Part shown: piece by piece, positions 1 through 64,000 of the stretch | Layout: each line of letters opens with the position of its first letter | Position numbering within the stretch: position 1 is the stretch's first letter | NCBI GenBank assembly: GCA_041664265.1 | Contig: JBAYLD010000001.1 | Location: 40,051 to 104,050, forward strand | Direction of reading: 5' to 3' | Length of the DNA: 64,000 bases | Source of the DNA: Minisyncoccota bacterium | Lineage (GTDB): Bacteria; Patescibacteriota; Minisyncoccia; Phycocordibacterales; Phycocordibacteraceae | Notes under the pieces: model-generated | Database searches by the model: none | What the model was told of the DNA's origin: nothing | Seen by the model: only the letters and a program-made list of their open reading frames with translations | Made by a program: the position numbers and the translations under genes

Positions 1-28
1 CCACTCCCCGTTCTTTTTCCTCGCATTC

Positions 29-916
29 GTGATGCTCACAGAACCCCTCACGATGCCGTCCACGCGTTTGGGAAGGCTGGCATTTGGAGCAATCATCGGC
101 TTCTTGTTCGCTCCGAACATCCACATCGGCTCGTTCTATTTCACACCAGAAATCGCGCTTCTCGTCGGTAATCTCTTCGCCTACTTCGTGAGCCCCGAGG
201 GTCGCTTCACCCTGACGCTGATAGGGAAAAATAAAATCGCCTCGGGCATGTACGATTTTGTGTTCAAGCCCGATTGGCTTTTTAACTTCTATCCGGGGCA
301 ATATCTCGAATGGACGATCCCGCACCGCTCCTCCGATAACCGCGGCAATCGCCGGTACTTCACGATTGCCTCATCGCCAACTGAAGAAGAGGTGCGCCTC
401 GGTGTGAAGTTTTACGAGCCGAAGAGCAGTTTTAAACAAGCACTCGACGGTCTGCAAATAGGTGATACTGTCTCTGTCTCGCAACTCACAGGAGACTTCG
501 TCCTCCCGAAGGATCCTGCACAAAAGCTCGTGTTTATCGCAGGCGGTATCGGCATCACGCCCTTCCGTAGTATGGTGCGCTATCTCGTGGATACAAACGA
601 TACACGTTCGATCGTGTTGCTGTATTCAAATAAATTCTCCTCCGAGATCGCATACAAAGAAACCTTTGACGAAGCTGCACAAAAGATCGGTATGAAAACA
701 GTGTACGTACTCACGGGCGAACCGCATCCTGTGCCCGGGACATACGCGGGGAGAATACATGAAGGGCTGATCGCGAACGAAATTCCTGATTATAAAGAGC
801 GCACGTTCTATATTTCCGGGCCCCCTGCCATGGTTTCAGCAACAGCGCGTGGCCTCCACACCATGGGCGTCTCTCGTTCCCGTATCAAGACCGACTACTT
901 CCCCGGTTTCGCGTAG
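29..916 (+). CDS. FAD/NAD(P)-binding oxidoreductase, ferredoxin-NADP-reductase-like domain. The gene may extend upstream of the window; the membrane part may be missing.
   Basis: FAD motif 'RYFTIASSP' and NAD(P)-binding 'VFIAGGIGITPF'. There is no in-frame stop between the window start and the first Met, and the N-terminus is hydrophobic. Confidence 0.6.
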   Translation: MMLTEPLTMPSTRLGRLAFGAIIGFLFAPNIHIGSFYFTPEIALLVGNLFAYFVSPEGRFTLTLIGKNKIASGMYDFVFKPDWLFNFYPGQYLEWTIPHRSSDNRGNRRYFTIASSPTEEEVRLGVKFYEPKSSFKQALDGLQIGDTVSVSQLTGDFVLPKDPAQKLVFIAGGIGITPFRSMVRYLVDTNDTRSIVLLYSNKFSSEIAYKETFDEAAQKIGMKTVYVLTGEPHPVPGTYAGRIHEGLIANEIPDYKERTFYISGPPAMVSATARGLHTMGVSRSRIKTDYFPGFA

Positions 917-1080
917 GTTTGATACATGCGCCAACGCGTGTGTCGATCTTAACCAAAACTCCACGAATCAATTGGTATGTTACCGGTAGCGCGTTGCAAA
1001 GCAAAAGAGGGATGCGCGAGGATATTTTACGAGCCGATCGCTAACATAGGAAAAACTATGATGCAGATCAACGCGTAGTT

Positions 1081-1127
1081 GGCCGGAGAAGCTGCACAGA
1101 GCTGCAGCTTCTCCGGCCCTTTTTATC
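1081..1127 (+). terminator. Perfect 16-bp inverted repeat hairpin followed by a T-tract; candidate rho-independent terminator or REP-like palindrome.
   Basis: ggccggagaagctgca-cagagc-tgcagcttctccggcc followed by cttttta. Lies in the 245-nt gap between the oxidoreductase gene and mltG. Confidence 0.4.
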
Positions 1128-1160
1128 CTAAGCAAATAAGTGATGGTATAGTGGAGCAAT

Positions 1161-2183
1161 ATGAGACGCGCGTTCGAGATATCAGGCATTATAGTGCTCG
1201 TCGGCATCGTCTCTGGGAGCGTTATTCTCTCATTTCCCGGGATAGTCGCTTGGCACGCACAGCAGGAGAAGCAGCAAACGGCTTCCACAATGCAAGAGCA
1301 ATTTCCTGTTACTGTCGACCCTAAAAACAAGACCATCATCGAAGACGTGGCGGTAAACGCATTCCTCGAGAGCCCCCATTCCCCGCTCCAAGCGGCGGCC
1401 ATAAACGCCGAGAATGCCGTATGGAGCGTGCTCGAATGGATCGCAAGCGCCATCGCCGAAGCTTCCTGGTACCAGAGCGTCGCTGCGGTAGCCGGCGTAG
1501 ACAGCCGCATCGTCACCATCACGCCGGGGATGCGGAAGGAGCAGGTGGCAAAGACGTTTGCAAAAACGCTTGCGTGGGACGCTGCTCAGGCGAAAGAGTT
1601 TACCACAGCGACCGCATCATCTTCACTCCCCTTACCCGAGGGCTCGTTTGTGCCGGGGACGTACCCGGTGAATAAAAAGATGACACCGCTTGCGGTACAA
1701 GCACTCGTGAACGAGCGATTTTCAGAAGAAATCCTCTCGCATTACGGTCCGGAGACCGCCGCGGTCGTACCGCTCGACCAAGCGCTCACGATCGCCTCGC
1801 TCCTCGAGCGCGAAGCGGGAGGGGCTGATGACATACGCATCATATCAGGCATCATTTGGAATCGACTCTTCATCGGCATGCGACTTCAGATAGATGCCAC
1901 GGTCCAATATGCAAAAGCGAATAACGCATCGGTAGCCAGCTGGTGGCCCAAGATCGCGCCCGGAGACATCTTCCGCAAATCGCCCTACAACACGTACCTA
2001 CACCCCGGACTGCCACCGACACCCATAGCCAACCCCTCGGTCGCCGCAGTGCTGGCCGCTCTGAATCCGAAGCAGACGCCCTGCCTCTTCTACTTCCACG
2101 ACAACGCGGGACAATTCCACTGCACCGAGACCTACCCCGAGCACGTCGCGCTCCTCAAAAAATATTTTGGCCGCGGGAAATAG
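1161..2183 (+). CDS. mltG: Endolytic murein transglycosylase MltG (YceG-like)
   Basis: N-terminal TM anchor and conserved C-terminal YceG-type motifs ('YNTYLHPGLPPTPIANPS', 'CLFYFHD'). Confidence 0.75.
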   Translation: MRRAFEISGIIVLVGIVSGSVILSFPGIVAWHAQQEKQQTASTMQEQFPVTVDPKNKTIIEDVAVNAFLESPHSPLQAAAINAENAVWSVLEWIASAIAEASWYQSVAAVAGVDSRIVTITPGMRKEQVAKTFAKTLAWDAAQAKEFTTATASSSLPLPEGSFVPGTYPVNKKMTPLAVQALVNERFSEEILSHYGPETAAVVPLDQALTIASLLEREAGGADDIRIISGIIWNRLFIGMRLQIDATVQYAKANNASVASWWPKIAPGDIFRKSPYNTYLHPGLPPTPIANPSVAAVLAALNPKQTPCLFYFHDNAGQFHCTETYPEHVALLKKYFGRGK

Positions 2184-2187
2184 ACAA

Positions 2188-2207
2188 CCCCGACGTTACC
2201 GTCGGGG
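2188..2207. terminator. GC hairpin between convergent mltG and pyrC; possible bidirectional terminator.
   Basis: ccccgacg-ttac-cgtcgggg sits 5 nt after the mltG stop and about 15 nt after the pyrC stop. The T-tract is weak. Confidence 0.35.
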
Positions 2208-2222
2208 CTGAGTGAAAGAACA

Positions 2223-3287
2223 TTAATCAACGAGTTTCCAACCGACATACTGCCCGACTCCGAAGGGTAACGCAGTTTGTGTACCTATCCGATAAGACCG
2301 CGGTACATACCATGATTCCCCTCGAACAAGCGTAAGCGTGCGTGACGATTCGGGTAAGAGGTAGAGCCTCCTCGCATTTCGGCTCGTGAAGTTCACGAAG
2401 GTCTGGATACCATTTTCAGTAGCGATAATTTTATCCAGAGCATGTGCGTACAGCGGCATCAGGAACGGGCCAGTGTACGCACCACAGGCACAGGTTCCCT
2501 CTTCTACCTGTTTTGCAGACTTGTCGTGGAAGGCTGAGTCACCGCCGGCCATGACCCACGAATAATCTTTGGCGACCAGATCAATCAGCCCGCGACGATC
2601 ATCTTCCGTCTTGACCGGCGGCTTGCACACTGAGCGAACATCACCAAAGGACAGATCTTCATTCGTCGCCAAATGGTGAGCGGTCAGAGTCAAAGCGAAT
2701 CTGCCGGTCAGAGCCATATTCTCCCAATGCGGGATGCACCGCGCATCAGTACCATGCTCCCAGATGATGATCGCATCGGTCTCTTCAAGGAAGATCCGTG
2801 CGATCGGCAAGAATGCGAACTCTGCATCGCGATTATTGAAGATCATAGAGGGATGTTCGGGATGAAAGTGAACTCTCATCCCAACTTTGCCGCAGTGTTT
2901 TACGATCGGGAGAATCCGCCCATAGTGCTTCACGCCGTAGAGCGCGTTGGTCGTCCGTAGGAATGGATATACCTTCCCGTCCCTGATTCCAGCCTTTACA
3001 CATTCATCAATGTCCTTCTTCGTGGTTTCTTCTGTGATCAGAACGGACGGGATGAACGAAACACCTTTCCCGGAGACGAAAAACTGCTGATGTCCCGCCT
3101 GTGTCAAACCGTTCACGTACTTGGATACCTCTTGTTCTGTTCGTAAGCCCTTTTTCGTGTTCGGCATAGCGCCGAGCACGTCCGCCCCACCCGCGATAGC
3201 ATTCACAATGAGCGGCGCGATCAACTCCCCTTCTCGCAAGTGCGTGTGCACATCTGCGAGAGCATCAACTTCGATCATTTGATTCAT
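2223..3287 (-). CDS. pyrC: Dihydroorotase (homodimeric type)
   Basis: 'DVHTHLREG' metal-binding HxH, 'DSAFHDKS...CACGAYTGP' matching the E. coli PyrC 'GTDSAPH...CGCAG' region. The ORF extends to 3326; the start at 3287 (MNQM) has a GGAG SD and fits behind the pyrD stop. Confidence 0.75.
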   Translation of the reverse strand: MNQMIEVDALADVHTHLREGELIAPLIVNAIAGGADVLGAMPNTKKGLRTEQEVSKYVNGLTQAGHQQFFVSGKGVSFIPSVLITEETTKKDIDECVKAGIRDGKVYPFLRTTNALYGVKHYGRILPIVKHCGKVGMRVHFHPEHPSMIFNNRDAEFAFLPIARIFLEETDAIIIWEHGTDARCIPHWENMALTGRFALTLTAHHLATNEDLSFGDVRSVCKPPVKTEDDRRGLIDLVAKDYSWVMAGGDSAFHDKSAKQVEEGTCACGAYTGPFLMPLYAHALDKIIATENGIQTFVNFTSRNARRLYLLPESSRTLTLVRGESWYVPRSYRIGTQTALPFGVGQYVGWKLVD

Positions 3288-4251
3288 GAGGCGTTTTCTC
3301 CTTTCTCTTTTTTTCTTCTGCTTCATACCGCTCGACGAACTTCGTCGGCTTGCAGGGGTTGGTAAACAGAGTCCGCCAGAACTCGCCCTTGGTGGGCAAA
3401 TGGATCGTGCCGAAGCTTACGGCTCCTGCACCAAGCATCTCTCTTACATAGTCGAGATTCTTAAATTCCATGATGTCCGGACAAATGACCGGAAGTGCCC
3501 CTTGTCGGGCCAGTTTACCGACAACCGGCCAATTCAGCAGTTGCGCCAGCTCGCCCGACACACCGCCCCCACCTCCTCCGACTCTCTTTTCGAGCCGCCA
3601 GAGGGGGCTTTTTGCTTGGCCGAAGATCACTTCCCACGGCACGCTGTTGAGGCTGATCGCCTCGGCGATACCTTTGAGACTTTCCGCTATCTTCTCGTAC
3701 GCCTGGACGACCGACACTTTGACGATGACCGGATGCCGCGTGACTGCCTTGACAGCCTTCACGCTGTCGATCACCTCATCAGCAGAAGGCATCCCGTGGC
3801 CTGTGTTCGGGCACGAGGGGTTAAGTTCGATCGCGGCCAGTCTCAATTGATTGAGGAATTCGGTCATGTACACCAGCTCTTTGGTCGTCCCATACAGCGA
3901 CACAATGATCGAATACCGATCGAAGTCTATCTTCGGCGCGACATTAAGCCACCACCATTTGAATCCTTTATTGGTGAGGCCGACTTTGTTGACCGCACCC
4001 CCAGTGATGAGCTTCATACAGCTCCATGGACTTATCAGGAGCCAAGTCAGTGGATTCCACCACTGAAAGTTTCCTCTCCGCGATTTAAGCGTTAAGGTCT
4101 TCAACACGACCTCGAATAACTCGGGCTTGATGAAGCCGAGCTTCACCAGCCACTTCTCCCAGGGCCAGCCCTTGCCGTCGAAGGCGAGGGCGCCGCTCGC
4201 GACCACATACCGCAGTACATGGCCGTTTGACAATGTTATTCCTTTCATCAC
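3265..4251 (-). CDS. pyrD: Dihydroorotate dehydrogenase (class 1-like)
   Basis: 'IELNPSCPNT' matches the DHOD catalytic-loop signature 'ELNLSCPNV'. A Gly-rich FMN-phosphate loop lies near the C-terminus. Adjacent to pyrC. Confidence 0.7.
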   Translation of the reverse strand: MMKGITLSNGHVLRYVVASGALAFDGKGWPWEKWLVKLGFIKPELFEVVLKTLTLKSRRGNFQWWNPLTWLLISPWSCMKLITGGAVNKVGLTNKGFKWWWLNVAPKIDFDRYSIIVSLYGTTKELVYMTEFLNQLRLAAIELNPSCPNTGHGMPSADEVIDSVKAVKAVTRHPVIVKVSVVQAYEKIAESLKGIAEAISLNSVPWEVIFGQAKSPLWRLEKRVGGGGGGVSGELAQLLNWPVVGKLARQGALPVICPDIMEFKNLDYVREMLGAGAVSFGTIHLPTKGEFWRTLFTNPCKPTKFVERYEAEEKKRKEKTPHESNDRS

Positions 4252-4359
4252 GAGACACCTCCTTTTCTTTGTTTTATTGTTGTATTTCTTTCAATACCTA
4301 TAAAGGGCATGTCGATTCTCTCGACTCCGTGGCAACCCTAACTGAAAAAAGGACAGAAA

Positions 4360-5862
4360 TCAAACTCCGGCACCGTACCGCTCTTTCAGGTACTCGATAA
4401 AATAACGGCTGTTCGGATATTCTCCCGTCGCCCGCTTCACCAGGTCGGCGACGCGATATCGCCTACCGTGGCGATAAATGTTTTCCCGAAGCCATTCGCG
4501 CGGCGTCGCAAAGTCGCCTGCCGCTATTTTTTCAGACAAATCGGGAACGGCTCGCTGCATGGCGGTGTAGAACTGGGCAGCATAGAGCGTACCAAGCGTA
4601 TACGCGGGGAAGTTGCCGATATCCCCGACCGCCCAATGCATATCCTGCAAGACGCCGAGCCGATCATTCGGAACACTGATACCGAGATATTTTTTCATCT
4701 TGGCGTTCCAGATCGCAGGCAAGTCCTCAAGAGGGAGCGTCCCCTCGATCATCTCCTTCTCAATCTCGAAACGAAGGATGACGTGGAGATTATAGGTTAC
4801 TTCGTCTGCCTCGGTGCGAATAAGAGACGGCTCGACCCTGTTGATGATCCGCATAAATTCACTAAGGGGAATTTTCTTGAACGGCTCTGGGAATTCTTTC
4901 CGGATCTTCGGGTAAAAATACTTCCAAAATGCCGTGCTTCTGCCGATATTATTCTCCCAGAGCCGCGACTGCGACTCATGGATGCTTGCAAATGACGACT
5001 CCCCGAGCGGCGTGCCGAAGTGCCGGAGAGGCAATCCTTGTTCATAGAGCCCGTGGCCGGTCTCGTGAATCGTCGAGCCGAGCGCATACATGAGATCATC
5101 TTCTCGCATCCGCGTCGTGATGCGGACATCCTGCGTATGGAAGGACGCGGTAAACGGATGCGGGCTCTGGTCCAGCCGCCCTGCGGCATAATCGAAGCCC
5201 ATCTGCTCAGAGACAAATCGGTTGAACGCCAACTGTTGGTCGAGCGGGAACGCACCGAGGATACGCGCCGGGTCGACTTTGTCACCGGAGCGCACGAGCG
5301 CACCGATAAAAGGGACGAGGAACTGTTTTAGATCACTGAACAAAGCTTCAATACTTTGAACGGTCGAGCCCGGCTCATACTCGTCGATTAACGCGTCGTA
5401 GGGGGAATCATTGAAGCCGACGAGTCCTGCTTCTTCACGCTTCAGATCCACAATCTTCTTCAACCAGGGGAGAAACATGCCGAAATCGCTCTCCTCCCGC
5501 GCGCGCACCCAAGCGGCATAGGCTCTCGACGTTGTTTCTGACATCTGTGCGACAAACGCTTCCGATAGTTTCTTCTGGCGTGCATAGGTACGCCACGTCT
5601 CGGTAACAATCGCTGCGTTCCCTCCCGAGAGTTTTTTCGCATCGACTTGTTTCTTCAGCTTCGAGAGCAGCCGGTCATCATCGATCGCGGACAGCTTCTG
5701 ATGCGTGATGCCGTTGATGCATGCGAGTGCGTTCGCGCGCGCTTCGACCCCCTTCCTCGGCAGATACACTTCTTGATCCCAACTTAATACATCGCCGACC
5801 GAAGCAAGACGCGCAATCTCGATGAGGCGCTTTTTTAAGATCTTGAGAGAATCTGCCGCCAT
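4360..5862 (-). CDS. M32-family carboxypeptidase (carboxypeptidase Taq-like)
   Basis: 'HETGHGLYEQG' HExxH zinc motif typical of M32. Length about 500 aa. Confidence 0.75.
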   Translation of the reverse strand: MAADSLKILKKRLIEIARLASVGDVLSWDQEVYLPRKGVEARANALACINGITHQKLSAIDDDRLLSKLKKQVDAKKLSGGNAAIVTETWRTYARQKKLSEAFVAQMSETTSRAYAAWVRAREESDFGMFLPWLKKIVDLKREEAGLVGFNDSPYDALIDEYEPGSTVQSIEALFSDLKQFLVPFIGALVRSGDKVDPARILGAFPLDQQLAFNRFVSEQMGFDYAAGRLDQSPHPFTASFHTQDVRITTRMREDDLMYALGSTIHETGHGLYEQGLPLRHFGTPLGESSFASIHESQSRLWENNIGRSTAFWKYFYPKIRKEFPEPFKKIPLSEFMRIINRVEPSLIRTEADEVTYNLHVILRFEIEKEMIEGTLPLEDLPAIWNAKMKKYLGISVPNDRLGVLQDMHWAVGDIGNFPAYTLGTLYAAQFYTAMQRAVPDLSEKIAAGDFATPREWLRENIYRHGRRYRVADLVKRATGEYPNSRYFIEYLKERYGAGV

Positions 5863-5872
5863 ATACTTATTC

Positions 5873-7342
5873 TTATTTCCCTAAATCAAGGATGTCGTCA
5901 ATGCGGATCTGTGCGACGAACTCGGGCACATGCGAGACAAGGATCATCGCGCCTGCATACTGGTCGAGCGCCTTGGCGATAACGGGTAGATGGCGGAAGT
6001 TAATATGGTTTGTCGGCTCATCGAGAATAAGGAGGCCTGGCCGCTCTAAGACGAGGGAGGCAAAGGCGACCAGACCCTTCTGCCCTTCAGAGAGGCTCCC
6101 GATCTTCGTCTGCATAACTTCTGCAGTGAGCAAGAAGCCCGCAGCCGTCGCGCGGAGTTTCTGCTCATCGGGTTGCCCCATCGCCTTTATGAGTGCAGCG
6201 AACACGGTTTGGTCGAAATCAAGAGTGGAAAAATCTTGGCGATAGTAGCCGATCTTCACTCCTTCGGTTATGTGCGCACCTTCTGGCGAGCCGAGGACAA
6301 GCCGTTCGAGCAAGGTGCTTTTGCCGATGCCGTTTGGTCCCCGCAAAAGCAAATGCTGATTTTTCCGTAGCGAGATATTCGCCTTTTTCTTCACCGGCTT
6401 TTTGCCACCATGCAAGGTGTACGAAGACAGCGCCAGGACCACACCGCCCAAATCCGGCTGTGCGGGAATCGTGAACGGCCGGATAGTCTTATCCTCTTTG
6501 CGCACCTCCACCTTCTCTTCTTCCATTTCCTCTACCTCGGTGCGCATCTTCTTCGCGACGAGGCGCATCTTGCCACCCTTCTGCGCAAAGAAGTTCGCCT
6601 TGTCCTTGTTCTCCTGGATCTTCTTTGCGAGCTGTGCGTTCTTCTTGTTCTCCCGATCAATGCGCGCCACGATGTCGCGCTGCACATCGTTATAATTCCC
6701 GTTGTACTGCTCAACCTTGCGCGTGAAGACATCGAGGTAGAGCACGCCGGTGGTGAATGCGTTCAAAAATTGCGCATCGTGCGAGATAACAATACAGGTC
6801 CCCGTATAGTCGACCAAAAACTTTGTGAGATGTGCGATGCCGGCGGCATCGAGATTATTCGTCGGCTCATCCAAGAGAAGCAGATCGGGATTCTGGATAA
6901 GCGCCGAGGCGAGCAAGAGGCGCGCCTGCTGGCCGCCTGAGAAGCTGCTCATGACCCGCTCATGCAGCTTCTCATGCTGCTCTAGATTCACCACCTCAAG
7001 CACGGCATCAATCTTTGGATCAATATCATAGACTGGCTTGTCGAAACATTTTTGGAAAAATTCGCGCACTGTGAGCCCGAGCGCCGCGCGCGGAACCACC
7101 TGCGGCGCGGTCGCTATCGTCACACCGCGCGAGACGTGTATCTCGCCGCTTTCAGGCCGCAACGTCCCTGCCATCAAAGCGAAGAGAGTCGACTTCCCCG
7201 CGCCGTTTTGGCCCATGACCGCCATCTTCATCCCCCGGCGCACAGGGAAATCAACCTCATCGAGAATCGGCTTGTTGTGCCCATAGTCAAACGAAACTTT
7301 CTCAAAGCGCAGGACGCTCTCTTCTCGGCTCATGAAAGCCAC
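5873..7342 (-). CDS. ABC-F family ATPase (two ABC domains, no TM domain)
   Basis: Two Walker A motifs (GQNGAGKST, GPNGIGKST) and two ABC signatures (LSGGQQ, LSEGQK) joined by a charged linker. Confidence 0.8.
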   Translation of the reverse strand: MAFMSREESVLRFEKVSFDYGHNKPILDEVDFPVRRGMKMAVMGQNGAGKSTLFALMAGTLRPESGEIHVSRGVTIATAPQVVPRAALGLTVREFFQKCFDKPVYDIDPKIDAVLEVVNLEQHEKLHERVMSSFSGGQQARLLLASALIQNPDLLLLDEPTNNLDAAGIAHLTKFLVDYTGTCIVISHDAQFLNAFTTGVLYLDVFTRKVEQYNGNYNDVQRDIVARIDRENKKNAQLAKKIQENKDKANFFAQKGGKMRLVAKKMRTEVEEMEEEKVEVRKEDKTIRPFTIPAQPDLGGVVLALSSYTLHGGKKPVKKKANISLRKNQHLLLRGPNGIGKSTLLERLVLGSPEGAHITEGVKIGYYRQDFSTLDFDQTVFAALIKAMGQPDEQKLRATAAGFLLTAEVMQTKIGSLSEGQKGLVAFASLVLERPGLLILDEPTNHINFRHLPVIAKALDQYAGAMILVSHVPEFVAQIRIDDILDLGK

Positions 7343-7391
7343 AGTAGCTTACTTTTCGCCAAAATGGAAAATTCCTAAACAGAAGCGGGAT

Positions 7392-8435
7392 TCATTCCTG
7401 GCGCGAAACGTCAGCATAAATCGAGAGAAGCGCAAAAAAGAGGCTCAGCGACAGCGGGCCGAGGAAGACACCCGAGGGGCCGAAGAATACGAGCCCGCCG
7501 AGAACCGAGAGCAGCACGAGCAGCGGATGAAGTTTCATTTTACTTCCGATAAGTTTGGGACCCAAGAGATTGTCGATAAGCCCGACGCCAAGGGCACCCC
7601 ACACAAGAAGTCCCAGTGCCGAGACGGTCGACCCGGTGATGAAGAGGAACGCGACGACGGGGATAAAAACGAGCGCTGTCCCTATACCAGGGATAAGCGC
7701 GGCGACTGCGGTGACCGTTCCCCAGAGGATGGCGTTCGGCACCCCGAAGAGCGTGAAGCCGATCGTCGTGAGGACTCCCTGCACCAAGGCGACCACGAGA
7801 CTCCCCTTTATAACCGAATTAACCGCGAGTTCGAGCCGATCGAAGATCCCCGCGTCTTCACTATCATTCAAAGGAGAGAGTTCGATAAGCATCTGTCGCA
7901 CGCGCTTCCCGTCGCGCAGGAGATAATACAGGGCGATGAAAAAAATAAAGAAAGAGAGGAGGAGCTGGGAAACGCTTGAGAAGATTTCTCCTGCATGCCC
8001 CGTGATCCACTGCAGCACTTCTTTTGCATACGTGTCGATATCCACCGAGACGTCGCGAGAAAATTCTTCAAGTCCCGGGATGCTCCCGCCAAAAAGCTCA
8101 TCGACGCGGAGGAACGTCTGTGAGACAGCGCTTTGCCCACCCCCCGCTTCGATCGAGGCATACAAGTCGCGCGCCTCGTTCCCGACCAACACACCGACAA
8201 CAGAGATCGGAATAAGTATAAGCAAAACACTGAGAGCAATAGTAAGGAGCGCCGAGGCGCTCGGCCAGCCGCCGAGCAGTTTAGAAACTCTGCTATAGAG
8301 CCCTTGGAGCACGACCGCGAACACCGAAGCGAGAGCCAAAGGCTTCAAAAATGGCCAGAAAATCGCGGTCGCAAGGGCAAGCGCCCCACTGAGGAAAAGC
8401 ACCAAGAAATACGGTCGAAGTTTCTGGCTCTGCAT
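7392..8435 (-). CDS. AI-2E family transporter (PerM/UPF0118-like)
   Basis: Polytopic membrane protein of about 350 aa with an AI-2E-like helix arrangement and Gly-rich C-terminal helices. Confidence 0.6.
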   Translation of the reverse strand: MQSQKLRPYFLVLFLSGALALATAIFWPFLKPLALASVFAVVLQGLYSRVSKLLGGWPSASALLTIALSVLLILIPISVVGVLVGNEARDLYASIEAGGGQSAVSQTFLRVDELFGGSIPGLEEFSRDVSVDIDTYAKEVLQWITGHAGEIFSSVSQLLLSFFIFFIALYYLLRDGKRVRQMLIELSPLNDSEDAGIFDRLELAVNSVIKGSLVVALVQGVLTTIGFTLFGVPNAILWGTVTAVAALIPGIGTALVFIPVVAFLFITGSTVSALGLLVWGALGVGLIDNLLGPKLIGSKMKLHPLLVLLSVLGGLVFFGPSGVFLGPLSLSLFFALLSIYADVSRQE

Positions 8436-8526
8436 ATAAGAGTTAAGTATAGCAGAAATCTGATAGCTTCGATTGGGGATGCGCTTGCTTCGACGACCGC
8501 CCGGTTTTCATGATAAAATCTAGGGC

Positions 8527-10203
8527 GTGGACAACGTCTTTCTCCAGATAAGCATTCTTCTCGCACTAACAACGGTAGTCGCTTTTTTTGTGCGTCTCCT
8601 GAAACAGCCCCTCATAATCGGCTATATCATAGCGGGTATCATTGCGGGACCGCTCTTTTTCAACATCGTGCACGGCGGGAAGGAGATGTATGACGCGTTC
8701 GCTCAGTTCGGTGTCATCCTCCTGCTGTTCGTCATCGGACTGAATCTGAATTTAAATCACCTCAAAGAGATAGGCAGAGCATCTTTTATCACCGGTATCG
8801 GACAGATCGCCTTCACAATCGTTTTCGGCTCGGCCATCCTGTTGTGGCTCGATTTTTCTCTATGGACTTCACTATTCCTTGCTGGGGCGATCACGTTCTC
8901 AAGCACGATTATCATCATGAAGCTCCTGTCGGAGAAGAAGGACACCGAGACCGTATACGGCAGACACACCATCGGATTGATGATTGTACAGGATCTCATC
9001 GCCGTGGCGATGATCGTCGCGCTCGGGCTGCTGCGTACCGGCTCCAGCATCTCGGGCGAGCTTGCGCTCCTCGCTTTGAAGGTCGCTCTCCTCTCGATCG
9101 CCGTCGTCCTGTGCTCACGCTACATTCTGCCCGGCTTCTTGAGGAGAATATCGCATTCAAGCGAGATGCTCTTTCTCTTCACGGTCGCCTGGTGTTTCGG
9201 CGTGGCGAGCGCTTTTTTTGCCGCCGGTCTCTCCATCGAGATAGGAGCCATTGTAGCCGGGGTGTCACTGGCTTCTTCGCCCTTCAAGCTTGAGATCGGG
9301 AGCCGCATCCGGGCTTTGCGCGATTTCTTCCTGGTGCTGTTCTTTATAGTCCTCGGGACGCAAATGGGCATGAGCCCCCTCTCGGATATCTGGCTGCCAA
9401 GCATTGTGCTCTCCTTGTTTATCCTTATCGGCAACCCGCTCATACTGTATGTCCTGTTCCGCTTGCTTAAATTCACGAGGAGGAACAGTTTCCTCGCCGG
9501 GCTCACCGCGGCCCAAGTGAGCGAATTCGGTTTTGTCCTTCTCTATGCGGGGGCGAATCTCGGTTTCGTCTCAGGACGGGAACTCTCCATCTTTACGATG
9601 GTCGCGCTCCTGACCATCTTCACCTCTTCATATCTCATACTCTACAACGAGCGCATATACCGCTTCTTGCTCCCGTGGTTCAACCTGTTCGGCGCTGATC
9701 GCCATCGCCAGGCAGAAAAAGTCTCCGAGATGTTTGACGTCTGGATCGTCGGGTATCACCGCATCGGTAGGTACGTCGCCGAATCATTGCATGAAGCGGG
9801 CTTGAAAATCGCCGTGGTTGATTACGATCCGGATGCGACACGCCGTATACACGACAAGCACATCTCCCTATTCTTCGGCGACGCATCAGATCTCGAGTTC
9901 ATAGAGAACCTCCCGCTCGCACAAGCGAAGCTTGTGGTACTCACCATACCGGCGCTGGACGACCAGCTGACGGTGCTGCAGCACATGCGCCAATCGCGCT
10001 CGGGAACATTCATCGTCGCGAACGCATACCAGTATGCAGAAATAAAGGAGCTGTACGCAGCAGGGGCAGACTACGTCATGATGCCGCATCTTGTCGGCGG
10101 CAACTGGATAGCTGGCGTCCTGAAGAAGGGCGAATGGACGATGGACGCCTTTACGCAGTTGCGCGATGAGCAGGCCGAGATGCTTGCACCCGGCTCAAAA
10201 TAA
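8527..10203 (+). CDS. CPA2 cation:proton antiporter with C-terminal RCK/TrkA-N domain (KefB-like)
   Basis: About 380-aa polytopic antiporter domain followed by a Rossmann 'VWIVGYHRIGRYVAESL' RCK domain. Confidence 0.75.
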   Translation: MDNVFLQISILLALTTVVAFFVRLLKQPLIIGYIIAGIIAGPLFFNIVHGGKEMYDAFAQFGVILLLFVIGLNLNLNHLKEIGRASFITGIGQIAFTIVFGSAILLWLDFSLWTSLFLAGAITFSSTIIIMKLLSEKKDTETVYGRHTIGLMIVQDLIAVAMIVALGLLRTGSSISGELALLALKVALLSIAVVLCSRYILPGFLRRISHSSEMLFLFTVAWCFGVASAFFAAGLSIEIGAIVAGVSLASSPFKLEIGSRIRALRDFFLVLFFIVLGTQMGMSPLSDIWLPSIVLSLFILIGNPLILYVLFRLLKFTRRNSFLAGLTAAQVSEFGFVLLYAGANLGFVSGRELSIFTMVALLTIFTSSYLILYNERIYRFLLPWFNLFGADRHRQAEKVSEMFDVWIVGYHRIGRYVAESLHEAGLKIAVVDYDPDATRRIHDKHISLFFGDASDLEFIENLPLAQAKLVVLTIPALDDQLTVLQHMRQSRSGTFIVANAYQYAEIKELYAAGADYVMMPHLVGGNWIAGVLKKGEWTMDAFTQLRDEQAEMLAPGSK

Positions 10204-10273
10204 GGCGGCTTCTGAGGCGTCGCCTTAGGAGTTATATTGAATAAACGTGCTCGATATCGTATTGTTTCCCTAT

Positions 10274-10344
10274 TGCGGGTTCGTCTAATGGTAGGACACA
10301 TCCCTCTGGAGGATGGTATTGGGGTTCGAGTCCCTGACCCGCAG
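10274..10344 (+). tRNA. tRNA-Gln (anticodon CUG)
   Basis: Cloverleaf drawn by hand: acceptor TGCGGGT/ACCCGCA, anticodon stem CATCC/GGATG with loop CTCTGGA, T-loop TTCGAGT. No CCA encoded. Confidence 0.65.
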
Positions 10345-11958
10345 CAATCGTGGATTTTCATGTGCGATGACTGCGTAATCCTCTTTCGTTAAGCCGTCGT
10401 TTGTCGGTTCTAACGTCCCTTTTTCTTCCTCAACGGCAGATGACACTTTCGATATGCGCTCAAGCAGAATATCCGCATTAACCCTCAGCATCTTGTCGAT
10501 TACCTCGTGGTTCGAACCTAAATTGGCGAGAATGCTTCTTCGGGCCTTGCGATCATCGGAATCGTCTTTCTCAAAGGCGATCAATGCGCGCTCAGCGAAG
10601 TTGAAACCGCGCTCAGCGACTGCGAGCCAATCCCCGGCTCCATCATCGCTTGCCGCCATTTCAGCTTCCATGCGTTGTTTGTCCGCTTTGAGTGCCGCAG
10701 ACTTCGCGCGGAAGACATCCTCTGGGATCTCATCATTCATTCTCATGTTCACAAGAGCATCCATCCGGCGCACGCAATCAGCGAGGGCCTTCTTCTGGTT
10801 CTCGGATACTGCTTTGGTTTCCTGGCCTTCCTCCTTATCCATTTCGCGCAGTGCATCAAGCGCCCATGCTTTGAACTCGGGAGGAACGCTGTAATCCACA
10901 AGACTGCTCATCACCTGTGCTTCGAGGACTTTCTCTTCGATGGATCCTTGTGTGCAAACATAATCCTTGTGATGGGTACAATGATAGAAGATGTAGGAAC
11001 GCACCTCGCCTGAGGCGAGTTTCTTATACTTCCTCTCTGCTGTGATTGCCGCCCCACACACACCACATCGCATGTGACCACGATACGCGAACTCGTGCGT
11101 CTTCGGACGTGGGCGATCAGCCCTGCCAAGCAGGAACTGTACGCGATCGAATTCATCCTTGGTGACCATCGCAACGTGGTTACCCTTGCACCAATTGCCA
11201 CTCCCTAGAGGAAATTCATACTCGCCGTAATAGAACGGGCGAATGAATGTCAGGTAGACCAGACTGCGAGGGAGCGGTTTGTTGCCGTTGCTCTTTCCTC
11301 CTCTTGCGTGCGCACGAAGGCCCCACTCCTCGCCCGCAATCTTCCAGATTTGCGGCACGGTGTACTTGCCTGTAAGCATGAGGTCCCACATCTTACGCAC
11401 GAGATCGAATCGCTCTGGATCGACTAGGATTCGCTTCTTTCCGCGTTCGGCGAACTTCTCATTTAGATAACCAAGCGGAGCAGAACTTGGATAATCTCCA
11501 TTCCGAGCCTTCATGCTCGTACCGCGCTTCACATCCTGGCCCTTCTTCGCCGATTCATACTGAGACTGCGAGAGCGCCATTTGAAGCATCCATATGCCTG
11601 CTGGATTGTTCTCGAAGTGATAGACACAGAAACGTAATTCCTTCAGGTTACCGTCACGCAGCATATAAGTGATGTTCCCCGCGTCTATTTCGTTTCGTGA
11701 TAGCCGATCCGGTTGCCACGCCAAAAGACCTCGGCGTTCGCCCTTGCTGATGCGTTCCAGCATTTCAGAGAATGCCGGACGGTTGAATGGTTTGAATGCG
11801 CTTCTCTCTTCAACGATAAACTCGACGTCGAATCCAGGGAATGCTTTGAGTACTTGTTCTTTTTGCGCAGGGATTGATATCGCCTGACGTTCTTTATCCT
11901 CGCTGGATTTTCTCAGGTACGCGAAATACCGGATAGCTGCCTCTTTTGTCTTGGTCAT
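10285..11958 (-). CDS. Large serine recombinase (phage-type integrase)
   Basis: N-terminal resolvase domain 'YLRKSSEDKERQ', recombinase domain, zinc ribbon 'CGVCGAAITAE...YHCTHH', coiled-coil. 557 aa. Confidence 0.85.
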   Translation of the reverse strand: MTKTKEAAIRYFAYLRKSSEDKERQAISIPAQKEQVLKAFPGFDVEFIVEERSAFKPFNRPAFSEMLERISKGERRGLLAWQPDRLSRNEIDAGNITYMLRDGNLKELRFCVYHFENNPAGIWMLQMALSQSQYESAKKGQDVKRGTSMKARNGDYPSSAPLGYLNEKFAERGKKRILVDPERFDLVRKMWDLMLTGKYTVPQIWKIAGEEWGLRAHARGGKSNGNKPLPRSLVYLTFIRPFYYGEYEFPLGSGNWCKGNHVAMVTKDEFDRVQFLLGRADRPRPKTHEFAYRGHMRCGVCGAAITAERKYKKLASGEVRSYIFYHCTHHKDYVCTQGSIEEKVLEAQVMSSLVDYSVPPEFKAWALDALREMDKEEGQETKAVSENQKKALADCVRRMDALVNMRMNDEIPEDVFRAKSAALKADKQRMEAEMAASDDGAGDWLAVAERGFNFAERALIAFEKDDSDDRKARRSILANLGSNHEVIDKMLRVNADILLERISKVSSAVEEEKGTLEPTNDGLTKEDYAVIAHENPRLLRVRDSNPNTILQRDVSYH

Positions 11959-11975
11959 ATTGTTTGGTTGATTTG

Positions 11976-12191
11976 TTAATTTGCTAACTGCGAATCGAGT
12001 CGTTTAGTGGGTGTGACTGTCGCGCTTTCAATGTGACGCGCGGATTCTTTGAGAACCACCCCGATAAGAGAGACGAAGCGAATGGCTTTATCGAGAGCCT
12101 CTTGGTCGCTAAGTGTAATCCCATACCGCTTGCTGTAGAGTTGTTTGAACGTGCTAACGCGTTCTGGCGCTAAACGCATGAACGTTTTCAT
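11976..12191 (-). CDS. Hypothetical small protein
   Basis: ORF only. Confidence 0.25.
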   Translation of the reverse strand: MKTFMRLAPERVSTFKQLYSKRYGITLSDQEALDKAIRFVSLIGVVLKESARHIESATVTPTKRLDSQLAN

Positions 12192-12609
12192 TAATCTCTT
12201 CGCTGTTCTGCTTCATCACTGTAGTGAAGTTCATTAACGCTAGGATCTCTTCGGTTGGATCGAAGGACGATAGCTCCTTAATGTCGTCTAAGCGCCAAGA
12301 TCGTCCGATTGCAAATCTCTTTCCTTGCTCCCTTATCCCTCTCCAAGTCCAATACGTTCTCAGGGCCACATCGACGGATACGAGGAGTTTTACTTCGTTT
12401 TTCCGTTTGAATGCAACCTTAATCGCTTCGACTATCGTCGGAACATCTACTTCCCGAAGTACACACAACACTTCAAACTTCTCCTTGTCGCATTGTCTGC
12501 GCAAAAAGGTCTCCTGATCGTCAAGATACTGTTCATCACCATCTGCCCGTACATAGACAAACGCACCAATCCTCCTTTGCTCCGAACCTGACTTTCTCGA
12601 CTTTTTCAT
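12154..12609 (-). CDS. Resolvase N-terminal-domain-like protein with the catalytic Ser replaced by Ala (degenerate small serine recombinase, or a recombination accessory factor)
   Basis: 'IGAFVYVRADGDEQ' aligns with the resolvase 'IGYVRVSTxxQ'. 'KLLVSVDVALRTY' resembles the resolvase 'LVVtklDRLgR' region. Confidence 0.35.
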   Translation of the reverse strand: MKKSRKSGSEQRRIGAFVYVRADGDEQYLDDQETFLRRQCDKEKFEVLCVLREVDVPTIVEAIKVAFKRKNEVKLLVSVDVALRTYWTWRGIREQGKRFAIGRSWRLDDIKELSSFDPTEEILALMNFTTVMKQNSEEINENVHAFSARTR

Positions 12610-13037
12610 AGTCGTATATTTTTTGTGGCGCGAGGGACAAAGGGCATTCGTCGTTCCGAATCCGCGTCTAATAATTCCTACTCCGTCGTACTGGGGTATT
12701 TAAAAACGCCCCCATTCTAATAAGAAAAGTCGTACCAATGTTAGGTATAACTGCTCTTATTAAACTAGGGACGTTACACAAGTCACTGCTCTAAGGAAGC
12801 AGGCTTGGGTGACAAAACGGCCAAATATCACCTTTATCTGAGTGAGATCATTGCTGATCTGATTACTTCATTTGCCACGAGTGTTTTCATCGCTGTTGAT
12901 GATCTCGCTGCGGACCCGAGTAGCCTAGAGGTTCGCATTGTCCGGTCATTTCCGGTAGAGGGCTAGTTATTTCAATGTGCAACGTGTGGGATTGTCCCGC
13001 ACGGAGGTATTCTAGCATCATGTGATTTAAAATAGCA

Positions 13038-13200
13038 ATACGCGACTTACGGCATTTGTGGACACTTGCGATAAGGCCGTCACCCATCTGTTCACACACA
13101 AAGAGAGGTAGAGGGAGGAGTGAGGCGTTGCGAGCTGTTTGTGATCACCCATTCACACATCGCTACCCGTACATAGCCCACAAATAGCGTAAGTCGCGCC
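13038..13200. repeat. About 22-bp imperfect inverted repeats 115 nt apart in a 590-nt non-coding region downstream of the primase gene
   Basis: aatacgcgacttacggcatttgtgg (13038-13061) versus ccacaaatagcgtaagtcgcgcc (13178-13200). Confidence 0.5.
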
Positions 13201-14988
13201 CTATCCTAGTCGTGGCATTTTGCTGATGGCTATATTTCGGTCATTGCCATCGCTGCTAGATACAACGCGTATTCCAGTCTCTTCAAGTGGAGTCTTTAAT
13301 CTGTTGATTTCACGCGTTAGAGCAGACGGACTCGCTGGAAGACGGTTATCCGCGATTTTGTCGTCCATGGCCTGGTCCTTGAATGCCTTAAACAGTTGTC
13401 TCGGGCTGCCTTCCCACATGCCATCGTGCGCATTGACGATGGCAACAAGGATAGTGGCAACGGTATTGTCGTTGATTAGTTCCTCGCTCTGACTGTTTAT
13501 GTTGTGGAAGTACGCGGCAAGGAACGCTTCTTGGCCGATTCCCAGTGCTTCGGCGACTGCGCAACCCCACAATGCAAAATCTGCCATTCGTGGAAGCTCG
13601 TCCACCTTGATGTTAGGTTTTAAGGCCATCGCTTTCGCAACAGTGTCGTAAATTGCTCCGAGGATGCGAGGTCTAGCAACCTCGAAGTCAGCCATTAGAT
13701 CGTACTCCTGTCTGCGGTTGCTTTTGTCCATGCGTTCGAGCTTGAGCAGGAGGCTTCGTTCGAGCAGGTCCGCGCGGTTGGATGCGACGTTTATGCCGTT
13801 TATGCCTATGCTAGCCATGACGTAGCGGATCACGTCGTCATCGTTCGTGTACAGCTCGCGCTTGCTGAACCCTCCGCCGGTTATTGCCCGGCAGAGAAGA
13901 TCAGAAATCCAGTCAGGCATCTCCGATACGTTGTCGAAGAAGAGAAAGGCGTGATGGCCGAGCTGCTGGGCCAGGTCTCCCTCGTGGCGAGTCAGACTCA
14001 CGACCTCGATCTTGGAAGGGTCGATGAGCTTGCGCACGATGCGACTGAGCGTGGACTTCGCAGATCCCTGAGAACCGTACACATAGAGTGCTGGATGAGG
14101 CCAACCTGGAATATATGAAGCGACTAAATGCACGAGGAAGAGTGTTTGCTGTTCTGGATCGGTGATATTCACGAATTTCAGGACATCCCGCACCGATCCT
14201 CCCCGCACTGGTTCTACTTGCGGGGCAAGGTGCGAAAAGCGGCGAAAGAGCATCGGGACATCTGTCACAATGCTCCACCCCTCTTGTGTTATTCGAACCG
14301 CACGCCACTTCTTGTCGGCGAGGTCGTACCACACGGCTTCAGGTGTCTGAGCTATGCGATTAAAGAGTCGGTGTTCCTCGCACTCGTTGATGGCGCGGCC
14401 TTCGAGCAGACTAACGGCGTCTTTCATGCTCTCTCTGCCGGCTACGGTCTTTCCGCGCGTTAGGCGGTAGAATTCGCCACCGAGCCAGCGAGTGAGTGCG
14501 CCACTCCTGCAGGGCCAAACTTCCGAATGATCTTCAACAGGAATCCTAATATGAGCGACGTCATACTCGTCCTTAAACAAAGTGACGTTTGGGTTCTCCA
14601 GGATCATATTTACGAGTCGCGTAGACTGCGATGGTCCTTTTCCACCTTCACCGCTGTTCGCTTCTGCTAACTGAGCGAGTTTCTCGCGATTTCTCTCATG
14701 AGCAATCGATTCAATTAACGCATCAAACGTTTCGCGCAGATATTCATCATTAGGATACGGGAGTTTAGCCGTGGTATTCCATAACTGGACCTTCGGCCAT
14801 AATGCATCTACCGACTGTTTGTCTTCGGCTTCAATTCCTTTCATCAACCCATGCACGTATTCGTCAAAGAGATCTAGGCGCTCGAATTCTGGAATACGAA
14901 CTCCTTCGGGGACATCGGAAAAATGATAGAACGGATCGAACTTTTCATTTGGATTTAAAGTGCCGTTAGAGGCGATAATGTCTTTCAT
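13201..14988 (-). CDS. Phage/plasmid primase-helicase-like P-loop NTPase (P4/D5/VirE-family C-terminal domain)
   Basis: Walker A 'VYGSQGSAKSTL'. About 600 aa, with a domain order reminiscent of the D5_N plus primase-C/SF3 helicase type. On an integrative element. Confidence 0.5.
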   Translation of the reverse strand: MKDIIASNGTLNPNEKFDPFYHFSDVPEGVRIPEFERLDLFDEYVHGLMKGIEAEDKQSVDALWPKVQLWNTTAKLPYPNDEYLRETFDALIESIAHERNREKLAQLAEANSGEGGKGPSQSTRLVNMILENPNVTLFKDEYDVAHIRIPVEDHSEVWPCRSGALTRWLGGEFYRLTRGKTVAGRESMKDAVSLLEGRAINECEEHRLFNRIAQTPEAVWYDLADKKWRAVRITQEGWSIVTDVPMLFRRFSHLAPQVEPVRGGSVRDVLKFVNITDPEQQTLFLVHLVASYIPGWPHPALYVYGSQGSAKSTLSRIVRKLIDPSKIEVVSLTRHEGDLAQQLGHHAFLFFDNVSEMPDWISDLLCRAITGGGFSKRELYTNDDDVIRYVMASIGINGINVASNRADLLERSLLLKLERMDKSNRRQEYDLMADFEVARPRILGAIYDTVAKAMALKPNIKVDELPRMADFALWGCAVAEALGIGQEAFLAAYFHNINSQSEELINDNTVATILVAIVNAHDGMWEGSPRQLFKAFKDQAMDDKIADNRLPASPSALTREINRLKTPLEETGIRVVSSSDGNDRNIAISKMPRLG

Positions 14989-15244
14989 GATTAACAGTAA
15001 AATTAATAAAACCCGTAGAGGGATAGTGGCGGCGTGTCGATTGGAATACGAGACTTTCCGCTACCCCTCTTCGGGCTCTATGAACACTACTGTGCGCCGG
15101 GTTAGTCTCGTATTCCATAGAAGTCACTATGCCAGAGTACGCAAATTGGCTTGTGTCAATCTCTGGCCGCTATGCATCCGATGTTGAGGCAAAATACGTT
15201 TATGCCGCCGAAAAGCCATTACTCTAGATACAACTAACGTACCT

Positions 15245-15272
15245 TTAGTACCTTCACGCCACGTGGTAAAAT
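15245..15272 (+). promoter_or_regulatory. Candidate sigma70-type promoter (TTAGTA-16-TGgTAAAAT, extended -10) for the Cys-rich secreted protein operon
   Basis: -35 at 15245-15250 and extended -10 at 15264-15272 put the TSS near 15280, about 205 nt upstream of the ATG at 15488. Confidence 0.3.
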
Positions 15273-15282
15273 TGCTATGTGC

Positions 15283-15487
15283 GACAACAAAGGGCTAAAC
15301 GCAGGAGGAATCCCGCGCATGCCCGGAATAACAAAGTCTCGTCGAGAGTACTGAACCCCACGTTCAGCGTCTCTCGACGAGCCGTACTCCGAAAGGATGT
15401 TACGAGACCGCAAGGTCTGCTGGCGTGGGGTTCAGTGCTGTCATATGACTCCGCGCCGGTAATTACCAACATGACCGCCGGAGTCGT
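15283..15487 (+). promoter_or_regulatory. About 200-nt structured 5' leader with mutually exclusive helices (riboswitch/attenuator-like), ending in a hairpin that covers the SD of the downstream gene
   Basis: Helix 15334-15347/15367-15380. Segment 15350-15360 can pair either locally (15361-15366) or distally (15423-15434). The terminal helix 15446-15484 overlaps GGAG at 15479-15482. Confidence 0.35.
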
Positions 15488-16237
15488 ATGAAATATAAAC
15501 ACATCATCGCGGGCGTATTTGGATTATTCCTCCTCTTTCCTTTCCATCATGCCTCCGCCAGCCTTCTTTGGTGTGATCCACTGTTAGGAGGCTGTAGCAA
15601 TCCATTCAGTGGAGTGGATCAGAGCATTCAGCAACAGCAATCACAGGCCCAAGCACAACAACAGTCGTGGCAACGAATACAAGACAAAGAGAGCGCACTA
15701 AAGTCGCAGTATGGCTATGCTGCATACACGTCCTGCACAGCTAATATGCTACATATCGACGGTGGAGACATTGCTCAAGTCACAATGTATCTCAATGCGG
15801 ATGAGCCGTGCATGGCGAGCTACAAATCGAAACAAGAACAAGCGGCAAGCACGCAATGCACATCACTGGGAAACGGTCGCTATAGTGGCAATTGCACATG
15901 CGGTGCTGGATACACGTTTAAAAATAACGTATGCACGCCAATCACCTGTGATGCGGGCTACATTTTAAGGGATAGCACCTGTGTATTAGGAACTCAGTTC
16001 TGCACCAGTAAATTTGGCTCCAACAGCGTATTTAACGGCAAGCTGTGCGACTGCGCATCCGGGTACAAGTTTAATGAATTCTTTGACTCGAGAGCACAGT
16101 GCGTAGCAGTCACTCCGGCTAAGACAACCGGCTCTCATCTTGCGGCTAATCAAATCGCCGCGATCCTCTCGCTGTTGCAGTCCTTCGGTGCCGATGCAAA
16201 AACAATCGCTAGTGTAAAAGCTGCGCTCGGGCAATAA
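15488..16237 (+). CDS. Secreted cysteine-rich protein with repeated C-x-C-x2-GY-x(n)-C modules and a Gln-rich linker
   Basis: Signal peptide 'MKYKHIIAGVFGLFLLFPFHHASA'. Modules 'CTCGAGYTFKNNVCTPITCDAGYILRDSTCV' and 'CDCASGYKFNE'. Confidence 0.55.
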   Translation: MKYKHIIAGVFGLFLLFPFHHASASLLWCDPLLGGCSNPFSGVDQSIQQQQSQAQAQQQSWQRIQDKESALKSQYGYAAYTSCTANMLHIDGGDIAQVTMYLNADEPCMASYKSKQEQAASTQCTSLGNGRYSGNCTCGAGYTFKNNVCTPITCDAGYILRDSTCVLGTQFCTSKFGSNSVFNGKLCDCASGYKFNEFFDSRAQCVAVTPAKTTGSHLAANQIAAILSLLQSFGADAKTIASVKAALGQ

Positions 16238-16247
16238 TCATCGTGGC

Positions 16248-16607
16248 ATGCCGTACAAAAGCACTAAGCACGCATTCGTATGGATCGGTGGGTTAATAAT
16301 CATCGCGACGACAGCGTACGGAGCATCAAGGCTCTACGCGCCTAAGCCGCCAATATCAGAGGAACAATCAGCGGGTCAGCGAGTTTGCGATAAGATCAAC
16401 GACCTCATGGCGAAGACTGGCGGCACGATAGACCCTTCACTCACTGTTGCCGTCTGCATCGAGGCGAATAAAGACTGTGAGAATCGTTTGGGACCCCACT
16501 CTATATGGGCAGGAGCTGCTGATGTGAACAATGTCCCACATTGCGACTGCGACGATGGGTATCACTGGGCTACTGATGGTTCAGGAAAATGTGTTGCGTG
16601 GCAGTAA
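16248..16607 (+). CDS. Membrane-anchored or secreted cysteine-rich protein, paralogous module to the preceding gene
   Basis: N-terminal TM/signal segment. 'CDCDDGYHWATDGSGKCVAWQ' is the same CxCxxGY module. Confidence 0.5.
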   Translation: MPYKSTKHAFVWIGGLIIIATTAYGASRLYAPKPPISEEQSAGQRVCDKINDLMAKTGGTIDPSLTVAVCIEANKDCENRLGPHSIWAGAADVNNVPHCDCDDGYHWATDGSGKCVAWQ

Positions 16608-16617
16608 CGATGACGCT

Positions 16618-16884
16618 ATGAAATCACGTAAAAATCGCACAAAGGACATTGCCGTTACATACGAATATATCGAACCAAAAACGGAGGAAGAGAAAAGAGA
16701 GGCCGAGCGAAGACTGGTGCAGACCTACGACATTATCTTCGCCGCCATGCGTCGTAAAATAAAGAGGGAGATGGAAGGAGACATAACGCTAATTCCAGAA
16801 AGGAGGCTCAAAATGTACAAGTGGTTCGTCTATTGGTTTGATGCAACACAGCAAAATAGGGCCGCCGGTAGGACGACCCTATAA
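16618..16884 (+). CDS. Hypothetical charged small protein
   Basis: ORF downstream of the Cys-rich genes. The start at the internal Met 16618 avoids overlap with the upstream gene. Confidence 0.25.
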   Translation: MKSRKNRTKDIAVTYEYIEPKTEEEKREAERRLVQTYDIIFAAMRRKIKREMEGDITLIPERRLKMYKWFVYWFDATQQNRAAGRTTL

Positions 16885-17081
16885 TGCTACTGCCTAGATC
16901 TCATCATCTGCGAGCCCGAATCTTTCCTCCTCGCCAAGCACGTTGTCTAGCACCAAGACATCGCGGAAGATGTGGTCCTCCGGTTCGGCAGCCTCTTCGT
17001 AATGCTTCTTCTCGTCTCGGTACAGGTAATTAACGATGCGGGTGAGAGCTTTGTGTTCAGATAGGTACATACCTATATCAG

Positions 17082-17591
17082 TTAGTCCCACCAGAAGCGG
17101 AACTCCTCTCGGGCGACCTCGAACGGCATCCCCGGTTGTGGAGGGGACACGGTAACTATCTCGCTCCACTCCCGACCATTGAAGCGTTTCTGCGTCTCGT
17201 TCTCTATCTCGAGCTCATACGACACCTCGTCAGCCTTTGCGACACGCGCGAACTGCTCTATTGCCTGTACGTCTCCTTCACTTAATGGAGAATCTCCGGT
17301 ATGTAGGTAGCGACGTATATACAGCACGGGGGAACCTTCGCGCCCGACCTCCAGCGTGTAGGTTCGTTTGCCGTTGTTAGGGTTAGGATGCCCGCTCACA
17401 TCAGCGAACTTGGCACGAGGGATAATGCGGTCTATCTCTAACAGCATCTCGCCGACATCCGAGCCTATAAGCTCATTGTACCCGCCAAGCGTACGCAGGA
17501 ACTCGATAGCGACTGGTAGAGGCACCTCTGCTCTCATACGCAGCGTGTCCTCAAAGACTGACAACAGGGCGTAGGTAGAGGCACGACTCAT
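17082..17591 (-). CDS. Hypothetical protein (island cargo)
   Basis: ORF only. Same strand as the flanking small ORFs at 16894-17169 and 17588-17779 (possible 3-gene operon). Confidence 0.3.
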   Translation of the reverse strand: MSRASTYALLSVFEDTLRMRAEVPLPVAIEFLRTLGGYNELIGSDVGEMLLEIDRIIPRAKFADVSGHPNPNNGKRTYTLEVGREGSPVLYIRRYLHTGDSPLSEGDVQAIEQFARVAKADEVSYELEIENETQKRFNGREWSEIVTVSPPQPGMPFEVAREEFRFWWD

Positions 17592-17779
17592 ACTTCGACT
17601 GGGAACATCTTCCGTCTTGCATTCGTTAAGGCTTCGTCCCTTGTCTCTCCGAAGCCAAGCACAGCACCGGTTGTCTTGCTCACCACGCGATACCCAATGA
17701 GCGTGCCGTCTCCCATATCGTCCTCATCTCCCCAAACAGCACCGTGTCCGAAGACCGGTTCAATTGTCATAGTTTGCAT
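17588..17779 (-). CDS. Hypothetical small protein
   Basis: ORF only. 4-nt overlap with the downstream ORF. Confidence 0.25.
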   Translation of the reverse strand: MQTMTIEPVFGHGAVWGDEDDMGDGTLIGYRVVSKTTGAVLGFGETRDEALTNARRKMFPVEV

Positions 17780-18109
17780 TCGTTCTAACTAATAAGCGAA
17801 CACTCGCCGAGTCGTGAGGGGGGCGGGGCTGTGGTTCCACTTCGACTACCTCTACTTTCGTTTGGTGCCATACAGTACTAAACCTGCGCGGAGGGCGGAC
17901 AAAATCTCCATCGTTTTAGAAACGACAAGCCATTCTGAAAACGCAAGCCTGAAAAAAATTCCGCGCCATTTTCTGGATACTTTGCTGTCCATGCGGCATG
18001 CATAATTGCGTTATCCCCAACTAGGCAAACACTATTTCGCGGCTCAGATAAGCCGCGGATTGGGAAACTCTCCCGATTTCAATATCTTGCGGTCCAAACA
18101 GCGTGTACA

Positions 18110-19165
18110 ATGCAAAATATGCAGACTCTACAAAAACCAATAGTCAGAGTCGCGCCCGCCATTAAGATAAAACGGGAAGAGACAAAGAAGAGCAAACCGC
18201 TTCGTATCGTCTCGCTTTTTTCCGGATCTGGAGGGATGGACCTAGGATTCCAACAGGAAGGATTTGAACTCGCATGGGCGAACGATGTGAACCATTGGGC
18301 TTGCGAGACCTTCAGGAAGAACTTTGGCGACCACATCGCAGAAGGCAGCATTGTCGACATCGAAAATAAAAAGATACCGAGCTGCGACGTTGTGCTTGGA
18401 GGATTTCCTTGTCAGGACTTTTCAATGCTGTGGAAGCGCATGGGGCTTAAAACGGACCGCGGGAATCTCTATCGGCAATTCGTGCGCGTTGTCCTCGACA
18501 AGAAGCCGAAGCTATTCGTTGCCGAGAATGTGAAAGGCATCATGAGCGCCAATGGAGGCAAGGCCGTGGAACAGATAAAAAAGGACTTCGAGAAAGTCGG
18601 CTATAGCGTAAGCGTCAATCAGATCAACTTTGCCAATTACGGAGCACCGCAGCTGCGCGAGCGCGTGTTGATTGTAGGCGTGCGCAAGGATCTTAAGAAG
18701 GAATTCAAGCTGCCCGCCCCGACGCACTCTCCAGGCAACTATGTTACTGCCAAGGAGGCCTTAAAAGGCGTCCAGCGGGTGCCCTTTAACAATGAACATC
18801 AGAACATTGCTCCTTCAACCATTGCGAAATTGAGGATCATACCTCCAGGCGGAAACTTCACAGACATTCCGAAGAGTTCCCCTCACTACGTGAAAGGCAT
18901 GATATCCCACGTTTATCGGCGTTTGCATCCGGACAAACCTTCGACTACCATCATCGCAGGCGGCGGTGGCGGCACATGGGGTTACCACTATGAAGAGCTG
19001 CGCCCTCTCACAAACAGAGAGCGCGCCCGCTTGTTTGGCTATCCCGACGACTTTGTCTTTGTTGGATCGATAACAGAGGTCAGGCGGCAGATTGGAAACT
19101 CTGTGCCCCCTGCCGGGATTAGGCCTATTGCTAAAGCAATAAAACAATTTTTAGATGAACTATAA
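18110..19165 (+). CDS. DNA cytosine-5 methyltransferase (Type II R-M methyltransferase)
   Basis: Motif I 'LFSGSGGMDLGF', motif IV 'GGFPCQDFS', motif VI 'ENVKG', motif X 'QIGNSVPP'. Confidence 0.9.
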   Translation: MQNMQTLQKPIVRVAPAIKIKREETKKSKPLRIVSLFSGSGGMDLGFQQEGFELAWANDVNHWACETFRKNFGDHIAEGSIVDIENKKIPSCDVVLGGFPCQDFSMLWKRMGLKTDRGNLYRQFVRVVLDKKPKLFVAENVKGIMSANGGKAVEQIKKDFEKVGYSVSVNQINFANYGAPQLRERVLIVGVRKDLKKEFKLPAPTHSPGNYVTAKEALKGVQRVPFNNEHQNIAPSTIAKLRIIPPGGNFTDIPKSSPHYVKGMISHVYRRLHPDKPSTTIIAGGGGGTWGYHYEELRPLTNRERARLFGYPDDFVFVGSITEVRRQIGNSVPPAGIRPIAKAIKQFLDEL

Positions 19166-19176
19166 AATCAGATTGC

Positions 19177-20229
19177 ATGGAGCTCCTGTACTCGAACATC
19201 AAACCGTGCGAGTCTGATAACTCGTCGTTTAGCGAAGCCTTTGAGGCCGGCGTTGTAAAGTCTGACAGCATAAAGATCGCGACAGGCTACATAACAGAAG
19301 AGTCTCTTTTGGAATTGAAATCGATTCTGTCGTTTTATTTTGACGAGGGAAAAATCAAGAAGTGCAGCCTGGTGCTTGGCATGCACGGCAGAGAGGGTTT
19401 TACTCAGGCGCAATACGAAGCTGCAATAAATCTAGCTATGCTCCTTAAGGAAAGGGACATCGGCGCAGTATACGTTTGCACCGCCTTTAAATTCCACGGC
19501 AAGACCTATGTGTTTTATAAAGCCGATGAGCCTGTCTCTGCTGTGATGGGATCGTCGAACTTGAGCAATATCGTCGACAGCCGCGTATGGGAAGTCGACG
19601 CTCTTTTTACCGAGGCGAAGATCCTCTCGGAACTCGATGCGCTGCACTCCAGTCTGGTTGACAAGGCTTGCCACAACATTCTCGAAATGGAAAAGCCTTC
19701 CACGTTTAACCACGCGAGAGACTTGCTGAAGGACAGGATAGGAGTCACTAAAGCTGACCCCGAGACATACCGCGAAGCTGAAAACTCCGTAACTGATAAG
19801 GTCTTCGACTTGCCGCTGAAACCGGAAGCAAAAAGCAACTTGAACGCTTACTTCGGCAAAGGCAGAATGTCCAAGGCAACCGGGGCAATTCGTCCCCGCC
19901 ATTGGTATGAAGTCGAATTGATTGTTCCGATAGAGATAACATCCTCGCCGTCATATCCGAAAAACGGGTCCGTCTTCCACGTCTTCACCGACGACGGGTG
20001 GTCCTTTAACTGTAAAGTCGAAGGACAGAACGGAAAGAACTTTAGATCGGAGAATGACCTGAGGACTCTGGGCCGATGGATAAAGGGGCGGCTGGAAAAT
20101 TCCGGCTGCCTCAAAGTCGGGCAGCCAGTGACCGAGGAAGTTCTGAAAAACTACGGGCGCCGCACGCTGTCTCTCAAGCAGACAACTAAACCGGATGTGT
20201 GGCTGTTGGATTTCTCAAACAAAGCATGA
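19177..20229 (+). CDS. PLD-family restriction endonuclease (R.CglI/R.NgoAVII-like: N-terminal HKD nuclease plus C-terminal DNA-binding domain)
   Basis: HKD-like motif 'HGKTYVFYKADEPVSAVMGSSNLS' (H-x-K ... GS-x-N). About 350 aa. Immediately after the m5C methyltransferase and translationally coupled to the next gene. Confidence 0.55.
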   Translation: MELLYSNIKPCESDNSSFSEAFEAGVVKSDSIKIATGYITEESLLELKSILSFYFDEGKIKKCSLVLGMHGREGFTQAQYEAAINLAMLLKERDIGAVYVCTAFKFHGKTYVFYKADEPVSAVMGSSNLSNIVDSRVWEVDALFTEAKILSELDALHSSLVDKACHNILEMEKPSTFNHARDLLKDRIGVTKADPETYREAENSVTDKVFDLPLKPEAKSNLNAYFGKGRMSKATGAIRPRHWYEVELIVPIEITSSPSYPKNGSVFHVFTDDGWSFNCKVEGQNGKNFRSENDLRTLGRWIKGRLENSGCLKVGQPVTEEVLKNYGRRTLSLKQTTKPDVWLLDFSNKA

Positions 20230-22109
20230 CCTTCCTAGAAAACTACCTGCAGCGAGTTGAAGCCGACAAGCCCGGCCTCGCGCTAGCTTTGAAGAAGAGC
20301 GCGGAGGAATTTGCGAGTCTCCACATCGACAGCTTTGACTTCAATAGCCATAAGTCGGGACTGCTCTACGGACATGTGCAGAGCGGCAAGACGGGACAAA
20401 TGCTTGCAATCGCGGCAGCCGCGGCGGATCGCGGGTTCAAGTTTTTCATATTATTCACGACCGACAATGTAATACTGCACAAGCAGACCCTTGAACGCGC
20501 GCAGCAGTATCTCGGCGGATTTATGGCGGGCTTCAATGTGCTCGGCGAGATGGACGAGGAGGCATTCTTGACCCGCAGCTTGGCGATGCCCACGATGCTC
20601 GTGCTCAAAAAGAATACGAGCGTTCTCAAGACCTGGTGCAACAACATTGAAAGCAATAAAACCTACAAAGACGAACCTCTGTTCCTCTTGGATGACGAGG
20701 CAGATGCGTCGAGCCTCAATACAAAAGTAAATCAGAATGACCAGAGCACAATAAACCAACTGCTCGAAAGAATCGACGGGCAAGCCCCATCAAGCATGTA
20801 CCTCCATGTAACAGCTACGCCACAATCGCTCGTCCTCCAGGTATCTAATTCCATGTGGAAACCGGAGTTCTCCTTCTACCTGCCACCCGGGGAGTCGTAT
20901 CTCGGCGGGGACTTTTTCTACGGCGAGAATTCACAAAGCCTCGTTATGACAGAAGACAACGAGCGCGATGATTTATTGAAGGCGGAACACGTTCCTGTCG
21001 GCCTGCGCGAGGCCGTGCTGCACTTCCTCGTTGCCGCTTCGGAGTTGTTCCTTACGAAAGAGAAACCGGTATGCACACTGCTAATCCATCCTGGAGCAAA
21101 AATCAGCGAACACGCGACCGTAAGAACGAAAATAGAAAAGTTCCTCGAAGGAGTAAAAAGCGACCTGATAGCAAACTCATCGACTCTCGAATTCGCCATC
21201 CGGGACGCATGGGAGGAACTTAAGAAAACGAAACCGGACATTCACAGCTTCGAAGAGATACTCGGGTTCCTCAGAACGCGGATGCCGAATGTGAACATCA
21301 TCGTCCTGAACTCGAAAACTCCAGTTGGTTCTGTGTATGACAAGGGTCTTAATATCGTCATCGGAGGCAATACTCTCGGCCGAGGAGTCACTTTCCCAGG
21401 CCTGCAGGTGGTCTACTACTGCCGAAGCGCAAAAACACCGCAGGCTGACACCTCGTGGCAGCACGCGCGCATATTCGGCTATGACCGGGAACCTGGGTTG
21501 TGCAGGATCTTCAGCCCCCGCCCACTAATGAAGCTGTTCCAGGAGTTGAATGACGCAAACAATGCTCTGTTTGAAACGTTGAGGATTAAGGGTCCGCAAG
21601 CAGTAAGCATTCTTACGCCGGCAGGGGCGCGTCCAACCAGAACAAATGTGGTTTCTCGGGAAGACCTAATCGTTATTTCAGGAGGAGTAAACTACTTCCC
21701 GCTGCTTCCAACCGCGGCAAGCATTAAGAGCTTAGATGCCGAACTTGGCTCTGCGGATGATGAGCGCGAAATTACACTCGCAGAGGCTGAAAAGATTTTG
21801 AGGCTTGTAAGCGTGGAGAAAGAAGACTTGTGGAATCAACACTCGTTCCCTGATTGCGTTGAGACTCTAAAGAAGAGCAAAAAGTATTCCTGCCGACTCA
21901 TAGTTCGGACCAATAGAAGTATTGGCAAAGGAACGCGAACACTCCTCTCTGAGAACGATCGAGAACTCGGCAGCAGATACGTCGATCAGATTGTCCTCTC
22001 TATGTACCGCCTGAACGGAGAAGCAAGCAAGGGATGGGAAGATAGGCCTCTATGGGTGCCGAACATAAAGTTCCCCGATGGTACTTATTTCCACTACCAA
22101 TTAAAATAA
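20226..22109 (+). CDS. Helicase-like ATPase with C-terminal Z1-type domain (H/N subunit of a CglI/NgoAVII-type ATP-dependent restriction system)
   Basis: Walker A 'GHVQSGKTGQM', DEAD-box 'FLLDDEADAS'. ATGA start/stop overlap with the R gene. About 627 aa, the size of H.CglI. Confidence 0.55.
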   Translation: MTFLENYLQRVEADKPGLALALKKSAEEFASLHIDSFDFNSHKSGLLYGHVQSGKTGQMLAIAAAAADRGFKFFILFTTDNVILHKQTLERAQQYLGGFMAGFNVLGEMDEEAFLTRSLAMPTMLVLKKNTSVLKTWCNNIESNKTYKDEPLFLLDDEADASSLNTKVNQNDQSTINQLLERIDGQAPSSMYLHVTATPQSLVLQVSNSMWKPEFSFYLPPGESYLGGDFFYGENSQSLVMTEDNERDDLLKAEHVPVGLREAVLHFLVAASELFLTKEKPVCTLLIHPGAKISEHATVRTKIEKFLEGVKSDLIANSSTLEFAIRDAWEELKKTKPDIHSFEEILGFLRTRMPNVNIIVLNSKTPVGSVYDKGLNIVIGGNTLGRGVTFPGLQVVYYCRSAKTPQADTSWQHARIFGYDREPGLCRIFSPRPLMKLFQELNDANNALFETLRIKGPQAVSILTPAGARPTRTNVVSREDLIVISGGVNYFPLLPTAASIKSLDAELGSADDEREITLAEAEKILRLVSVEKEDLWNQHSFPDCVETLKKSKKYSCRLIVRTNRSIGKGTRTLLSENDRELGSRYVDQIVLSMYRLNGEASKGWEDRPLWVPNIKFPDGTYFHYQLK

Positions 22110-22218
22110 CATTATGACCAAACAGGAGAGGGATTAAAGGAGGAAACGAGTAAGGGCGAATGAGTTGGGCTCGCGGTTTTTATGGCAAATGATAGGCTTT
22201 TCATGAAAACCTCCTTAT

Positions 22219-24501
22219 ATGGCGATAGAGAAAATCATTTCCATAGAGAACATAGGGCGCTTACGGGCATATAAGGCTCGGGGCGACCTCTCTTTCAAGC
22301 GCTATAACCTCGTCTTTGCTGAGAATGGGCGTGGCAAGTCGACCTTGAGCGCAATACTCCGCTCGATGCGAGACGGAGACGACTCCCATATCAAAGCGAG
22401 GTACTCAGTAGGAGCGACTGCCCCCGCGAAAGTTGACGTGCGAATAAATGGTTTGAACGTCAAATACGACGGCAAGTCGTGGGACACAACTGTACCGAAC
22501 CTCGCAATTTTTGACGCTCTATTCACGAGTGAGAATGTACATTCTGGTGACTCAGTCGGAACGAGCCATCGTCGCAACCTATTGCAGATCATGCTCGGTG
22601 CGCAAGGTGTTAACCTTGCAAAGAAGGTTGGTGAACTTGATGAGCAGATTCGGAATGCAAATACGAGTATCACCGAGCGCAAGCGTGCGATCGCTAGGTA
22701 TCTAGAACCTCATGCCGATGTTGACGACTTCGTGCGTCGTCCGGTTGTGGGTGGCATCGCTACACAGATAAAAAATAAGAAGGCTGCACTAGAAGCTGCG
22801 CGCCAAGCAGGTGAGATACAGACACGCACGTCTATCGAAACCATTCCGTTGCCGTCACTGCCTGAGAAGTTCGACGAACTCCTTGATCGGGGCTTGAAGC
22901 AAGTATCTACTGATGCGGAGAAGAAGGTTCGTGAGCAAATAGAACATCACCACATGGGTGAGGATGGTGAGGAGTGGCTTTCACAGGGGCTTGCATACGT
23001 CGTGGACGACAAGTGTCCTTTCTGTGGCTCTGCTATAGCGAGGGGCGACCAAGTGAAGCTATACAAGGAATATTTCAGTGATGCTTACGACACGCACAGG
23101 TCCGCGATTTCCGATGCTCGTAGTGTAGTCATCGGATCTCTCGGCGATACTGCTCGTGCTCGGTTCGTAAGCGGAAAAATAGAACGCAACAAGACTGCCA
23201 TGGAGTTCTGGAAGGCGTATGTGCCAGGTCCTTTCCCCGTATTCAAGGACGAGGGTGTGGTTATAGAGGCACTTGAGGGCGTGTATACGGAAGGTCTGCG
23301 ACTCATAGATAAAAAACTTGGGGCACCGCTCGATACTGTCAATCCCGATAAGCCGTACAAAGATGCGGTAGCGAAGTATGAGACCGTGCGAGCGATGTTC
23401 GATGCATATAACGAGGTGGCAAATAATGCAGACAAAAGCATCGCAGAAGTAAAGCGTACGAGTCGTTCCGCAGACCCACGAACTATACAAGCTGAACTCA
23501 AGGACCTTGAACTGACCGAGCGTCGGCACGCCGATCCAGTGAAGACCTTGTGCGAAGAATACGTTGCCGAAGTTGTGGCAAAGAAGACCCTCGACACACA
23601 GAAGGATACTGCGAAAGATGCTCTTGATGCATATGCCGAAACGGCGCTCAATGGATACCAAGAGGAAATCAATCGGTTGCTATCTCAGTTCGGAACAGGC
23701 TTCACCATTCATAGTACGGTGCGCAGCTATGTTGGTGGTGCACCAACTTCGTCCTACCAACTCATGATTGATAGCTGCCTCATTGATTTGGGTGACGATA
23801 ACACAACAGGCAAGCCCTGCTTCAAGACCTCTATGAGTTCAGGAGACAAGAGTGCACTCGCGCTTGCTTTCTTCCTTGCTCATCTCGACAAAGATGCATC
23901 CAGGTCGCAGAAGATAGTCGTCTTCGACGACCCGTTCACCAGCTTTGACCGTTCGCGTCGTGAGCAGACCGTGCAGTTGATAAAGAAGTTTGGGGAGTCA
24001 TGCGCGCAAGTTGTCGTACTCTCTCATGATCCCTCGTTCTTGAAGCTTCTCTCTGACCGTCTAGACAAGGCAGATACGAGACAGATGCAGATTTCGCGAG
24101 CAGGAGTTAACTCCACTCTCGAAGACTGGGATGCAGACAAGGAAAACCAAGGTCTCTACTTCAAGGATCGCGATGATCTACGAGCCTACATTGATGGCAC
24201 TTCGACCACAGCACTTCAGGATGTGGCGAGAAAGATACGTCCGGTGCTCGAAGGATACATGCGAATTCGCTTCGCAGGAGGATTCCCCGACAACATGTGG
24301 CTAGGCGACATGATCGGGCATGTGCGCACGGCAGGAGCAACGCACCCGCTGTTTCCGGAACTCCAAAATCTATCGGAAATAAACGATTACTCGAAACGCT
24401 ACCACCACGAGACGAACCCAAACTGGAACGCGGAACCCATCTCCGACGGTGAGCTCAAAACGTTCGTGAACAGGACTCTCTTCCTGGTAGGAGGGTACTA
24501 G
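22219..24501 (+). CDS. RloC-like ABC-type ATPase with zinc hook (candidate restriction-linked anticodon nuclease)
   Basis: N-terminal Walker A 'ENGRGKSTL', CxxC hook 'CPFCGS' within predicted coiled coils, ABC signature/D-loop 'SSGDKSALALAF...IVVFDDPFTSFD', about 150-aa C-terminal extension. Located right after the R-M genes. Confidence 0.45.
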   Translation: MAIEKIISIENIGRLRAYKARGDLSFKRYNLVFAENGRGKSTLSAILRSMRDGDDSHIKARYSVGATAPAKVDVRINGLNVKYDGKSWDTTVPNLAIFDALFTSENVHSGDSVGTSHRRNLLQIMLGAQGVNLAKKVGELDEQIRNANTSITERKRAIARYLEPHADVDDFVRRPVVGGIATQIKNKKAALEAARQAGEIQTRTSIETIPLPSLPEKFDELLDRGLKQVSTDAEKKVREQIEHHHMGEDGEEWLSQGLAYVVDDKCPFCGSAIARGDQVKLYKEYFSDAYDTHRSAISDARSVVIGSLGDTARARFVSGKIERNKTAMEFWKAYVPGPFPVFKDEGVVIEALEGVYTEGLRLIDKKLGAPLDTVNPDKPYKDAVAKYETVRAMFDAYNEVANNADKSIAEVKRTSRSADPRTIQAELKDLELTERRHADPVKTLCEEYVAEVVAKKTLDTQKDTAKDALDAYAETALNGYQEEINRLLSQFGTGFTIHSTVRSYVGGAPTSSYQLMIDSCLIDLGDDNTTGKPCFKTSMSSGDKSALALAFFLAHLDKDASRSQKIVVFDDPFTSFDRSRREQTVQLIKKFGESCAQVVVLSHDPSFLKLLSDRLDKADTRQMQISRAGVNSTLEDWDADKENQGLYFKDRDDLRAYIDGTSTTALQDVARKIRPVLEGYMRIRFAGGFPDNMWLGDMIGHVRTAGATHPLFPELQNLSEINDYSKRYHHETNPNWNAEPISDGELKTFVNRTLFLVGGY

Positions 24502-24625
24502 GAGTTTAACCAATAGTACTCTCACCACGCCACCTTCGCAGTCCGAAACACCGTATCCTTGCTCCTCGCGGCGGTTCTAACGTCCTTTAGGCACTGCAGC
24601 TCTTCGTCGCTCTGTAATTTTTTTG

Positions 24626-24895
24626 CTAAAACCCCTGCACCGCTTGAGCCGAGGCGGCCGCGTCTTGGTCGAGCGCAGCGGAGTCATCGGGGGTCTGATT
24701 GAGGTCGGCCGATATGTCTGCCGTAGTATCGCCAGTTGAGAGCGCGGGCAGCTGCGTCTGTTCAATGGCCGAGGATTGCGTGTCAATGACTGATTCCTGC
24801 TTCCCGTAGAAGTACCAGAGCCCGAGTGCGAGGATGATGACCGTGCCGATGAGGTACCACCGCAGCGATGAGCCCTGATCCATTGTTTGATCCAT
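24626..24895 (-). CDS. Small single-pass membrane protein
   Basis: One TM helix 'WYLIGTVIILALGLWYFY' and an acidic tail. Confidence 0.3.
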   Translation of the reverse strand: MDQTMDQGSSLRWYLIGTVIILALGLWYFYGKQESVIDTQSSAIEQTQLPALSTGDTTADISADLNQTPDDSAALDQDAAASAQAVQGF

Positions 24896-24914
24896 AGTGA
24901 TTTCGATTTAGGGA

Positions 24915-25712
24915 TTATTGGTTTGAGTTACTGGTCGTGGTTGCGGTCGCGGTGTCATCGTCGACTCCAGGGATCGCCGTAAGTGTTTGTAGCGCACGCT
25001 GCACCGCCGTGCGCGCGCTTCTCATCGAGCCGTCGCGAAGCGCGAAGAGATCCTGGAAGAGTGCTGCGTGGAGATTCTTAAACGACGCTCGCAGAGCCTT
25101 CACGATGTCGCCCTGATTCGCTGGAGTGGTGGTCGCGGCCGTTGCGACAGTGGTAGTCGAAGTGTCGGGTGTATACGTCTTTGCCGCTTGGGCGGTCACC
25201 GCAGTGCGCGCGCTCGCGATCGCGGTATTCGCTGCTTGAATGGCTGCCGTGGTGGAGGCGATATCCTTCCCTTTTGACGCAGCAGTAGTGGCACGATTCT
25301 GGATCTTCTGCATGATGGCATCGTGGCGATCGAGCAGGTCCATAAAGTGGTCAGTCCACTTCTCGTTAAGGTTCTCGAATTGCCCGGCGAGTCGCTCTGC
25401 CTTCTGTTGTGTGGCCTTGTCTTTAATCTCTGCAACACGCTGCGTTACCTTCTCGCGCTGCGCCTCCATGCGCTCTTTCGCATCTTCGCGGACGGCCTCC
25501 ATACGCTCGCGCGCAGCTTCTCTTCCTTCTTTTTGTTTTTCTCTTTGCGCTTGGGTCGTTGACGCCGTTTTAATGCGAGATTCGACAACCGCGCGCGTAC
25601 GGTTCGCCGCCGGTACTTCCCTTCCCGATCGATCTTCTGCAAACACGGCATTTGCCGAGATGAAGAATATCGCGACAATGCCAACAATCCCTATGGTCTT
25701 CAGTGTGCGCAT
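24915..25712 (-). CDS. Secreted Ala/Thr/Glu-rich coiled-coil protein
   Basis: Signal peptide 'MRTLKTIGIVGIVAIFFISANAVFA', low-complexity charged repeats. Confidence 0.4.
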   Translation of the reverse strand: MRTLKTIGIVGIVAIFFISANAVFAEDRSGREVPAANRTRAVVESRIKTASTTQAQREKQKEGREAARERMEAVREDAKERMEAQREKVTQRVAEIKDKATQQKAERLAGQFENLNEKWTDHFMDLLDRHDAIMQKIQNRATTAASKGKDIASTTAAIQAANTAIASARTAVTAQAAKTYTPDTSTTTVATAATTTPANQGDIVKALRASFKNLHAALFQDLFALRDGSMRSARTAVQRALQTLTAIPGVDDDTATATTTSNSNQ

Positions 25713-25828
25713 ATGTGTATATAAGTGGTTATGACAACTACTACGCTCGCACCTACCGCATTCTTTCCAACATAATTATATCACCACCACCTGCCGAGAG
25801 CGCGGATGAAGTGCGTTATGATGAGCAC

Positions 25829-26581
25829 ATGATCCGCAGCGTCGCGCATCCGCAGAGCTCCGCATGGCACCGCGCCCACCTCGCGCGCCATCGACGCGCA
25901 TGGGTACTCATGGCTGGCGTCGTAATTGCGGTCGCGTTTCTGCTTGTCTCCGGCTATTTTAAGGGAGTCTCATGGCCCACGCTCGGCATGGCGGTCGTCA
26001 ACACCACCTACCGCCTCGCGCTCGCGTACGGCATCGCGCTTATGCTCGGCGTCTCCCTCGCTCTTCTCGTCGGTTGGAGCCCGTTCGCCGACGCGCTCTT
26101 CCCCGTCTTCGATATCCTACAGAATATCCCCTCATTTGCGCTGATCCCCCTCTTTATTTATTTTTTTGGCTACACGACGCAGATGATTATCCTCTTCGCG
26201 ATAAGCTCCATCGTGTGGCCTATCCTCTTCTCAATCCTGACCGCCATTAAAAACGCCCATCGAGATTTGAACGACGCGGCGACTATCTTCGGTGCGCGCG
26301 GGTTCCGACGCATCTTCGCCTATCTCGCACCACTCTCCCTCCCCGCCATCCTCACCGGCTCTATCGTCGGTATCGCCATCGGGTGGGAGTCGGTCATCGG
26401 CGCTGAAATAATCGTGAACAACATTTCTGGCTTTGGCGCATTCATCAGGAGCGCGGGCATCTCGGGCATCAACCAATCCGCGATTGCCGGCATATTCGTC
26501 ATCCTCATCATCGTATTCGCGGTCAATCGCATGGTTTGGGCGCCACTCCTTGTCGAGAGCAGCAGGCGATACGCCGAATAG
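25829..26581 (+). CDS. ABC transporter permease (NitT/TauT nitrate/sulfonate/bicarbonate family)
   Basis: 6-TM permease with an EAA-like loop. The start at the internal Met 25829 avoids overlap with the divergent gene. Confidence 0.7.
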   Translation: MIRSVAHPQSSAWHRAHLARHRRAWVLMAGVVIAVAFLLVSGYFKGVSWPTLGMAVVNTTYRLALAYGIALMLGVSLALLVGWSPFADALFPVFDILQNIPSFALIPLFIYFFGYTTQMIILFAISSIVWPILFSILTAIKNAHRDLNDAATIFGARGFRRIFAYLAPLSLPAILTGSIVGIAIGWESVIGAEIIVNNISGFGAFIRSAGISGINQSAIAGIFVILIIVFAVNRMVWAPLLVESSRRYAE

Positions 26582-26583
26582 AT

Positions 26584-27333
26584 ATGCCGCACGAATCACC
26601 AGAGATGGCACTAGTTTTTTCGCGAGTCTCCGCTCGATTTGATGATGAGGGAGACAAGAGCGTATCGGTTCTCAAAGAGGTTTCTTTTTCTATCCCCACC
26701 GGGTCATTCATGTCCCTTATCGGTCCGTCAGGCTCTGGCAAGTCAACCCTCATGCGCGTCCTGCTCGGCCTCATGCCGCATGAGAACGGCACGATTGTGC
26801 GCAACTTCTCGCGAAGCGCGATGGTATTCCAGAATTATGCCCTCTTCCCGTGGCTCTCCGCACTTGATAATGTCGCCTTCGGTTTACGCATGGAGGGGAT
26901 GCCGCGCAAAGAGCGCGAGCGTATCGCGCGCGAAAAGCTCCAAGAGGTGGGGCTCGAACACCTTGAGAAGCATTATCCGGCCGCCCTCTCGGGCGGCCAG
27001 CGCCAACGCGTCGGCCTCGCGCGCGCTCTCGCGATAGCGCCCGACCTCCTCATTATGGACGAGCCGTTCTCGAATCTCGATACCATCACCGTCGAGGCGC
27101 TCAAGACAGACTTGCTAAAAATATGGCGGAATTACGGCATGACGATCCTAATGGTGAATCACCTGATCCCCGACGCGATCGAGCTCTCTGATCAGATTAT
27201 CGTTATGGGCGCGCATCCAGGCTGTATAAAAGAAACCATTTCCATCAACCTCCCGCGCCCGCGCGATCCGCGCTCCGAGCGCTTTTTCAAAGAAGTCGAC
27301 TACCTCACCTCAATCATCCGCAGCGTCTCTTAA
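26584..27333 (+). CDS. ABC transporter ATP-binding protein (NitT/TauT family)
   Basis: Walker A 'GPSGSGKSTL', signature 'LSGGQRQRVGLARAL', Walker B 'LLIMDEPFSNLD'. Confidence 0.8.
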   Translation: MPHESPEMALVFSRVSARFDDEGDKSVSVLKEVSFSIPTGSFMSLIGPSGSGKSTLMRVLLGLMPHENGTIVRNFSRSAMVFQNYALFPWLSALDNVAFGLRMEGMPRKERERIAREKLQEVGLEHLEKHYPAALSGGQRQRVGLARALAIAPDLLIMDEPFSNLDTITVEALKTDLLKIWRNYGMTILMVNHLIPDAIELSDQIIVMGAHPGCIKETISINLPRPRDPRSERFFKEVDYLTSIIRSVS

Positions 27334-27425
27334 AATATCCTTATTATTTCCGGTCGGTAAAGATAAGGATATTTGTAATTACATAATAATTACATAGGAC
27401 TGCCCTATGTATATTTATTTCTTTC
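27334..27425. terminator. Convergent-gene intergenic region with two hairpins and AT-rich palindromes; probable bidirectional terminators
   Basis: aatatccttat...ataaggatatt (27334-27373); perfect palindrome tgtaattaca (27374-27383) followed by an overlapping second copy of taattacata; acatagg-actgc-cctatgt (27392-27410) followed by atatttatttcttt. Confidence 0.4.
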
Positions 27426-29073
27426 TCCTATGTGCAATCGCCGCCTTGAGGAACTCGGTAAAGAGAGGATGCGGAGAGAGCGGGCGAGCTTGCAATTCAG
27501 GATGGAATTGTGTGCCGAGCATAAAGGGGTGCACTGTGTGTGGGAGCTCGGCAATTTCCATGAGGATTGAGTCGGGAGAGGTGCCCGAGAAGACGAGCCC
27601 GGCATCCATAAGCTGTTTTACATAATTGGGGTTGATCTCGTAGCGATGGCGGTGGCGCTCGTCAACCATTTCTTTTTTATACGCAGCGCGCGCGATGGTT
27701 CCCTTCTTCAAGTAACAGGGATACGCGCCAAGGCGCATCGTACCGCCATAAGTCTTATCGGAGAGGTGCTTCTTTTGCTCCAGCATGATATCCACCACCG
27801 GGTCTTCTGAATTTTTTTGTATCTCGGTCGTGTGCGCATTCTTGAGCTTCAAAACATTGCGCGCGTACTCGATCACCATGAGTTGCATCCCGTAGCAGAG
27901 GCCGAGATAGGGGATCTTGTGCTCGCGCGCATATTGGATCGCTTTAATCTTCCCTTCTATGCCACTCTCGCCAAAGCCGCCCGGGACAATAATGCCTTGA
28001 TACTTCGAGAGCTCTGCGAGCGCCTTCTTATCGCCCTTCTCGATATGCTTCGCATTCAGCCAGGTGATCTTAGCTTTTTTGCCGAGCTTCGCACTTGAGA
28101 ATTTAATAGCCTCGATGACTGATAAATACGCATCCGAGAGAACGAAGTCACCGGTATCAAAATATTTCCCCACGATCGCGATGTTGACCTCGGGCGCCCT
28201 CTCGTTCATCGCTGCAGTGACAAACTTCTTCCACGCCGCGAGCGACGTCTTCCGCTTCTCGGGGAGATTGAGTGCATCAAGGAGCTCGTCGCCCAGGTGA
28301 TCTTTCTCGAGATTGAGCGGCACTTCATAAATGCTCCTAATATCGGGTGCGGCGATCACGCGATCGGGGCGCACGCTGCATTGGCTCGCCAACTTCTCCT
28401 TCCGCTTATCGTCGATCGCGTGCGTCGAGCGTGCGACGATGAAGTCCGGCTGGATACCGTAGCTGTTCAAAGCGCGCACCGCCGTCTGCGTCGGCTTGGT
28501 CTTCATCTCGCCCAGGGTGCCCGGGACCGGCAGATACGAGACCATGACGAAGAGCACATCGCCCGGATAGCGCATCTTGATCACGCGCGCCGCCTCGATA
28601 AAGAGCGCATTCTGGAAGTCGCCTATGGTGCCGCCGATCTCGATAACCGAGATGCGCCCGCCATTACGAGCCGCGGCGGCCTCGATGCGATTCAAGATCT
28701 CGTCGCGCACATGCGGGATCGCCTCCACGCACTTGCCGCCATAGCCAAGCGCGCGTTCGCGAGCGATGACCGACTGGTAGACCATACCACTCGTCATATA
28801 GTCTTCGTTCGTGAGATCGCGGTCGAGGAAGCGCTCGTAGTTGCCCATGTCTTGATCGGTCTCGAGCCCGCTCCGGAGTACGAACGTCTCGCCATGCTCG
28901 GTCGGATTCATCGTACCCGCGTCGACGTTGAGATACGGATCGACCTTCACCAGATTGACCAGATAGCCCTTCTGCTGGAGCAGGAGCCCAATCGAGCTTG
29001 CGACCACGCCCTTCCCCACGCCGCTCATGACGCCGCCGAGGACGAATATATATTTGTGACCCTCCTTCGCCAT
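27415..29073 (-). CDS. pyrG: CTP synthase
   Basis: N-terminal 'YIFVLGGVMSGVGKGV' and the C-terminal glutamine amidotransferase 'GLCYGMQ' catalytic-Cys motif. The start at MAKEG (29073) matches the canonical N-terminus. Confidence 0.9.
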   Translation of the reverse strand: MAKEGHKYIFVLGGVMSGVGKGVVASSIGLLLQQKGYLVNLVKVDPYLNVDAGTMNPTEHGETFVLRSGLETDQDMGNYERFLDRDLTNEDYMTSGMVYQSVIARERALGYGGKCVEAIPHVRDEILNRIEAAAARNGGRISVIEIGGTIGDFQNALFIEAARVIKMRYPGDVLFVMVSYLPVPGTLGEMKTKPTQTAVRALNSYGIQPDFIVARSTHAIDDKRKEKLASQCSVRPDRVIAAPDIRSIYEVPLNLEKDHLGDELLDALNLPEKRKTSLAAWKKFVTAAMNERAPEVNIAIVGKYFDTGDFVLSDAYLSVIEAIKFSSAKLGKKAKITWLNAKHIEKGDKKALAELSKYQGIIVPGGFGESGIEGKIKAIQYAREHKIPYLGLCYGMQLMVIEYARNVLKLKNAHTTEIQKNSEDPVVDIMLEQKKHLSDKTYGGTMRLGAYPCYLKKGTIARAAYKKEMVDERHRHRYEINPNYVKQLMDAGLVFSGTSPDSILMEIAELPHTVHPFMLGTQFHPELQARPLSPHPLFTEFLKAAIAHRRKK

Positions 29074-29074
29074 A

Positions 29075-30001
29075 CTACACTTTGAGATATCTACGAATAG
29101 CGAGCACCGAAGCGGTCGCGCCAAGCGCGATGCCCGAGATCATGATGATAAGGAAGACGATCAAGAAGCGATCGCCATAATAGCTCGCCACATTGAAGCC
29201 GCCGAACCATCCGGCAGTTTTTACCCCTACATACCAGGTCGTCGGCCAGAGGAGGAACAAAACCAAAACCGCTGAGATGACGCCGGTGATAATACCCGCA
29301 ACGATAAAGGGTCCTCGAATATAGGCGTTGCTGGCGCCAACAAGCCGCATAACGCCGATCTCATCGCGGGCGGTGTAGATCGCGAGGCGGATAGTCGCAA
29401 AAGCGATAAGGATCGAGGCGATGGCGAAGAGGATAACCACCGCAATGCCGATGTCGCGCGTGGCACTAATCGCGAGTGAGAGGCGATCAATGACCTCTTT
29501 GTTCTGCGCATAATTAATGCGATCAACTATCGACGCACCGCCCGAGGAGAGTGTGGGAGAAGCCTCCAAGAAGCTCACGATGCTCTCGTATTGTGAAGGA
29601 TCCTTCGCCTGCACCTCAAGCGAGGCATCGAGCGGATTGCCGCCGAGCTCGTCGAGAGCTTGGAGCGTGAGCCGGTCATTCGCGTGCCGCTCTCGGAATG
29701 CCGCAAGAGCCTCCTCTGCCGAGGTGTAGGTGATGCTCGCCACCTGCGGCAGCTTCTCAAGCTGATCCTTCACGGCGAGAATCTCGGCCTCGCTCGCCGT
29801 GGTAACAAAGTAGACCGAGACGTCAACTTTATCCCTGATGGTATTGAGCGTATAAGAAAGGAGTGCGGAGAGGAAGATGAGAGAACCGATGATTGCGAGC
29901 GTCACCGTCATGATGAGCACCGTCGCCGCGGAGACCGCGCCACCGCGGGCAAAATTTTTCCCTCCAGCAGTGAGCACTCGTTTGATGATCATCCAATCCA
30001 T
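29075..30001 (-). CDS. ftsX: Cell-division ABC transporter permease FtsX
   Basis: FtsX topology: one TM, periplasmic domain, three C-terminal TMs. Directly downstream of ftsE. Confidence 0.8.
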   Translation of the reverse strand: MDWMIIKRVLTAGGKNFARGGAVSAATVLIMTVTLAIIGSLIFLSALLSYTLNTIRDKVDVSVYFVTTASEAEILAVKDQLEKLPQVASITYTSAEEALAAFRERHANDRLTLQALDELGGNPLDASLEVQAKDPSQYESIVSFLEASPTLSSGGASIVDRINYAQNKEVIDRLSLAISATRDIGIAVVILFAIASILIAFATIRLAIYTARDEIGVMRLVGASNAYIRGPFIVAGIITGVISAVLVLFLLWPTTWYVGVKTAGWFGGFNVASYYGDRFLIVFLIIMISGIALGATASVLAIRRYLKV

Positions 30002-30018
30002 AGCGTATCCATTAATTA

Positions 30019-30720
30019 TTATAGGACGTATTTCCCGTCCGCATCATCGCGCACAACCTTCCCGCGATCGATAGTGATCACGCGCTTATCAATGGCGTCA
30101 ACAACGCCCTTATTGTGCGTCGCGATGATGATGGTGGTACCGAGTTCGTTGATCTTCTTTAGAATCTCCACCACCTCGTAGGTGTTGATCGGATCGAGAT
30201 TGCCCGTCGGCTCGTCGGCGATGATAAGCTCCGGCTGATTGATGATTGCGCGGCCGATCGCGACGCGCTGCTTCTCGCCACCTGAGAGCTGGTCAGGGAA
30301 GTGGAGCGCCTTCTCGCCGAGATTTATCAACTCCAAGATGTAGGGCACGTCGCTTGCGATCTCGCTATCAGTGCGCCCTGCCGCCTCCATCGCAAATGCG
30401 ATGTTCTCATAAGCGGTTTTGTTGGGGATGAGGCGGAAGTCTTGGAACACCATGCCGATCTTGCGGCGATAGTGGTGAAGCGCCGAGAGCGGCAGGTCAT
30501 TCACGTCCATCGATTCAAAAAAGACGTTACCTTCGGTCGGGCGCTCTTCGGCGAGGAGAAGCTTCAGCAGAGTCGTCTTCCCTGCGCCCGAGTGACCGAC
30601 GACGGAGACGAACTCTTTGGGGGCGATGGAGATAGTGATTCCCTCGAGTGCCGCTGTATTCCCGTATCGTTTCGTCACCTGGTCGAAATAAATCATGCTT
30701 CGCTGCCCATTGTACCCCAT
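30019..30720 (-). CDS. ftsE: Cell-division ATP-binding protein FtsE
   Basis: Walker A 'GHSGAGKTTL', signature 'LSGGEKQRVAIGRA'. The start at 30720 has a GGAGGTG SD 6 nt upstream; the ORF extends to 30816. Confidence 0.8.
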   Translation of the reverse strand: MGYNGQRSMIYFDQVTKRYGNTAALEGITISIAPKEFVSVVGHSGAGKTTLLKLLLAEERPTEGNVFFESMDVNDLPLSALHHYRRKIGMVFQDFRLIPNKTAYENIAFAMEAAGRTDSEIASDVPYILELINLGEKALHFPDQLSGGEKQRVAIGRAIINQPELIIADEPTGNLDPINTYEVVEILKKINELGTTIIIATHNKGVVDAIDKRVITIDRGKVVRDDADGKYVL

Positions 30721-30837
30721 GGGCTTCACCTCCGTCCAGAAAGTGGATAAGTTCGCAAAGCCGACCTTCCTCCCTGCGCTTGCCTCGGGCGAATCAAGTA
30801 AGAACTTGTTCGTCACTCGGCTCGCTTGGTAGTAACC

Positions 30838-30858
30838 CCGTAAGGTGACACCTTACGG
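30838..30858. repeat. Perfect 10-bp-arm palindrome CCGTAAGGTG-A-CACCTTACGG at the prfB/ftsE junction; a related copy lies at 41056-41086
   Basis: Read directly. The motif GTAAGGTGACACCTT recurs after the 2-hydroxyacid dehydrogenase stop. Confidence 0.5.
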
Positions 30859-31725
30859 TTGTTGGGCCGCCGCAGCATCTATGAATTCGTCCAGATCGCC
30901 TTCTAAGACCTTGTCGGGGTTGCCCGATTCAAAATCGGTGCGATGGTCCTTGACCATCTTGTAGGGGTGGAGGACATACGAGCGTATCTGGCTCCCCCAC
31001 TCATTTGCCGTGGTCGCGGCGATAGAGCGACCCTTCGCTTCTGCCTCCTGCTCCTGCTCCTGCTTCCTGAATAATTTTGCCTTCAAGAGCTCGAGCGCTT
31101 TCTCGCGATTCGCCTGCTGGCTCCGCTCGCTTGAGACGTGCACCGAGAGATTGGTCGGCTTATGGATGATGCGCACCGCCGTCTCGCGCTTGTTCACATT
31201 TTGCCCGCCCGCGCCGCCCGAACGCGCAAATTGCATCTCAAGATCGTCCGGCTTCAATTCAACCTTATCGCTCGCGACCAAGGTCGGCAACACTTCAACA
31301 AGCGCAAAGCTGGTCTGCCGCTTCGCGTTCGCGTTAAAGGGAGATTGGCGCACCAAGCGGTGTACGCCCGCTTCATGTTTGAGGCGGCCATACGCGCCCG
31401 AGCCCGTTATCTCCAACAGCACGTTGCGATACCCGCCTTGATCATTTTCGTTGGCATGGAGCTCGCGCACGCGCCAGCCCTTATTTGTCGCGTAGCCCTC
31501 ATACATGCGCCGGAGCATGCGCGCGAAGTCTTCAGCATCGTCGCCACCGGCGCCTGCGAGGATCGCCAAGGTCGCATTGCCGGAGTCATGCAGATCACCA
31601 CCGCCTCCCTCTTTTAAATTCTGATATTCCTGCACAAGCTGTTGCGCCTGCTCCTTGTCCACCCAGAACTCGGGCGATGCCATCATCGCTTCGAGTTCTT
31701 CGAGACGCTTCGTATGATCGTCCAT
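30853..31725 (-). CDS. prfB: Peptide chain release factor 2, lacking the N-terminal frame-0 leader segment
   Basis: SPF tripeptide '[11 protein letters not shown]', GGQ '[11 protein letters not shown]'. The N-terminus '[13 protein letters not shown]' aligns with E. coli RF2 residues about 26-36, just after the programmed-frameshift site. The start abuts tRNA-Thr and no CTT TGA C site lies upstream. Confidence 0.75.
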
Positions 31726-31730
31726 GTTTC

Positions 31731-31806
31731 TGGAGCCGCCTCTCAGATTCGGACTGAGGACCTACCCCTTACGAAGGGGTTGCTCTACCAACTGAGCTAA
31801 GGCGGC
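31731..31806 (-). tRNA. tRNA-Thr (anticodon CGU), CCA encoded
   Basis: Hand-folded: acceptor GCCGCCT/AGGCGGC, D-stem GCTC/GAGC, anticodon stem ACCCC/GGGGT with loop TTCGTAA, T-stem CTCAG/CTGAG. Confidence 0.8.
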
Positions 31807-31975
31807 GAGTGAGGAAACACGAATGTGCGTCCTCGAACGTTTGTGTTCTCCGAACGAGCCGACTACAAGCGTGCAAGCAATACTTTAGGCGGCGTCCTTC
31901 ATTTTTAACACATAATCTCTCTATACAAAAGAAGGCTCCGACGATCAGACAATCGCCGGAGCCCCTATGATGTAC

Positions 31976-32395
31976 TCATGACAAAGAGCTCGAGGAGCCA
32001 GAAGAAATGGGGCTGACCAATCGCACCTGAATAGCCTTCACCCGTTCGGCCCAAATGATCTCTTCTCCCATTTGCAGAGCGACCCGTTCGAGGTCACTCT
32101 GTAGCGACCTGAGCCGTCTCCTAGCCGTGAGCCAGTCAACAGCCTCATCGTCAGGATTGAGCTTGTCGATCTGGAAGAACTTTGTCTTCAGTTCCCCCAG
32201 ATCCCTTAAGGATTCCTCTCGCACAGCAGAATTTTCGGCAAGCCAACCCATCACTAACGTTAACCGACGCGCAAAGTCTGTCCTCTTATCAAGGACATAT
32301 TCACGCGCCCGTTCCCGCCGAGCCGAAGGCCTCAGAAGAAATATTGCGAGGAAAATGACAGTTACCAGAAAACACCTTATCACCCACTGTTCCAT
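31976..32395 (-). CDS. Hypothetical membrane-anchored protein
   Basis: N-terminal TM 'VIRCFLVTVIFLAIFLL' and a charged coiled segment. Confidence 0.3.
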   Translation of the reverse strand: MEQWVIRCFLVTVIFLAIFLLRPSARRERAREYVLDKRTDFARRLTLVMGWLAENSAVREESLRDLGELKTKFFQIDKLNPDDEAVDWLTARRRLRSLQSDLERVALQMGEEIIWAERVKAIQVRLVSPISSGSSSSLS

Positions 32396-32494
32396 GGCTC
32401 TCCCTCCTTAAACGTTAAGAACTATTAAGCACCACATCGGCGCCGATCCAAATACTGTTATACCAGATTATCTTAATGAATCAATTGTCTGCGG

Positions 32495-32567
32495 AGCCGT
32501 TGGTCAGGATCGGACTGACGACCTGCGCCTTACCATGGCGCTGCTCTACCAACTGAGCTACAACGGC
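32495..32567 (-). tRNA. tRNA-Thr (anticodon GGU)
   Basis: Hand-folded: acceptor GCCGTTG/CAACGGC, anticodon stem GCGCC/GGCGC with loop ATGGTAA. Confidence 0.7.
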
Positions 32568-32607
32568 TTATTGCACTTCTTGAGACTACGTTATTTCCCT
32601 TCCCTTT

Positions 32608-32838
32608 TCAATACAACACTACACCGATTACGACCGCGAGGTTGAAGAACATCATGAGTATGTTCGCGAAGAAGATGTGCCTGTCTTTGTGTACCGCGCC
32701 ATAGGTCGCCCAGAGGACGTTGATACCGGCAAGTAAGGACCACGTGAGGAAGGAGATGCCCGCGGCGCTCCGGGAGCTATAAATCTGGAGAATCTGCGGC
32801 ACAAGCGCCAAGGGTGCGAGAATACCGACACCATACAT
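32608..32838 (-). CDS. SemiSWEET / PQ-loop family small sugar transporter (3 TM)
   Basis: 'LAPLALVPQILQIY' PQ motif in TM1. About 76 aa from Met 32838; the ORF extends to 32937. Confidence 0.55.
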   Translation of the reverse strand: MYGVGILAPLALVPQILQIYSSRSAAGISFLTWSLLAGINVLWATYGAVHKDRHIFFANILMMFFNLAVVIGVVLY

Positions 32839-32963
32839 ACAGTAATCGAGAAAACGCTTCCCCGCGTTCACCGCCGGGAAGGGCTCCAGGCCTTGTGTGG
32901 CGTGTGCTCGCGCGCGCATGTGATGGAAGCCGATCATGGAGAAAATAGTGCTATAGTTATAGC

Positions 32964-33320
32964 ATGGAAGGCCTTGCCAGTTATGAAAAAGTGGAGCGCC
33001 CGTGGGGAAACTTCGAACGCTTCACGCTAAACGAAGCGACGACGGTGAAGATTCTCACGGTCAACGTTGGAGAGGAGTTGAGCCTCCAGACGCATGCACA
33101 CCGCGACGAATTCGGTCGCGTCTTGAAGGGTTCCGGCATCGTGCACATTGCTGAACAAGACAAGGGCGTGCACGAAGGCGACACGTTTTTTATCCCGCGC
33201 GGGACGAAGCATCGCGCCCTGGGCGGCCCCGAGGGGCTCACCTTTCTCGAGATATCCTTCGGCGACTTCGCTGAAGACGACGAGACGCGCCTTGAAGACG
33301 AGTACGGTCGCGTGCCATGA
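32964..33320 (+). CDS. Cupin-domain protein (mannose-6-phosphate isomerase type II C-terminal-like)
   Basis: 'ERPWGNFERF', 'LSLQTHAHRDEF', 'GDTFFIPRGTKHR' cupin motifs. Confidence 0.55.
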   Translation: MEGLASYEKVERPWGNFERFTLNEATTVKILTVNVGEELSLQTHAHRDEFGRVLKGSGIVHIAEQDKGVHEGDTFFIPRGTKHRALGGPEGLTFLEISFGDFAEDDETRLEDEYGRVP

Positions 33321-33333
33321 GAGCCTGAAGCGC

Positions 33334-34080
33334 TCACCGCAACCGTTTGATAAGCTCTAGAATCCAACTGGTATTGCACTGTATTCTTTTTGAGACCGGC
33401 TGCACCAACGGTGTCTCCGTACAACAAGAGAAAGTGCTGCGCCCGCGATGCGACATATAGTCCTCAGCGGTGCCGTCATGGAGCTCATAGACGGCCCCTT
33501 TCTTCACTTCCAGACCATCAAACGGCCCGTCTTTCAGAATGGGAAAGTGGTTCTTGCCGGCCTGCAGCAAATATTTTTCATACGTCCTATCGCCAAACGA
33601 ATAGAAGTAGAAACTTCCTTTCGTATCAGAATCTTCATGCATACTGATGAAGATCTTGGGCGCATATTTCTTCATATCCTTTTTAATCACGGCTATCTCT
33701 TTTGTCGGGCTCATCCTGTCGGGGTGAATCCAGTTTGTGTTACAACTTAAGCCTTGTCGATTAAAACGCTTGTCCCTGCTGAACCCCCACGGGTTTACCA
33801 GCGGATAGATGATTACGTTTACGCGATATTTTTCCGCGGCTTCTGCGATAAGCCGGTAATTCTTAAAGAGGGCGAGCGGCGGTGCCGGCTCTTCGCCATG
33901 GCAGCCGGCCATGATCATCAGCGTAGGAGAGGCATCAGAAATGTGTTTGGCGAACGTTACCAATTTGAACTCCTCATCAGGCACCTCGAGCCACGCCACG
34001 GTAAAATACCTTTGGATCTTGGGAACTTCTGTAAGGAGCTCCTGATAGGTTGGATGGTTGATTTTCATCGATTGACTCAT
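33334..34080 (-). CDS. Zinc-dependent M14-like peptidase/deacylase (AstE/AspA or gamma-D-glutamyl carboxypeptidase-like)
   Basis: 'AGCHGEEP' (HxxE) and 'ISMHEDSD' second metal-ligand region. Start at MSQSM (34080). Confidence 0.45.
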   Translation of the reverse strand: MSQSMKINHPTYQELLTEVPKIQRYFTVAWLEVPDEEFKLVTFAKHISDASPTLMIMAGCHGEEPAPPLALFKNYRLIAEAAEKYRVNVIIYPLVNPWGFSRDKRFNRQGLSCNTNWIHPDRMSPTKEIAVIKKDMKKYAPKIFISMHEDSDTKGSFYFYSFGDRTYEKYLLQAGKNHFPILKDGPFDGLEVKKGAVYELHDGTAEDYMSHRGRSTFSCCTETPLVQPVSKRIQCNTSWILELIKRLR

Positions 34081-34090
34081 GGTAGCACTG

Positions 34091-34131
34091 CAAAAAGAAC
34101 CCCGCACTACGTCGTGCGGGGTTCTTTTTTT
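34091..34131. terminator. Bidirectional rho-independent terminator (A-tract, 11-bp GC stem, T-tract) between tRNA-Asp and the peptidase gene
   Basis: caaaaa-gaaccccgcac-tacgtc-gtgcggggttc-ttttttt. Confidence 0.65.
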
Positions 34132-34137
34132 CAAATG

Positions 34138-34211
34138 CGCGGTCGATGGGACTTGAACCCACAACCTCCCGCGTGACAGGCGGGTGCTCTAACCAGTTGA
34201 GCTACGACCGC
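34138..34211 (-). tRNA. tRNA-Asp (anticodon GUC)
   Basis: Hand-folded: acceptor GCGGTCG/CGACCGC, anticodon stem CCCGC/GCGGG with loop CTGTCAC, T-loop TTCAAGT. Confidence 0.8.
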
Positions 34212-34331
34212 AAAGTGAGGTAAACGAGCGCGAAGCGCGGCACGCAAGAGCGGCGGAAAAATCGTTGGGCTTAAATGATTTTTCCACCGGTCGCGCGGGC
34301 CGGTGCCGAAGGCATCGTTTCGCCGAACGCC

Positions 34332-34359
34332 GCGGTCGTATGGTAATCCATACGACCGC
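34332..34359. repeat. Perfect 12-bp-arm hairpin gcggtcgtatgg-taat-ccatacgaccgc in the intergenic region between the tRNAs
   Basis: Read directly. The arm begins with the same 9 nt (GCGGTCGTA) as the tRNA-Asp 5' end. Confidence 0.5.
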
Positions 34360-34397
34360 ACTTCTGTACTTTACCAAATTCTTCTCAAAATGTCTCT

Positions 34398-34412
34398 TGT
34401 GCCGACGGAAGG
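34398..34412 (-). repeat. 15-nt direct repeat of the 3' end of tRNA-Met (att-site-like scar)
   Basis: tgtgccgacggaagg at 34398-34412 is identical to 34533-34547 (tRNA-Met acceptor 3' strand plus T-stem). Confidence 0.55.
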
Positions 34413-34534
34413 CTTGGTCAGGAATAATTTGTTCGCCGTCGCTCACAAATTTTCACGACCCTGCCTCGCGGTTTCGCCTGCTGGCGAAACATCGCTCCGG
34501 CGTGCAAGTCCTTCCCATTTCACTTCGTTCAATG

Positions 34535-34609
34535 TGCCGACGGAAGGACTTGCACCTTCGACCTTGGGTTTATGAGTCCCATGCTCTAACTACCTGAGCT
34601 ACATCGGCG
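34535..34609 (-). tRNA. tRNA-Met (anticodon CAU; initiator, elongator or tRNA-Ile2 not resolved)
   Basis: Acceptor GCCGATG/CGTCGGC, anticodon loop CTCATAA, T-loop TGCAAGT. One A-A mismatch closes the anticodon stem. Confidence 0.65.
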
Positions 34610-34728
34610 AGTGAGGGTACACAAAACGCATGTCTTCATGTGTTTTGTGTCGCCCGAGCGAGCCGAATGAAAGCCGACCAAAGGGAGGCTTACATCGGCG
34701 AGCTCTTCAAAACACTAACACGAATCTG

Positions 34729-35028
34729 CTAATTCGTCAGTTCGAGAATCACCTCAAAATCATCCTCCTTTGAGGCTTTATTTTTTCGCTCGAAGCCACA
34801 CACCACACAGCGATGCAGGATCACCTGCCCCTCGCCCTCAAGCGCCGCATCCACCGGCTCCATAAGCCCCTTGCAAGTGGCGGCGCGGTCACCCGGATTA
34901 ACATCTACATGTTTGCACCAGAGGCACCTTGGGCAATGGTTGGTGTACCCATTCCCCACTACTTCAAACCCGCACCGCTCGCAGGTGAAGTCCTCTTTAT
35001 TCCTTTGGAATTTCTTAGATAGGGTCAT
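34729..35028 (-). CDS. RNHCP-domain zinc-ribbon protein
   Basis: 'CERCG...YTNHCPRCLWCKH...CVVCG' Cys clusters including the NHCP signature. Confidence 0.45.
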   Translation of the reverse strand: MTLSKKFQRNKEDFTCERCGFEVVGNGYTNHCPRCLWCKHVDVNPGDRAATCKGLMEPVDAALEGEGQVILHRCVVCGFERKNKASKEDDFEVILELTN

Positions 35029-35050
35029 CCCTTTGGTATACTATGAGCCA

Positions 35051-36391
35051 ATGGGACATAGTATACAGAACTTTGACGCGCTCGCAGAGAGTGAACAGAG
35101 ACGCGACGCGCTCGCGATAGCCGAGGCCGGCTACGAGGCAATAAACATCGGCAATGCCCTGCGACGCAAATTGAAAATCGAAAATGCTGCCCTGCAAATT
35201 GATGGACACGGAGTGTCCATCAATTTGCAAAACAGAAAAGTGTTTTTTGTCGGCATCGGGAAGTGCGCGTTTGTAGCTGCTCAAGCAATCGAACAGTTAC
35301 TTGGTGAACGCCTGACTGCCGGTATCGCGTTTGATGTGTCCGATCTGTCGAGATCAGATGTCGACAACAACTGTCGACATCTGATCTCGACTTCGAGAAT
35401 TGAGAAAATTGTCGGCACGCATCCCTTGCCGAACGAGGTGAACGTACAAGCGACAGAACATATCCTGCAATTTCTTTCAGAACGCACTGAAGAAGATCTG
35501 ATCATCATGCTCATCTCCGGCGGCGGCTCTACCTTGATCTGTGCCCCCGAAGCCCCCATGACATATCAGGATGAAGTTACCCTCTTTAAAGAACTAACGG
35601 CAAAAGGCGCGACCATACAAGAGATGAATACGGTGCGCAAGCATACCTCCCGCGCGCGCGGCGGTGGCCTCGCGCGCGCCGCCTTCCCTGCCGAAGTTAT
35701 TTCTCTGATTGTGTCTGACGTACCAGGGAACGACATTGCATACATCTCTTCCGGCCCGACGGTACGAGACGCCTCGACGATCGCCGAGGCCGAGACGGTG
35801 TTTGCGCGCTATGACATTACTCCGCCAGCGAACACCGTGTTCACAGAAACACCAAAAGAAGAGAAGTTTTTTGAGCGCGTAACCAACGTCCTCTTCCTCA
35901 CCAATCAAGACGCGCTCGCTGCGATGCAGGGCGAAGCAACGCGCCTCGGCTATACGGCCGAAGTGGTTGACGACCACTTTTCTGGCGAGGCGCGCACTAT
36001 CGGCCACAGTATTGTGGAAAAACTTCACGCTGCACCATCAAAAACTGCCCTCCTCTACGCCGGCGAAAGCACTGTAATGATGGACACTCCGTGTCCATCA
36101 ATTTCTGGGACTGGTGGACGGAACCAAGAAATGGCACTCGCTGCGCTCGAGGACGTACGCGGTGACGAGCTTGTCCTACCTTTCGCTTCAGATGGCCACG
36201 ACAACACTGACCACGCCGGGGCGATCGCTGATGCGGTCACTATCGCACATGCACGGGCAAGAGATATCTCGTCTGTAGAGTATCTCGCGGCACACCGTTC
36301 GTATGATTTTTTCAAAACAACCGGCGACGCACTTCAGACGGGGTATACTGGATCAAACGTGTCTGACCTTATCGTCGCACTCAAACTTTAA
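35051..36391 (+). CDS. Glycerate kinase (glycerate 2-kinase; MOFRL/GckA-TtuD family)
   Basis: 'GGGSTLICAPE', 'IQEMNTVRKHTSRARGGGLA', 'LIVSDVPGND', C-terminal MOFRL 'GGRNQEMALAAL...SDGHDNTDHAGA'. Start at MGHSI (35051); the ORF begins at 34871. Confidence 0.8.
   Translation: MGHSIQNFDALAESEQRRDALAIAEAGYEAINIGNALRRKLKIENAALQIDGHGVSINLQNRKVFFVGIGKCAFVAAQAIEQLLGERLTAGIAFDVSDLSRSDVDNNCRHLISTSRIEKIVGTHPLPNEVNVQATEHILQFLSERTEEDLIIMLISGGGSTLICAPEAPMTYQDEVTLFKELTAKGATIQEMNTVRKHTSRARGGGLARAAFPAEVISLIVSDVPGNDIAYISSGPTVRDASTIAEAETVFARYDITPPANTVFTETPKEEKFFERVTNVLFLTNQDALAAMQGEATRLGYTAEVVDDHFSGEARTIGHSIVEKLHAAPSKTALLYAGESTVMMDTPCPSISGTGGRNQEMALAALEDVRGDELVLPFASDGHDNTDHAGAIADAVTIAHARARDISSVEYLAAHRSYDFFKTTGDALQTGYTGSNVSDLIVALKL
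35193..35229. repeat. Family-A palindromic element, full copy (17-bp arms, 3-nt spacer), inserted in-frame in the glycerate kinase gene
   Basis: tgcaaattgatggacac-gga-gtgtccatcaatttgca. Encodes 'QIDGHGVSINLQ'; the antisense frame also reads IDGHSVSIN. Confidence 0.7.
35347..35391. repeat. Family-B palindromic element (20-bp arms, 5-nt spacer, two SalI-like GTCGAC cores), inserted in-frame in the glycerate kinase gene
   Basis: gtcgagatcagatgtcgaca-acaac-tgtcgacatctgatctcgac. Encodes 'RSDVDNNCRHLIS'. Confidence 0.7.
36075..36104. repeat. Family-A palindromic element, degenerate copy in inverted orientation, in-frame in the glycerate kinase gene
   Basis: aatgatggacac-tcc-gtgtccatcaattt. The spacer tcc is the reverse complement of gga in copy A1. 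The antisense frame encodes EIDGHGVSI. Confidence 0.65.
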
Positions 36392-36414
36392 ATCTTTAAA
36401 TATTTAAATAGCAT

Positions 36415-38802
36415 ATGACCACACCCTTTATTCTCTGGATGAAAGATATCGGCATGGAGGATGTCCCCCAAGTGGGCGGCAAGAATGCGTCGCTGGGAGA
36501 GCTGATCCGCTCGGTGGTGCCCAAGGGCGTGCGCGTGCCAGAGGGATTCGCCGTCACTGCCGAAGCGTACTATCATTTTCTCAAACAAACGGGTCTCGAT
36601 ACTTTTATTGCAAAAACGCTTGAGGGATTGAACACGCAGAATCTCAAAGAACTCTCGCGGTGCGGCAAGCTGGTGCGCGACGCAATGCGCTCCACTCCCC
36701 TCCCGACCGATCTTGAGAAAGCGATCAACGAAGCCTACGCACAGATGGAAAAAGAATATGGGAAGAATGTTGACGTGGCAGTACGCTCGAGCGCGACCGC
36801 CGAGGACTTACCGGGTGCGTCGTTTGCCGGCGAACACGAGACGTATCTCAACATCCGCGGAGCTAAGGATGTTGCGCGCGCGACCGTCTGGGCGATGGCA
36901 TCCCTCTTCACCGACCGTGCCATCTCGTATCGGGCCGATAAAGGCTTCGCGCATACGAAGGTAGCCCTCTCGGTGGGTGTGCAGAAGATGGTGCGAAGCG
37001 ACACCGGCGCCTCGGGCGTCATGTTCACCGTGGATACCGAAAGCGGATTCCGCGATCTCGTGCTCATTAACGCCGTGTGGGGATTGGGCGAGATGATCGT
37101 ACAGGGCCATGTAACGCCCGACGAATATCTGGTGATGAAGTCGCACATCGGTGTGGCGAAGAACCCGCTCATAACCAAAAAACTCGGCGTGAAGAATAAG
37201 AAGATGCTCTACGCTCACGGGAAGATCGGTGTCATTCAGACAAAAGTCGTGAAGACATCGACGAAGGAGCAGGAAAGTTTCGTCCTTACCGAAGCTGAGG
37301 CGGTAGAGCTCGCACGCTGGGCCGCGCTTATTGAGAAACATTATTCCGAGCGGGCGAAGACATGGACACCCATGGATATGGAGTGGGCGAAGGATGGCGA
37401 GACAAACGAACTGTATATCGTGCAGGCGCGCCCCGAGACGGTGCAGGCGCGCCGCGACTTCTCGAAGCTCATCGAATACACGGTTACGGGCCAGGGCAAG
37501 ACACTCGTGCAGGGTATCTCGGTCGGCTCAAAGGTCGCCATCGGCACGACGCGCACCATACTAGATCCGAAGCAGATACGAGAGTTTAAGAAGGGCGAGG
37601 TACTCGTCACCACCATGACCGATCCCGATTGGGAGCCGATTATGAAGATGGCATCCGCTATTGTTACGGACCAAGGTGGGCGTACTTCTCATGCGGCAAT
37701 CGTCTCGAGAGAGCTCGGGCTCCCAGCAATCGTGGGTGCGGGCAACGCCACGCGAGTATTAAAAACGGGCACGCTCGTGACGGTCGATACGACTGGAAGC
37801 GTCGGGGTGATTACTGCAGGAAAAGCAAAAATAACAACGCACGAGCACGACATCGGCGCTTTACCAGAGACGAAGACGAAGATCATGGTGAACATCGCAT
37901 CGCCAGATATCGCCTTCGAAACTTCGTTCCTGCCGGTCAAGGGCGTCGGACTCGCGCGTGAAGAATTCATCATCGCCTCCAACATCGGCATCCATCCGCT
38001 CGCCATTCTCAACTTCAAGAAACTCACGCCGAAGTTGCGTGCCGCTATCCAGAAGAAGACGGTCGGATGGAAGAATTCCGTTGACTACTATGTCGATAAT
38101 CTCGCCTACGGCATCGCTAAGATCGGTGCCGCTTTTGCACCGCGCCCCGTTATCGTCCGCTTTTCTGACTTCAAGACGAATGAGTATTCAACGCTCCTCG
38201 GCGGCGAGGCCTATGAGCCAAAAGAGGAGAACCCGATGCTCGGCTGGCGCGGCGCCTCCCGCTACTACGACCCGAAGTTCAAGGATGCGTTTGTATTGGA
38301 GTGCCGTGCTCTCGTAAAGGTGCGCGAAGAAATGGGTCTCGACAACGTCATCCCCATGATCCCCTTCTGCCGCACCGTAGCAGAGGCCGAACAGGTGTTG
38401 GATATCATGAAGAAAAACGGCATTACCGCGCCAATCTACATGATGTGTGAAATCCCCTCGAACGTTATCTTGGCAGAAGAATTCCTCGATCTCTTCGACG
38501 GCATGTCGATCGGTTCGAATGATCTCACCCAGCTCACACTCGGGCTCGATCGCGATTCGGGCATCGTAACGCACATTAGCAACGAAAATGACGAGGCCGT
38601 GCGCGCGTTGATCAGCATGATCATCCGCAAGTGCGCCGCACGCGGGAAGTATCTCGGCATCTGCGGACAAGGTCCTTCAGACCTCCCTGATTTCGCCGAG
38701 TTCTTGGTGAAGGAAGGGATCCCAAGCATGTCGCTCAATCCCGACTCGGTGATAAAAACTTTAGAGAGTATCGCCGAGGTCGAAGAACGGCTGTCCCGCT
38801 AG
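36415..38802 (+). CDS. ppsA: Phosphoenolpyruvate synthase (pyruvate, water dikinase)
   Basis: N-terminal 'VGGKNASLGE', phosphohistidine 'GGRTSHAAIVSRELG', C-terminal PEP-utilizing 'NDLTQ'. 795 aa. Confidence 0.9.
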   Translation: MTTPFILWMKDIGMEDVPQVGGKNASLGELIRSVVPKGVRVPEGFAVTAEAYYHFLKQTGLDTFIAKTLEGLNTQNLKELSRCGKLVRDAMRSTPLPTDLEKAINEAYAQMEKEYGKNVDVAVRSSATAEDLPGASFAGEHETYLNIRGAKDVARATVWAMASLFTDRAISYRADKGFAHTKVALSVGVQKMVRSDTGASGVMFTVDTESGFRDLVLINAVWGLGEMIVQGHVTPDEYLVMKSHIGVAKNPLITKKLGVKNKKMLYAHGKIGVIQTKVVKTSTKEQESFVLTEAEAVELARWAALIEKHYSERAKTWTPMDMEWAKDGETNELYIVQARPETVQARRDFSKLIEYTVTGQGKTLVQGISVGSKVAIGTTRTILDPKQIREFKKGEVLVTTMTDPDWEPIMKMASAIVTDQGGRTSHAAIVSRELGLPAIVGAGNATRVLKTGTLVTVDTTGSVGVITAGKAKITTHEHDIGALPETKTKIMVNIASPDIAFETSFLPVKGVGLAREEFIIASNIGIHPLAILNFKKLTPKLRAAIQKKTVGWKNSVDYYVDNLAYGIAKIGAAFAPRPVIVRFSDFKTNEYSTLLGGEAYEPKEENPMLGWRGASRYYDPKFKDAFVLECRALVKVREEMGLDNVIPMIPFCRTVAEAEQVLDIMKKNGITAPIYMMCEIPSNVILAEEFLDLFDGMSIGSNDLTQLTLGLDRDSGIVTHISNENDEAVRALISMIIRKCAARGKYLGICGQGPSDLPDFAEFLVKEGIPSMSLNPDSVIKTLESIAEVEERLSR

Positions 38803-38803
38803 T

Positions 38804-40036
38804 ATGCGCATCGATCACGTTGAAGCCAAACAGATTCTCGACACGCGCGGCCGCGCGACGTTAGAGACAACACTCCTCGCGAACACACTTTCTGCGACTG
38901 CTTCGGTACCGTCGGGCAAAAGTACTGGCTCACACGAGGCACTTGAACTGCGCGACCCCGACGGGAGCGTCGCGCAAGCAATCGGGAATGTGAATGGAGA
39001 AATCGCGAAAGCGATCGTCGGCCGCCGTTTCGATACGCCCGGTGACCTTGACGCATTTCTCATTGAGCTTGACGGCACTCCGAATAAGTCACGGCTCGGC
39101 GCGAACGCGATTCTCTCGGTCTCTATCGCCGCGATGCGACTCTCCGCCTTTCTGCAGGACATCCCGCTCTGGAGCGCCATCGCGAAGCGTGGCGGTTTCA
39201 CCGCCACAGCACCGCGGCTCTACGTGAACGTGATGAATGGCGGCGCCCATGCCGATTTTAAGCTCCCTTTTCAAGAATATCTTCTGGTGATCGAGGGGAA
39301 GACGAGTGAAGCATTTCCTCTCGCGCAAGAGCTATTCGCGAAGCTTGGTGAACTTCTGTCGAAATCAGATGTCGACAGCAACTGTCGACATCTGATTTCG
39401 ACAAACGGGGTGCCGATGGGCGACGAAGGCGGCTATGCCCCGACCTTCGACACGATCGAGAAGCCGTTTGAGATCCTCTCGTCACTTATCGCCGGACACC
39501 CAAATGTTTCGCTCGCGATCGATGCCGCCGCGAGCGAACTCCTCCATGGTGGCGTATATCAACTGCTTGGAAAATCGTATTCGCCTGACGAGCTCGCAAC
39601 GCTTTACCGTGAGCTTGTCGAACGGTTTCCTATTCATAGCATTGAAGACCCGTTTGCTGAAAATGCGCCCGATGATTTTGCCCAGCTAAACACAACTCTT
39701 GGGCAACAGATCCTCATTATTGGCGACGATCTCACAGTTACTGATCCTGTGCGCATCAAAGATGCTGCTGAACACAAAGCAATAAATGCGGTACTGATTA
39801 AGCCGAACCAGATCGGCACGGTGCGCGAGGCGCTCGAGGCCGTCAAAGAGACATACGTCGCGAGCTTCCAAGCGGTGGCGTCGCACCGCTCGGGCGAAAC
39901 AGGCGACACCTTCATCGCGGACTTCGCCTATGGCGTCGGTGCTCACGGACTCAAGGCCGGCGGCTTCGCACAAAAGGAACGTCTCGTGAAGTATGAGCGC
40001 CTCATGGCGATAGAGCGCGAGACTGCAGCTGTCTAG
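38804..40036 (+). CDS. eno: Enolase (phosphopyruvate hydratase), carrying an in-frame family-B palindromic insertion
   Basis: 'ILDTRGRATLE...SVPSGKSTGSHEALELRD', 'GDEGGYAP', 'IKPNQIGTV'. An extra 'SKSDVDSNCRHLIS' loop lies before GDEGG. Confidence 0.85.
   Translation: MRIDHVEAKQILDTRGRATLETTLLANTLSATASVPSGKSTGSHEALELRDPDGSVAQAIGNVNGEIAKAIVGRRFDTPGDLDAFLIELDGTPNKSRLGANAILSVSIAAMRLSAFLQDIPLWSAIAKRGGFTATAPRLYVNVMNGGAHADFKLPFQEYLLVIEGKTSEAFPLAQELFAKLGELLSKSDVDSNCRHLISTNGVPMGDEGGYAPTFDTIEKPFEILSSLIAGHPNVSLAIDAAASELLHGGVYQLLGKSYSPDELATLYRELVERFPIHSIEDPFAENAPDDFAQLNTTLGQQILIIGDDLTVTDPVRIKDAAEHKAINAVLIKPNQIGTVREALEAVKETYVASFQAVASHRSGETGDTFIADFAYGVGAHGLKAGGFAQKERLVKYERLMAIERETAAV
39357..39403. repeat. 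Family-B palindromic element (22-bp arms, 3-nt spacer) inserted in-frame in eno
   Basis: tgtcgaaatcagatgtcgacag-caa-ctgtcgacatctgatttcgaca. Shares its core with the copy at 35347-35391. Confidence 0.7.
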
Positions 40037-40050
40037 TGTAAGATACGGTT

Positions 40051-41055
40051 ATGAACATTCATTATTTTGGCGGCGAGGAGTGGGAGGAGACATACGTGCG
40101 GGAGAAGTTGGTTGGAGAAGATATCACCTTTCACAAGAATTCTCTTGCTGATTCTCCAGAGATAACCGACCCAGAGGCAGAAGCGCTCTGCACATTTGTT
40201 GAATCGCCGATCGGCGAAACTGAGCTCGCGCGCTTCCCTTCGCTCAAGATTATCGCGACGCGTTCGACCGGCTTCGACCACATCGACCTCGCGGCAGCCA
40301 AGGCGCGCGGCGTCAGTGTGGTGAATGTCCCCTTCTATGGCGAAAACACGGTTGCTGAATTCGCCTTCGCGCTCCTGCTCGCGCTCTCGCGACGCGTCAT
40401 TGACGCCGATGAACACGTACGCGAAACAGGGAACTTTTCACACGACAATCTCCGCGGCTTTGACCTCGCTGGCAAGACGATCGGCGTCGTCGGTTGCGGC
40501 CACATCGGCGCCCATGTTATCCGCATGGCACACGGCTTCGACATGAAGGTGCTCTGCTTTGACGCCCATCAGGACGCTGCACTCACCGAAAAACTCAATT
40601 TTACCTACACACCTCTCGATGATCTCCTCGCAACCTCTGACATTGTCACCATTCACGTTCCCTACAATGAGCACACACATCATCTCATCAATAAAAGCAA
40701 TATCGGCAAGCTGAAGAAGGGAGCCTATCTCATCAACACCGCGCGCGGCGCAGTCGTCGAGACTGACGCGCTCGTGGAGGCGTTGAAAGCGGGTGTCATC
40801 GCCGGCGCCGGGCTCGACGTGCTCGAAGAGGAGGGCGATATGAACGACGAACTTGCACTCCTCACTAATCCGCATCCAAAAGAAGCTGAATTAAAAATCG
40901 CGCTCGAGAATCATTATCTCATCAACCATCCGCGCGTTATCGTCACGCCGCATGTCGCCTTTAACACCACCGAGGCAGTCACCCGCATCCTCGACACCAC
41001 CATCGAGAACTTAAAGGCATTTGCCGCCGGCTCTCCCACCAACCTCGTAGCATAA
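40051..41055 (+). CDS. D-isomer-specific 2-hydroxyacid dehydrogenase (candidate hydroxypyruvate/glycerate dehydrogenase)
   Basis: NAD-binding 'GVVGCGHIGAHV', catalytic 'NTARGAVVE' and 'TPHVAFNT'. Adjacent to the glycerate kinase-ppsA-eno cluster. Confidence 0.75.
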   Translation: MNIHYFGGEEWEETYVREKLVGEDITFHKNSLADSPEITDPEAEALCTFVESPIGETELARFPSLKIIATRSTGFDHIDLAAAKARGVSVVNVPFYGENTVAEFAFALLLALSRRVIDADEHVRETGNFSHDNLRGFDLAGKTIGVVGCGHIGAHVIRMAHGFDMKVLCFDAHQDAALTEKLNFTYTPLDDLLATSDIVTIHVPYNEHTHHLINKSNIGKLKKGAYLINTARGAVVETDALVEALKAGVIAGAGLDVLEEEGDMNDELALLTNPHPKEAELKIALENHYLINHPRVIVTPHVAFNTTEAVTRILDTTIENLKAFAAGSPTNLVA

Positions 41056-41133
41056 GGTGTTTCCTTACGGAGTAAGGTGACACCTTCTGCTTCCTCAAGC
41101 AAGGAGACTCCTCGCTGCGAGGAGTCTCCTTGC
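41056..41133. repeat. Intergenic structured region: a nested partial copy of the GTAAGGTGACACCTT motif plus a 16-bp-arm hairpin gcaaggagactcctcg-ctg-cgaggagtctccttgc
   Basis: Read directly. Lies between the 2-hydroxyacid dehydrogenase stop and infB. No T-tract follows. Confidence 0.45.
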
Positions 41134-41187
41134 CGGCTCTTCCGCGCGATTGCGGAAAACCAATTTTTGTGATGAAATGGAGGCACT

Positions 41188-42657
41188 ATGGCGCGGACAG
41201 CACGACCGCCCATCATCGCGGTGATGGGCCATATAGATCACGGCAAGTCATCGCTTTTGGATTATATCCGCAAGGCGAACGTTGTCGCGGGCGAAGCGGG
41301 CGGCATCACCCAGCATGTCGCCGCCTATATTGCTCTTCATAACGACCGACCAATCACCTTCTTGGACACCCCAGGCCACGAGGCGTTTAAGGCACTCCGC
41401 ACGCGCGGCGCGGCAGCTGCCGACATTGCGATACTGGTCGTCGCGGCTGACGAGGGCGTGATGCCGCAGACGCTTGATGCGCTCGCCGCGATTAAGGACG
41501 CGGGCATCCCTTTCATCGTCGCGATCACCAAGATTGATAAAAATAATGCCGATATCGAGCGCACCAAAAATTCGCTTCTTGAGCACGAGATATTCCTCGA
41601 AGGTATCGGTGGCGACATCGCCTACATGCCGATATCCTCAAAGATCGGCGAAGGGATCCCTGAATTGCTCGATCTCGTGATTCTCGCGACTGATCTCGCG
41701 GAGATAACCGCTGACGCCGACGCGAGCGCGACCGGCTTCGTGTTGGAGTCGACCCAAGATCCGAAACGCGGCTCTTCAGCAACACTCGTCATCAGAGACG
41801 GCTCGCTCGAGACCGGGCGTTTTGTCGTCGCGGGCGATGCGTATGCTCCGATCCGCTTTATTGAAGACTTCCGCGGCAAACGCATAGAAAGAGCTGGCCC
41901 CTCCGAGCCGGTGCGCATATCAGGGTTTAGTAAGCTCCCTGCGGCTGGTTCGCTCTTCAGCATTACAAAAAGCAAGAAGGAGGCGGAGACACTTGCAAAA
42001 GAAGCACGGCTCACAGCTCCGACGCTTTCGGTCGGAGCCCCGACCCCAGAGGGCGTCGGGGAGCTCCCACTCGTCGTGAAGGCAGACGTTGCCGGCTCGG
42101 TAGATGCCATTATCCACGAGCTCTCAAAAATTACCCACGAACGCGGCATCGTCTGCGTAATCGCGTCGGGTGTCGGGAGCGTTTCAGAAAATGATGTCAA
42201 AGTCGCCCACGCCGCCGATGGTGTGATCATCGCCTTCAACGTCGGCACTGACGCCATCGCCCGCGAACTCGCCGACCGCGATTCTGTTGCCATCTTTCCT
42301 TTCTCGATTATTTACGAGCTCTCAGCGAAAGTGCAAGAGCTCCTCACGGCGCGTATACCGGCGATCGAGACAGAAAAGGAGCTCGGCAAAGCGAAGGTGC
42401 TCAAAACCTTTTCATCTGGCGGGAAAAAACATGTACTGGGTCTGCGCTACCTCTCTGGCGTTCTCACGCTCGGGGATCGGGTGAAGATCGTGCGACAGGG
42501 CGTTGAGATAACGAGGGGGACGATAACAAACCTCCAGCAAGCGCGCGCGGATGTGAAAGAAATTAAGGTTGAAGGCGATTTCGGCGCTGAGATTGAGGCG
42601 CGAGAAAACGCAACCTATGGCGACGAGCTCATCGCCTTCGTCGTCACCGAATCATGA
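41188..42657 (+). CDS. infB: Translation initiation factor IF-2, minimal form (G2 domain to C-terminus only)
   Basis: 'RPPIIAVMGHIDHGKSSLLDYIR', 'DTPGHEAF', 'NKIDK' GTPase motifs. 489 aa. rbfA follows with an ATGA overlap. Confidence 0.85.
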   Translation: MARTARPPIIAVMGHIDHGKSSLLDYIRKANVVAGEAGGITQHVAAYIALHNDRPITFLDTPGHEAFKALRTRGAAAADIAILVVAADEGVMPQTLDALAAIKDAGIPFIVAITKIDKNNADIERTKNSLLEHEIFLEGIGGDIAYMPISSKIGEGIPELLDLVILATDLAEITADADASATGFVLESTQDPKRGSSATLVIRDGSLETGRFVVAGDAYAPIRFIEDFRGKRIERAGPSEPVRISGFSKLPAAGSLFSITKSKKEAETLAKEARLTAPTLSVGAPTPEGVGELPLVVKADVAGSVDAIIHELSKITHERGIVCVIASGVGSVSENDVKVAHAADGVIIAFNVGTDAIARELADRDSVAIFPFSIIYELSAKVQELLTARIPAIETEKELGKAKVLKTFSSGGKKHVLGLRYLSGVLTLGDRVKIVRQGVEITRGTITNLQQARADVKEIKVEGDFGAEIEARENATYGDELIAFVVTES

Positions 42658-42998
42658 TGCCGACCCCTCGCGCCGGCAGTTCACACCAGAAGAGCGACCG
42701 CGCTGCCGAGATCGTCGCGCGCGAGGCCGCACAATTCATTGCACGCGAGGCGGGCAGTGAATCCCTTATTACCGTCATCCGCGCGCAAAGCGTCGCACAC
42801 GGTGATCGCATTATGGTCTTTGTCAGCGTCTTTCCTATCGAGAAAGCGCGTGCGGCGATGAGCTTCCTCGAGCGACAACGTGAGGCGTTCTCCGACCATC
42901 TGAAGAGCCATGCGCGCCTACGCCTCCCACGCATCGACTTCATGCTTGATAACGGCGAAGAGAGCGGCGCGCCGCTTGGAGATCAAAGTGTGCGATAG
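42654..42998 (+). CDS. rbfA: Ribosome-binding factor A
   Basis: Follows infB as is typical. 'LITVIRAQSVAHGDRIMVFVSV' and 'LRLPRIDFMLD' match the RbfA KH-like pattern. Confidence 0.55.
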   Translation: MMPTPRAGSSHQKSDRAAEIVAREAAQFIAREAGSESLITVIRAQSVAHGDRIMVFVSVFPIEKARAAMSFLERQREAFSDHLKSHARLRLPRIDFMLDNGEESGAPLGDQSVR

Positions 42999-43012
42999 TA
43001 GTATTAAGAGAC

Positions 43013-43084
43013 GGCCAGATGGCGAAGTGGTAACGCGACGGTCTGCAAAACCGTTATGCGCGGGTTCAATTCCCGCTCTGGCCT
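43013..43084 (+). tRNA. tRNA-Cys (anticodon GCA)
   Basis: Acceptor GGCCAGA/TCTGGCC, anticodon stem ACGGT/ACCGT with loop CTGCAAA, T-loop TTCAATT. Confidence 0.75.
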
Positions 43085-43104
43085 CTGGTAAGATATAGAT
43101 GTTT

Positions 43105-43192
43105 GCCGAGATGGTGGAATGGTAGACACGCGACGCTTAAAACGTTGTAAGCTTTAAATCGGCTTGTGTGGGTTCGAGTCCCACTCTCGGCA
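43105..43192 (+). tRNA. tRNA-Leu (anticodon UAA), type II with long variable arm
   Basis: Acceptor GCCGAGA/TCTCGGC, anticodon loop CTTAAAA, about 19-nt variable arm, T-loop TTCGAGT. Confidence 0.8.
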
Positions 43193-43208
43193 CTGAAGTA
43201 GCATATTA

Positions 43209-44381
43209 TTACCCTTTGATTTCATGAGGCAAATCAAGGATATTTTCGGCTGTCTCCATACTTCCCCGCTGTTTCCTTTGAATTTCCAGCCACCGGTTGA
43301 CCACCGGTTGCCCAAAATCCGCCGCAAGAGCAGCTCTCGGATTCAAGAGATCTATCGCTGCCCGGTAGGAGGAAGGTGCCACATGCGCGTATCGCATCGT
43401 GGTCATGATAGAGGTATGCCCCAAGAGTTCTTTTATTGTGTTCAGGGGCACGCCCTTCATGGAGAGGTGCGAGGCGAACGTGTGCCGCAAGGCGTGCCAG
43501 GTTATCCTCCTGATCCCTGCTTTTTTACATGCTCGCGTCAGTGCGGCACCTAAGCGGCATGCGCTGAAAGGATGCTGCCGTTCATCAGCAAAGACAAACC
43601 CTGATTTTCGCTGCCTTCTGAGCAGGATATCGTAGACATCAACATCAAGCGGAATGGGACGCTCTCGGTTGCTCTTTGGAGATGTCAGCGTCTTGGCACG
43701 ATCGACAAGCGAGTGCCGCACCACCAGGTTTTGGTTTTGCCAGTCGATGGATGTCCACTGGAGCCCCCGCAACTCCCCCAGCCGCATGCCGGTCCGAAGG
43801 CCGGTGAGAATTAAGTCGTACAACACGCCATTCAGCATTCCCTTCGCTCCTATAAGCAACAACTTGGCATCCGCTTCGGAGAGATAGTTTGTCTCAGGCG
43901 GCGGGCACACGAGCCGCTTTATCCGCGGAGGCGTTGATTCAAGCTGTAGCCATTCGTAGGCCGTGGTGAGGCAGGTGTTCAACACGGTTAGGCGATTGTT
44001 CACTGTCTTCCTCGCCGCCCCCTTTTGAAGCGCGTGTGCCTTGTACCGTTCAACATCATGCGCTGTGATTTGCCCGAGGGGCATCTTGCCGAAGAATGGC
44101 AGGAGCGATGATCTGAGGATGTATCTCTTGGTTTGGCATTCCGAAGCCTTGTTATTAGAGATTACGTACTCGTCAAACCAACGTTGGGCAAATTGCGCAA
44201 ATGTCTGTCCTGATTCGTTCGGTTTGGCATTTATGTCCTCACCGTGAGCCAATTTTCGCCGCAAGACAACTTCGTATGCAAGCGCTGCCGCTCTTGAATT
44301 CTCGGGACTTCGCTTTCGATAACGGACATAGTTGAACCAGAAGTCGATCCACCAGGAATTCTTTATCTTTCGTACTGCCAT
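43209..44381 (-). CDS. Tyrosine-type site-specific integrase
   Basis: C-terminal catalytic region 'HALRHTFASHLSMKGVPLNTIKELLGHTSIMTTMRYAHV' (R..HxxR...Y). tRNA-adjacent. Confidence 0.85.
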   Translation of the reverse strand: MAVRKIKNSWWIDFWFNYVRYRKRSPENSRAAALAYEVVLRRKLAHGEDINAKPNESGQTFAQFAQRWFDEYVISNNKASECQTKRYILRSSLLPFFGKMPLGQITAHDVERYKAHALQKGAARKTVNNRLTVLNTCLTTAYEWLQLESTPPRIKRLVCPPPETNYLSEADAKLLLIGAKGMLNGVLYDLILTGLRTGMRLGELRGLQWTSIDWQNQNLVVRHSLVDRAKTLTSPKSNRERPIPLDVDVYDILLRRQRKSGFVFADERQHPFSACRLGAALTRACKKAGIRRITWHALRHTFASHLSMKGVPLNTIKELLGHTSIMTTMRYAHVAPSSYRAAIDLLNPRAALAADFGQPVVNRWLEIQRKQRGSMETAENILDLPHEIKG

Positions 44382-44387
44382 ATTATT

Positions 44388-44651
44388 TCAGCCTATGGAC
44401 TCAACCCGGTGCTTCTGAAGGAACAACAGCAGGCCCCTTCTCGCGAAGCGGACGCTACCGCCCACTTTGTAGAACGGAATGCGCCGCTGTTCTTGTAATC
44501 GTCGTACGCTTGATACGGATATTTTTAGGAATTTCGCAGCTTCAACAACGGTTAGCAATTCCGGCACCGGGTCGAATCCTGTCGGTTTATTTACATCTGT
44601 CAAAGAGCAGTGCGCGGTCGGTGCGACCGGCGGGCTTTGTAATCCTACCAT
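44388..44651 (-). CDS. Excisionase / AlpA-family HTH DNA-binding protein
   Basis: 'LLTVVEAAKFLKISVSSVRRL...IPFYKVGGSVRF' Xis/MerR-like winged HTH. Directly upstream of the integrase. Confidence 0.6.
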   Translation of the reverse strand: MVGLQSPPVAPTAHCSLTDVNKPTGFDPVPELLTVVEAAKFLKISVSSVRRLQEQRRIPFYKVGGSVRFARRGLLLFLQKHRVESIG

Positions 44652-44760
44652 AAGACCAATCTATAGCTTCATGTGGCGGGTGTAAGAAGGGATATTTGGG
44701 CTGAAGGGACAAGGCGCACAACAACGAGTATGTGTATCGCACCTGTCAGGCGGATTTTGC

Positions 44761-44789
44761 TTGACAAGCAAAAAAGGTCTCCCTATACT
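44761..44789 (+). promoter_or_regulatory. Near-consensus sigma70 promoter TTGACA-17-TATACT driving the 5-gene operon
   Basis: -35 at 44761-44766 and -10 at 44784-44789, with the ATG at 44823. Confidence 0.5.
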
Positions 44790-44822
44790 TTGAGCCATAA
44801 AAAGCAATGTCATATTAATAAT

Positions 44823-45416
44823 ATGAAACAAAGCAAGCCTATAGACGAACTCCCGAAAAACGCTAAATTTGTCCTGCCTCCATTTGCTATCGTGATGAAG
44901 GTTGGGCCTCATTCTGGGATGTCGTTAAACGAGATTGTTGAATCGAAGCACAAAGAAGAGGCGCTATACGGAGTACATTATTGGGGGTACTCCGGCAATC
45001 TTTGTCATCCCAGGCGTGTCCTTGATTTTGTTTCGTATGTTTTATCATTCAAGCAAGGGCCACCTAGTTTGCTGCTTATTGAAACAGAAAGTAATTACAG
45101 TACAAGTATTGGTCATATCAACTGCTTCTCAATAGATAGTAAAAACTATGAAAAGTTTGATGGCCCAATTCAACTGCAAGGAGCTCAATATGCATTTGTC
45201 GCACGAAACCTTCACAGGGTGGATCGTGATTTTCAACTCGACCGTTATTCAGTCATAAGTGGCAAGAACGATGGCAAGCCGCTAAGCTTTCATCTCCGGC
45301 AACGAGTCAATAAGGCCTTTGTTAAGAGGACCCCGCGAGCCAAGACATCTCACATATCGCATCTTGCGTACATGGCACAACTTTCTGCGCCGTATGTGTT
45401 TTGGCTAAAGGAATAG
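44823..45416 (+). CDS. Hypothetical protein (first gene of the island operon)
   Basis: ORF with no recognised motifs. Start at MKQSKP (44823) downstream of the consensus promoter. Confidence 0.4.
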   Translation: MKQSKPIDELPKNAKFVLPPFAIVMKVGPHSGMSLNEIVESKHKEEALYGVHYWGYSGNLCHPRRVLDFVSYVLSFKQGPPSLLLIETESNYSTSIGHINCFSIDSKNYEKFDGPIQLQGAQYAFVARNLHRVDRDFQLDRYSVISGKNDGKPLSFHLRQRVNKAFVKRTPRAKTSHISHLAYMAQLSAPYVFWLKE

Positions 45417-45419
45417 GCT

Positions 45420-46262
45420 ATGAATAAGCGAGGATTAATACTAGACCTCGATAATACATTATACAATTGGGTCGATGCTTTTCTTCCTAGTTTCCGAGCT
45501 ATGATTCACAAGTTATCACACGAGCTTAGCATAGAGGAAGAGGAGATACTTGACGATTTCCGTGATGTATATCTAAAGCACGGCACCGTAGAGTACCCCA
45601 GAGCTGTCAATGAGCTAACCCTTTGGGACAGAAACAAGATCTCTGATAAAGAAAGAAAACGAATTTCTGAGATTGTCGACAAAGTCTTCTCCATCAATTA
45701 CCGGAGTCATTTACGTCTTTTTCCCAATGTACGAGAAGTTTTAATGTGGACTCGAGAAGAAGGGATCCCGGTAATAGGTCTTTCTGATGCTCTTGAACGT
45801 TGGGTCTGTTATCGGCTCAGAATCCTTGGAATCGAGAAGTACTTTGCAGGCCTCTATACATGGCAGCATGATCAATGGTTTGATGATCGTCATCCGCATC
45901 ATAGTTCTATAAAAACACGCGTCCAGCTTAATAGCAACGAATTGAAACCAAATTTGGAAGTTGTTAATCGAGTTCTTGCGGATTTCTCATTAAACAGGGA
46001 AACCACATTCATGGTGGGAGATAGCCTATCAAAGGATATCGCTGTAGCACAGACTGCTGGGGTCAATGATGTCTGGGCCCGATATGGCACACGCCCGCAT
46101 GAGCTAAATCTTAATACTCTTCGACGGATTACTCCTTGGTCTGAGTCGGAGAAGGCTAAGGAGAAGAACGCCAAGTTACACATTGTACCTACTTTCATAA
46201 TTGATGACTTTCATGAACTAATCGGCCTGATCGGCACTCGTAGACCAAAGCTTTTTGACTAG
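45420..46262 (+). CDS. HAD-superfamily hydrolase (phosphatase-like)
   Basis: Motif I 'LILDLDNTLY' (DxDxT), motif IV 'MVGDSLSKDI'. Confidence 0.7.
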   Translation: MNKRGLILDLDNTLYNWVDAFLPSFRAMIHKLSHELSIEEEEILDDFRDVYLKHGTVEYPRAVNELTLWDRNKISDKERKRISEIVDKVFSINYRSHLRLFPNVREVLMWTREEGIPVIGLSDALERWVCYRLRILGIEKYFAGLYTWQHDQWFDDRHPHHSSIKTRVQLNSNELKPNLEVVNRVLADFSLNRETTFMVGDSLSKDIAVAQTAGVNDVWARYGTRPHELNLNTLRRITPWSESEKAKEKNAKLHIVPTFIIDDFHELIGLIGTRRPKLFD

Positions 46263-46268
46263 GAAAGA

Positions 46269-47351
46269 TTGATGCACTTCGGAAATGTGGAACTTGATGC
46301 AGCATTTATAGATGCAGAGGATATCGTCGCCAAGCTGCATTTCCTCGACCAAATGGAAAGACGATGGCCATATAATCCTGCAAAGGGCGTCTCTTTGTCC
46401 GAGCGTGTGGCCTGCTCCCTAACCCAACTTCCACCTGAACTACAGCAATTCGCTCTCGCCGTGTTCACTAATGTAATATACCTCCCAGATACACTCCTAA
46501 GAGAGTCATGGAGCTACCTGGCAAGCAAGATCGCTAGAGACCTCGGTATCACAGTATGTAACCTTTTCGAGCAATCTCACCTCTTGGAAGTTGATCCTAG
46601 TGGCCTTATCCCGACTTTTCTCCATGAAAATAAAGTGCATGGCCGCCTCGATACAGATCACTTCTCTCGTCTGCAGTCAATTGATGAATTGGCTAACAAT
46701 CTGCGGCTTATTGGTTTATCTGACAAACAAGAAGAGGGATCTGTACATGGAATTCGTTTGGCTTTTAGTCGACCATTTTGGCTACTTCTCTCAGATAACG
46801 TTCTCAGCGGAACCTCGGTCGCATCCGATCTAAGCCGCTGTGACCGTCTGATTAATGCTTACTCGAAGCTCGGTACTCCAAAGATAATCCCAGTAACGCA
46901 AGTTCTTACGTCCTCAGCCGAATCCTCCGTGCTTTCATCCTGGACCACTACATTCGCTCTCCGCTTTGACAAACAGTTTCAAGTTCTGCCTGGTAATGAA
47001 GATTGTAGCCTATTTAGCAGACGGGATACATTAGACGGAGCCATACGTCTTTGTGACTGGTTTGCTAGCCAAGATTGGTTTTCTAAGGACGATCGCTTAA
47101 CCGCGACCTTACAGAAGAGCGGAGACAACATGGCATATGGTTATAAAAGGGGAGGATGGACTATTGTCACTCCAAACTGCCCCACAAACTCACTTCCAAT
47201 TCTATGGTATGAGCGGGAAGGTGTATATAAGGCCCCCTTTCCAAGGATAATGTCAAGGACATCTCAAATGAAAGGGCACGGAGAGGAGTTGACGGAGGAC
47301 GCCATCTCCTTGGCGCCCCGAGTTCTCAAGAAGTTAGGGGTGGTTGACTAA
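46269..47351 (+). CDS. Hypothetical protein, paralog A (N-terminal 'FxNVELDAAF' motif)
   Basis: ORF only. Shares an N-terminal motif with the next gene. Confidence 0.4.
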   Translation: MMHFGNVELDAAFIDAEDIVAKLHFLDQMERRWPYNPAKGVSLSERVACSLTQLPPELQQFALAVFTNVIYLPDTLLRESWSYLASKIARDLGITVCNLFEQSHLLEVDPSGLIPTFLHENKVHGRLDTDHFSRLQSIDELANNLRLIGLSDKQEEGSVHGIRLAFSRPFWLLLSDNVLSGTSVASDLSRCDRLINAYSKLGTPKIIPVTQVLTSSAESSVLSSWTTTFALRFDKQFQVLPGNEDCSLFSRRDTLDGAIRLCDWFASQDWFSKDDRLTATLQKSGDNMAYGYKRGGWTIVTPNCPTNSLPILWYEREGVYKAPFPRIMSRTSQMKGHGEELTEDAISLAPRVLKKLGVVD

Positions 47352-48409
47352 TGCGCACTTACTTTGATGGAGTCGAACTAGATGCAATATTCCATTCCAT
47401 CCGAGATATGCCAATTGTCCTTGTTGCTACACCAAACTATGAGGAACGTTCGATTGGGTTCTCGCAATGGTTTCTCCATACTTGTCACTCTCAAAAGATT
47501 GATCCAGCAAAAATATTCGCTCAATTCTTGTGGCCTCAAGGAACCTCTTCGCGAGTCGATCTTCTGGAAAAATTAAAAATATCTCAGATTGATAAGCTTT
47601 CTGAACAGCTTCAGTATTGCGCATGGACCCGATCTGTCTTCAGCTACCCAGATGACTTTAATGAAAGACAGGTTATTGATTTAATTCATGAAGCAACTAA
47701 TAAATTTAGCGATGAGCCCTTTAGTCTGATTATAGATATTTCCTGTATGCCTAGGCGAGTAATAGTATCTGTGTGTGATGCTGTTGTCGAGAAAATTAGA
47801 TGTGTTGATAAAGCAGTCCGCCCCCTAGTTTTTTTCGTATACGCGTCGCCGAAAAAGTATGCGGCGATGCGGTACGCGCAGAATATCGGCAATGTTAAAG
47901 GTTATTTCTCTGGCCGTCCCATTCACAATTGCCCTTCCGATCATGTGACCGCTCTGATTTTTGCAAGTTTACAGGGGTACGAAGGCAAAGTGCTCTATGA
48001 TGAGGTCCGAAGCAGGATCAGAAGCTCGGTAACTACATTCGTGGCGGTAAGTGGAGCAGATTACCAAACATCGCTCGCGACAATGAGAGCAAACCAATTC
48101 CTTATGGAGCAGAGAGACATAGACGTCTCGTACTATTTTTCTTTAATGGATGGAATGGAGAAATTAGCAAAACGCATCGAAGCCGAAGGTTTGGTGGGGG
48201 GAGGGAGTGGACTTTCTAGAATGGTGTTAGTCGCTCCCTTCGGCCCAAAGGTTTTTACACTTGGGGCATATTTCATGCTTTCTAACCTACGCTCAGTCAA
48301 TGACTCCATCCAAACTGAAATTGCCCACGTCAGCGGCTTTCAGTATCTTTCATTGTACTCGCTCGGGCTAAGTCATTTTAACGTATTTAAACTATGTGTG
48401 GAGATCTGA
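47351..48409 (+). CDS. Hypothetical protein, paralog B (N-terminal 'FDGVELDAIF' motif)
   Basis: ORF only. Start overlaps the stop of the previous gene. Confidence 0.4.
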   Translation: MRTYFDGVELDAIFHSIRDMPIVLVATPNYEERSIGFSQWFLHTCHSQKIDPAKIFAQFLWPQGTSSRVDLLEKLKISQIDKLSEQLQYCAWTRSVFSYPDDFNERQVIDLIHEATNKFSDEPFSLIIDISCMPRRVIVSVCDAVVEKIRCVDKAVRPLVFFVYASPKKYAAMRYAQNIGNVKGYFSGRPIHNCPSDHVTALIFASLQGYEGKVLYDEVRSRIRSSVTTFVAVSGADYQTSLATMRANQFLMEQRDIDVSYYFSLMDGMEKLAKRIEAEGLVGGGSGLSRMVLVAPFGPKVFTLGAYFMLSNLRSVNDSIQTEIAHVSGFQYLSLYSLGLSHFNVFKLCVEI

Positions 48410-49067
48410 TTCTGTGACGGTAATAAAAATCTGCGATGTGAGAAAGCCGGAGGTAGCATCTTTTTGTGCTTCATGCGGTGCAGAAATGATTGGCCTACAC
48501 TGTATTTGGCACCCTCCGTCCGGAGAGAAATTAGCAACTTTCCAGGATATTTTTAGAGTAGTGCAAGGGCGATGCAAGTGTGTTTTAGTTACCCGTCAAA
48601 AGGATATTCCAACAATCATAGACATGATACAAGGGATGGCATGGGACTATATCCAACTGCATTCGGACTGGGCCCTTAGCAGTATCAATCAGCTTAGGGC
48701 GAGACTGAGTGAAAGCGGCAGATCACTTGGCTTAATCGGTGTTATTGAGATCAGTATGCAAGGCATAACACGAATTAAAAAAATTGCAGAAGCTACAGAT
48801 ATTCTTCTTCTTGATAGCTCGATTCGTGGTGGAAGTGGGACATCCGCGTCATCTGCATTACTTGAACAGGCGGTATCGCATATTCAATCCAAGCCCTTTT
48901 TAATTGCCGGGGGACTTCGAGAAGAGAATGTTTCTCATATAATAGAAAAATATCACCCGTGGGGAGTCGATGTTCAGTCCGGGGTTGAGAAGCCCGGCGG
49001 CAGCAGAGAAAAAGATTTCGACATGATACGGGGGTTCATCTCTACCGTGCGATCCCCAACACGATGA
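48396..49067 (+). CDS. Phosphoribosylanthranilate-isomerase-like (TrpF-fold) TIM-barrel enzyme, standalone with no other trp genes
   Basis: 'IKICDV' (compare IKICGI), 'YIQLHSD' (LHG), 'LLDSSIRGGSGTS', 'LIAGGLREENV...WGVDVQSGVEKPGGSREKD' match the TrpF C-terminal phosphate-binding pattern. Confidence 0.5.
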   Translation: MWRSDSVTVIKICDVRKPEVASFCASCGAEMIGLHCIWHPPSGEKLATFQDIFRVVQGRCKCVLVTRQKDIPTIIDMIQGMAWDYIQLHSDWALSSINQLRARLSESGRSLGLIGVIEISMQGITRIKKIAEATDILLLDSSIRGGSGTSASSALLEQAVSHIQSKPFLIAGGLREENVSHIIEKYHPWGVDVQSGVEKPGGSREKDFDMIRGFISTVRSPTR

Positions 49068-49762
49068 TATGCAAGATCTGTATTTAACTCCTCTTTAACA
49101 GTTGAAAAAGTATGTTTAGCGATATTGGGAACATAGGTAACATAAAAATAGTCTTGGCACTACACTTTGATCTTTGACGTGACACCGTGACACTATGCGC
49201 TATCGCAAGGTAAGCACGACACCGGAAGGACACGAAGGACGCGAGAATTGGACATCTGTACCTCGTGGTTATTCCGATGAAATCGGCCAGTCGTTCCGAT
49301 TCAAATCGGCCACCCTGTCGGAGCGAAGCGACGCCGGCTTTTTAATTCTGTCTCATAATGACTTTCTCAGGTCAAGCCGGAATGTTTTTTTCTCATGGAT
49401 CCTCCCTTCATTTTTATTTTATGGGCGTTGTGAATCAGACGATCGAGGATGGCGTCGGCGATGGTAGAATCACCGATATGCTCATGCCAGTTCTCTATCG
49501 GTAACTGACTGGGAATGATCGTTGAGGCCTTTTAGGGAGGCGTACCGACGCTGGATAATTTAAGCTGAAGCTGAAGCCATTAAGTCACCGGTCAAAATTT
49601 ACCGGAGGGGTTCAATGGCAGCAGAAAGGTTATCCATGCGCACCATCAGAGAGATTTTAAGACTGCACTGGGAGCACCATCTTTCCCAGAAGCAGATAGC
49701 CATAAGGAAGAGGATTTGGAGTGTATCGTAACTTTCGTCGGAGCTCGCTTTTTGTCGGAGGA

Positions 49763-50497
49763 TTAAACTTCCTTTTCCACGCTCGCGATGATATCTCGAA
49801 CAAGACCATCCAAATTCCAGAACGGGTCACCGGTATGGAACCGCGAAAGCTTCTCCACAATTTTTTTGTGTTCGGGCGCACACATTGATGGTAATCCGAA
49901 AACTGACAGCCATGGTTGGGAGTTTTGTACAACATTATTGAAAATTTCCGAGACATGCCATGAAAACATGTCGTAGTCATCTCCGCGATATCGTGGGTAA
50001 TGTTCGAAGAAATATTCGTAAAAAATAAAATGTAATAATTCGTGCGCAATGACAACATTTACGTACCGTTTGTTGCGGTGGCGATATGGAACTTGGAAGG
50101 TTTTATCATCAAGAAATCGCGGATAAATACCCCAGATCGTAGAATATGCGATGTACTTCCCTTTTGGCCAAGGATAATCGCCGAAGATTTGTCGAACGAG
50201 TTCATCAAACTTTGGTTCAATGTCCCGCCATTTGCGCTCATAGTGTGCAAGATTTGAGGCAATACTTTGGGCCAAATCTTCATACTTGTTTTTTACGAAT
50301 CGAATGACATCGGTACGGCAACCGACAAAGCGTACGCCTTGAAACCACTTTTTGCACGTTTGATATTTATCGAGTACGGCCCATTTTAAACTTCTACCGC
50401 TATTATATTCTGCATCTGAGACAAATCTGAAAAAGCTGGCGACATCCTTATTTGCGTCAGCTCTAAATATTATCCGTTTGCGTAATCTATATCCCAC
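49763..50497 (-). CDS. Hypothetical protein with HExxH motif ('VVIAHELLHFIFYEYFFEH'); candidate metallopeptidase downstream of the radical-SAM gene
   Basis: HELLH plus a downstream Glu. Same strand, 57 nt after the rSAM stop. Confidence 0.35.
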   Translation of the reverse strand: MGYRLRKRIIFRADANKDVASFFRFVSDAEYNSGRSLKWAVLDKYQTCKKWFQGVRFVGCRTDVIRFVKNKYEDLAQSIASNLAHYERKWRDIEPKFDELVRQIFGDYPWPKGKYIAYSTIWGIYPRFLDDKTFQVPYRHRNKRYVNVVIAHELLHFIFYEYFFEHYPRYRGDDYDMFSWHVSEIFNNVVQNSQPWLSVFGLPSMCAPEHKKIVEKLSRFHTGDPFWNLDGLVRDIIASVEKEV

Positions 50498-50554
50498 AAA
50501 ATTGAGTGGCAGAGATTATTTAATCTCTGCCACTCAATAATAACATCAAGCGAA

Positions 50555-51940
50555 TTAAGCGGCAATTGACGTGCTATACGTTTGCCAAATTAACCACTCA
50601 AGCGAAAGGTTACTGTGTGGGCAAATTCTCCGATCGATATTCCATCGGTCACCGGTCTTCAGTTCAGCACTGGCCGGGCAGCCACCACCACAAATGCCTA
50701 ACGACTTACAATCCAAGCATCCTTCCATGAAGATTGGAGAGCGTTTCTTCCAATTCTCGAAAAGACCATCTTGAACCGGATCATAAGTCGGGTCAAGAAC
50801 TGATCCTCGGAAGTATGTCCTGGGTTTTACGAAGTCCTGGCAAGCACCGATCCGCCCATCAGGAGCAATGACGATCTGACTTCCATTGACGCCACAATCA
50901 ATAAAAATAGGCTCTCGTTTAACAAACGCCCGAGCCTTTCGCATCATCCGTTCTTCGTAAATGCCACGTTCACGAAAAACTTCGAATGCTTTTATGAGGC
51001 AAATTGCCGCAGCCTGATAATAATCTTCCCCTGTAGACATCTGCGGACTGTAATGTAGAATGTTAAAACTCAGACCATCCCGAATCCCGAGTTCCTCTAC
51101 AAAGTATGTGAGAACCTCATCGAAGTTTTCCACCACTTCCGGCGTGAGGGTTGCAGAAAGGCCAACCATTGCTCCGCATTCGCGCCCTAACTTGTACGCT
51201 CGTTCAGCTTTTTCGAAAGTTCCGCCTTTCCCTCGTTTTGCGATTCGGTGCAAATCATTGAGATGCCGAGGGCCATCCAACGAAATACCAATCGTGACCT
51301 GATGATCTGCAAGAAACTGTGCCATATCGCGTGTCAATAATGCGCCATTGGTCACTATCACCATTTTCGTCGTTTCCGGCAATGAACCAGACGACTTCAA
51401 CTCTTCTGTCCTCGTGACTGCTTTTTGCACTCCGGGCGAATTTAAGAGCGGCTCACCGCCATAGAGATGGATTACGCGTTTCGCCGATTTGCTGTCGCCA
51501 TACCGCGTAGTAAGGCGGGCGAACGTCTCTAGACCGTGAGAAATTACTTCGTCGCTCATCTTTGATGCCTTGAACGATAGTGCCTTTGGCGTGTCCTCAA
51601 AACAGTAGCGACACTGGAAATTGCAGCCATCGGTCAAAAGCAAATAACAGAGATTCATACGAACGTTTTCAACCAGAGACAGACGGGATTGAGCCAGTAG
51701 ATCATCATCCTGCGTCGCTGTACTCACCAACAACTGTTCGGCGATTAATTGATCAATCACATCACCGAATACCGATTTTAGTAGCGTTCGGGAGGGTGTG
51801 CTGTGTACAGCTGAGAGCAAACAATTTCCCTGCTCCTCCGGGAGGAATACCAGATTCAAGGTAAGAGAATTTATCAACGCCATCACCCCTTCACGTACCG
51901 ACGATTTACACCAACGAGATACGCATAATTCTTCTGACAT
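50555..51940 (-). CDS. Radical SAM / SPASM-domain peptide maturase
   Basis: 'CNFQCRYC' CxxxCxxC about 100 aa from the N-terminus, with an RRE-like extension before it. C-terminal SPASM Cys cluster 'CLDCKSLGICGGGCPASAE'. 461 aa. Confidence 0.8.
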   Translation of the reverse strand: MSEELCVSRWCKSSVREGVMALINSLTLNLVFLPEEQGNCLLSAVHSTPSRTLLKSVFGDVIDQLIAEQLLVSTATQDDDLLAQSRLSLVENVRMNLCYLLLTDGCNFQCRYCFEDTPKALSFKASKMSDEVISHGLETFARLTTRYGDSKSAKRVIHLYGGEPLLNSPGVQKAVTRTEELKSSGSLPETTKMVIVTNGALLTRDMAQFLADHQVTIGISLDGPRHLNDLHRIAKRGKGGTFEKAERAYKLGRECGAMVGLSATLTPEVVENFDEVLTYFVEELGIRDGLSFNILHYSPQMSTGEDYYQAAAICLIKAFEVFRERGIYEERMMRKARAFVKREPIFIDCGVNGSQIVIAPDGRIGACQDFVKPRTYFRGSVLDPTYDPVQDGLFENWKKRSPIFMEGCLDCKSLGICGGGCPASAELKTGDRWNIDRRICPHSNLSLEWLIWQTYSTSIAA

Positions 51941-52055
51941 TTCCCCTCTCCAGATAATAGAACGCGGAGGTTTTTGACCCTCCCGCTCAAATTATGAAGC
52001 AACTATGGGAATTACTCGGCTTCTGTTTCTGGGTTCGCATGATCGAGGAGGCGAG

Positions 52056-52193
52056 TTATCTGGGACAATATGAGCAATCGGTGTAGCAGCATTTCATGTC
52101 ATTATTGGTCATCCCAGAGAGTTTTCTAAGTACTTCGGATCGAATCTTCTTCGTAGCCACAACAACTTCGAGACTGTTTTTTTTCTTTTCCAC
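52056..52193 (-). CDS. Unannotated 45-aa precursor peptide with a Cys-rich C-terminal core (SCIFF/ranthipeptide-like RiPP precursor)
   Basis: Hand-translated minus strand: GTG start 7 nt after GGAGGTG. VEKKKNSLEVVVATKKIRSEVLRKLSGMTNNDMKCCYTDCSYCPR*. Sits 115 nt upstream of the rSAM gene on the same strand. Confidence 0.45.
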   Translation of the reverse strand: MEKKKNSLEVVVATKKIRSEVLRKLSGMTNNDMKCCYTDCSYCPR

Positions 52194-52473
52194 AAATTTT
52201 CACCTCCTTTCTTACTTAGATTTGCTGGATCTTATTATAAAACACCATGATATTCCGAATACCTACTAAATACCACCGAACATATTATGGCACAGCGACC
52301 TAAAGAACACAAGAATATGTACATTAATACCCATATTGACCCTTTCTAAATTTTCAAAAACCTACCTTGGACAGATGTGATACCAATATTATTGTCACGA
52401 ACCCAATGAAAGCCCCCGACCTTAAAAGTCAGGGGCTGTGGATAACCGGCCACGCCGGTAATGTTTAATATCC

Positions 52474-52689
52474 TCAATCGTGGCAATTCGACCCGCCATC
52501 GGCATAGATAATCATAGTCTTGCCGTACCCTCCCTTGTTGAGGGAATATTTATGCCCGCAATCGAGGACAACGGTTTTGCCTTTCAGGAAATCCACCACT
52601 TCCCGGGTCGTCACCTGCTTCTTTCCTTTCACCACTGGACAGAAGTCCAGCGGCAAGTGTTCCAGTTGCATCGCTGGCCTCCTTTCCAA
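52474..52689 (-). CDS. Hypothetical small protein (degenerate zinc-ribbon-like)
   Basis: ORF followed (minus strand) by a hairpin plus T-rich stretch at about 52410-52440. Confidence 0.25.
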   Translation of the reverse strand: MERRPAMQLEHLPLDFCPVVKGKKQVTTREVVDFLKGKTVVLDCGHKYSLNKGGYGKTMIIYADGGSNCHD

Positions 52690-52704
52690 AATGACTTGGT
52701 GGGA

Positions 52705-53448
52705 TTAATTGGCTATCTTGAGGATGGTGTTATGAAGCTGGATAAGCTTTTCCATAATGGATATGGGTGGGCTGGATTTCAGGCATTCAGTGCCTGCATT
52801 GTAGAAGCTCCATATGTTGCGGGGCCGGAATTCCTCAAAGCTCGGCCTCAACCATTCAGCTTTCAAGACTGGCAGTTGCCGGGGACTGATGATGTTGTTT
52901 CCGAACAATACCCCCATCAACTGGAAGGCTTCCAGGTTGTCCAGTGGCAGGGCCTTGAATGCCGCCGCGTCCGCCACGATCTGCTCGTAATTCTTCTGGC
53001 TTCTATAGATAGTGGCGATGGCGGTTTCTTCCAGTTCCATCCAGACATTCTTGGTGTGCTTTCTCATTACGACAATTTCGCCGCTTAAGGCCAGGTTGTC
53101 GCAGACGAAGACCGTAGCGCCAATCGCCATCCCGATGGCCATGGAGCGGTCGTAGGAATTACGGAACGCGATTGACAGGCCCAAATCTGCCTTGTCGTTC
53201 TTGAACTTCAAGACCGCAAAGAGCTGGTTTCCCTGGCGGGCAATGCCGTAATTCTCTCCGATCAGGACGTAATCCCGCAGAATGTCCTGGCTGATGGTCA
53301 GGAATTTGTCGGCCAGGTGATAATGGCTGACCGGCACATAGCTTTCCGTGGGCTCAGGCAGGGGGATCAGGTCCAGGCGATCCCTGGTGACCAATTCCCC
53401 GCCCCGGTGCATCAATATCTCGTTCATTTTTTTCCTCCTTTCTCTCAT
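52705..53448 (-). CDS. DUF932-like phage/plasmid-associated protein
   Basis: 'LGLSIAFRNSYDRSMAIGMAIGATVFVCDNLALSGE' resembles the conserved core of DUF932 proteins found with RadC on mobile elements. Confidence 0.35.
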   Translation of the reverse strand: MRERRKKMNEILMHRGGELVTRDRLDLIPLPEPTESYVPVSHYHLADKFLTISQDILRDYVLIGENYGIARQGNQLFAVLKFKNDKADLGLSIAFRNSYDRSMAIGMAIGATVFVCDNLALSGEIVVMRKHTKNVWMELEETAIATIYRSQKNYEQIVADAAAFKALPLDNLEAFQLMGVLFGNNIISPRQLPVLKAEWLRPSFEEFRPRNIWSFYNAGTECLKSSPPISIMEKLIQLHNTILKIAN

Positions 53449-53891
53449 ATGAGACCCTCTTCCCGGAAGGAAAAGGTCCGGTCGCCGATGATGACATGAT
53501 CCAAGACGTCTATGCCGATGATGGCGCCGGCGTCCTTTAACTGCTTGGTCAGTCTGATATCCTCCTGACTGGGCTTGCAGTTTCCCGACGGGTGGTTATG
53601 ACCGACAACGATAGAGCAGGCGCCGCGCTTAATGGCCCGGCGGAAGACTTCGCGGGGATGGACCAGACTGGCATTCAACGTGCCCAGGCTGACCAGCTCC
53701 ACGAATTTAACCCTGTTGTTGGTGCTGAGCGTGATGACCCAGAAATGCTCTCTTTCCCGCGCAAGGCAGTCGCCCTTTTTGAGGATCTTCCGCAAATGCT
53801 CGGCCACCGCGCCGGAACTGCTCAACTCAACCTTCTCTCTCGACACAATCATAGGCGCCTCCGTTCCTGGTTTGCCTGCTCGCTTCCTCAA
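53445..53891 (-). CDS. RadC-like JAB/MPN-domain protein
   Basis: JAMM motif 'HNHPSG' followed by 'S..D' ('SQEDIRLT'). Confidence 0.7.
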   Translation of the reverse strand: MRKRAGKPGTEAPMIVSREKVELSSSGAVAEHLRKILKKGDCLAREREHFWVITLSTNNRVKFVELVSLGTLNASLVHPREVFRRAIKRGACSIVVGHNHPSGNCKPSQEDIRLTKQLKDAGAIIGIDVLDHVIIGDRTFSFREEGLI

Positions 53892-54156
53892 ACATCCTGA
53901 CGATTTTGTTTTTCGTCAGTCTGTTCTTGCTGCGGATGAGCCGGTTCAGATACTCTGAGATTTCGGCAAATTCCCGATCCTCAGCCTTCATAGCCTCCCA
54001 TTCCGTCAGCAACTCTTTGTTCATCAGGGATTCGACTACGCCGCCGATAATCTGGTTCACTACCTGGGTCATGGGTAGGCCCAGGTAGTGTGCCAAGAAG
54101 TAAAGAAACGGGATGTAATCCGCCCTGATCTTGGGGCTGTAATGTCCTTTGCACAT
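53827..54156 (-). CDS. Hypothetical protein
   Basis: Start at MCKGH (54156) with a GGGAGG SD. Confidence 0.3.
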   Translation of the reverse strand: MCKGHYSPKIRADYIPFLYFLAHYLGLPMTQVVNQIIGGVVESLMNKELLTEWEAMKAEDREFAEISEYLNRLIRSKNRLTKNKIVRMFEEASRQTRNGGAYDCVEREG

Positions 54157-54172
54157 ATTCAGCCTCCCTTCT

Positions 54173-55021
54173 TCAAGCGTACGCGGGAATCGGTTCGTCC
54201 CCACTTCGCTTTTCCACCGGCCCGATTTCCAGATTGCCTTTCCATTCCCCGCAGGGCCGCTCATACTCGCAGTCATTGCAAATGAAGGACTGCCGGGGGA
54301 AGAAGATGCCTGATCTGATCCCTCGGAGCACCTCCTTGGCGAGGTGGAAGAGCCGCGCATAGTCCTGTGGTTTCCGGGCTGCCGCGTCCAGCACATTGAG
54401 CTTGGGCGTCCGGGTCTTCACGAAATTGACCACTTTGAGACGCTGCGGGTCCCTCCCGAAGAGAACGCGGTAGGCGTAGCTGTAGGTGGTGAGTTGGAGC
54501 AGGTCGTCGACGCTGTCCGCATCCAGGGACCTGGCCGAGGTCTTGAACTCCGTGATCGTGTCATTCGCCTCAATCAGGTCGATGAAGCCGTCCAGGGGTG
54601 CGCCCAGGTTCTCGCCGGTGAGCGGGTTGACCAGGGGTACCCGGAAGGGTAATTCCGCCTGCACCATGCCGTTCAGAGGCGAGTGGTAATAGAGGCCGAG
54701 TAATTCCCTGGCCATGACCAGGAGCTTGCTTGCGTCCTCCCCATCCTTGAATCTGATTTTCTCCTCGCACTGCTGGCTGTACCAGTCCGCTTCCAGAATC
54801 CGGTACAGTTGGTCCAGGGTGACTTGGCGCTGTTCGATCCGGTGCTTGTGGAACCAGTCGATCGTAGAATGGATCACGCTGCCGAAAGCCAGGCCCGAAG
54901 ACTTGAAGGGCTTGGGCAGCCGGTCTACATACTGGAAACGATACTTGAGGCCGCAAAGCAGATACACGTTGATCTGGCTTGCCGAGAGGTGGTCGGGTTC
55001 ATAAGCTACCATTGCCGCCAC
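54173..55021 (-). CDS. PD-(D/E)xK nuclease, Cas4/RecB-exonuclease-like, with C-terminal Cys cluster
   Basis: 'GFIDLIEANDTITEFKTS' (D...E-x-K) and C-terminal 'CNDCEYERPCGEW'. Confidence 0.5.
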   Translation of the reverse strand: MAAMVAYEPDHLSASQINVYLLCGLKYRFQYVDRLPKPFKSSGLAFGSVIHSTIDWFHKHRIEQRQVTLDQLYRILEADWYSQQCEEKIRFKDGEDASKLLVMARELLGLYYHSPLNGMVQAELPFRVPLVNPLTGENLGAPLDGFIDLIEANDTITEFKTSARSLDADSVDDLLQLTTYSYAYRVLFGRDPQRLKVVNFVKTRTPKLNVLDAAARKPQDYARLFHLAKEVLRGIRSGIFFPRQSFICNDCEYERPCGEWKGNLEIGPVEKRSGDEPIPAYA

Positions 55022-55385
55022 CTCCCTTCTGCCGGGCCAGCCGTCGTTCTATTTCCCGGCTCGCTTCCATTTTGGTTACCTGCTTGAGATTACCCACCCC
55101 GAAGGTCTTCTTCAGTTCTTCATGGGCCGCGTCCTTCTCGATCCCTTTTTCCGCCAGCAGGCGGAAGAGATACCGCTTCTGCGCATCCGTCATGGGCGCA
55201 TAGTTGCCACCGTCCGCCGGCGGTCTTTCCCCGTTGCCATTGCCTCCTTTCTCACTGTCGCCTTTATCCTCCTTTCCTCCCTGCTGCCCCGTACTGGGAT
55301 CGCCTTTCACGATCAGCCGGATACGGCAGAGCAGCTCTCCGGACTCCGTCCGGAACTCCAAAATCCTTCTTGCTTCCTCGTCCAT
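54999..55385 (-). CDS. Hypothetical protein
   Basis: Start at MDEEARR (55385) with an AGGAGG SD. Confidence 0.3.
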   Translation of the reverse strand: MDEEARRILEFRTESGELLCRIRLIVKGDPSTGQQGGKEDKGDSEKGGNGNGERPPADGGNYAPMTDAQKRYLFRLLAEKGIEKDAAHEELKKTFGVGNLKQVTKMEASREIERRLARQKGGGGNGSL

Positions 55386-55434
55386 AACTTCCTCCTTTCC
55401 TGTCAAAGAACTGTCTGCCTTCAGCGTAGCGAGC

Positions 55435-56883
55435 ATGGGGAAACGGGAAAGGAGGGACGATTTGGCGAAAGAGACAACTCTGATAGACGAGCGGCATTCG
55501 GCTTCAGGCCATAAATACCACTCTTGGCAGGCGCAATCCGGGAACAATAATGGCCGTATGGAACCCGCAAATGACCCCGAGGCCGTGACTTATTTCGCCG
55601 TTACCGACTTCCGGAATATAAGGCAGCGCTTCGGCATCAAGGAAAGGGACCGTTCGGGACATCTCTACATTCTCGGGAAAACGGGCACGGGCAAATCGAC
55701 CTTGATTCAGACCATGGCCGCCTGTGATATAGGGCGAGGGCAGGGCATGGCGCTGATCGATCCCCACGGAGATCTCGCTGAGGCGGTTTTGTCCCAAGTT
55801 CCCGAAAACAGGATAAACGACGTTATTTTTTTCAACCCTTCCGACCTGGACTACCCTATCGCCTTCAATCCCTTGGAAAAGGTCGCGCCGGACAAACATC
55901 ACTTGGTCGTGTCCGGACTCATCTCGGTATTCAAAAAGATATGGAGCGACTTTTGGGGGCCCCGTACGGAGCACCTACTGAGGAACTCCATTCTAGCCCT
56001 TCTGGAGCAACCTGAGGGCACCCTTCTGGATATTCCCTTGCTCCTGACGGACAGAGATTTTCGAGGTCGGGTGTTAGGGAGGGTGACGGACCGGAGCGTG
56101 CGGAACTTCTGGCTCCTGGAATTTGAAGGATACGGCCTGCGGCTCAGGTCAGAAGCCACGGCGCCCATATTGAATAAGATCGGGCAATTCCTGGCCACGC
56201 CCCTGGTCCGCAACATCGTCGGGCAGCCCAGGAGTTCCTTTGACCTTCGCCAAATCATGGACGAGGGGAAGATACTCATTGCCGATTTAGCCAAGGGCCG
56301 GATCGGCGACGACAACTGTTCGCTGCTCGGCTCTCTCCTGGTTACCAAGCTCCAACTGGCGGCCTTAAGCCGGGCCGATATACCGGAAGAGAGTCGGCGG
56401 CCATTTCACCTGTTCATTGACGAAATCCAGAGCTTCCTGACCATGAGTTTTACCGATATTCTGTCAGAGGCCCGCAAATACAAGCTCTATCTGACTATGA
56501 GCCACCAATATATCGGACAGCTCGACGAGCGGATCAGGGCGGCCATTTTCGGCAACGTGGGCACGGTCATATCTTTTCGCGTGGGCGCCGAAGACGCGAA
56601 ATACCTCGCGAGAGAATTTTATCCCACATTCGATGAAACGGACCTGGTGAATATCCCCAACCATCATATCTATCTCAAGATGATGATTGACGGGCAAACC
56701 TCTAAGGCGTTCAGTGCCGTGACCATGCCGCCGGCAGGGAGGACGGCCTCTCATAAAGATGAGATTCTGGCCCTCTCCAGGGCAAGTTTCGGCACGCCCC
56801 GAGCGACGGTAGAGCGACAGATACTCCTTGCTCAAAAGCAAGACGACAGGACACCCGTGCCGAAACAGTCATCCTTCTTTTGA
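55435..56883 (+). CDS. P-loop ATPase of the TraD/VirD4/TrwB coupling-protein or HerA-FtsK type, with no TM segment (ICE remnant)
   Basis: Walker A 'ILGKTGTGKSTL', Walker B 'FHLFIDEIQSF'. About 480 aa. Confidence 0.4.
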   Translation: MGKRERRDDLAKETTLIDERHSASGHKYHSWQAQSGNNNGRMEPANDPEAVTYFAVTDFRNIRQRFGIKERDRSGHLYILGKTGTGKSTLIQTMAACDIGRGQGMALIDPHGDLAEAVLSQVPENRINDVIFFNPSDLDYPIAFNPLEKVAPDKHHLVVSGLISVFKKIWSDFWGPRTEHLLRNSILALLEQPEGTLLDIPLLLTDRDFRGRVLGRVTDRSVRNFWLLEFEGYGLRLRSEATAPILNKIGQFLATPLVRNIVGQPRSSFDLRQIMDEGKILIADLAKGRIGDDNCSLLGSLLVTKLQLAALSRADIPEESRRPFHLFIDEIQSFLTMSFTDILSEARKYKLYLTMSHQYIGQLDERIRAAIFGNVGTVISFRVGAEDAKYLAREFYPTFDETDLVNIPNHHIYLKMMIDGQTSKAFSAVTMPPAGRTASHKDEILALSRASFGTPRATVERQILLAQKQDDRTPVPKQSSFF

Positions 56884-56966
56884 GGGAGGAGCCGGTTAAA
56901 AGATGCCTGCTAAACTCTTTTTTTATACTCCCCACTTGTTGTTCGATAACGGCTTTCAATGAACGA

Positions 56967-58391
56967 TCAAAACTGCCCTTGTTTGAAGCCACCAGGGCCG
57001 AGTGATGCAGTAACGGTATTATTGCTGGCATCAAAGAAGACCTGAATCATCTTTAGTCCTCCGTCATACCAGATGTAGACGATGTAAGGGCTAATATACA
57101 TAGTTTGACTCGGAAGGTATTGGCATCCCATCGTCTGGTTCACTTGTTGAAGGGTCATTCCAATGGCAATGGCATTGTAATTTGCTAAGGTGAAATTACT
57201 TTGGCTGCACGTAGGAGCAATATGTGTACTGCCCGCCACCACAAAATTCGTACCAGTAATATTTGCTCCGCTCACCGTTACGCTTCTACTGGTTGGTGTG
57301 AAGGTGTACCCTGTCAGGGATGGTGTCACCATATAGTCGCCGTTTGCAATATTTGAGAAACTGTAATTTCCGTTTGCGTCAGTGGTTTTGGAATTAGTTG
57401 TGCTGCCGCTCAATACAATCGTCACGCCCGACAGTGCAGCTCCACTCACTGCACCGGAGATGCTGTATGTCGGTGTAACGCCTGTGGAGCCTCCTGATGA
57501 GCCGCTGCAAATGATAGCGGAAAGAGACCCGTCCGAAGCCAGCGTCTGCAAAGCGGTATTCCCAAAGCTTGCCGTGTAAGTCACAATTTCGTTTTTTAAA
57601 TCCGTAGCCATGCTGGCAACAGCATAGGTCGCTGTTCCAGTCACTGTGGCGCTGCCATTCTTTCCGTCTATCACACCATCCTTATAATCATCCGCAAGTT
57701 GCTTGGTAATAGCCAGTGCCGGGCTAGTTAATATTGACGCTCCACCTGTCGCTTTTGCCATTTTTGCCAATGCGGCAAGCTTCGCCGCGTATTTGGAGGG
57801 ATTGCTCGTATCAAGAGCGCCACTTGTTGTGTTTTGGCTTATTAGCTGAGGTGGAGTAGTGATGTCGGTGATCTCGCTCGCCAGCGCCTGCCGAATGGCT
57901 TCATTGGCTGTCTGGATAGCCGTCGTAGTCAATAAAGTAGTTGAGCCCGCAAGGGCTTCTGCACGTTGCAGTGCAATTTCCGTGAGCGCCGTAACACCCA
58001 CTTGAGCTTTGATGCTGTCCAGCGCCACACGCAGCTTTTCTCCAGCCCCGAATGCTGTGTTGGTACCTAAAGCCTCGTCGAAATAAGTCGCAGTGGCATT
58101 GCCTGCAACCTCTACGATTACTGGACCGCTATAGTCAGGAAAGATGAGCGTCGCCTTACCGCTATTATCTGTTTTGACCGTGTTGCCTAGTTGCGTACCG
58201 TCGAGCTTGGTTGCTTTCACGTCAGCACCGTTGATCAGCCCCAAAGACGGCGTGACGACCATAGAGGAATTGGATGCAGGCGGAGCTGCACTAATACCAC
58301 TTGACGAACCGCCACCTCCGCCACATGCGATCAGGCTGATCAGCAGCCAACCCAGAAATGACGTTACCCAGAACAATCTCTTGTTTTCCAC
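56967..58391 (-). CDS. Surface lipoprotein with Cna-B/CarboxypepD_reg-like beta-sandwich repeats
   Basis: Lipobox 'LISLIAC' then a Gly/Ser linker. 'DANGNYSFSNIANGDYMVTPSLTGYTFTP'. Confidence 0.45.
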   Translation of the reverse strand: MENKRLFWVTSFLGWLLISLIACGGGGGSSSGISAAPPASNSSMVVTPSLGLINGADVKATKLDGTQLGNTVKTDNSGKATLIFPDYSGPVIVEVAGNATATYFDEALGTNTAFGAGEKLRVALDSIKAQVGVTALTEIALQRAEALAGSTTLLTTTAIQTANEAIRQALASEITDITTPPQLISQNTTSGALDTSNPSKYAAKLAALAKMAKATGGASILTSPALAITKQLADDYKDGVIDGKNGSATVTGTATYAVASMATDLKNEIVTYTASFGNTALQTLASDGSLSAIICSGSSGGSTGVTPTYSISGAVSGAALSGVTIVLSGSTTNSKTTDANGNYSFSNIANGDYMVTPSLTGYTFTPTSRSVTVSGANITGTNFVVAGSTHIAPTCSQSNFTLANYNAIAIGMTLQQVNQTMGCQYLPSQTMYISPYIVYIWYDGGLKMIQVFFDASNNTVTASLGPGGFKQGQF

Positions 58392-58495
58392 TGGAACACC
58401 TCCTTGAATGCCTGCCTATTTGCAGTTAACCGCTCTTTCTGAACACCAGGCGGTTTGGACAATATTGCTTCTGCGCCTTATGATCGAAAATAGCT

Positions 58496-58511
58496 CCTCT
58501 TTACAAAGAGG
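58496..58511. repeat. Near-perfect 16-bp palindrome cctcttt-ac-aaagagg just 3' of the small serine recombinase gene; a related copy (ctcttt-gt-aaagg) lies at 59303-59316, 5' of it
   Basis: Read directly. The central dinucleotides AC and GT are reverse complements. Confidence 0.4.
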
Positions 58512-58521
58512 CGCTGAGCGC

Positions 58522-59274
58522 CTAAATCATGATTAAATCTTGGTTTTGCCCCCTGACCTCCCCGTAAGTAATAAGCCCCTTTCGGTAAAGGTGTTCCCGG
58601 CCCAAGATCGCGCTTACTTGCCTTTGTGTCCAGGATTTACCATTCCTTCTCAGGTAGCCGCACTCATTTAGAAAGGCGGCGATTTCCCCGGCGCCTTTAT
58701 TTTGCGCATGCAGAGAAAATATGTGTTTTACAACGTCCGCTTCCTGGGGATTCTTCTTTATCTCCCGGCCGTACCTCGTATATCCATAAGGCAACGTCCC
58801 ACCGGCCATCAAGCCTTTTCTTATCCGCTCTTCCCTTCCCTTTTTCAACCGTTCAATGATTTCTTTCCGATTTTCCTCGGCAATGGCAGCCTTGATCTGC
58901 CGTATGAGGACGTCTTTCCTGTTATTACCGTCATAATTTGGCATATCTCCTATGAATATTTTCACCCCGAGATTCTGAAAATCATAGATTAAATTCTCCG
59001 TAAACCGCAGGTTTCTCGATAGGCGATCGAGAGACGAAACAACGACCGCCCCAATCTTACCCGCCTTGCAATCACGGACCAGCCGGCGTAGTTGGTTCCG
59101 GCGTTCCGATGCTCCGCTCTGCGCTTCATCAATGTAATAATCCTCGACGGGCAAGCCGAAAACTTCCGCGTATCGTTCAATATCCCTTCTCTGAATATCA
59201 ATCCCATAGCCTTTCTTTTTTTGTTCCAGGGTGCTTACCCGGCAGTAGGCAGCCACAATTTTCCTTTTCTCCAT
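58522..59274 (-). CDS. Small serine recombinase (resolvase/invertase family)
   Basis: 'VAAYCRVSTLEQ' catalytic Ser, 'VVSSLDRLSRN', C-terminal recombinase/HTH region. 250 aa. Confidence 0.85.
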   Translation of the reverse strand: MEKRKIVAAYCRVSTLEQKKKGYGIDIQRRDIERYAEVFGLPVEDYYIDEAQSGASERRNQLRRLVRDCKAGKIGAVVVSSLDRLSRNLRFTENLIYDFQNLGVKIFIGDMPNYDGNNRKDVLIRQIKAAIAEENRKEIIERLKKGREERIRKGLMAGGTLPYGYTRYGREIKKNPQEADVVKHIFSLHAQNKGAGEIAAFLNECGYLRRNGKSWTQRQVSAILGREHLYRKGLITYGEVRGQNQDLIMI

Positions 59275-59567
59275 GCAATCCGACAGTTAGCCGATTATCG
59301 CAGCTTCTCTTTGTAAAGGGGAACCGAAGGTTAAAGACCTATATTGCTATGGGGCAAGGATGTCAAGCAAAATGTCAAGCCAAAATTGAGCATCATTTGC
59401 CAAATATTTCGACCTTGGTAACCATCCCATCGTCGAAAACTTTGCCAAAACTTCTAACTGCTTTATTAAAAAACTTAAAACCCACGTTTAAAATTCATTT
59501 CATCCTTATAAATGCGACTGTTTTAGACTACATTCCCTCAACTTTACAAAGTTGCATAGAGGGGCTA

Positions 59568-59813
59568 ATGGTTCATTCTTTTCGGTCCGATGAACTACAG
59601 AAAATTGTCTCAGAGGCCGTCGAATATTTTCTAAAAGGTCCCATTGAATCTTTCCCGACCTTCAAACCATTCATAGGTGGGGGCGTATACACCCTTTATT
59701 ACATGGGCGACTTCCCTATTTACAGCAATATCAAAGTAGCGGAGGTTAAGCCGGGCTCCGTTCCTATTTACATGGGAAAATCAATCCAAGCGGCTGGCGA
59801 ACGGCAAGAATAA
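59568..59813 (+). CDS. Hypothetical small protein
   Basis: ORF only. Internal Met of a longer ORF (59109-59813) that overlaps the recombinase on the opposite strand. Confidence 0.2.
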   Translation: MVHSFRSDELQKIVSEAVEYFLKGPIESFPTFKPFIGGGVYTLYYMGDFPIYSNIKVAEVKPGSVPIYMGKSIQAAGERQE

Positions 59814-59946
59814 GCACAACCTCCAAGAAAGGTCTTTATGGTCGAATCAATGAACACTATAGAAATGTTGTCGCCGCTGAAAATCTATCCCAAAGATTTC
59901 AAGTTTGGAAAGTCAATGCTATCTTCATTTGCTCCTTAAAGTCGTG

Positions 59947-59975
59947 ATAAAATTTCCTTGACATGAAAGACTGCT
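59947..59975 (+). promoter_or_regulatory. Candidate promoter TTGACA-17-TATCCT upstream of the ubiquitin-like operon
   Basis: -35 at 59947-59952 and -10 at 59970-59975, about 170 nt before the first gene. Confidence 0.3.
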
Positions 59976-60146
59976 TTCCGTATCCTCAACCCATGCAAAA
60001 GTAAGCTCTTATCAATGTGGCTCCTCGGGCAGCGCATAAAACAATTCACACCCTGAAAAGGGCTTTGGAGCATTCCCGCCATCTTGTTAGGCAAGTGGAC
60101 GCGCATGCGTGATTACCAAGCTTCCGGGAATCGGTAAGGTATAGGT

Positions 60147-60443
60147 ATGGCAATGACAAACCAAGACGCAGCAACAGCGAGCAAGGCTAAACCTGGCGAC
60201 AACAACGAAAAGTATTTCTATTTCGTGGACGGGGAAAAGTTTGACTCCGAGAATGAATTTACCACGGGTGCGATTATCAAGTCCCGGCTGGCGGAAGCAA
60301 AGCGTAGCTATGCGTTGTTCCTCGAGGGCCACGACAACGATCCCGACACATTGATCGGCGATGACACCAGCATCGACCTGGGAAAAGAAAAAGGCCCGAA
60401 GCGATTTTACACCGTTCCACCCGCCAGTTTTGGCAGCCCATGA
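60147..60443 (+). CDS. Multiubiquitin-domain (bacterial Ubl, beta-grasp) protein
   Basis: 'KYFYFVDGEKFDSENEFTTGAIIKSRL...YALFLEGHDNDPDTLIGDDTSIDLGKEKGPKRFYTVPPASFG' fits the Multiubiquitin-family pattern. First gene of the operon. Confidence 0.5.
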   Translation: MAMTNQDAATASKAKPGDNNEKYFYFVDGEKFDSENEFTTGAIIKSRLAEAKRSYALFLEGHDNDPDTLIGDDTSIDLGKEKGPKRFYTVPPASFGSP

Positions 60444-60817
60444 CTCCTGTCGAAGAGCAGTTCGAGATTCTTCGAGGTTATGAAAATGGTGCCGTCCTAC
60501 AAAAGTTACCGGACGGTTCTCATCTGATCACCATCGGAGGAGTCAAACTCCCTTCCGGCTGGTCCAAGGCGTTTGTTGGCGTTAAATTCCTCGCTCCTGT
60601 CGGCTATCCTTTCTCCAAGCCCGACTGCTTCTGGACAGACCCAGATTTGCGCTTGGCCAATGGTAACCCCCCAATGAACACAGGCTCAAACCCTATACCT
60701 CACGTCAATTCTGGAGGTCTGTGGTTCTCGTGGCACGTGGCATCGTGGAATCCCAATTTTGACAATCTCCTAACGTACTGGTACGTCATTAAACGGAGGC
60801 TCTGTGATCCCCGATGA
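60440..60817 (+). CDS. E2-like (UBC-fold) ubiquitin-conjugating enzyme homolog (Prok-E2 type)
   Basis: 'PVGYPFSKPDCFW' parallels the eukaryotic E2 'YPFKPP' core. Overlapping start/stop with its neighbours. Confidence 0.45.
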   Translation: MTPVEEQFEILRGYENGAVLQKLPDGSHLITIGGVKLPSGWSKAFVGVKFLAPVGYPFSKPDCFWTDPDLRLANGNPPMNTGSNPIPHVNSGGLWFSWHVASWNPNFDNLLTYWYVIKRRLCDPR

Positions 60818-62139
60818 GCCGACTCGTCCTCACATCTGACTTCCTCGCCAGTTTGAGAGGAAATCTCCTCAAGCACGAGGAGGAGACCTGCGCCATTCTC
60901 TATGGTCGCCCCGTAGAAATCTCTGGCCGATTGGCCCGCATCGTGGTTCACGAGTCCACCTACCCGCAGGCAGAGGCCTACAACGCTCGCACGTCCATCC
61001 GCGCACAACTCAAGCCTGAGTTTGTCTCCGAAGCAGTTCAGCGTGCGCGGCGCAACGGTGAATCGGTCATTTTTGTTCATTCGCACCCATTTCCCTTCAA
61101 CCAATTTTCGGAGACCGACGACGCAGGCGAGCGGGAGTTGGTGCCTTTTCTGAGTGGTCGCATCCCTGATGTCCCGCATGCAGCGATGCTGCTTACCCCC
61201 GAAACAAGCATTGCTCGTGAGATCGGCACAAAGAAACCGCTTCGCGTGGTTGGGGTTGGTGAGAACATCATTTGGGGAGAAGCTGCTGGAGGTGAAAAGC
61301 CGGCCGAACGCTACGATCGGCAAATCAGAGCATTCGGCACCGCTGGGCAGGATGTGCTCAGATCAATTTGTGTTGCTATTGTCGGATTGGGCGGCACTGG
61401 CTCGGTAGTTCTCCAAGAATTGATGTATCTCGGCGTACGTGACTTCATCCTGCTCGATCCTGACACCGTTGAAGAAACGAACCTCAACCGCCTCGTTGGC
61501 ACAGTTCCCTCCGACATCGGGAAGGCTAAAGTTGATGTTGCGGAAAAATGGGCAAAGCGAATCAATCGAACGCTTCGCATTGGCGCGAGAAAAGAAAGTG
61601 CCCTCAAAGCCGATGTCGCGAGGTCTCTGGCGGAGGCCGATTTTCTGTTTTGCTGTACAGATTCCCACGGCAGTCGCGCCGTTTTGAACCAGTTTGCGTA
61701 TCAGTATCTCGTACCGGCAATTGATATGGGCGTGGTGATCGCGACAGCCAAGGGACGAGTCACCCATGTTGCCGGCCGCACACAAATGCTTGCTCCCGGA
61801 CTTGCCTGCATGGCGTGCGGAAATCTCTTGGATGCAGAACGGGTGCGCCGGGATCTAATGACTGATTTTGAAAGACAGCAGGACCCATATATTGTCGGTC
61901 AACCGGAACCGGCTCCAGCCGTCATCTCTCTGAACAGTACCGTGGCATCGCTCGCGGTAACGATGTTCCTCAACGCCACGGTCGGCATTCCCGGCTCCGC
62001 ACGATTTCTCAATTACAACGGTATGACCGGAACCTGCCGCCCAGTTCTGAGCATCCCACACCCTTCATGCATTGTTTGCTCGCCCCGCGGTGCGATAGCT
62101 CGCGGCGACGAGTGGCCGCTACCCGCGCGACAGGACTGA
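60814..62139 (+). CDS. JAB/MPN deubiquitinase-like domain fused to an E1-like ThiF/MoeB adenylyltransferase
   Basis: N-terminal JAMM 'IFVHSHPF...S..D'. C-terminal 'RQIRAFGTAGQDVLRSICVAIVGLGGTGSVVLQELMYLGV', 'LLDPDTVEETNLNRL', 'CMAC'. Confidence 0.75.
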   Translation: MSRLVLTSDFLASLRGNLLKHEEETCAILYGRPVEISGRLARIVVHESTYPQAEAYNARTSIRAQLKPEFVSEAVQRARRNGESVIFVHSHPFPFNQFSETDDAGERELVPFLSGRIPDVPHAAMLLTPETSIAREIGTKKPLRVVGVGENIIWGEAAGGEKPAERYDRQIRAFGTAGQDVLRSICVAIVGLGGTGSVVLQELMYLGVRDFILLDPDTVEETNLNRLVGTVPSDIGKAKVDVAEKWAKRINRTLRIGARKESALKADVARSLAEADFLFCCTDSHGSRAVLNQFAYQYLVPAIDMGVVIATAKGRVTHVAGRTQMLAPGLACMACGNLLDAERVRRDLMTDFERQQDPYIVGQPEPAPAVISLNSTVASLAVTMFLNATVGIPGSARFLNYNGMTGTCRPVLSIPHPSCIVCSPRGAIARGDEWPLPARQD

Positions 62140-62142
62140 CCT

Positions 62143-63666
62143 GTGCATCCAGAACGTAAAACCGTACTCCAAATCGGCTCCGCCACAGTTGAAGAGGAAT
62201 TCTTCCATAAACTTCAAAAACATTTTATTGAACATGGACTTCGTCTGACCCCTTCCGCCCTGACTCAGATCCCGAGTGAGGCAAATTCGGCGTGCGGCAT
62301 TCTGATTGCCGAAATGTCCGGCAAGATTGGTTTTATACGATCGTGCTTCGAGACGTTGAGCGACACCGCAGAGGATTCAGGGCTAGCGTTTGCCGTTCTC
62401 GTTCCCACCTCGGATGGGCTTGGCGTGGTGGAGCGGCTTATTTGCGAGTTACGCATGGAATCGCGGGCCACCGTTAGCCTCACCGAGGATGCAGGGAACG
62501 CTGCCGAATATCTCGCCCGCTGGACTCCGGGACCGCCCTTAGGTAAACCGACGGTTCTCCCGCCAGGTTTCGGCCTGCCGCCTCGAACGGAGCTGCTACT
62601 TCAAAGGTCATTCCATGACTGCGATCGAATTTACCTGCAGCCACTCAGTGGCGGGCGAGACGCGTCGGGCGTTTTTTGCGTCCATGCCTGGCTTAGGAAA
62701 TCGATCGTTGGGCCGAGACCCTTGCCATTCTTCATCAAGTTCTCTACGCCGGACAAAATAAAAGGGGAGCGATCTAACTATGAGGACTATGCCGACTTTT
62801 ATATCCCCTTTTATCTCAGGCCCAACATCGTTCCTATGCGATGTGCTCAGGTCAAGGATTTGGCCTCTCTTGTGGGCAATTTTGTGGAGGGCGCGATACC
62901 GCTAAGGGCCGCACTCCGGGCGTGCCAGAGCCCTGGAATTATCTTCTCACTTTTTGAGATCAGCTTGAGGGGATTTAGATCCCAGCCAGCCAGCGGGCCA
63001 ACTGCGAGTTGGGATGAGCCATTGGAAGCCTTCGTGCGCGAACGTGTCCGGGCGGCAGAGGTTGAGGCGGATACTGTTGATCTCGCCCGGTCCTCCTTCG
63101 GTTTGAAGTTCACGCCGATAGAAATCGAAAATCGCCTATGTGCTGCCATTGGACCAGTCAAACGAAACTTCAGCCCATACCATGGCGATCTGCATACTGG
63201 AAACATCATGGTTCGTGGTAGGGATGCCATCCTAATTGATTTCAGCGCCGTTAAGAAGGGGCCACTCACCGCCGATCCCGCCACCTTGGAAGCAAGCCTT
63301 GTTTTCGGAACCGACGCTGAGGACGATAGCGCTGAGTTTGAGGAATGGAAGAAAGCTGTGGATGTGATTTACGACGGTGTTCTAATCCACGAACCACCCT
63401 CTCTCGGAACCGGTCCAGGTCCCTTCGCTTGGCTTTACATGGCGCTCCGGGAAATTCGGCACGTCCTACTCGGATGCGATTGCAAACAGGAGGAAGCTGC
63501 GGAGGTGCTCGCAGCGTACCTGCTTCGTTTTGGGCGTCTGCCCGCCGACAAATTTGAGGATAAGACGCTTTCGGAACTGGCACGTTCAAGACGTGCGTAC
63601 GCCTTGGTGGTAGCCGAGAGAATCGTGGACTCGCTGGTTGCAAAGAAAGGAACAGCAGCGACGTGA
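62143..63666 (+). CDS. Protein with C-terminal protein-kinase-like/APH-fold domain; last complete gene of the ubiquitin-like operon
   Basis: Catalytic-loop-like 'HGDLHTGNIM' followed by 'ILIDFSAV' (DFG-like). Confidence 0.4.
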   Translation: MHPERKTVLQIGSATVEEEFFHKLQKHFIEHGLRLTPSALTQIPSEANSACGILIAEMSGKIGFIRSCFETLSDTAEDSGLAFAVLVPTSDGLGVVERLICELRMESRATVSLTEDAGNAAEYLARWTPGPPLGKPTVLPPGFGLPPRTELLLQRSFHDCDRIYLQPLSGGRDASGVFCVHAWLRKSIVGPRPLPFFIKFSTPDKIKGERSNYEDYADFYIPFYLRPNIVPMRCAQVKDLASLVGNFVEGAIPLRAALRACQSPGIIFSLFEISLRGFRSQPASGPTASWDEPLEAFVRERVRAAEVEADTVDLARSSFGLKFTPIEIENRLCAAIGPVKRNFSPYHGDLHTGNIMVRGRDAILIDFSAVKKGPLTADPATLEASLVFGTDAEDDSAEFEEWKKAVDVIYDGVLIHEPPSLGTGPGPFAWLYMALREIRHVLLGCDCKQEEAAEVLAAYLLRFGRLPADKFEDKTLSELARSRRAYALVVAERIVDSLVAKKGTAAT

Positions 63667-64000
63667 TGCCAACACCCGTAAATAAGGTCTTATTTCGAGG
63701 AAAGGTCCAGCGGCGCGACTTGGGCACACCACTCCTTCAGGCACCTGGCGATGCGGTGCTCGTCGAGAGAGGCAAACCCAGGCTGTTGATTCTTCGCTGT
63801 CCCTGTGGTTGCGGTGACGACCTGCTCGTCAATCTCGACAGGCGGACCGGAAAGGCATGGTATCTCTATCGAAGTCGGAAGGGACTGAGTCTGTATCCGT
63901 CATATTGGCGAGACGACGGCTGCGGCTCCCATTTCATTGTATGGAACGACCACATCTATTGGTGTCGCGGCTGGGGGGCTGACGAAAGCGATGATTGGCA
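63666..64000 (+). CDS. Cys-rich small protein (CPCGCGD...CGSH...C), truncated at the window end
   Basis: Hand-translated from the ATG overlapping the upstream TGA: MPTPVNKVLFRGKVQRRDL...RCPCGCGDDLLVNLD...DGCGSHFIVWNDHIYWCRGW. No stop before the window end. Confidence 0.3.
   Translation, partial: MPTPVNKVLFRGKVQRRDLGTPLLQAPGDAVLVERGKPRLLILRCPCGCGDDLLVNLDRRTGKAWYLYRSRKGLSLYPSYWRDDGCGSHFIVWNDHIYWCRGWGADESDDW

Follow-up and report, generated by a model that had tools for sequence, protein, structure and literature searches.

Short, apparently translated palindromic inserts in genes for glycerate kinase and enolase in an uncultured Paceibacteria genome, with features of Rickettsia palindromic elements and REPINs

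Introduction

Palindromic DNA repeats that settle within or between bacterial genes have been described in a small number of systems, of which the Rickettsia palindromic elements (RPEs) are the closest to the case presented here. As summarized in PMC10969869, the RPEs of Ogata et al. (2000) measure about 100-150 bp, are present in tens of copies in a genome, code for a conserved peptide that is specific to each family and decay with age. REPINs are extragenic, with unit spacings of 71-110 bp, imperfect palindromes, hundreds of copies and a RAYT transposase (PMC3116915, PMC3337134). A third body of work deals with mutation rather than with elements: in quasipalindrome template switching, shown with reporters in E. 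coli and yeast, the nascent strand copies the other arm and imperfect inverted repeats become perfect ones (PMC7202029).

No report of palindromic coding inserts in CPR bacteria was found in the open literature. Genomes of CPR bacteria (Patescibacteria) are about 90% coding, so that a selfish repeat has little room outside genes. Short mobile inserts that form hairpins do occur in protein genes of other compact genomes, in the form of the optional GC-cluster palindromes and 'byp' inserts of yeast mitochondria and the palindromic coding repeats of Methanocaldococcus jannaschii. The ribosome skips byp elements, for which keeping the reading frame is not required. Here, we analyze a palindromic element that lies in frame in two metabolic genes of a CPR bacterium, and compare it with these systems.

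Results

The window, i.e., the whole 64,000-nt stretch of DNA that was analyzed, belongs to a metagenome-assembled genome of Candidatus Paceibacterota (uncultured Paceibacteria, CPR). Its two palindromes are located in a glycerate kinase gene and an enolase gene (Table 1), whose products contain the Pfam domains DUF4147 and MOFRL, and Enolase_N and Enolase_C, respectively. Both hosts are part of a conserved gene cluster with the order glycerate kinase - PEP synthase - enolase - dehydrogenase. The start of glycerate kinase was set at MGHSIQNF by comparison with orthologues.

Table 1. Position of the palindromes, their host genes and neighboring features (coordinates of the window)
Feature	Position	Strand	Basis or description
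MOFRL/DUF4147 (class II) glycerate kinase, host gene 1	35051..36391	+	Orthologue comparison, Pfam
Palindrome copy 1, inside glycerate kinase	35347..35391	.	20-nt perfect arms, 5-nt loop ACAAC
PEP synthase gene, between both hosts, without a copy	36415..38802	+	ORF, Pfam
Enolase, host gene 2	38804..40036	+	ORF, Pfam, relatives
Antisense ORF, 75 aa, not a gene (mirror reading of the palindrome in enolase)	39258..39485	-	ORF list, symmetry reasoning
Palindrome copy 2, inside enolase	39357..39403	.	22-nt perfect arms, 3-nt loop CAA
2-hydroxyacid dehydrogenase gene, context only	40051-41055		

Copy 1 has the sequence GTCGAGATCAGATGTCGACA-ACAAC-TGTCGACATCTGATCTCGAC and copy 2 the sequence TGTCGAAATCAGATGTCGACAG-CAA-CTGTCGACATCTGATTTCGACA; when taken over 39355-39405, the stem of the latter comprises 23 bp with one mismatch. 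The perfect 20-22-bp palindromes noticed at both places in the initial annotation are confirmed, and stems of this length never arose in shuffled sequence: a perfect stem of 11 bp or longer appeared once (12 bp) in 10 whole-window shuffles. In addition, a 25-nt core pattern matches only at the two copies, with 0 matches expected from 100 dinucleotide shuffles. The copies are 94% identical over 48 nt (35344-35391 vs 39355-39402), the repeat common to both starting at 35344, and the only difference between their stems is a compensated change of a G-C to an A-T pair. The claim that the same element lies in frame in two unrelated enzymes is supported.

Each copy adds about 15 residues to its host protein while the frame is kept. 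Read in the long ORF of glycerate kinase, copy 1 gives LSRSDVDNNCRHLIST, with SRSDVDNNCRHLIST as the insert peptide, and is placed in a variable linker that runs from FDVS to GTHPLP. The corresponding reading of copy 2 in enolase is LSKSDVDSNCRHLIST, with the insert peptide SKSDVDSNCRHLIST. This insert occupies residues about 189-203, behind the helix 167-187, and ends 5 residues before GDEGGYAP; the enolase is 410 aa long here, compared with a mode of 395-396 aa among its relatives. The antisense ORF opposite to it, which had been noted for mirroring the peptide, does exist. The mirrored peptide, however, is a trivial by-product of symmetry, because the same-phase reverse complement of a palindrome encodes the same peptide save for the loop.

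The two hairpins score 63.8 bits (copy 1) and 71.8 bits (copy 2) with the covariance model R1, and fold as RNA with -39 and -38 kcal/mol (z = -8.4 and -10.2). A search of Rfam gave no family match for them, the only hits being sub-threshold matches to microRNA precursors.

The unit has a net size of 45 nt (15 codons). It is built of two palindromic sub-units of 15-19 nt, inverted around a CAA / GCAAC center, and folds into one hairpin of 20-26 bp; since each arm is itself palindromic, the element is a REPIN-like doublet. Over 14 copies, 96.1% of the cells of the long hairpin are paired, and 19/22 stem pairs show compensatory changes on both sides, compared with about 9 in shuffled data and 2-5 after sliding of the partners. 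The observed covariation was reached in none of 500 shuffles. The helix interior contains no G-U cells and 8 mismatches in 294 cells, the cells that inform the zero G-U argument being few, namely 4 transition-type mismatches, all of them A-C. The nested symmetry of the arms is also marked, with 87.7% of positions paired and compensatory changes in 15/18 pairs. The CAA loop is mostly conserved across copies, and only 4 DNA columns are invariant in the 14 copies. The SalI core, which had been taken as the hallmark of the family, is peculiar to the variant of this genome and was discarded as a defining feature because the variants of other genomes do not have it.

The palindrome extends into the adjoining host codons. 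At residue -2, L or V is found in 17/23 carriers and remnants vs 7/95 empty proteins (Fisher p = 1.6e-10), and the residue behind the insert is N, T or D in place of G. In loci L014, L018 and L019, stems of 25-26 bp enter native codons.

As had been anticipated, the insert is missing in most enolase orthologues: among the 120 closest enolases, 95 are without it, 10 have the additional 15 residues and 13 carry short remnants. The ten 15-codon inserts are all found at the identical codon boundary, and in empty enolases the linker is exactly restored. The carriers are spread over at least seven small clades of a neighbor-joining tree; since the site is filled in non-sister lineages, vertical descent would require many precise losses. 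In every carrier with readable DNA, the occupant is a diverged homologue with a near-perfect hairpin of 20-26 bp and a very different stem, the arms being only 45-68% identical to those of the window's enolase copy. The expectation that distant enolase orthologues lack the segment thus held for its sequence and failed for the site, which in other, fairly distant Paceibacteria enolases (64-79% identity) is occupied by strongly diverged and still perfectly palindromic homologues. Homologous copies fill precisely the two sites of the window in several related genomes. None of the copies examined, 11 at the enolase site and 3 at the glycerate kinase site, is full-length and decayed.

The window, L004/L005 and L006/L013 carry a copy at the glycerate kinase site; L002, L015, L017 and L020 have none there. 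In all parseable 50%-cluster representatives the insert is absent and the linker measures 19-26 residues, vs 32 here. L006/L013 carry clearly distinct variants at their glycerate kinase and enolase sites, and L020 harbors a halved 'singlet' form of +18 bases; remnants and singlet are all in frame. Sub-types such as GCCAGGC and GTTAAAC are common to non-sister hosts. When element and host distances were correlated to weigh vertical descent against repeated invasion, similarity among elements tracked that among hosts only weakly (Mantel r = 0.38, p = 0.065). Identical elements were recovered in contigs of separate samples (L002/L003, L006/L013, L004/L005), and an identical enolase protein is recorded from four independent sources.

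Homologous copies are also present in a Tgt-like gene (in frame), at the 3' end of a ClpB-like gene and in L008, which implies that some copying between sites has occurred. The copies in L008 and L011, on other contigs, are identical over 41 nt and differ in their flanks. All copies with readable context but one are intragenic. A metagenome scan with the family pattern returned 7 loci, 4/7 being the glycerate kinase or the enolase site, and the source contig was not among them. In this genome, 2 copies were counted in about 81 kb, with no further copy in 8.8 kb upstream on the source contig or, on the downstream side, in 8 kb of a related contig. Likewise, flanks of 10 kb in seven other genomes contained no copy. 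These counts give no sign of a dispersed high-copy repeat in this genome. A core-pattern scan of GTDB representative genomes, a collection that does not include the source genome, yielded one unrelated gammaproteobacterial match, and two scans of viral contigs yielded none.

Neither the 63 ORFs of the window nor the Pfam tables for the loci that were fetched include a Y1/HUH, RAYT or other transposase; the recombinases present are of serine and tyrosine types only, on two islands. The aligned flanks of the 14 copies display no target-site duplication and no common target motif past a 5' TG. Assignment to the MITEs was rejected, the whole element being a single palindrome with no flanking duplication in the 14 copies.

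All intragenic copies add multiples of three (45 nt; 18 in the singlet) and are free of stops in the host frame. The sole copy with a stop-containing frame is located at a gene end, where its TGA serves as the stop codon. Over the 14 copies, 3.7 of 6 frames are open per copy vs 2.9 by chance, and the selection for translatability put forward in the initial annotation finds no support other than survivorship. A conserved functional peptide was also considered and discarded, given that residues are not conserved beyond what the DNA symmetry imposes. In the structure model of the enolase, the insert block has a pLDDT of 57 against a model mean of 89.9. Solved enolases show a loop of variable length at the insert site, as does the T. 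maritima glycerate kinase (2b8n).

Discussion

The findings presented here lead us to propose, with slightly better than even confidence, that the element is a low-copy, apparently translated palindromic insert akin to RPEs and REPINs, which is tolerated in variable loops, corrected by templating at the DNA level and occasionally copied between sites. It probably belongs to a family of short perfect-palindrome inserts that is specific to one lineage, a Kaiserbacteria-like subgroup of Paceibacteria. The stems of the relatives differ and yet remain self-complementary at both sites, and the element therefore looks like a small selfish palindromic insert. We regard it as selfish or neutral, a benefit for the host being unproven.

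According to this proposal, the insert would be translated into a surface loop that is tolerated and not conserved, as with the Rickettsia elements, and its symmetry would be upheld on the DNA and not via selection on RNA. Templated correction at a replication fold-back, through either quasipalindrome template switching or arm-to-arm conversion, may be responsible for this upkeep and could also let the stem expand into its flanks. The copies would be inherited mostly with the gene cluster, losses or halvings being in-frame deletions of 45 or 27 nt, and copying or conversion between sites would take place occasionally. Such inter-site copying would explain the 94% identity within the genome vs the much lower identity of the arms at the enolase site of relatives.

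Among the alternatives, an active hairpin transposon appears rather unlikely to us. It would be non-autonomous, resemble REP/REPINs or stem from IS200/IS605 ends, and depend on a single-strand hairpin transposase whose gene lies elsewhere in the genome. Such a transposon would insert and excise precisely, show a target preference and turn over repeatedly at both sites, the perfect palindromes being young copies of genome-specific masters. The palindrome-doublet architecture is of the REPIN type (PMC3116915), and a transposon is favored by nearly identical copies in unrelated genes, whose homology stops at most 3 nt from the palindrome, by the L008 and L011 copies in different flanks and the Tgt-like and ClpB-like contexts, by carriers scattered on the enolase tree with exactly restored empty linkers, and by sub-types found in non-sister hosts. 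These observations have to be weighed against the scarcity of copies, both in this genome and in the flanks of the seven others, and against a metagenome scan with so few loci, most of them at the two known sites. Furthermore, the lack of a transposase in the window ORFs and fetched loci, the absence of target-site duplications and of a target motif save the 5' TG, and the clear difference between the variants of L006/L013 at their two sites speak against a transposon. A hairpin selected by the host and acting in cis on the glycerate kinase - PEP synthase - enolase transcript or DNA (through RNase III or other processing, as a stabilizer, as a pause or by protein binding), with the peptide as a side effect, is in our view unlikely. 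It is in line with the conservation of position at two sites of one cluster across 64-83% enolase identity, their recurrence there with no copies in about 150 kb of flanks, the very strong covariation with a mostly kept CAA loop, and the lack of decayed full-length copies at either site; RNase III, besides, acts on duplexes of 20-22 bp. Nevertheless, the hairpin is missing in about 80% of close orthologues and in sister lineages, and is thus dispensable. Selected RNA helices normally tolerate G-U pairs, whereas no G-U is found inside this helix and the transition-type mismatches are A-C. A four-fold symmetry and a stem that expands into coding flanks are DNA-type behavior, and the copies in unrelated genes and the lack of an Rfam family match likewise weaken the case for such a hairpin.

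A very stable hairpin inside an ORF, within a short insert of mobile appearance, recalls byp elements, and the insert might be left untranslated, either by ribosome bypass (as in T4 gene 60 or mitochondrial 'byp') or by removal from the mRNA. We consider this very improbable: the inserts are multiples of three and stop-free in the host frame throughout, neither of which bypassed elements require, the border codons offer no matching take-off/landing pair, and the sole copy whose frame contains a stop is found at the end of a gene. The likelihood of an artefact of assembly or amplification, or of a chance palindrome, is negligible. Foldback chimeras are a known artefact of amplified metagenomic DNA, but the same enolase protein comes from four independent sources, identical elements recur across samples, the frames are intact and shuffles yield no such palindromes. 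Finally, a more far-reaching reading, which we hold to be quite unlikely, is that of a DNA element with four-fold symmetry that maintains itself and returns to two specific in-frame sites of a central-metabolism gene cluster. This might come about through a recombination or templating activity of CPR bacteria that is specific for hairpins and so far undescribed, or because the structure has a function, e.g., in coupling the processing or pausing of the two messages, those of glycerate kinase and enolase. In both cases, it would represent a class of palindromes in coding sequence in which structure is inherited and not sequence or peptide.

If our preferred reading of a tolerated, DNA-templated insert is right, this would be the second independent case, after Rickettsia, of palindromic DNA colonizing coding sequence and adding loops to core enzymes. 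The orthologous copies provide an unusually clean record of a palindrome that stays perfect while its sequence turns over (19/22 pairs compensated, no wobble), and bear on the way in which template switching or arm-to-arm conversion operates where the repair of a genome is reduced. As for the annotation of CPR genomes, inserts of this kind inflate protein-length variation and yield spurious antisense ORFs.

RPEs share with the present element a repeated palindromic DNA placed in frame in unrelated genes, housekeeping or metabolic, of a bacterium with a small genome, apparent translation, and a patchy occurrence among related genomes; loop positions that the fold would tolerate, as in RPEs, are plausible here. 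The present element differs in its 45 nt net, its near-perfect hairpin over the entire length, its non-conserved peptide, its low copy number in the DNA seen, its perfect palindromes at orthologous sites and its CPR host, which is not Rickettsia. RPEs and this element have no sequence relationship. With REPINs it has in common two short inverted palindromic units around a spacer that form one long hairpin, singlets beside doublets, a hairpin kept under sequence drift and genome-specific variants; unlike them, it is intragenic, in frame, 45 nt long, perfect and low-copy, with no RAYT in the DNA examined. GC clusters, byps and the M. jannaschii repeats belong to other organisms and are unrelated in sequence, and the present inserts, unlike byps, are always in frame. 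Quasipalindrome template switching, in turn, is a mutational mechanism and not an element family, and the long-term upkeep of natural in-frame palindromes by it would be hypothetical; it would account for the Watson-Crick-only complementarity, the compensated differences and the growth of the stem into the flanks.

Results

Two nearly identical palindromes in one gene cluster

The two family-B palindromes of the window lie in the genes for a DUF4147+MOFRL glycerate kinase (copy 1) and for enolase (copy 2), and direct reading of the sequence confirmed the positions of both in the initial annotation as exact. The copies share 94% identity across 48 nt, their homology ends no more than 3 nt from the palindrome, and the sole difference between their stems is a compensated pair, G-C versus A-T. 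The core pattern occurs at only these two places in the window, where chance would predict none; in 10 dinucleotide shuffles of the window the longest perfect stem, found once, measured 12 bp, whereas the real copies reach 20 and 22 bp. Predicted RNA folding yields about -38 to -39 kcal/mol for both (z = -8 to -10).

Features of the window and of related loci
Feature	Position	Description
Family-B palindrome, copy 1	35347-35391	GTCGAGATCAGATGTCGACA / ACAAC / TGTCGACATCTGATCTCGAC; 20-bp perfect stem
Family-B palindrome, copy 2	39357-39403	TGTCGAAATCAGATGTCGACAG / CAA / CTGTCGACATCTGATTTCGACA; 22-bp perfect stem
Second palindrome family, copy 1	35193-35229	same glycerate kinase gene; 17-bp perfect stem TGCAAATTGATGGACAC GGA GTGTCCATCAATTTGCA, read as LQIDGHGVSINLQ
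Second palindrome family, copy 2	36078-36104	27 nt, inverted, 880 nt downstream, read as DTPCPSIS
Other enolase-site hairpin (P0106)	L014 980-1045	20-bp perfect stem, 14-nt loop, GCGCAACAAGGTTCGACCTT...AAGGTCGAACCTTGTTGCGC, encodes QQGSTLNQNSQGRTLL
Intergenic palindrome	1081-1118	16-18 bp stem, perfect or near-perfect
Intergenic palindrome	34092-34129	16-18 bp stem, perfect or near-perfect
Intergenic palindrome	41099-41133	16-18 bp stem, perfect or near-perfect; between dehydrogenase and IF-2 genes
Intergenic palindrome	50501-50538	16-18 bp stem, perfect or near-perfect; ATTGAGTGGCAGAGATTA TT TAATCTCTGCCACTCAAT
Island 1 (probable, integrated)	10285-24501	adjoins tRNA-Gln (10274-10345)
Island 2	43209-64000, continuing in L021	adjoins tRNA-Cys and tRNA-Leu (43013-43193)

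Both hosts belong to a conserved cluster of glycerate kinase, PEP synthase, enolase and 2-hydroxyacid dehydrogenase genes. The contig that contains the window measures 213,202 nt; the window enolase matches, at 100% identity, a protein labelled Candidatus Paceibacterota MAG, and the relatives are Parcubacteria/Kaiserbacteria proteins. A few kb upstream of the cluster, a Kaiserbacteria genome carries a free-standing 226-aa ORF with a weak LAGLIDADG_3 match (L013 2035-2715 / L006 294-974).

Patchy presence at orthologous sites

The window enolase has 410 aa, versus a modal 395-396 aa in relatives. When the linker between F..LG and GDEGGY was measured in the 120 closest enolases, 95 had 8-9 residues, typically E[RK]LG[DN]VPM, as foreseen in the initial annotation, which predicted that orthologues would lack the insert before GDEGG; the linker has 12-14 residues in 13 enolases (e.g. 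ELLKSDFNNGNIPM) and 21-26 in 10. All full carriers have 15 additional codons at an identical boundary, and carriers fall into at least seven small clades of a neighbour-joining tree, with empty enolases interspersed. Similarly, the glycerate kinase segment from [LIV]D[VI] to G[TD]HP spans 32 residues in the window; among 50%-cluster representatives with a parsable segment the range is 19-26, with most at 19-23, and the T. maritima structure 2b8n shows a 10-residue alignment gap at the insert position. Among syntenic loci, this site is filled in the window, L004/L005, L006/L013, L009 and L012, and empty in L002, L015, L017 and L020. L015, from the P0069 genome, has the palindrome in enolase; its glycerate kinase contains one in-frame stop at about 3339-3341 (..SEDD*ILILISGGG..), is called as two ORFs, and could be a pseudogene or reflect a sequencing error or recoding.

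A metagenome-wide scan with the family pattern returned 7 loci: three at the glycerate kinase site and one each at the enolase site, within a Tgt-like gene, at the 3' end of a ClpB-like gene and at a contig end. The Tgt-like copy is in frame (L007 2146-2190, read as SLWMSDVHSNRGHLTST), at a position that we take to be about that of the CxCxxC zinc motif of E. coli Tgt; CxCxxC-type cysteines are not visible in this fragment, from a 2.3-kb contig. The ClpB-like copy lies in a stop-containing frame, provides the stop codon and has its loop orientation reversed, and the contig-end copy (L008) is identical to it over 41 nt, with different flanks. Scanning the window, the flanks of the other loci and the ~17 kb past the window ends with a covariance model trained on 12 copies yielded no additional one. 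Family B is therefore low-copy and focused on two sites of one gene cluster in the DNA examined.

No hairpin-acting transposase of any type is encoded in the window, and its recombinases are confined to two genomic islands. Island 1 contains a large serine recombinase, several ORFs without a Pfam match, a Z1-domain protein, an AAA_13 ATPase, and a C5 cytosine methylase with an NgoFVII-type restriction endonuclease. Island 2 contains a tyrosine integrase, HTH_17, PRTase-CE and radical SAM proteins, DUF932, RadC, a PD-(D/E)XK nuclease, a type IV coupling-protein-like ATPase, a serine recombinase and a Prok-E2 / JAB-ThiF / TCAD9-kinase-like set. On a related contig, the next genes after this set encode BubE, Multi_ubiq and a second ThiF, along with a PstI-type restriction enzyme and its accompanying Eco57I-type methylase; as a group these genes resemble a defence module of ubiquitin-like conjugation.

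Covariation and nested symmetry

All enolase carriers read as DNA (L002, L004, L006/L013, L014, L015, L016, L018 and L019) have a 20-26 bp hairpin at the site, perfect or with one mismatch, and the empty site of L017 showed none on inspection of its DNA. The stem sequences diverge widely (e.g. GGATGTCAGACATCC, GGAAGCCAGGCTTCC, GGAGGTTAAACCTCC, CGAAGTTAAACTTCG and GTGGACACTAAGTGTCCAC). Fourteen family-B copies align in register and gap-free, with 96.1% of cells paired in the long hairpin and both-sided changes in 19 of the 22 stem pairs, column shuffles giving about 9 and slid partners 2-5. G-U pairs inside the helix are absent (0/294 cells), and the eight mismatches are A-C/C-A (4), T-T, T-C, A-G and A-A. 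Since a selected RNA helix is expected to use wobble pairs, this Watson-Crick-only complementarity suggests that the responsible constraint or process acts at the DNA level, with few informative cells behind the argument. All four transition-type mismatches (alignment A4) are A-C on the sense strand and would read as G-T wobbles on the opposite one; this pattern might be a clue to which strand folds, four cells being too few to interpret.

Each arm is itself palindromic, in the layout x A x' - centre - x T x', with 87.7% of the nested structure paired and compensatory changes in 15 of 18 pairs. At their centres the two sub-units have complementary bases (A and T), not identical ones, so the inverted arm relation is primary. 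The sequence shows the element to be a doublet whose palindromic unit measures 15-19 nt. In L020 the enolase site holds a singlet (GTTAAAGTC-CG-ACTTTAAC, +18 nt), which equals the doublet minus 27 nt and keeps the frame. As we read these alignments, family B is most unusual in the way its copies covary at orthologous coding sites: perfectly, through Watson-Crick pairs only and with four-fold symmetry.

Reading frame and probable translation of the insert

Every intragenic copy adds a multiple of three bases and is stop-free in the host frame, in the same phase and loop orientation. The initial annotation took preserved reading frames to argue for selection to stay translatable, a claim that the copies do not support: they have 3.7 of 6 frames open, near the 2.9 expected by chance, and such frame-keeping would also result from survivorship in essential genes. 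The encoded peptides have no conserved residue except those forced by DNA symmetry. In the AlphaFold enolase model (mean pLDDT 89.9), the insert follows helix 167-187 and has the second-lowest confidence (57); the catalytic motifs are intact, and solved eukaryotic enolases are several residues longer at this loop. Most economically, the insert would be translated as a tolerated loop.

Flank invasion, loss and copying

The 25-26 bp stems of L014, L018 and L019 include the native 5' Leu codon, with the 3' side turned into its complement. Leu or Val occupies residue -2 relative to the insert in 17 of the 23 carriers and remnants versus 7 of 95 empties (Fisher p = 1.6e-10), and the residue that comes after, Gly in 90 of 95 empties, gives way to N, T or D in 8 of the 10 carriers. 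The empty enolase P0107 (QVLGNVPM), sister of a remnant carrier, retains the V, which looks like a footprint of precise loss. Given the remnants, the singlet and these footprints in the sequences, loss and decay in place certainly happen.

Enolase-site arms of other genomes are 45-68% identical to the window copy, the host proteins being 65-80% identical, and element and host similarity correlate weakly (Mantel r = 0.38, p = 0.065). At eight arm positions and their partners, both window copies depart identically from the L004-type copy, so they must have been copied from each other or from a common source, by ectopic conversion or re-insertion. L006/L013 carries clearly distinct variants at the two sites. 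The history of the sites may be an ancient insertion with many precise losses, or repeated invasion.

Other palindromes

Additional in-frame palindromes in genes of this lineage indicate that the phenomenon is wider than family B. The second family's copy at 35193-35229 is kept almost unaltered at the same position in L017 (1744-1776), and the glycerate kinase is only ~2 residues longer than its orthologues there, so that this is no simple insertion. The QQGSTLNQNSQGRTLL hairpin insert is common to the P0106 and P0040 enolases, non-sisters on the tree. Further lineage-specific enolase inserts (alignment A1) are NSPSTPLG.., GKEFFESAPSAAQRNALEKFFP and VHPAVA..; the DNA of the first and last folds into weak or imperfect hairpins only. 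None of the four intergenic palindromes resembles family B. The one at 34092-34129, with A and T runs on both sides, adjoins tRNA-Asp, has spurious sub-threshold Thr/Leu-leader Rfam matches and is probably a two-way terminator.

Discussion

Our findings lead us to favour, by a modest measure, a model in which family B is a low-copy, translated palindromic doublet akin to Rickettsia palindromic elements (RPEs) and REPINs, the hairpin-forming REP doublets. The insert would be tolerated in variable loops, its perfect symmetry would be preserved through DNA-level templated correction, and it would occasionally be copied between sites. In this regard, it is established that quasipalindrome template switching converts inverted repeats with imperfections into perfect ones (PMC7202029).

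A hairpin element in active transposition, its transposase outside our view, would account for the identity between the window sites and for the REPIN-like form; it seems unlikely in view of the copy number, the recurrence at the same sites and the lack of a transposase in the DNA examined. A hairpin selected by the host, as RNA or DNA, is in keeping with the position and the covariation, but it would be dispensable in 80% of relatives, wobble pairs are absent and the flank invasion is of a DNA type, so that we hold this reading to be quite improbable. Ribosomal bypass and artefact are both very unlikely.

With respect to known systems, in-frame palindromic inserts in housekeeping genes have been described in Rickettsia (review PMC10969869), and a full-text search of the CPR/Parcubacteria literature returned nothing relevant on such inserts. 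Family B departs from RPEs in size, in conserved peptide and in decay with age. It lacks the extragenic placement and high copy number of REPINs, being intragenic and much smaller, but has the same singlet/doublet architecture as the REP singlets and REPIN doublets of Pseudomonas (PMC3116915), hairpin-forming REP doublets being known in gamma-proteobacteria.

Follow-up and report, generated by a model that had tools for sequence, protein, structure and literature searches.

A five-gene island operon that pairs a PRTase-CE protein with a tandem CARF protein and a TrpF-family isomerase: a candidate anti-phage system

The five-gene operon (g1 to g5) found in a 64-kb stretch of DNA (the window) from a candidate-phyla-radiation bacterium can be read, with guarded confidence, as an anti-phage (conflict) system that is complete in itself and belongs to the nucleotide-targeting-effector type, in which a ligand-gated effector would drain PRPP and nucleotides. 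The family and fold assignments of the proteins, their intact catalytic motifs, the co-occurrence of the genes, the gene fusions, and the defense-island context are observed and support this reading, while the anti-phage activity, the formation of a complex, the order of the reactions, the acceptor, and the trigger are inferred. An earlier note on this DNA had listed a defense system among several options, and a system of this type acting on nucleotides is the best fit among them, given that the cassette is kept as a unit beside defense genes. Its remark that the genes fit no recognizable pathway was too strong, as a PRTase followed by a TrpF-type isomerase follows the logic of the TrpD-TrpF and HisG-HisA pairs, here under a CARF sensor.

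The operon is real, and consists of five plus-strand genes (Table 1) behind one predicted promoter, which scores 11/12 against the sigma-70 consensus, the host being a candidate-phylum bacterium whose promoter usage may differ. No other site in the whole window, on either strand, reaches 11/12, and Markov simulations give an expectation of 0.4 such sites for the window, or 0.19 per 9.8-kb island. The near-perfect TTGACA-17-TATACT promoter and the tight packing of the genes, both described previously, were recovered, with junctions of 3 nt (g1/g2), 9 nt (g2/g3, or 6 nt if g3 begins at TTG), a 1-nt overlap (g3/g4, TAATG), and 4 nt (g4/g5, or a 14-nt overlap with the alternative start of g5). The 1-nt overlap is conserved, recurring at loci L001, L004, and L013. 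Terminator-like hairpins are no more frequent than expected by chance, so no terminator is claimed, and an Rfam search returned no match inside or adjoining the operon.

Table 1. Features of the operon and its immediate setting, in coordinates of the 64-kb window.
Feature	Position	Strand	Length	Remarks
tRNA-Leu(taa)	43105-43193	+		Context, outside the system
Tyrosine integrase	43209-44381	-		Context, outside the system
HTH_17 excisionase-like gene	44388-44651	-		Context, outside the system
Predicted sigma-70-type promoter	44761-44789	+		TTGACA-17 nt-TATACT; 34 nt upstream of the g1 ATG
g1	44823-45416	+	197 aa	ORF call
g2	45420-46262	+		ORF call; HAD-superfamily phosphatase
g3	46272-47351	+		ORF call; PRTase-CE; in-frame TTG at 46269
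g4	47351-48409	+		ORF call; tandem CARF, putative sensor protein
g5	48414-49067	+		TrpF-family (PRAI); start GTG 48414 with GGAGA before it; alternative GTG 48396

The tRNA-Leu island proposed for this region is also apparent, the tRNA gene being followed by the integrase and the excisionase-like gene, while further mobile-element genes (DUF932, RadC, a type IV coupling protein-like gene, and a serine recombinase) lie downstream of the operon. As had been noted, the operon occupies the most AT-rich part of the island, and positions 45001-46000 form the 1-kb segment with the lowest GC of the entire 64 kb (0.420), the operon having a GC of 0.447 versus 0.53 in each flank. No att repeat matching the 3' end of the tRNA-Leu was found in the 64-kb window, and no informative direct repeats were recovered. 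The operon is probably carried on an integrative element.

The third protein, g3, matches the Pfam family PRTase-CE (PF24390, "conflict effector") over residues 157-326, with 41.0 bits against a gathering cut-off of 27, and this domain is present in 18 of the 19 clusters of g3 homologues. The family was reportedly named by Nicastro, Burroughs, Iyer and Aravind in NAR in 2023 (doi 10.1093/nar/gkad879), and that work may already have cataloged the present gene arrangement; within the literature library searched, "PRTase-CE" appears in no paper, and "CARF6" gave nothing useful. The invariant residues of g3 are D176, N303, P305, T306, and N307, its PRPP-loop-like motif is LLLSDNVLSGTS, and its C-terminal motif is GGWTIVTPNCPTNSLPILWY. 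The loop (WLLLSDNVLSGTS) combines a hydrophobic strand, the acidic residue(s), and the small [ST]-G-[ST] turn of a PRPP loop, with D176 invariant and N177 at least 90% conserved across 19 sequences. It reads S-D-N (D-N), versus the canonical D-D, so catalysis, and with it the consumption of PRPP, is an assumption for g3.

The product of g4 contains two Rossmann-like CARF copies in a single chain, forming a SAVED-like pseudo-dimer, and its best fold match is Can1, in an alignment that spans both CARF domains. The family profiles of g3 and g4 gave chance-level matches only when compared with solved structures, and no solved PRTase was recovered for g3. The earlier note had taken g3 and g4 for paralogs, which is ruled out by BLASTP (E 0.007, out of register) and hhalign (profile-profile probability 0.09%); the N-terminal "VELDA.F" it described as shared is present in this genome, but is only loosely kept within each family.

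The assignment of g5 to the TrpF-fold phosphoribosyl isomerases stands, with matches to Pfam PRAI (4.2e-21) and to the PDB TrpF 5lhf (4.9e-10). It falls below the cut-off of all 13 NCBIfam TrpF equivalog models (lowest cut-off 172), the best score being 95.2 bits against the 215 of that model, and is therefore a member of the family and no TrpF orthologue. In an alignment of g5 with seven homologues and the TrpF of T. maritima, the catalytic Cys (KIC) and the phosphate site GG(S/T)G (GGSG or GGTG) are invariant in the eight family sequences, none of which lacks the LLxD Asp, although MAFFT places it one column off. The protein is a putative phosphoribosyl-amine Amadori isomerase of the TrpF family, distinct from orthologous TrpF.

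The HAD phosphatase call for g2 was likewise upheld, by a match to Pfam HAD_2 (7.8e-16) and the presence of all the motifs I-IV of the superfamily (DxDxT, S/T, K, GDxxxD), the DxDxT being D9-L-D11-N-T13. Residues D9, D11, T13, S122, K176, G200, D201, and D206 are kept in at least 95% of 14 distinct family members. The PADLOC model PDLC03008 ("Hydrolase") matches g2 over its whole length (7.7e-30); the tool gives no system name for this model, which may be linked to Hydrolase-3TM, a system found in P4 satellites. The conserved first gene of the cassette, g1, had been described as a DUF protein, and in fact matches no Pfam family, DUF or otherwise, and has no confident relatives. Its weak, non-significant matches are with modified-base readers (YTH, EVE, and the McrB N-domain), which only weakly suggest a PUA/YTH/EVE-like base-binding fold. 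Stand-alone homologues of g1 adjoin NUDIX, ASCH, and CYTH genes.

All five components occur together at 13 distinct loci in at least three phyla and in two gene orders, in hosts that include a Paceibacterota MAG, an Acidobacteria MAG, and Pseudobacteroides cellulosolvens, and in other genomes the components are fused as CARF+PRAI (P0100), CARF+HAD (P0183), and PRAI+PRTase-CE+CARF (P0197). In unrelated genomes, the cassette neighbors BREX (PglZ/BrxL), Hachiman (HamB, 9e-72), Druantia (DruA, 2e-91), RADAR-like (RdrB, 1.5e-33), HerA/NurA, and HD-CE genes, with integrases also found near the loci, while three loci (L006, L013, L015) have no obvious defense neighbors. The cassette is a rare, horizontally moving unit of bacterial defense islands. 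Its composition varies at some loci: SDR and Zn-ADH genes stand in place of the HAD and g1 at L012, a PfkB kinase is added at L018, and L012 and L024 share an extension of about 250 aa on the PRAI. The extension matches none of the five cassette families, and a ribulose-phosphate-epimerase-like identity had no Pfam support even at E <= 10.

In the proposed mechanism, the tandem CARF protein would act as the ligand sensor, translationally coupled to g3 and probably in complex with it, and the binding of a nucleotide-like ligand derived from the infection would lead g3 to consume PRPP. The 5-phosphoribosyl group would be moved to a nitrogen acceptor that still bears an N-H after glycosylation, and g5 would convert the ribosylamine into a 1-amino-1-deoxyribulose-5-phosphate by an Amadori rearrangement, a step that would be effectively irreversible. 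The HAD protein would then dephosphorylate the product, nucleotides, or both, and the resulting collapse of the PRPP and nucleotide supply would halt phage replication, by abortive infection or growth arrest. Presumably it is this depletion, rather than the product, that would harm the phage. The first protein would be an accessory, possibly a base- or nucleotide-binding co-sensor. No cyclase or other signal-generating enzyme was seen near any locus, and g4 could instead bind the substrate or the product. The SDR and Zn-ADH of the variant locus would suit an Amadori product, whose keto group such enzymes could act upon.

The same order of steps is seen in the TrpD-TrpF and HisG-HisA pairs, in which a PRPP-dependent N-glycosylation precedes an Amadori rearrangement catalyzed by a (beta-alpha)8 phosphate-binding barrel, and g5 retains the Cys/Asp dyad of TrpF. 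The differences are that g5 is not orthologous, there are no TrpC or HisF/H partners, and the cassette is CARF-linked, island-borne, and rare. Phosphoribosylation of the adenine of ATP is, in turn, the first step of the histidine pathway. A more speculative extension, which is rather doubtful, is that the obligatory TrpF-type partner betrays the chemistry of defense PRTases: they would phosphoribosylate an amino group on some abundant nucleotide or base, such as the adenine N1/N6 of ATP, and the Amadori step would lock the adduct. In that case 1-deoxyribulosyl-amine nucleotides would be new immune metabolites, and a CARF sensor that needs no cyclase would gate a "suicide histidine-like pathway" draining both PRPP and the acceptor.

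PRTase-fold effectors are known in retrons, ShosTA/PsyrTA, and Ophion. In the PRTase-CE family itself, g3 resembles the other members in scoring above the gathering threshold, as do its homologues at every locus, and in its effector position in predicted immune operons. It differs in its constant partners here, a TrpF-family isomerase and a tandem-CARF protein. The PRTase effector of Retron-Eco11 also has a non-canonical PRPP loop (VVILTDTIGSGNQ, T-D-T, compared with WLLLSDNVLSGTS in g3), and its activation lowers PRPP by about 50%; a further likeness to the type III-A retrons is the C-terminal Pro/Asn-rich motif region, recognized by the PADLOC PRTase_III-A HMMs in a weak, local match (2.3e-5, residues 283-326). 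The cassette, by contrast, has no reverse transcriptase, in itself or its flanks, no ncRNA/msDNA, and no winged-helix domain, and its control would pass through the CARF sensor, rather than through msDNA.

Draining of nucleotide pools has been described in PUA-Cal-HAD of E. coli ECOR28, in which a sensor, a "CE" effector, and a HAD deplete dNTPs. The two systems would be alike in setting a nucleotide-sensing module, a "conflict effector", and a dedicated HAD in sequence on nucleotide pools, and are alike in the catalytic and cap spacing of the HAD (24 residues from K to GD, 5 from D to D, and 8 from DxDxT to W). They differ in that the effector of PUA-Cal-HAD is a calcineurin-like phosphoesterase fused to a PUA-like sensor, whereas Pfam finds no calcineurin-like domain in any of the five cassette proteins, where a PRTase takes its place, a tandem CARF and a TrpF-like protein are added, and the candidate PUA-like g1 is a separate gene. 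In type III CRISPR systems, the HAD domain of the CARF-HAD effector Chp dephosphorylates ATP, dATP, and IMP, which is matched by the CARF2+HAD fusions of the g4 family. Unlike Can1 and Chp, however, g4 carries neither a nuclease nor any other effector domain and has no Cas10 or other cas genes nearby, and its halves have no detectable sequence similarity to each other.

A toxic component of PRTase fold also characterizes the ShosTA/DprA-PRTase toxin-antitoxin defense, the cassette lacking its DprA-like antitoxin and fused pyrophosphatase. The toxicity of ShosT requires PRPP binding and disrupts purine metabolism, and a 2026 paper on its structure states that the acceptor substrate and the real chemistry are still open. 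The unusual set of enzymes in the cassette, which ties a PRTase effector to a phosphatase and an Amadori isomerase of TrpF type, sometimes within one polypeptide, offers a direct handle on the substrate of the defense PRTases. With a TrpF-type partner, the product of the PRTase is restricted to a phosphoribosylamine that bears an N-H, which brings the question within reach of mass spectrometry. The cassette is also an example of a CARF sensor without a visible cyclase. If the ligand-gated conflict system is the correct reading, a TrpF-fold enzyme would for the first time have a role in immunity, and the cassette would be a rare multi-enzyme defense system in a candidate-phyla-radiation bacterium of minimal metabolism; if PRPP depletion is all that occurs, it would be a modest extension of the nucleotide-depletion theme.

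A less probable reading, which nevertheless deserves serious attention, is that the cassette performs chemical defense or small-molecule biosynthesis, in which the product (an antiviral analogue, a toxin, or a signal) matters and PRPP depletion does not. PRPP and an amine would give a ribosylamine-5-phosphate, then a 1-deoxyribulosylamine-5-phosphate and, finally, a dephosphorylated nucleoside-like product, with the CARF-like protein as a regulator, scaffold, or product sensor. The parallel with TrpD-TrpF and HisG-HisA in the order of PRTase, isomerase, and phosphatase, the complete dyad of g5, and the tailoring enzymes of the variant loci (including the PRAI extension) all favor such a pathway, and a strong, constitutive-looking promoter before a multi-enzyme forward pathway fits it as well as it fits defense. 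The enzymes that are fused to a tandem CARF sensor have, however, the architecture of a ligand-gated immune effector, the PRTase-CE relatives that have been studied work through toxicity or PRPP depletion, and no exporter, self-resistance, or precursor-supply genes accompany the cassette.

It is unlikely that the cassette is an accessory effector of a distant cyclic-oligonucleotide pathway (type III CRISPR or CBASS), with no sensing of its own and firing on the ligand of a Cas10 or CD-NTase. The closest structural relatives of g4 (Can1, Csa3, Csx1, Csm6, Card1, and Can2) are all cOA-binding CRISPR ancillary proteins, the HMM that it matches belongs to a CRISPR-associated CARF set, and CARF-HAD effectors are known in type III-A systems, but no Cas10, other cas, or CD-NTase/cyclase genes were called beside the cassette at about 17 distinct loci (flanks of up to 8 kb), and its transfer between phyla as a unit on islands argues for autonomy. 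Quite improbable is a role in modified-base metabolism, in which the cassette would make, salvage, or detoxify a hypermodified nucleobase or nucleotide for DNA or RNA and g1 would read the modification. The weak matches of g1, the setting of its lone homologues, and the DNA methylases frequent nearby would fit this role, but the fold assignment of g1 is not significant, the methylases belong to adjoining HerA/NurA or R-M units, and the cassette lacks any component that is a transglycosylase, is associated with a polymerase, or binds DNA. That these are everyday metabolic genes, for making tryptophan or histidine or for nucleotide salvage, placed on the island by chance, is scarcely credible and already contradicted, for although PRAI and HAD are common metabolic families, g5 lies far below every TrpF cut-off, further trp or his genes are absent, a set of 1.84 billion clusters holds only 211 representatives of the g4 family, the GC is atypical for the host, and the context is variable and defense-rich, where the earlier note had offered a conserved chromosomal context as the mark of ordinary enzymes.

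A broad alignment of 95 sequences was too divergent for finding loci. Searches of plasmids, phages, and viral contigs with g2, g3, and g4 recovered no relatives, except for two weak Listeria phage HAD matches, and a single locus was found among the GTDB species genomes, since divergent members, that of Pseudobacteroides among them, escape the pattern method. Further neighbors of the cassette include IetA-like, PDC-S60, HerA, and HD-CE-HSP90 genes, together with a second PRTase-CE accompanied by an ORC/CDC6-like protein.

The five-gene cassette of the window is a conserved, mobile module. When HMMs of its five families, that is, an unknown family (g1), a HAD (g2), a PRTase-CE (g3), a tandem CARF protein (g4, or CARF2), and a TrpF-family isomerase (g5, or PRAI), were mapped onto all the retrieved loci (numbered L001 to L026 outside the window), the order g1-HAD-PRTaseCE-CARF2-PRAI was recovered at 11 distinct loci (the window, L001, L004, L006, L007, L013, L015, L017, L019, L020, and L021). 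A rearranged cassette, in which PRTaseCE-CARF2-PRAI converges on HAD-g1, was found at L011 and L025, and a third order, PRTaseCE-CARF2-g1-PRAI(extended), at L024, and also at L026, where it is cut by the contig end. The arrangement in L012 is PRAI(extended)-SDR-PRTaseCE-CARF2-ZnADH. The parts are also joined in fusion proteins, which combine CARF2 with PRAI, CARF2 with HAD, or PRAI with PRTase-CE and CARF2, the last of these running on into the beginning of a HAD-like motif. Among the hosts are Pseudobacteroides cellulosolvens, an Acidobacteria MAG, and a Paceibacterota MAG, and the database proteins identical (100%) to those of the window are named in NCBI as coming from a Candidatus Paceibacterota MAG. 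No relatives were found in the plasmid, phage, and viral-contig collections. The families are rare, with only 14 clusters close to g4 and 19 close to g3 among 5.8 billion proteins. Among 1.84 billion representatives, searching with a profile recovered 211 relatives of g4, 75 of them below 1e-30.

ORF calling in the window places the operon at 44823-49067, with junctions, from g1 to g5, of 3 nt, 9 nt, a 1-nt overlap (TAATG), and 4 nt. The promoter-like sequence that precedes it, TTGACA-17-TATACT, is the only site to score 11/12 or better when both strands of the window are considered, where 0.4 would be expected. The GC content of the operon is 44.7%, compared with approximately 53% in both flanks, and the lowest value in the window falls at 45001-46000.

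Coordinates of the features in the window and of the HerA-NurA pairs directly adjoining the cassette at other loci (positions within each locus)
Locus	Feature	Position	Strand	Remarks
Window	Promoter-like TTGACA-17-TATACT	44761-44789		consensus match, activity predicted
Window	g1	44823-45416	+	197 aa
Window	g2	45420-46262	+	280 aa
Window	g3	46272-47351	+	359 aa; in-frame TTG at 46269
Window	g4	47351-48409	+	352 aa
Window	g5	48414-49067	+	217 aa; GGAGA before GTG; further GTG at 48396
Window	244-aa protein, HExxH motif	49763-50497	-	faint SprT match; adjoins the maturase
Window	Radical SAM/SPASM peptide maturase	50555-51940	-	resembles FibroRumin maturase TIGR04136 (5e-76, 256 bits, under the 400-bit cut-off)
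Window	Prok-E2_E	60440-60817	+	
Window	JAB + ThiF/E1 fusion	60814-62139	+	
Window	TCAD9/APH-like protein	62143-63666	+	
Window	LOOT RNA (Rfam RF03000)	15292-15418	+	56.4 bits vs gathering score 46.4
L004	HerA(DUF87)-NurA	9873-14591		
L011	HerA(DUF87)-NurA	192-4415		
L026	HerA(DUF87)-NurA	152-4745		

Each part of the cassette is of a kind already known (PRTase-CE, CARF, HAD, or TrpF family). The g2 protein is a HAD phosphatase (HAD_2 in Pfam, 7.8e-16), with motifs I-IV kept in 14 distinct family members, and its full length matches the PADLOC defence model "Hydrolase" (7.7e-30). The g3 protein lies above the threshold for Pfam PF24390 (PRTase-CE, in which "CE" stands for "conflict effector"), its family conserves a PRPP-loop-like motif, WLLLSDNVLSGTS, together with GGWTIVTPNCPTNSLPILWY, and its C-terminal motif gives a weak match to the retron type III-A PRTase models. 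The earlier note had taken the two proteins of approximately 350 aa to be paralogs, a relationship that does not hold for g3 and g4. The g5 protein is a TrpF-family barrel (PRAI in Pfam, 4.2e-21; TrpF in the PDB, 4.9e-10), and eight aligned family sequences all retain both catalytic residues (Cys and Asp) as well as the phosphate site, the reference in this alignment being what we take to be the T. maritima sequence. Its score falls far under all of the TrpF equivalog cut-offs. An identity as trp genes was rejected for the cassette.

The surroundings of the cassette at the other loci are often rich in defence genes, with BREX PglZ/BrxL at L001, HerA/NurA and a methylase at L004 and L026, HerA/NurA and DruA (2e-91) at L011, Hachiman HamB (9e-72) at L007, and a RADAR RdrB-like deaminase (1.5e-33) with an HD-CE-HSP90 protein at L021. 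An IetA-like AAA protein is found at L017, PDC-S60 and an nSTAND protein at L019, and another PRTase-CE, accompanied by an ORC/CDC6-like protein, at L018, while integrases neighbour the cassette in the window and at L025. No obvious defence neighbours were found at three loci (L006, L013, and L015), and neither cas10 nor a CD-NTase was seen in the flanks of any locus. That three unrelated loci have the HerA-NurA pair next to the cassette may reflect more than chance co-location.

A number of characterized systems offer points of comparison for this candidate anti-phage system. The g3 family has a non-canonical PRPP loop similar to that of the PRTase effector of Retron-Eco11, on the activation of which PRPP falls, although the cassette differs from a retron in having no RT. 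The toxicity of ShosT depends on PRPP binding, and its acceptor is not known; here, the cassette differs from ShosTA by having no DprA. PUA-Cal-HAD acts as a dNTP sink, in which a CE effector and a HAD are linked to a nucleotide sensor, whereas the cassette lacks calcineurin-CE. The CARF-HAD effectors, in turn, dephosphorylate ATP and dATP. A tandem CARF with no cyclase, combined with a PRTase effector and an Amadori isomerase as obligatory partner, is absent from the searchable papers. This combination may be listed in the paper defining PRTase-CE, which lay outside that search and reportedly describes many gene-neighbourhood themes.

By analogy with these systems, the cassette may encode a CARF-gated enzyme cascade, in which g3 and g4 would form a complex that responds to a putative trigger. 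The PRTase-CE would consume PRPP to glycosylate a nitrogen acceptor. The product would undergo an Amadori rearrangement catalysed by the TrpF-like enzyme, and the HAD would then dephosphorylate it. As the Amadori step needs an N-H on the glycosylated nitrogen, a ring nitrogen would not serve, and the acceptor would have to be an amine or amidine. Either depletion or the product itself could be the weapon. The SDR/ADH variant at L012 fits a later processing of the keto product.

The tRNA-Cys, tRNA-Leu(taa), a tyrosine integrase, and an HTH_17 excisionase-like gene lie directly upstream of the operon, and the inserted element extends well beyond the low-GC block. The genes 3' of the operon, at 52705-59813, include DUF932, RadC/JAB, a PD-(D/E)XK nuclease, a type IV coupling-protein-like ATPase of the TraG/VirD4 kind, a serine recombinase, and an Eco29kI-like fragment. 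With this gene content, the insertion has the appearance of an integrative element, which may also be conjugative, and not of a small island. A search of the window for an att repeat found none.

Some of the variant loci have features of their own. The extended PRAI proteins of L012 (223-1611) and L024 (4806-6101) share a C-terminal extension of approximately 250 aa (BLASTP 5e-5 between the two), for which neither Pfam nor the five cassette families gave a match. At L026, the gene directly upstream of PRTase-CE (4764-6479) encodes a protein of 571 aa whose Pribosyltran domain is canonical (PF00156, 3.9e-7), and this variant therefore has two different PRTases. Lone g1-family genes, without the other four, are present at L008 (8001-8528), beside an AAA_33 kinase and a PPDK_N protein, and at L009 (8001-8564), beside CYTH, NUDIX, and ASCH genes, and g1 therefore exists outside the cassette, amid nucleotide-handling genes. 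The P. cellulosolvens locus (L007, LGTC01000001.1) contains a perfect inverted repeat of approximately 4.3 kb (1-4291 and 11160-15449), which includes the cassette tail (the CARF2 C-terminus and PRAI) and flanking genes. It was recovered as two adjoining pairs, one of 2666 nt and one of 1630 nt, each 100% complementary. On the far side of the Hachiman-like HamB helicase, the cassette is therefore faced by a truncated CARF2 and a complete second copy of PRAI. This arrangement could be genuine, through inversion or duplication, or it could be an artefact of the assembly.

Elsewhere in the window, the radical SAM/SPASM maturase and the HExxH protein may form a RiPP pair, and the genes at the far end (60440-63666) are a prokaryotic ubiquitin-like conjugation conflict system. 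A PADLOC search of 40 large ORFs of the window returned matches outside the operon, not tied to individual ORFs, to a type II methylase (1e-116), a type II restriction enzyme (5e-100), a helicase (2e-182), and PDC-S06, of which an AAA_13 ATPase at 22219-24501 is one candidate source.

Follow-up and report, generated by a model that had tools for sequence, protein, structure and literature searches.

It was asked whether the minus-strand genes lying between positions 49763 and 52193 of the 64,000-nt stretch of DNA analysed here (the window) form a RiPP operon and, if so, to which known system they are related and what chemistry they may perform. In order along the strand, the locus contains genes for a 45-aa precursor peptide, for a 461-aa RRE/radical-SAM/SPASM enzyme and for a 244-aa HExxH protein. 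The same trio is repeated in the related metagenome loci examined, with many homologs labelled Patescibacteria, and a search of curated family models and of the literature revealed none matching it. The locus is probably a genuine precursor/maturase system, i.e. a RiPP operon (probability about 0.8), and this operon is a new variant among radical-SAM/SPASM systems, borne on a tRNA-Leu integrase island. The preliminary description of this DNA, whose coordinates and sequences all proved correct, had proposed a RiPP-type cluster with these three components, belonging neither to SCIFF nor to a known sactipeptide, and the analysis supports this proposal.

The precursor gene (52056..52193, minus strand) is translated as VEKKKNSLEVVVATKKIRSEVLRKLSGMTNNDMKCCYTDCSYCPR. 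Its start codon is a GTG, located 7 nt downstream of a strong Shine-Dalgarno sequence, AGGAGGTG (52201..52208, minus strand). A possible -10 hexamer, TATAAT, may be recognized 5' of the gene (52234..52239, minus strand); it is a weak candidate, read from the sequence only, and is absent from the list of full promoters obtained by a consensus promoter scan. As previously indicated, 51941-52473 is not covered by any ORF reaching 60 aa, and the same gap, about 530 nt long, is overlapped by four other ORFs of 33-59 aa. A 45-aa ORF is, by itself, within chance expectation for a gap of 530 nt, and the gene was judged to be real because it is conserved, not because of its size. A homologous small ORF, Cys-rich at its C-terminus, is located directly 5' of the radical-SAM gene in all related loci with enough readable upstream DNA (31/31), and in each of these loci the encoded peptide ends in C-C-[YFWQN]-T-x-C-[TSNA]-[RY]-C.

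Twenty-six distinct peptide sequences were collected, that of the window included. A leader of the form ..VLKxxDRAKVLGxI.. is common to the homologs; in the window peptide, the leader corresponds approximately to residues 1-34, contains ..VVVATKKIRSEVLRKLSG.. and is basic, with a strand-like segment and a R-x-x-V-L-(G/R)-K motif. A conserved cleavage motif at the leader/core junction is not evident in the alignment of the 26 peptides. The window core, K-C35-C36-Y37-T38-D-C40-S-Y-C43-P-R, reduces to the short motif C-C-Y-T-x-C-x-x-C. Within the alignment Thr38 is invariant and position 37 is mostly aromatic, with Q and N also tolerated, while D39, the sole Asp of the window core, is not conserved, the other sequences having S, Q, A, V, T or G.

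Most of the precursor genes have escaped gene calling. A word-index search with the 45-aa peptide gave no match and an exhaustive phmmer search was needed; among 1.84 billion representative proteins, it detected only four family members that had been called as proteins (hits P0241-P0244, best E 7e-9). The same unannotated precursor was present in every locus open to inspection. When seven precursor peptides were compared to NCBIfam and Pfam, no family was recovered at E <= 10.

The second gene (50555..51940, minus strand), preceded by its own Shine-Dalgarno sequence, GGAGAGGGG, codes for the maturase, which was characterized by ORF translation, family models, alignment, AlphaFold2 modelling and Foldseek. 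A search with the enzyme yielded 1417 matches, the best 120 of which all share 46% identity or more with it, their named sources being mostly Patescibacteria. The radical-SAM CX3CX2C motif, at C106/C110/C113, is invariant in 28 homologs, and Pfam Radical_SAM matches the protein with E 2e-17. The SPASM domain (50621..50896, minus strand) contains seven cysteines, C349, C367, C408, C411, C417, C421 and C440, all invariant in the 28-sequence alignment; their spacing, C349-x12-G362-x4-C367, C408-x2-C411-x5-C417-x3-C421 and C440, is that of the SPASM motif CX9-15GX4C ... CX2CX5CX3C ... C.

At the N-terminus (approximately residues 1-90; 51671..51940, minus strand), the AlphaFold2 model (pLDDT 91.5) predicts a beta3-alpha3 domain of the type of a RiPP recognition element, with strands 11-16, 19-24 and 30-34 followed by helices 35-45, 51-58 and 61-67. 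The family profile aligns over the RRE of TigE (residues 3-85; PMC10878394) and over part of that of CteB; the Pfam PqqD model did not match the maturase N-terminus. Altogether, the features of RRE-dependent radical-SAM/SPASM RiPP maturases are present: CX3CX2C, SPASM, RRE and an adjacent conserved precursor.

When the enzyme was compared to curated families, the best 25 of 74 NCBIfam matches were mostly peptide maturases. The FibroRumin maturase model, TIGR04136, is the highest-scoring curated model for the window enzyme, as it is for each of the relatives tested; the domain order, RRE, rSAM and SPASM, is the same, and the alignment is full-length, residues 9-455 matching model positions 3-454 of 458. 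The window enzyme, with 256.3 bits, and five relatives, with 212-280 bits, nevertheless fail to reach the 400 bits required of an equivalog, and no curated precursor model matches the peptides. Scores are far below the cutoffs for the SCIFF maturase (TIGR03974, 79.5 bits against 425) and for PapB (NF047865, 124.2 bits against 340). A PADLOC pVip match of 56 bits was attributed to generic radical-SAM similarity, and identification as a viperin was rejected. Literature searched for FibroRumin, for the core motifs and for ranthipeptide/SPASM systems in Patescibacteria, CPR or Parcubacteria contained nothing specific.

The SCIFF/ranthipeptide architecture evoked in the preliminary description holds as an analogy. 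Like ScfA/ScfB, CteA/CteB (PDB 5WGG) and PapB, the window has a short Cys-rich precursor directly 5' of a RRE/rSAM/SPASM maturase, in a minimal cluster without transporter. Membership is not sustained, as the maturase falls under the TIGR03974 and PapB cutoffs and the peptide has no curated precursor match. The window enzyme is only 22-28% identical to those of ScfB loci, and the window core has four Cys in nine residues, at the extreme C-terminus, whereas SCIFF has six Cys in GGCGxCQxSCQSACKTSCTVxNQxCE. The repeated C-x3-D/E core motifs typical of PapB are likewise absent, D39 being unconserved. Moreover, the conserved HExxH gene of the window family is absent from the SCIFF loci seen. In a genome scan based on a generic radical-SAM pattern, most of the loci recovered were canonical SCIFF loci, 22-28% identical, and one was a Bdellovibrionales relative.

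The closest solved structure is that of TigE, one of the TigE/TvgB cyclopropylglycine synthases (PDB 8VPO), which ranks first in a PDB profile search with the maturase family (E 6e-34, over the full length, RRE included), with CteB next. By Foldseek, TigE (E 4e-22, TM 0.70) is again closest and CteB (TM 0.71) comes second, both matching over the full length. The GYW motif of cyclopropyl synthases contributes the Tyr which ligates Aux I (PMC10878394); G338-Y-W of TigE aligns to an unconserved G-I-Y-E-E-R of the family consensus, and assignment of the window enzyme to the cyclopropyl synthases was rejected. The Val/Ile repeat on which TigE/TvgB substrates undergo cyclopropanation is absent from the window core.

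These comparisons bear on the chemistry which may be proposed for the operon. The recognition element of the maturase would bind the precursor leader and the enzyme would abstract a hydrogen from a core residue, most probably Thr38, which is invariant, or its neighbour at position 37. A cysteine sulfur would then be joined to that carbon, closing one or two thioether rings within the peptide, like those of ranthipeptides and sactipeptides; a Cys-to-Thr thioether like that of thermocellin would fit the invariant Thr of the core. With seven cysteines in the SPASM domain, one iron of an auxiliary cluster may stay available for binding a cysteine of the substrate, as happens in CteB. By analogy with these systems, there is about an even chance that the maturase installs thioethers on the core; the type and position of the cross-link, and the role of cysteines as reactive partners, are all suggested by the same analogy.

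In the same RiPP operon the enzyme might, with a lower probability, perform a different reaction on the conserved Tyr/Phe-Thr pair, such as cross-linking through a C-C or C-O bond, epimerisation or some other change, the cysteines of the mature peptide forming disulfides or a CCxxxCxxC metal site. Such a reaction would be in keeping with the nearest solved structure, by both sequence and fold, being an enzyme which makes C-C bonds, with a mostly aromatic position 37 next to an invariant Thr38, and with the many chemistries spanned by SPASM enzymes, the NCBIfam list including cyclophane, dynobactin and streptide-like types. The lack of conservation of the diagnostic GYW of TigE argues against it, as do the Q and N at position 37, which are difficult to reconcile with a universal aromatic cross-link; in addition, four invariant Cys in a 9-residue core are a hallmark of thioether RiPPs, and the thioether formers PapB, QhpD and SCIFF maturases are among the best-scoring models after TIGR04136. 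A more radical alternative, in which the small ORF is spurious and the radical-SAM enzyme serves in protein maturation or cofactor synthesis, in the manner of an anaerobic sulfatase maturase, is extremely improbable. Sulfatase maturases are indeed among the detectable relatives (TM 0.61-0.63), but their model, TIGR03942, gives 91.4 bits against a cutoff of 349, and they have no RRE, which the window enzyme has; this identification was rejected. The reading frame of the peptide is preserved in 31/31 loci although their DNA has diverged, the peptide being found beside every ortholog which could be examined, and because of this conservation the reading without a RiPP is effectively refuted. The outcome which the preliminary description had named as contrary to its proposal, an enzyme of a non-peptide-modifying clade whose orthologs lack an adjacent conserved peptide, was thus not observed.

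Hairpins are found at both gene junctions in all 19 loci folded, i.e. the window and 18 others. In the gap between the precursor and the radical-SAM gene, a GC-rich stem-loop, GAGCGGGAGGGTCAAAAACCTCCGCGTTC (51960..51988, minus strand), is a terminator-like hit, with a spacer fold z-score of -2.8, and a comparable hairpin is found in 18/18 other loci; it resembles an attenuator or a partial terminator. At the second junction a perfect 17-bp stem-loop (50501..50538, minus strand; fold -30.8 kcal/mol, z -5.9) is followed by a U-run that reaches the GTG start codon of the HExxH gene, which has no Shine-Dalgarno sequence, and the same arrangement is seen in 18/18 other loci. The hairpins may serve to grade expression, in the decreasing order precursor, maturase and HExxH protein.

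The third gene (49763..50497, minus strand) codes for a 244-aa protein with HELLH at residues 152-156 (nt 50030-50044). An alignment of 40 sequences shows no variation at H152, E153, H156, E184 or H210. In the structural model (pLDDT 93.9), the HExxH motif lies on a predicted active-site helix (145-166) and E184, the putative third-ligand Glu, on the following one (173-191), a feature of gluzincin type; the predicted fold appears zincin-like. Similarities to peptidase families, including gluzincins such as the M1 catalytic domain, thermolysin and the minigluzincin selecase MJ1213, are all below family thresholds, and the N-terminal region, of approximately 110 residues, has no counterpart in gluzincins. 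Foldseek comparison of the model against the PDB gave only noise, and a scan of viral contigs for the HExxH family revealed no relatives. The gene is located 3' of the radical-SAM gene in 7/7 loci found through the latter. In the reverse direction, among 67 loci found through the HExxH gene and with room upstream, 44 have the radical-SAM gene directly 5' of it, while the remaining 23 lack both radical-SAM gene and precursor and keep the catalytic HExxH...SEI motif intact. Stand-alone and cluster-linked copies are intermixed, with up to 84% identity, and in some loci relics of the radical-SAM gene lie beside intact HExxH genes.

The leader peptidase role suggested earlier for this protein is plausible and not established: the zincin-like fold speaks for it, and the homologs without radical-SAM gene, together with the existence of HExxH oxygenases, speak against it. 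A Zn peptidase removing the leader is the leading guess, held at slightly less than even odds, and is only that because about one third of the HExxH homologs stand alone, which would be unexpected for a dedicated leader peptidase. Some HExxH proteins encoded beside radical-SAM enzymes act as Fe/alpha-ketoglutarate oxygenases (PMC12636437), and the window protein could be a non-haem enzyme of this kind, hydroxylating or oxidatively trimming the cross-linked peptide, like ChlH, PflC or BpmH. This is unlikely. No sequence relationship to such RiPP oxygenases (ChlH, BpmH, PflC/PosC; IPR026337) was detectable, and membership in the IPR026337 beta-hydroxylases was rejected, neither the family model nor ChlH giving a match; furthermore, the window protein is free-standing, while those oxygenases are fused, and it has an invariant downstream Glu on the next helix, like gluzincin peptidases. 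Slightly less probable still is a role in self-protection or resistance, in which the protein would degrade or inactivate the mature peptide and stand-alone copies would be orphan immunity genes. The intact motif of the 23 unlinked homologs and their similarity to cluster-linked copies would agree with this role, as would the radical-SAM relics, which suggest that HExxH genes are kept after the biosynthetic genes decay. On the other hand, the model, an all-soluble helical fold, shows no evident signal peptide or membrane segment, split clusters or assembly breaks could mimic orphans, and the peptide has no known bioactivity. A transporter is not part of the conserved module, an absence which counts against the proposed operon.

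The genomic context is that of an integrated element. A tRNA-Leu(TAA) gene (43105..43193, plus strand) is the probable integration site of the island, and a tyrosine integrase gene (43209..44381, minus strand; Pfam Phage_integrase, E 8e-30) lies 16 nt from its end. The AT-rich block described earlier was confirmed, GC being 0.45 over 44400-53000 against 0.53 on both flanks. Horizontal acquisition, also proposed at that time, is supported by the low GC, by the tyrosine integrase adjoining tRNA-Leu and by genes of conjugation type. A search of the 64-kb window for another copy of the 3' end of tRNA-Leu (attR) revealed none.

Biosynthetic gene clusters are usually reported as scarce or absent in Patescibacteria, and one survey states that there were none in its Patescibacteria MAGs (PMC11613949). 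The uncalled precursor genes may explain why annotation-based mining misses the system described here. It is possible, if rather doubtful, that the CC[Y/F]TxC[T/S]RC peptides, with their dedicated radical-SAM/SPASM enzyme and zincin-like partner, constitute an undescribed RiPP class, with an unseen cross-link and a HExxH function other than simple leader removal. The cross-link could in that case be, for example, a compact bicyclic thioether on Thr or on an aromatic residue. With about nine residues and four Cys, the core lends itself readily to heterologous expression and to structure determination of a cross-link whose topology may be new. The HExxH family is also relevant to the current question of when zincin-fold HExxH proteins in RiPP clusters act as proteases and when as oxygenases. 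If such a class exists, it would join the small number of secondary-metabolite systems that are widespread in Patescibacteria (CPR), the window would show its cluster moving horizontally on an integrative island, and the peptide could mediate interactions of these episymbionts with hosts or competitors.

Re-reading of the window bore out the sequence features given in the preliminary description. On the minus strand, a 45-aa precursor ORF (52056-52193), which reads VEKKKNSLEVVVATKKIRSEVLRKLSGMTNNDMKCCYTDCSYCPR, begins with a GTG codon placed 7 nt past the Shine-Dalgarno sequence AGGAGGTG (52201-52208). It is followed, after a spacer of 115 nt, by a 461-aa radical-SAM (rSAM)/SPASM enzyme ORF with its own ribosome-binding site (50555-51940) and, after a further 57 nt, by a 244-aa HExxH protein ORF containing HELLH (49763-50497). 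The gap at 51941-52473 is, as claimed, devoid of ORFs of at least 60 aa. Since four further ORFs of 33-59 aa overlap this gap, the 45-aa ORF taken alone is not significant.

The 45-aa peptide is real. Related loci were fetched through homologs of the enzyme (6 loci) and of the HExxH protein (80 more), and peptides were counted only in the 31 loci holding the enzyme N-terminus and at least 150 nt upstream of it. In 31/31 a small same-strand ORF ends directly before the enzyme gene, with the C-terminus C-C-[Y/F/W/Q/N]-T-x-C-[T/S/N/A]-[R/Y]-C; peptide homologs beside rSAM genes, for which a search had been recommended, are thus present elsewhere. The 26 distinct peptides, including that of the window, align across the leader, ..V-L-K-x-x-D-R-A-K-V-L-G-x-I.., and across the Cys core; the last Cys directly precedes the stop codon in many of them, and short C-terminal tails are found in the nearest relatives of the window peptide. 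An exhaustive phmmer search of the latter against 1.84 billion representative proteins yielded four called homologs, the best being P0241, ...GKLNGMTNADMKCCYTSCTYCPRGSS... (62% identity, E 7e-9). At E <= 10 no NCBIfam model matched any of the seven peptides tested; Pfam gave no credible match for that of the window.

For the enzyme 1417 homologs were detectable, the best 120 of which each share 46% identity or more with it; those of the 120 with a named source carry mostly Patescibacteria lineage labels. The CX3CX2C cysteines (C106/C110/C113) are invariant, as are seven C-terminal ones fitting the SPASM motif (C349, C367, C408, C411, C417, C421, C440). In the AlphaFold2 model (pLDDT 91.5) three strands and three helices form the N-terminus, which thereby has RiPP recognition element (RRE) topology. 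The alignment of the family profile with TigE (8VPO; E 6e-34) is full-length and takes in the TigE RRE, residues 3-85 (PMC10878394); CteB, anaerobic sulfatase maturase (anSME) and ChlB follow among the profile matches. Foldseek gave TM 0.70 for TigE, 0.71 for CteB and about 0.62 for anSME, the last without the N-terminal domain. The best curated model, TIGR04136 (FibroRumin maturase), matches full-length with 256 bits, under its 400-bit cutoff, and five relatives score likewise (212-280 bits). The comparison with maturase family models, also suggested beforehand, placed the enzyme far below the cutoffs for PapB (124/340 bits), QhpD-type (95/453), anSME (91/349) and SCIFF (79.5/425). On these motif, model, profile, Foldseek and curated-model results, the enzyme is an RRE/rSAM/SPASM-class peptide maturase and a sister group to the FibroRumin family, belonging to no curated family. 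Identity with cyclopropyl synthases was considered and rejected, the GYW motif not being conserved in the enzyme family.

The SCIFF/ranthipeptide architecture originally proposed is an analogy: in its mode of working the trio resembles SCIFF/ranthipeptide or sactipeptide systems, yet it fails their membership tests. The nearest system is the uncharacterised FibroRumin family, whose membership likewise does not include the enzyme. Neither the peptide motif nor the trio was found described in NCBIfam release 20, in Pfam or among the 8 million papers searched.

Some related loci differ in composition. The contig of locus L004 holds, besides the first, a second, divergent cluster (5723-8181, minus), ordered as HExxH (236 aa), a 54-aa peptide, ..MAGRCGGSGRCPSPKS.., and rSAM (455 aa, about 30% identical); therefore the enzyme pair occurs also with a different Cys-containing core. 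In L007, from an uncultured Bdellovibrionales (2743-4389), a peptide with the C-terminus ..VAVAGSKCNCGCSCWRD is encoded ahead of a 31% identical rSAM/SPASM enzyme (best model TIGR04136, 256 bits); a homolog of the HExxH protein was not detected there. The Azambacteria locus L088 carries an additional, short rSAM/SPASM gene (5030-6124; about 350-364 aa) downstream of its HExxH gene, where L122, L123, L127 and L130 have a weak rSAM-like match of about 20% identity.

The HExxH protein has 331 homologs and no Pfam assignment. H152, E153, H156, E184 and H210 are invariant; helix 145-166 of the predicted structure (pLDDT 93.9) carries the HExxH and the helix after it E184, which in the model is the gluzincin arrangement. 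The point is relevant since, for HExxH proteins linked to rSAM enzymes of RiPP systems, a function as Fe/alpha-ketoglutarate beta-hydroxylases or oxidative cleavers has been shown (PMC12636437, citing Morishita et al. 2024); sequence comparison with that family revealed no link. The HExxH gene lies downstream of the enzyme gene in 7/7 loci reached via the enzyme. Among the 67 loci with room reached via the HExxH gene, the enzyme gene lies upstream in only 44, six of which retain only enzyme relics (L102, L120, L129, L145, L153, L164). The other 23 homologs are orphans with an intact catalytic motif (among them L092-L094, L108, L111, L113, L137, L138, L140, L147, L148, L150, L156, L157 and L163), phylogenetically intermingled with cluster-linked copies, to which they are up to 84% identical; no precursor-like ORF was present near the orphans examined. 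Leader peptidase is the simplest putative role for the protein; an oxygenase or an immunity role is less likely.

Both gene junctions contain hairpins. A GC-rich stem-loop (51960-51988) separates the precursor and enzyme genes, as in 18/18 other loci folded; a hairpin 3' of the precursor gene is a familiar means of making more precursor than enzyme, as in lantibiotic and subtilosin operons. At the junction of the enzyme and HExxH genes, the hairpin (50501-50538, minus; 17 bp, U-run, z -5.9) is terminator-like, stronger than the former and also present in 18/18 other loci. In 19/19 loci (the window, L004, L006, L087-L090 and L096 included) the HExxH start codon lies 0-12 nt past the U-run, without a Shine-Dalgarno sequence.

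The cluster lies within a low-GC block (0.45 versus 0.53), in agreement with the AT-rich block reported initially. A tRNA-Leu (43105-43193) and a tyrosine integrase (43209-44381) mark its start, and DUF932, RadC, PD-(D/E)xK and TraG/VirD4-like genes are also carried; no repeat of the tRNA-Leu end was found within the window. The source MAG bears the NCBI label Candidatus Paceibacterota, with which the housekeeping genes of the window are not in conflict. The same island contains a five-gene block (44673-49067, plus), possibly a defence or conflict system based on nucleotides. Its products are an unknown protein of 247 aa, a HAD hydrolase (PADLOC 'Hydrolase' PDLC03008, E 8e-30), a PRTase-CE protein (weak PADLOC PRTase_III-A match), a 352-aa protein (weak CARF6 match) and a PRAI-like protein. 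Short ORFs directly downstream of the HExxH gene (49195-49731, plus) include ..MRTIREILRLHWEHHLSQKQIA.., presumably resembling the N-terminal HTH of IS21-type transposases; they may be an IS remnant, and had no NCBIfam match at the strict threshold. Elsewhere, the gene of a large serine recombinase (10285-11958, minus) and the 3' portion of a tRNA-Gln (10274-10345) overlap, and DNA of slightly lower GC comes next; together with an AAA_13/AbiEii-like ATPase (22219-24501), the region 10274-24501 may be a second integrated element. At the window end, another gene of conflict-system type (62143-63666, plus) encodes TCAD9 (ternary-complex-associated domain 9) and an APH-type kinase domain in one protein.

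Gene order, conservation, domain content and invariant residues are established for the trio. In the mechanism proposed, the leader would be bound by the RRE of the enzyme, and a 5'-deoxyadenosyl radical would take a hydrogen from the core, where position 37 and the invariant Thr38 are the candidate sites. A cysteine thiolate, possibly bound meanwhile to an auxiliary cluster, perhaps unsaturated given the seven-Cys count, would then close a thioether ring; one or two rings could form inside nine residues. The leader would afterwards be cut off by the HExxH protein. Because no transporter is conserved with the trio, the peptide may act in the cell or exit by a general route.
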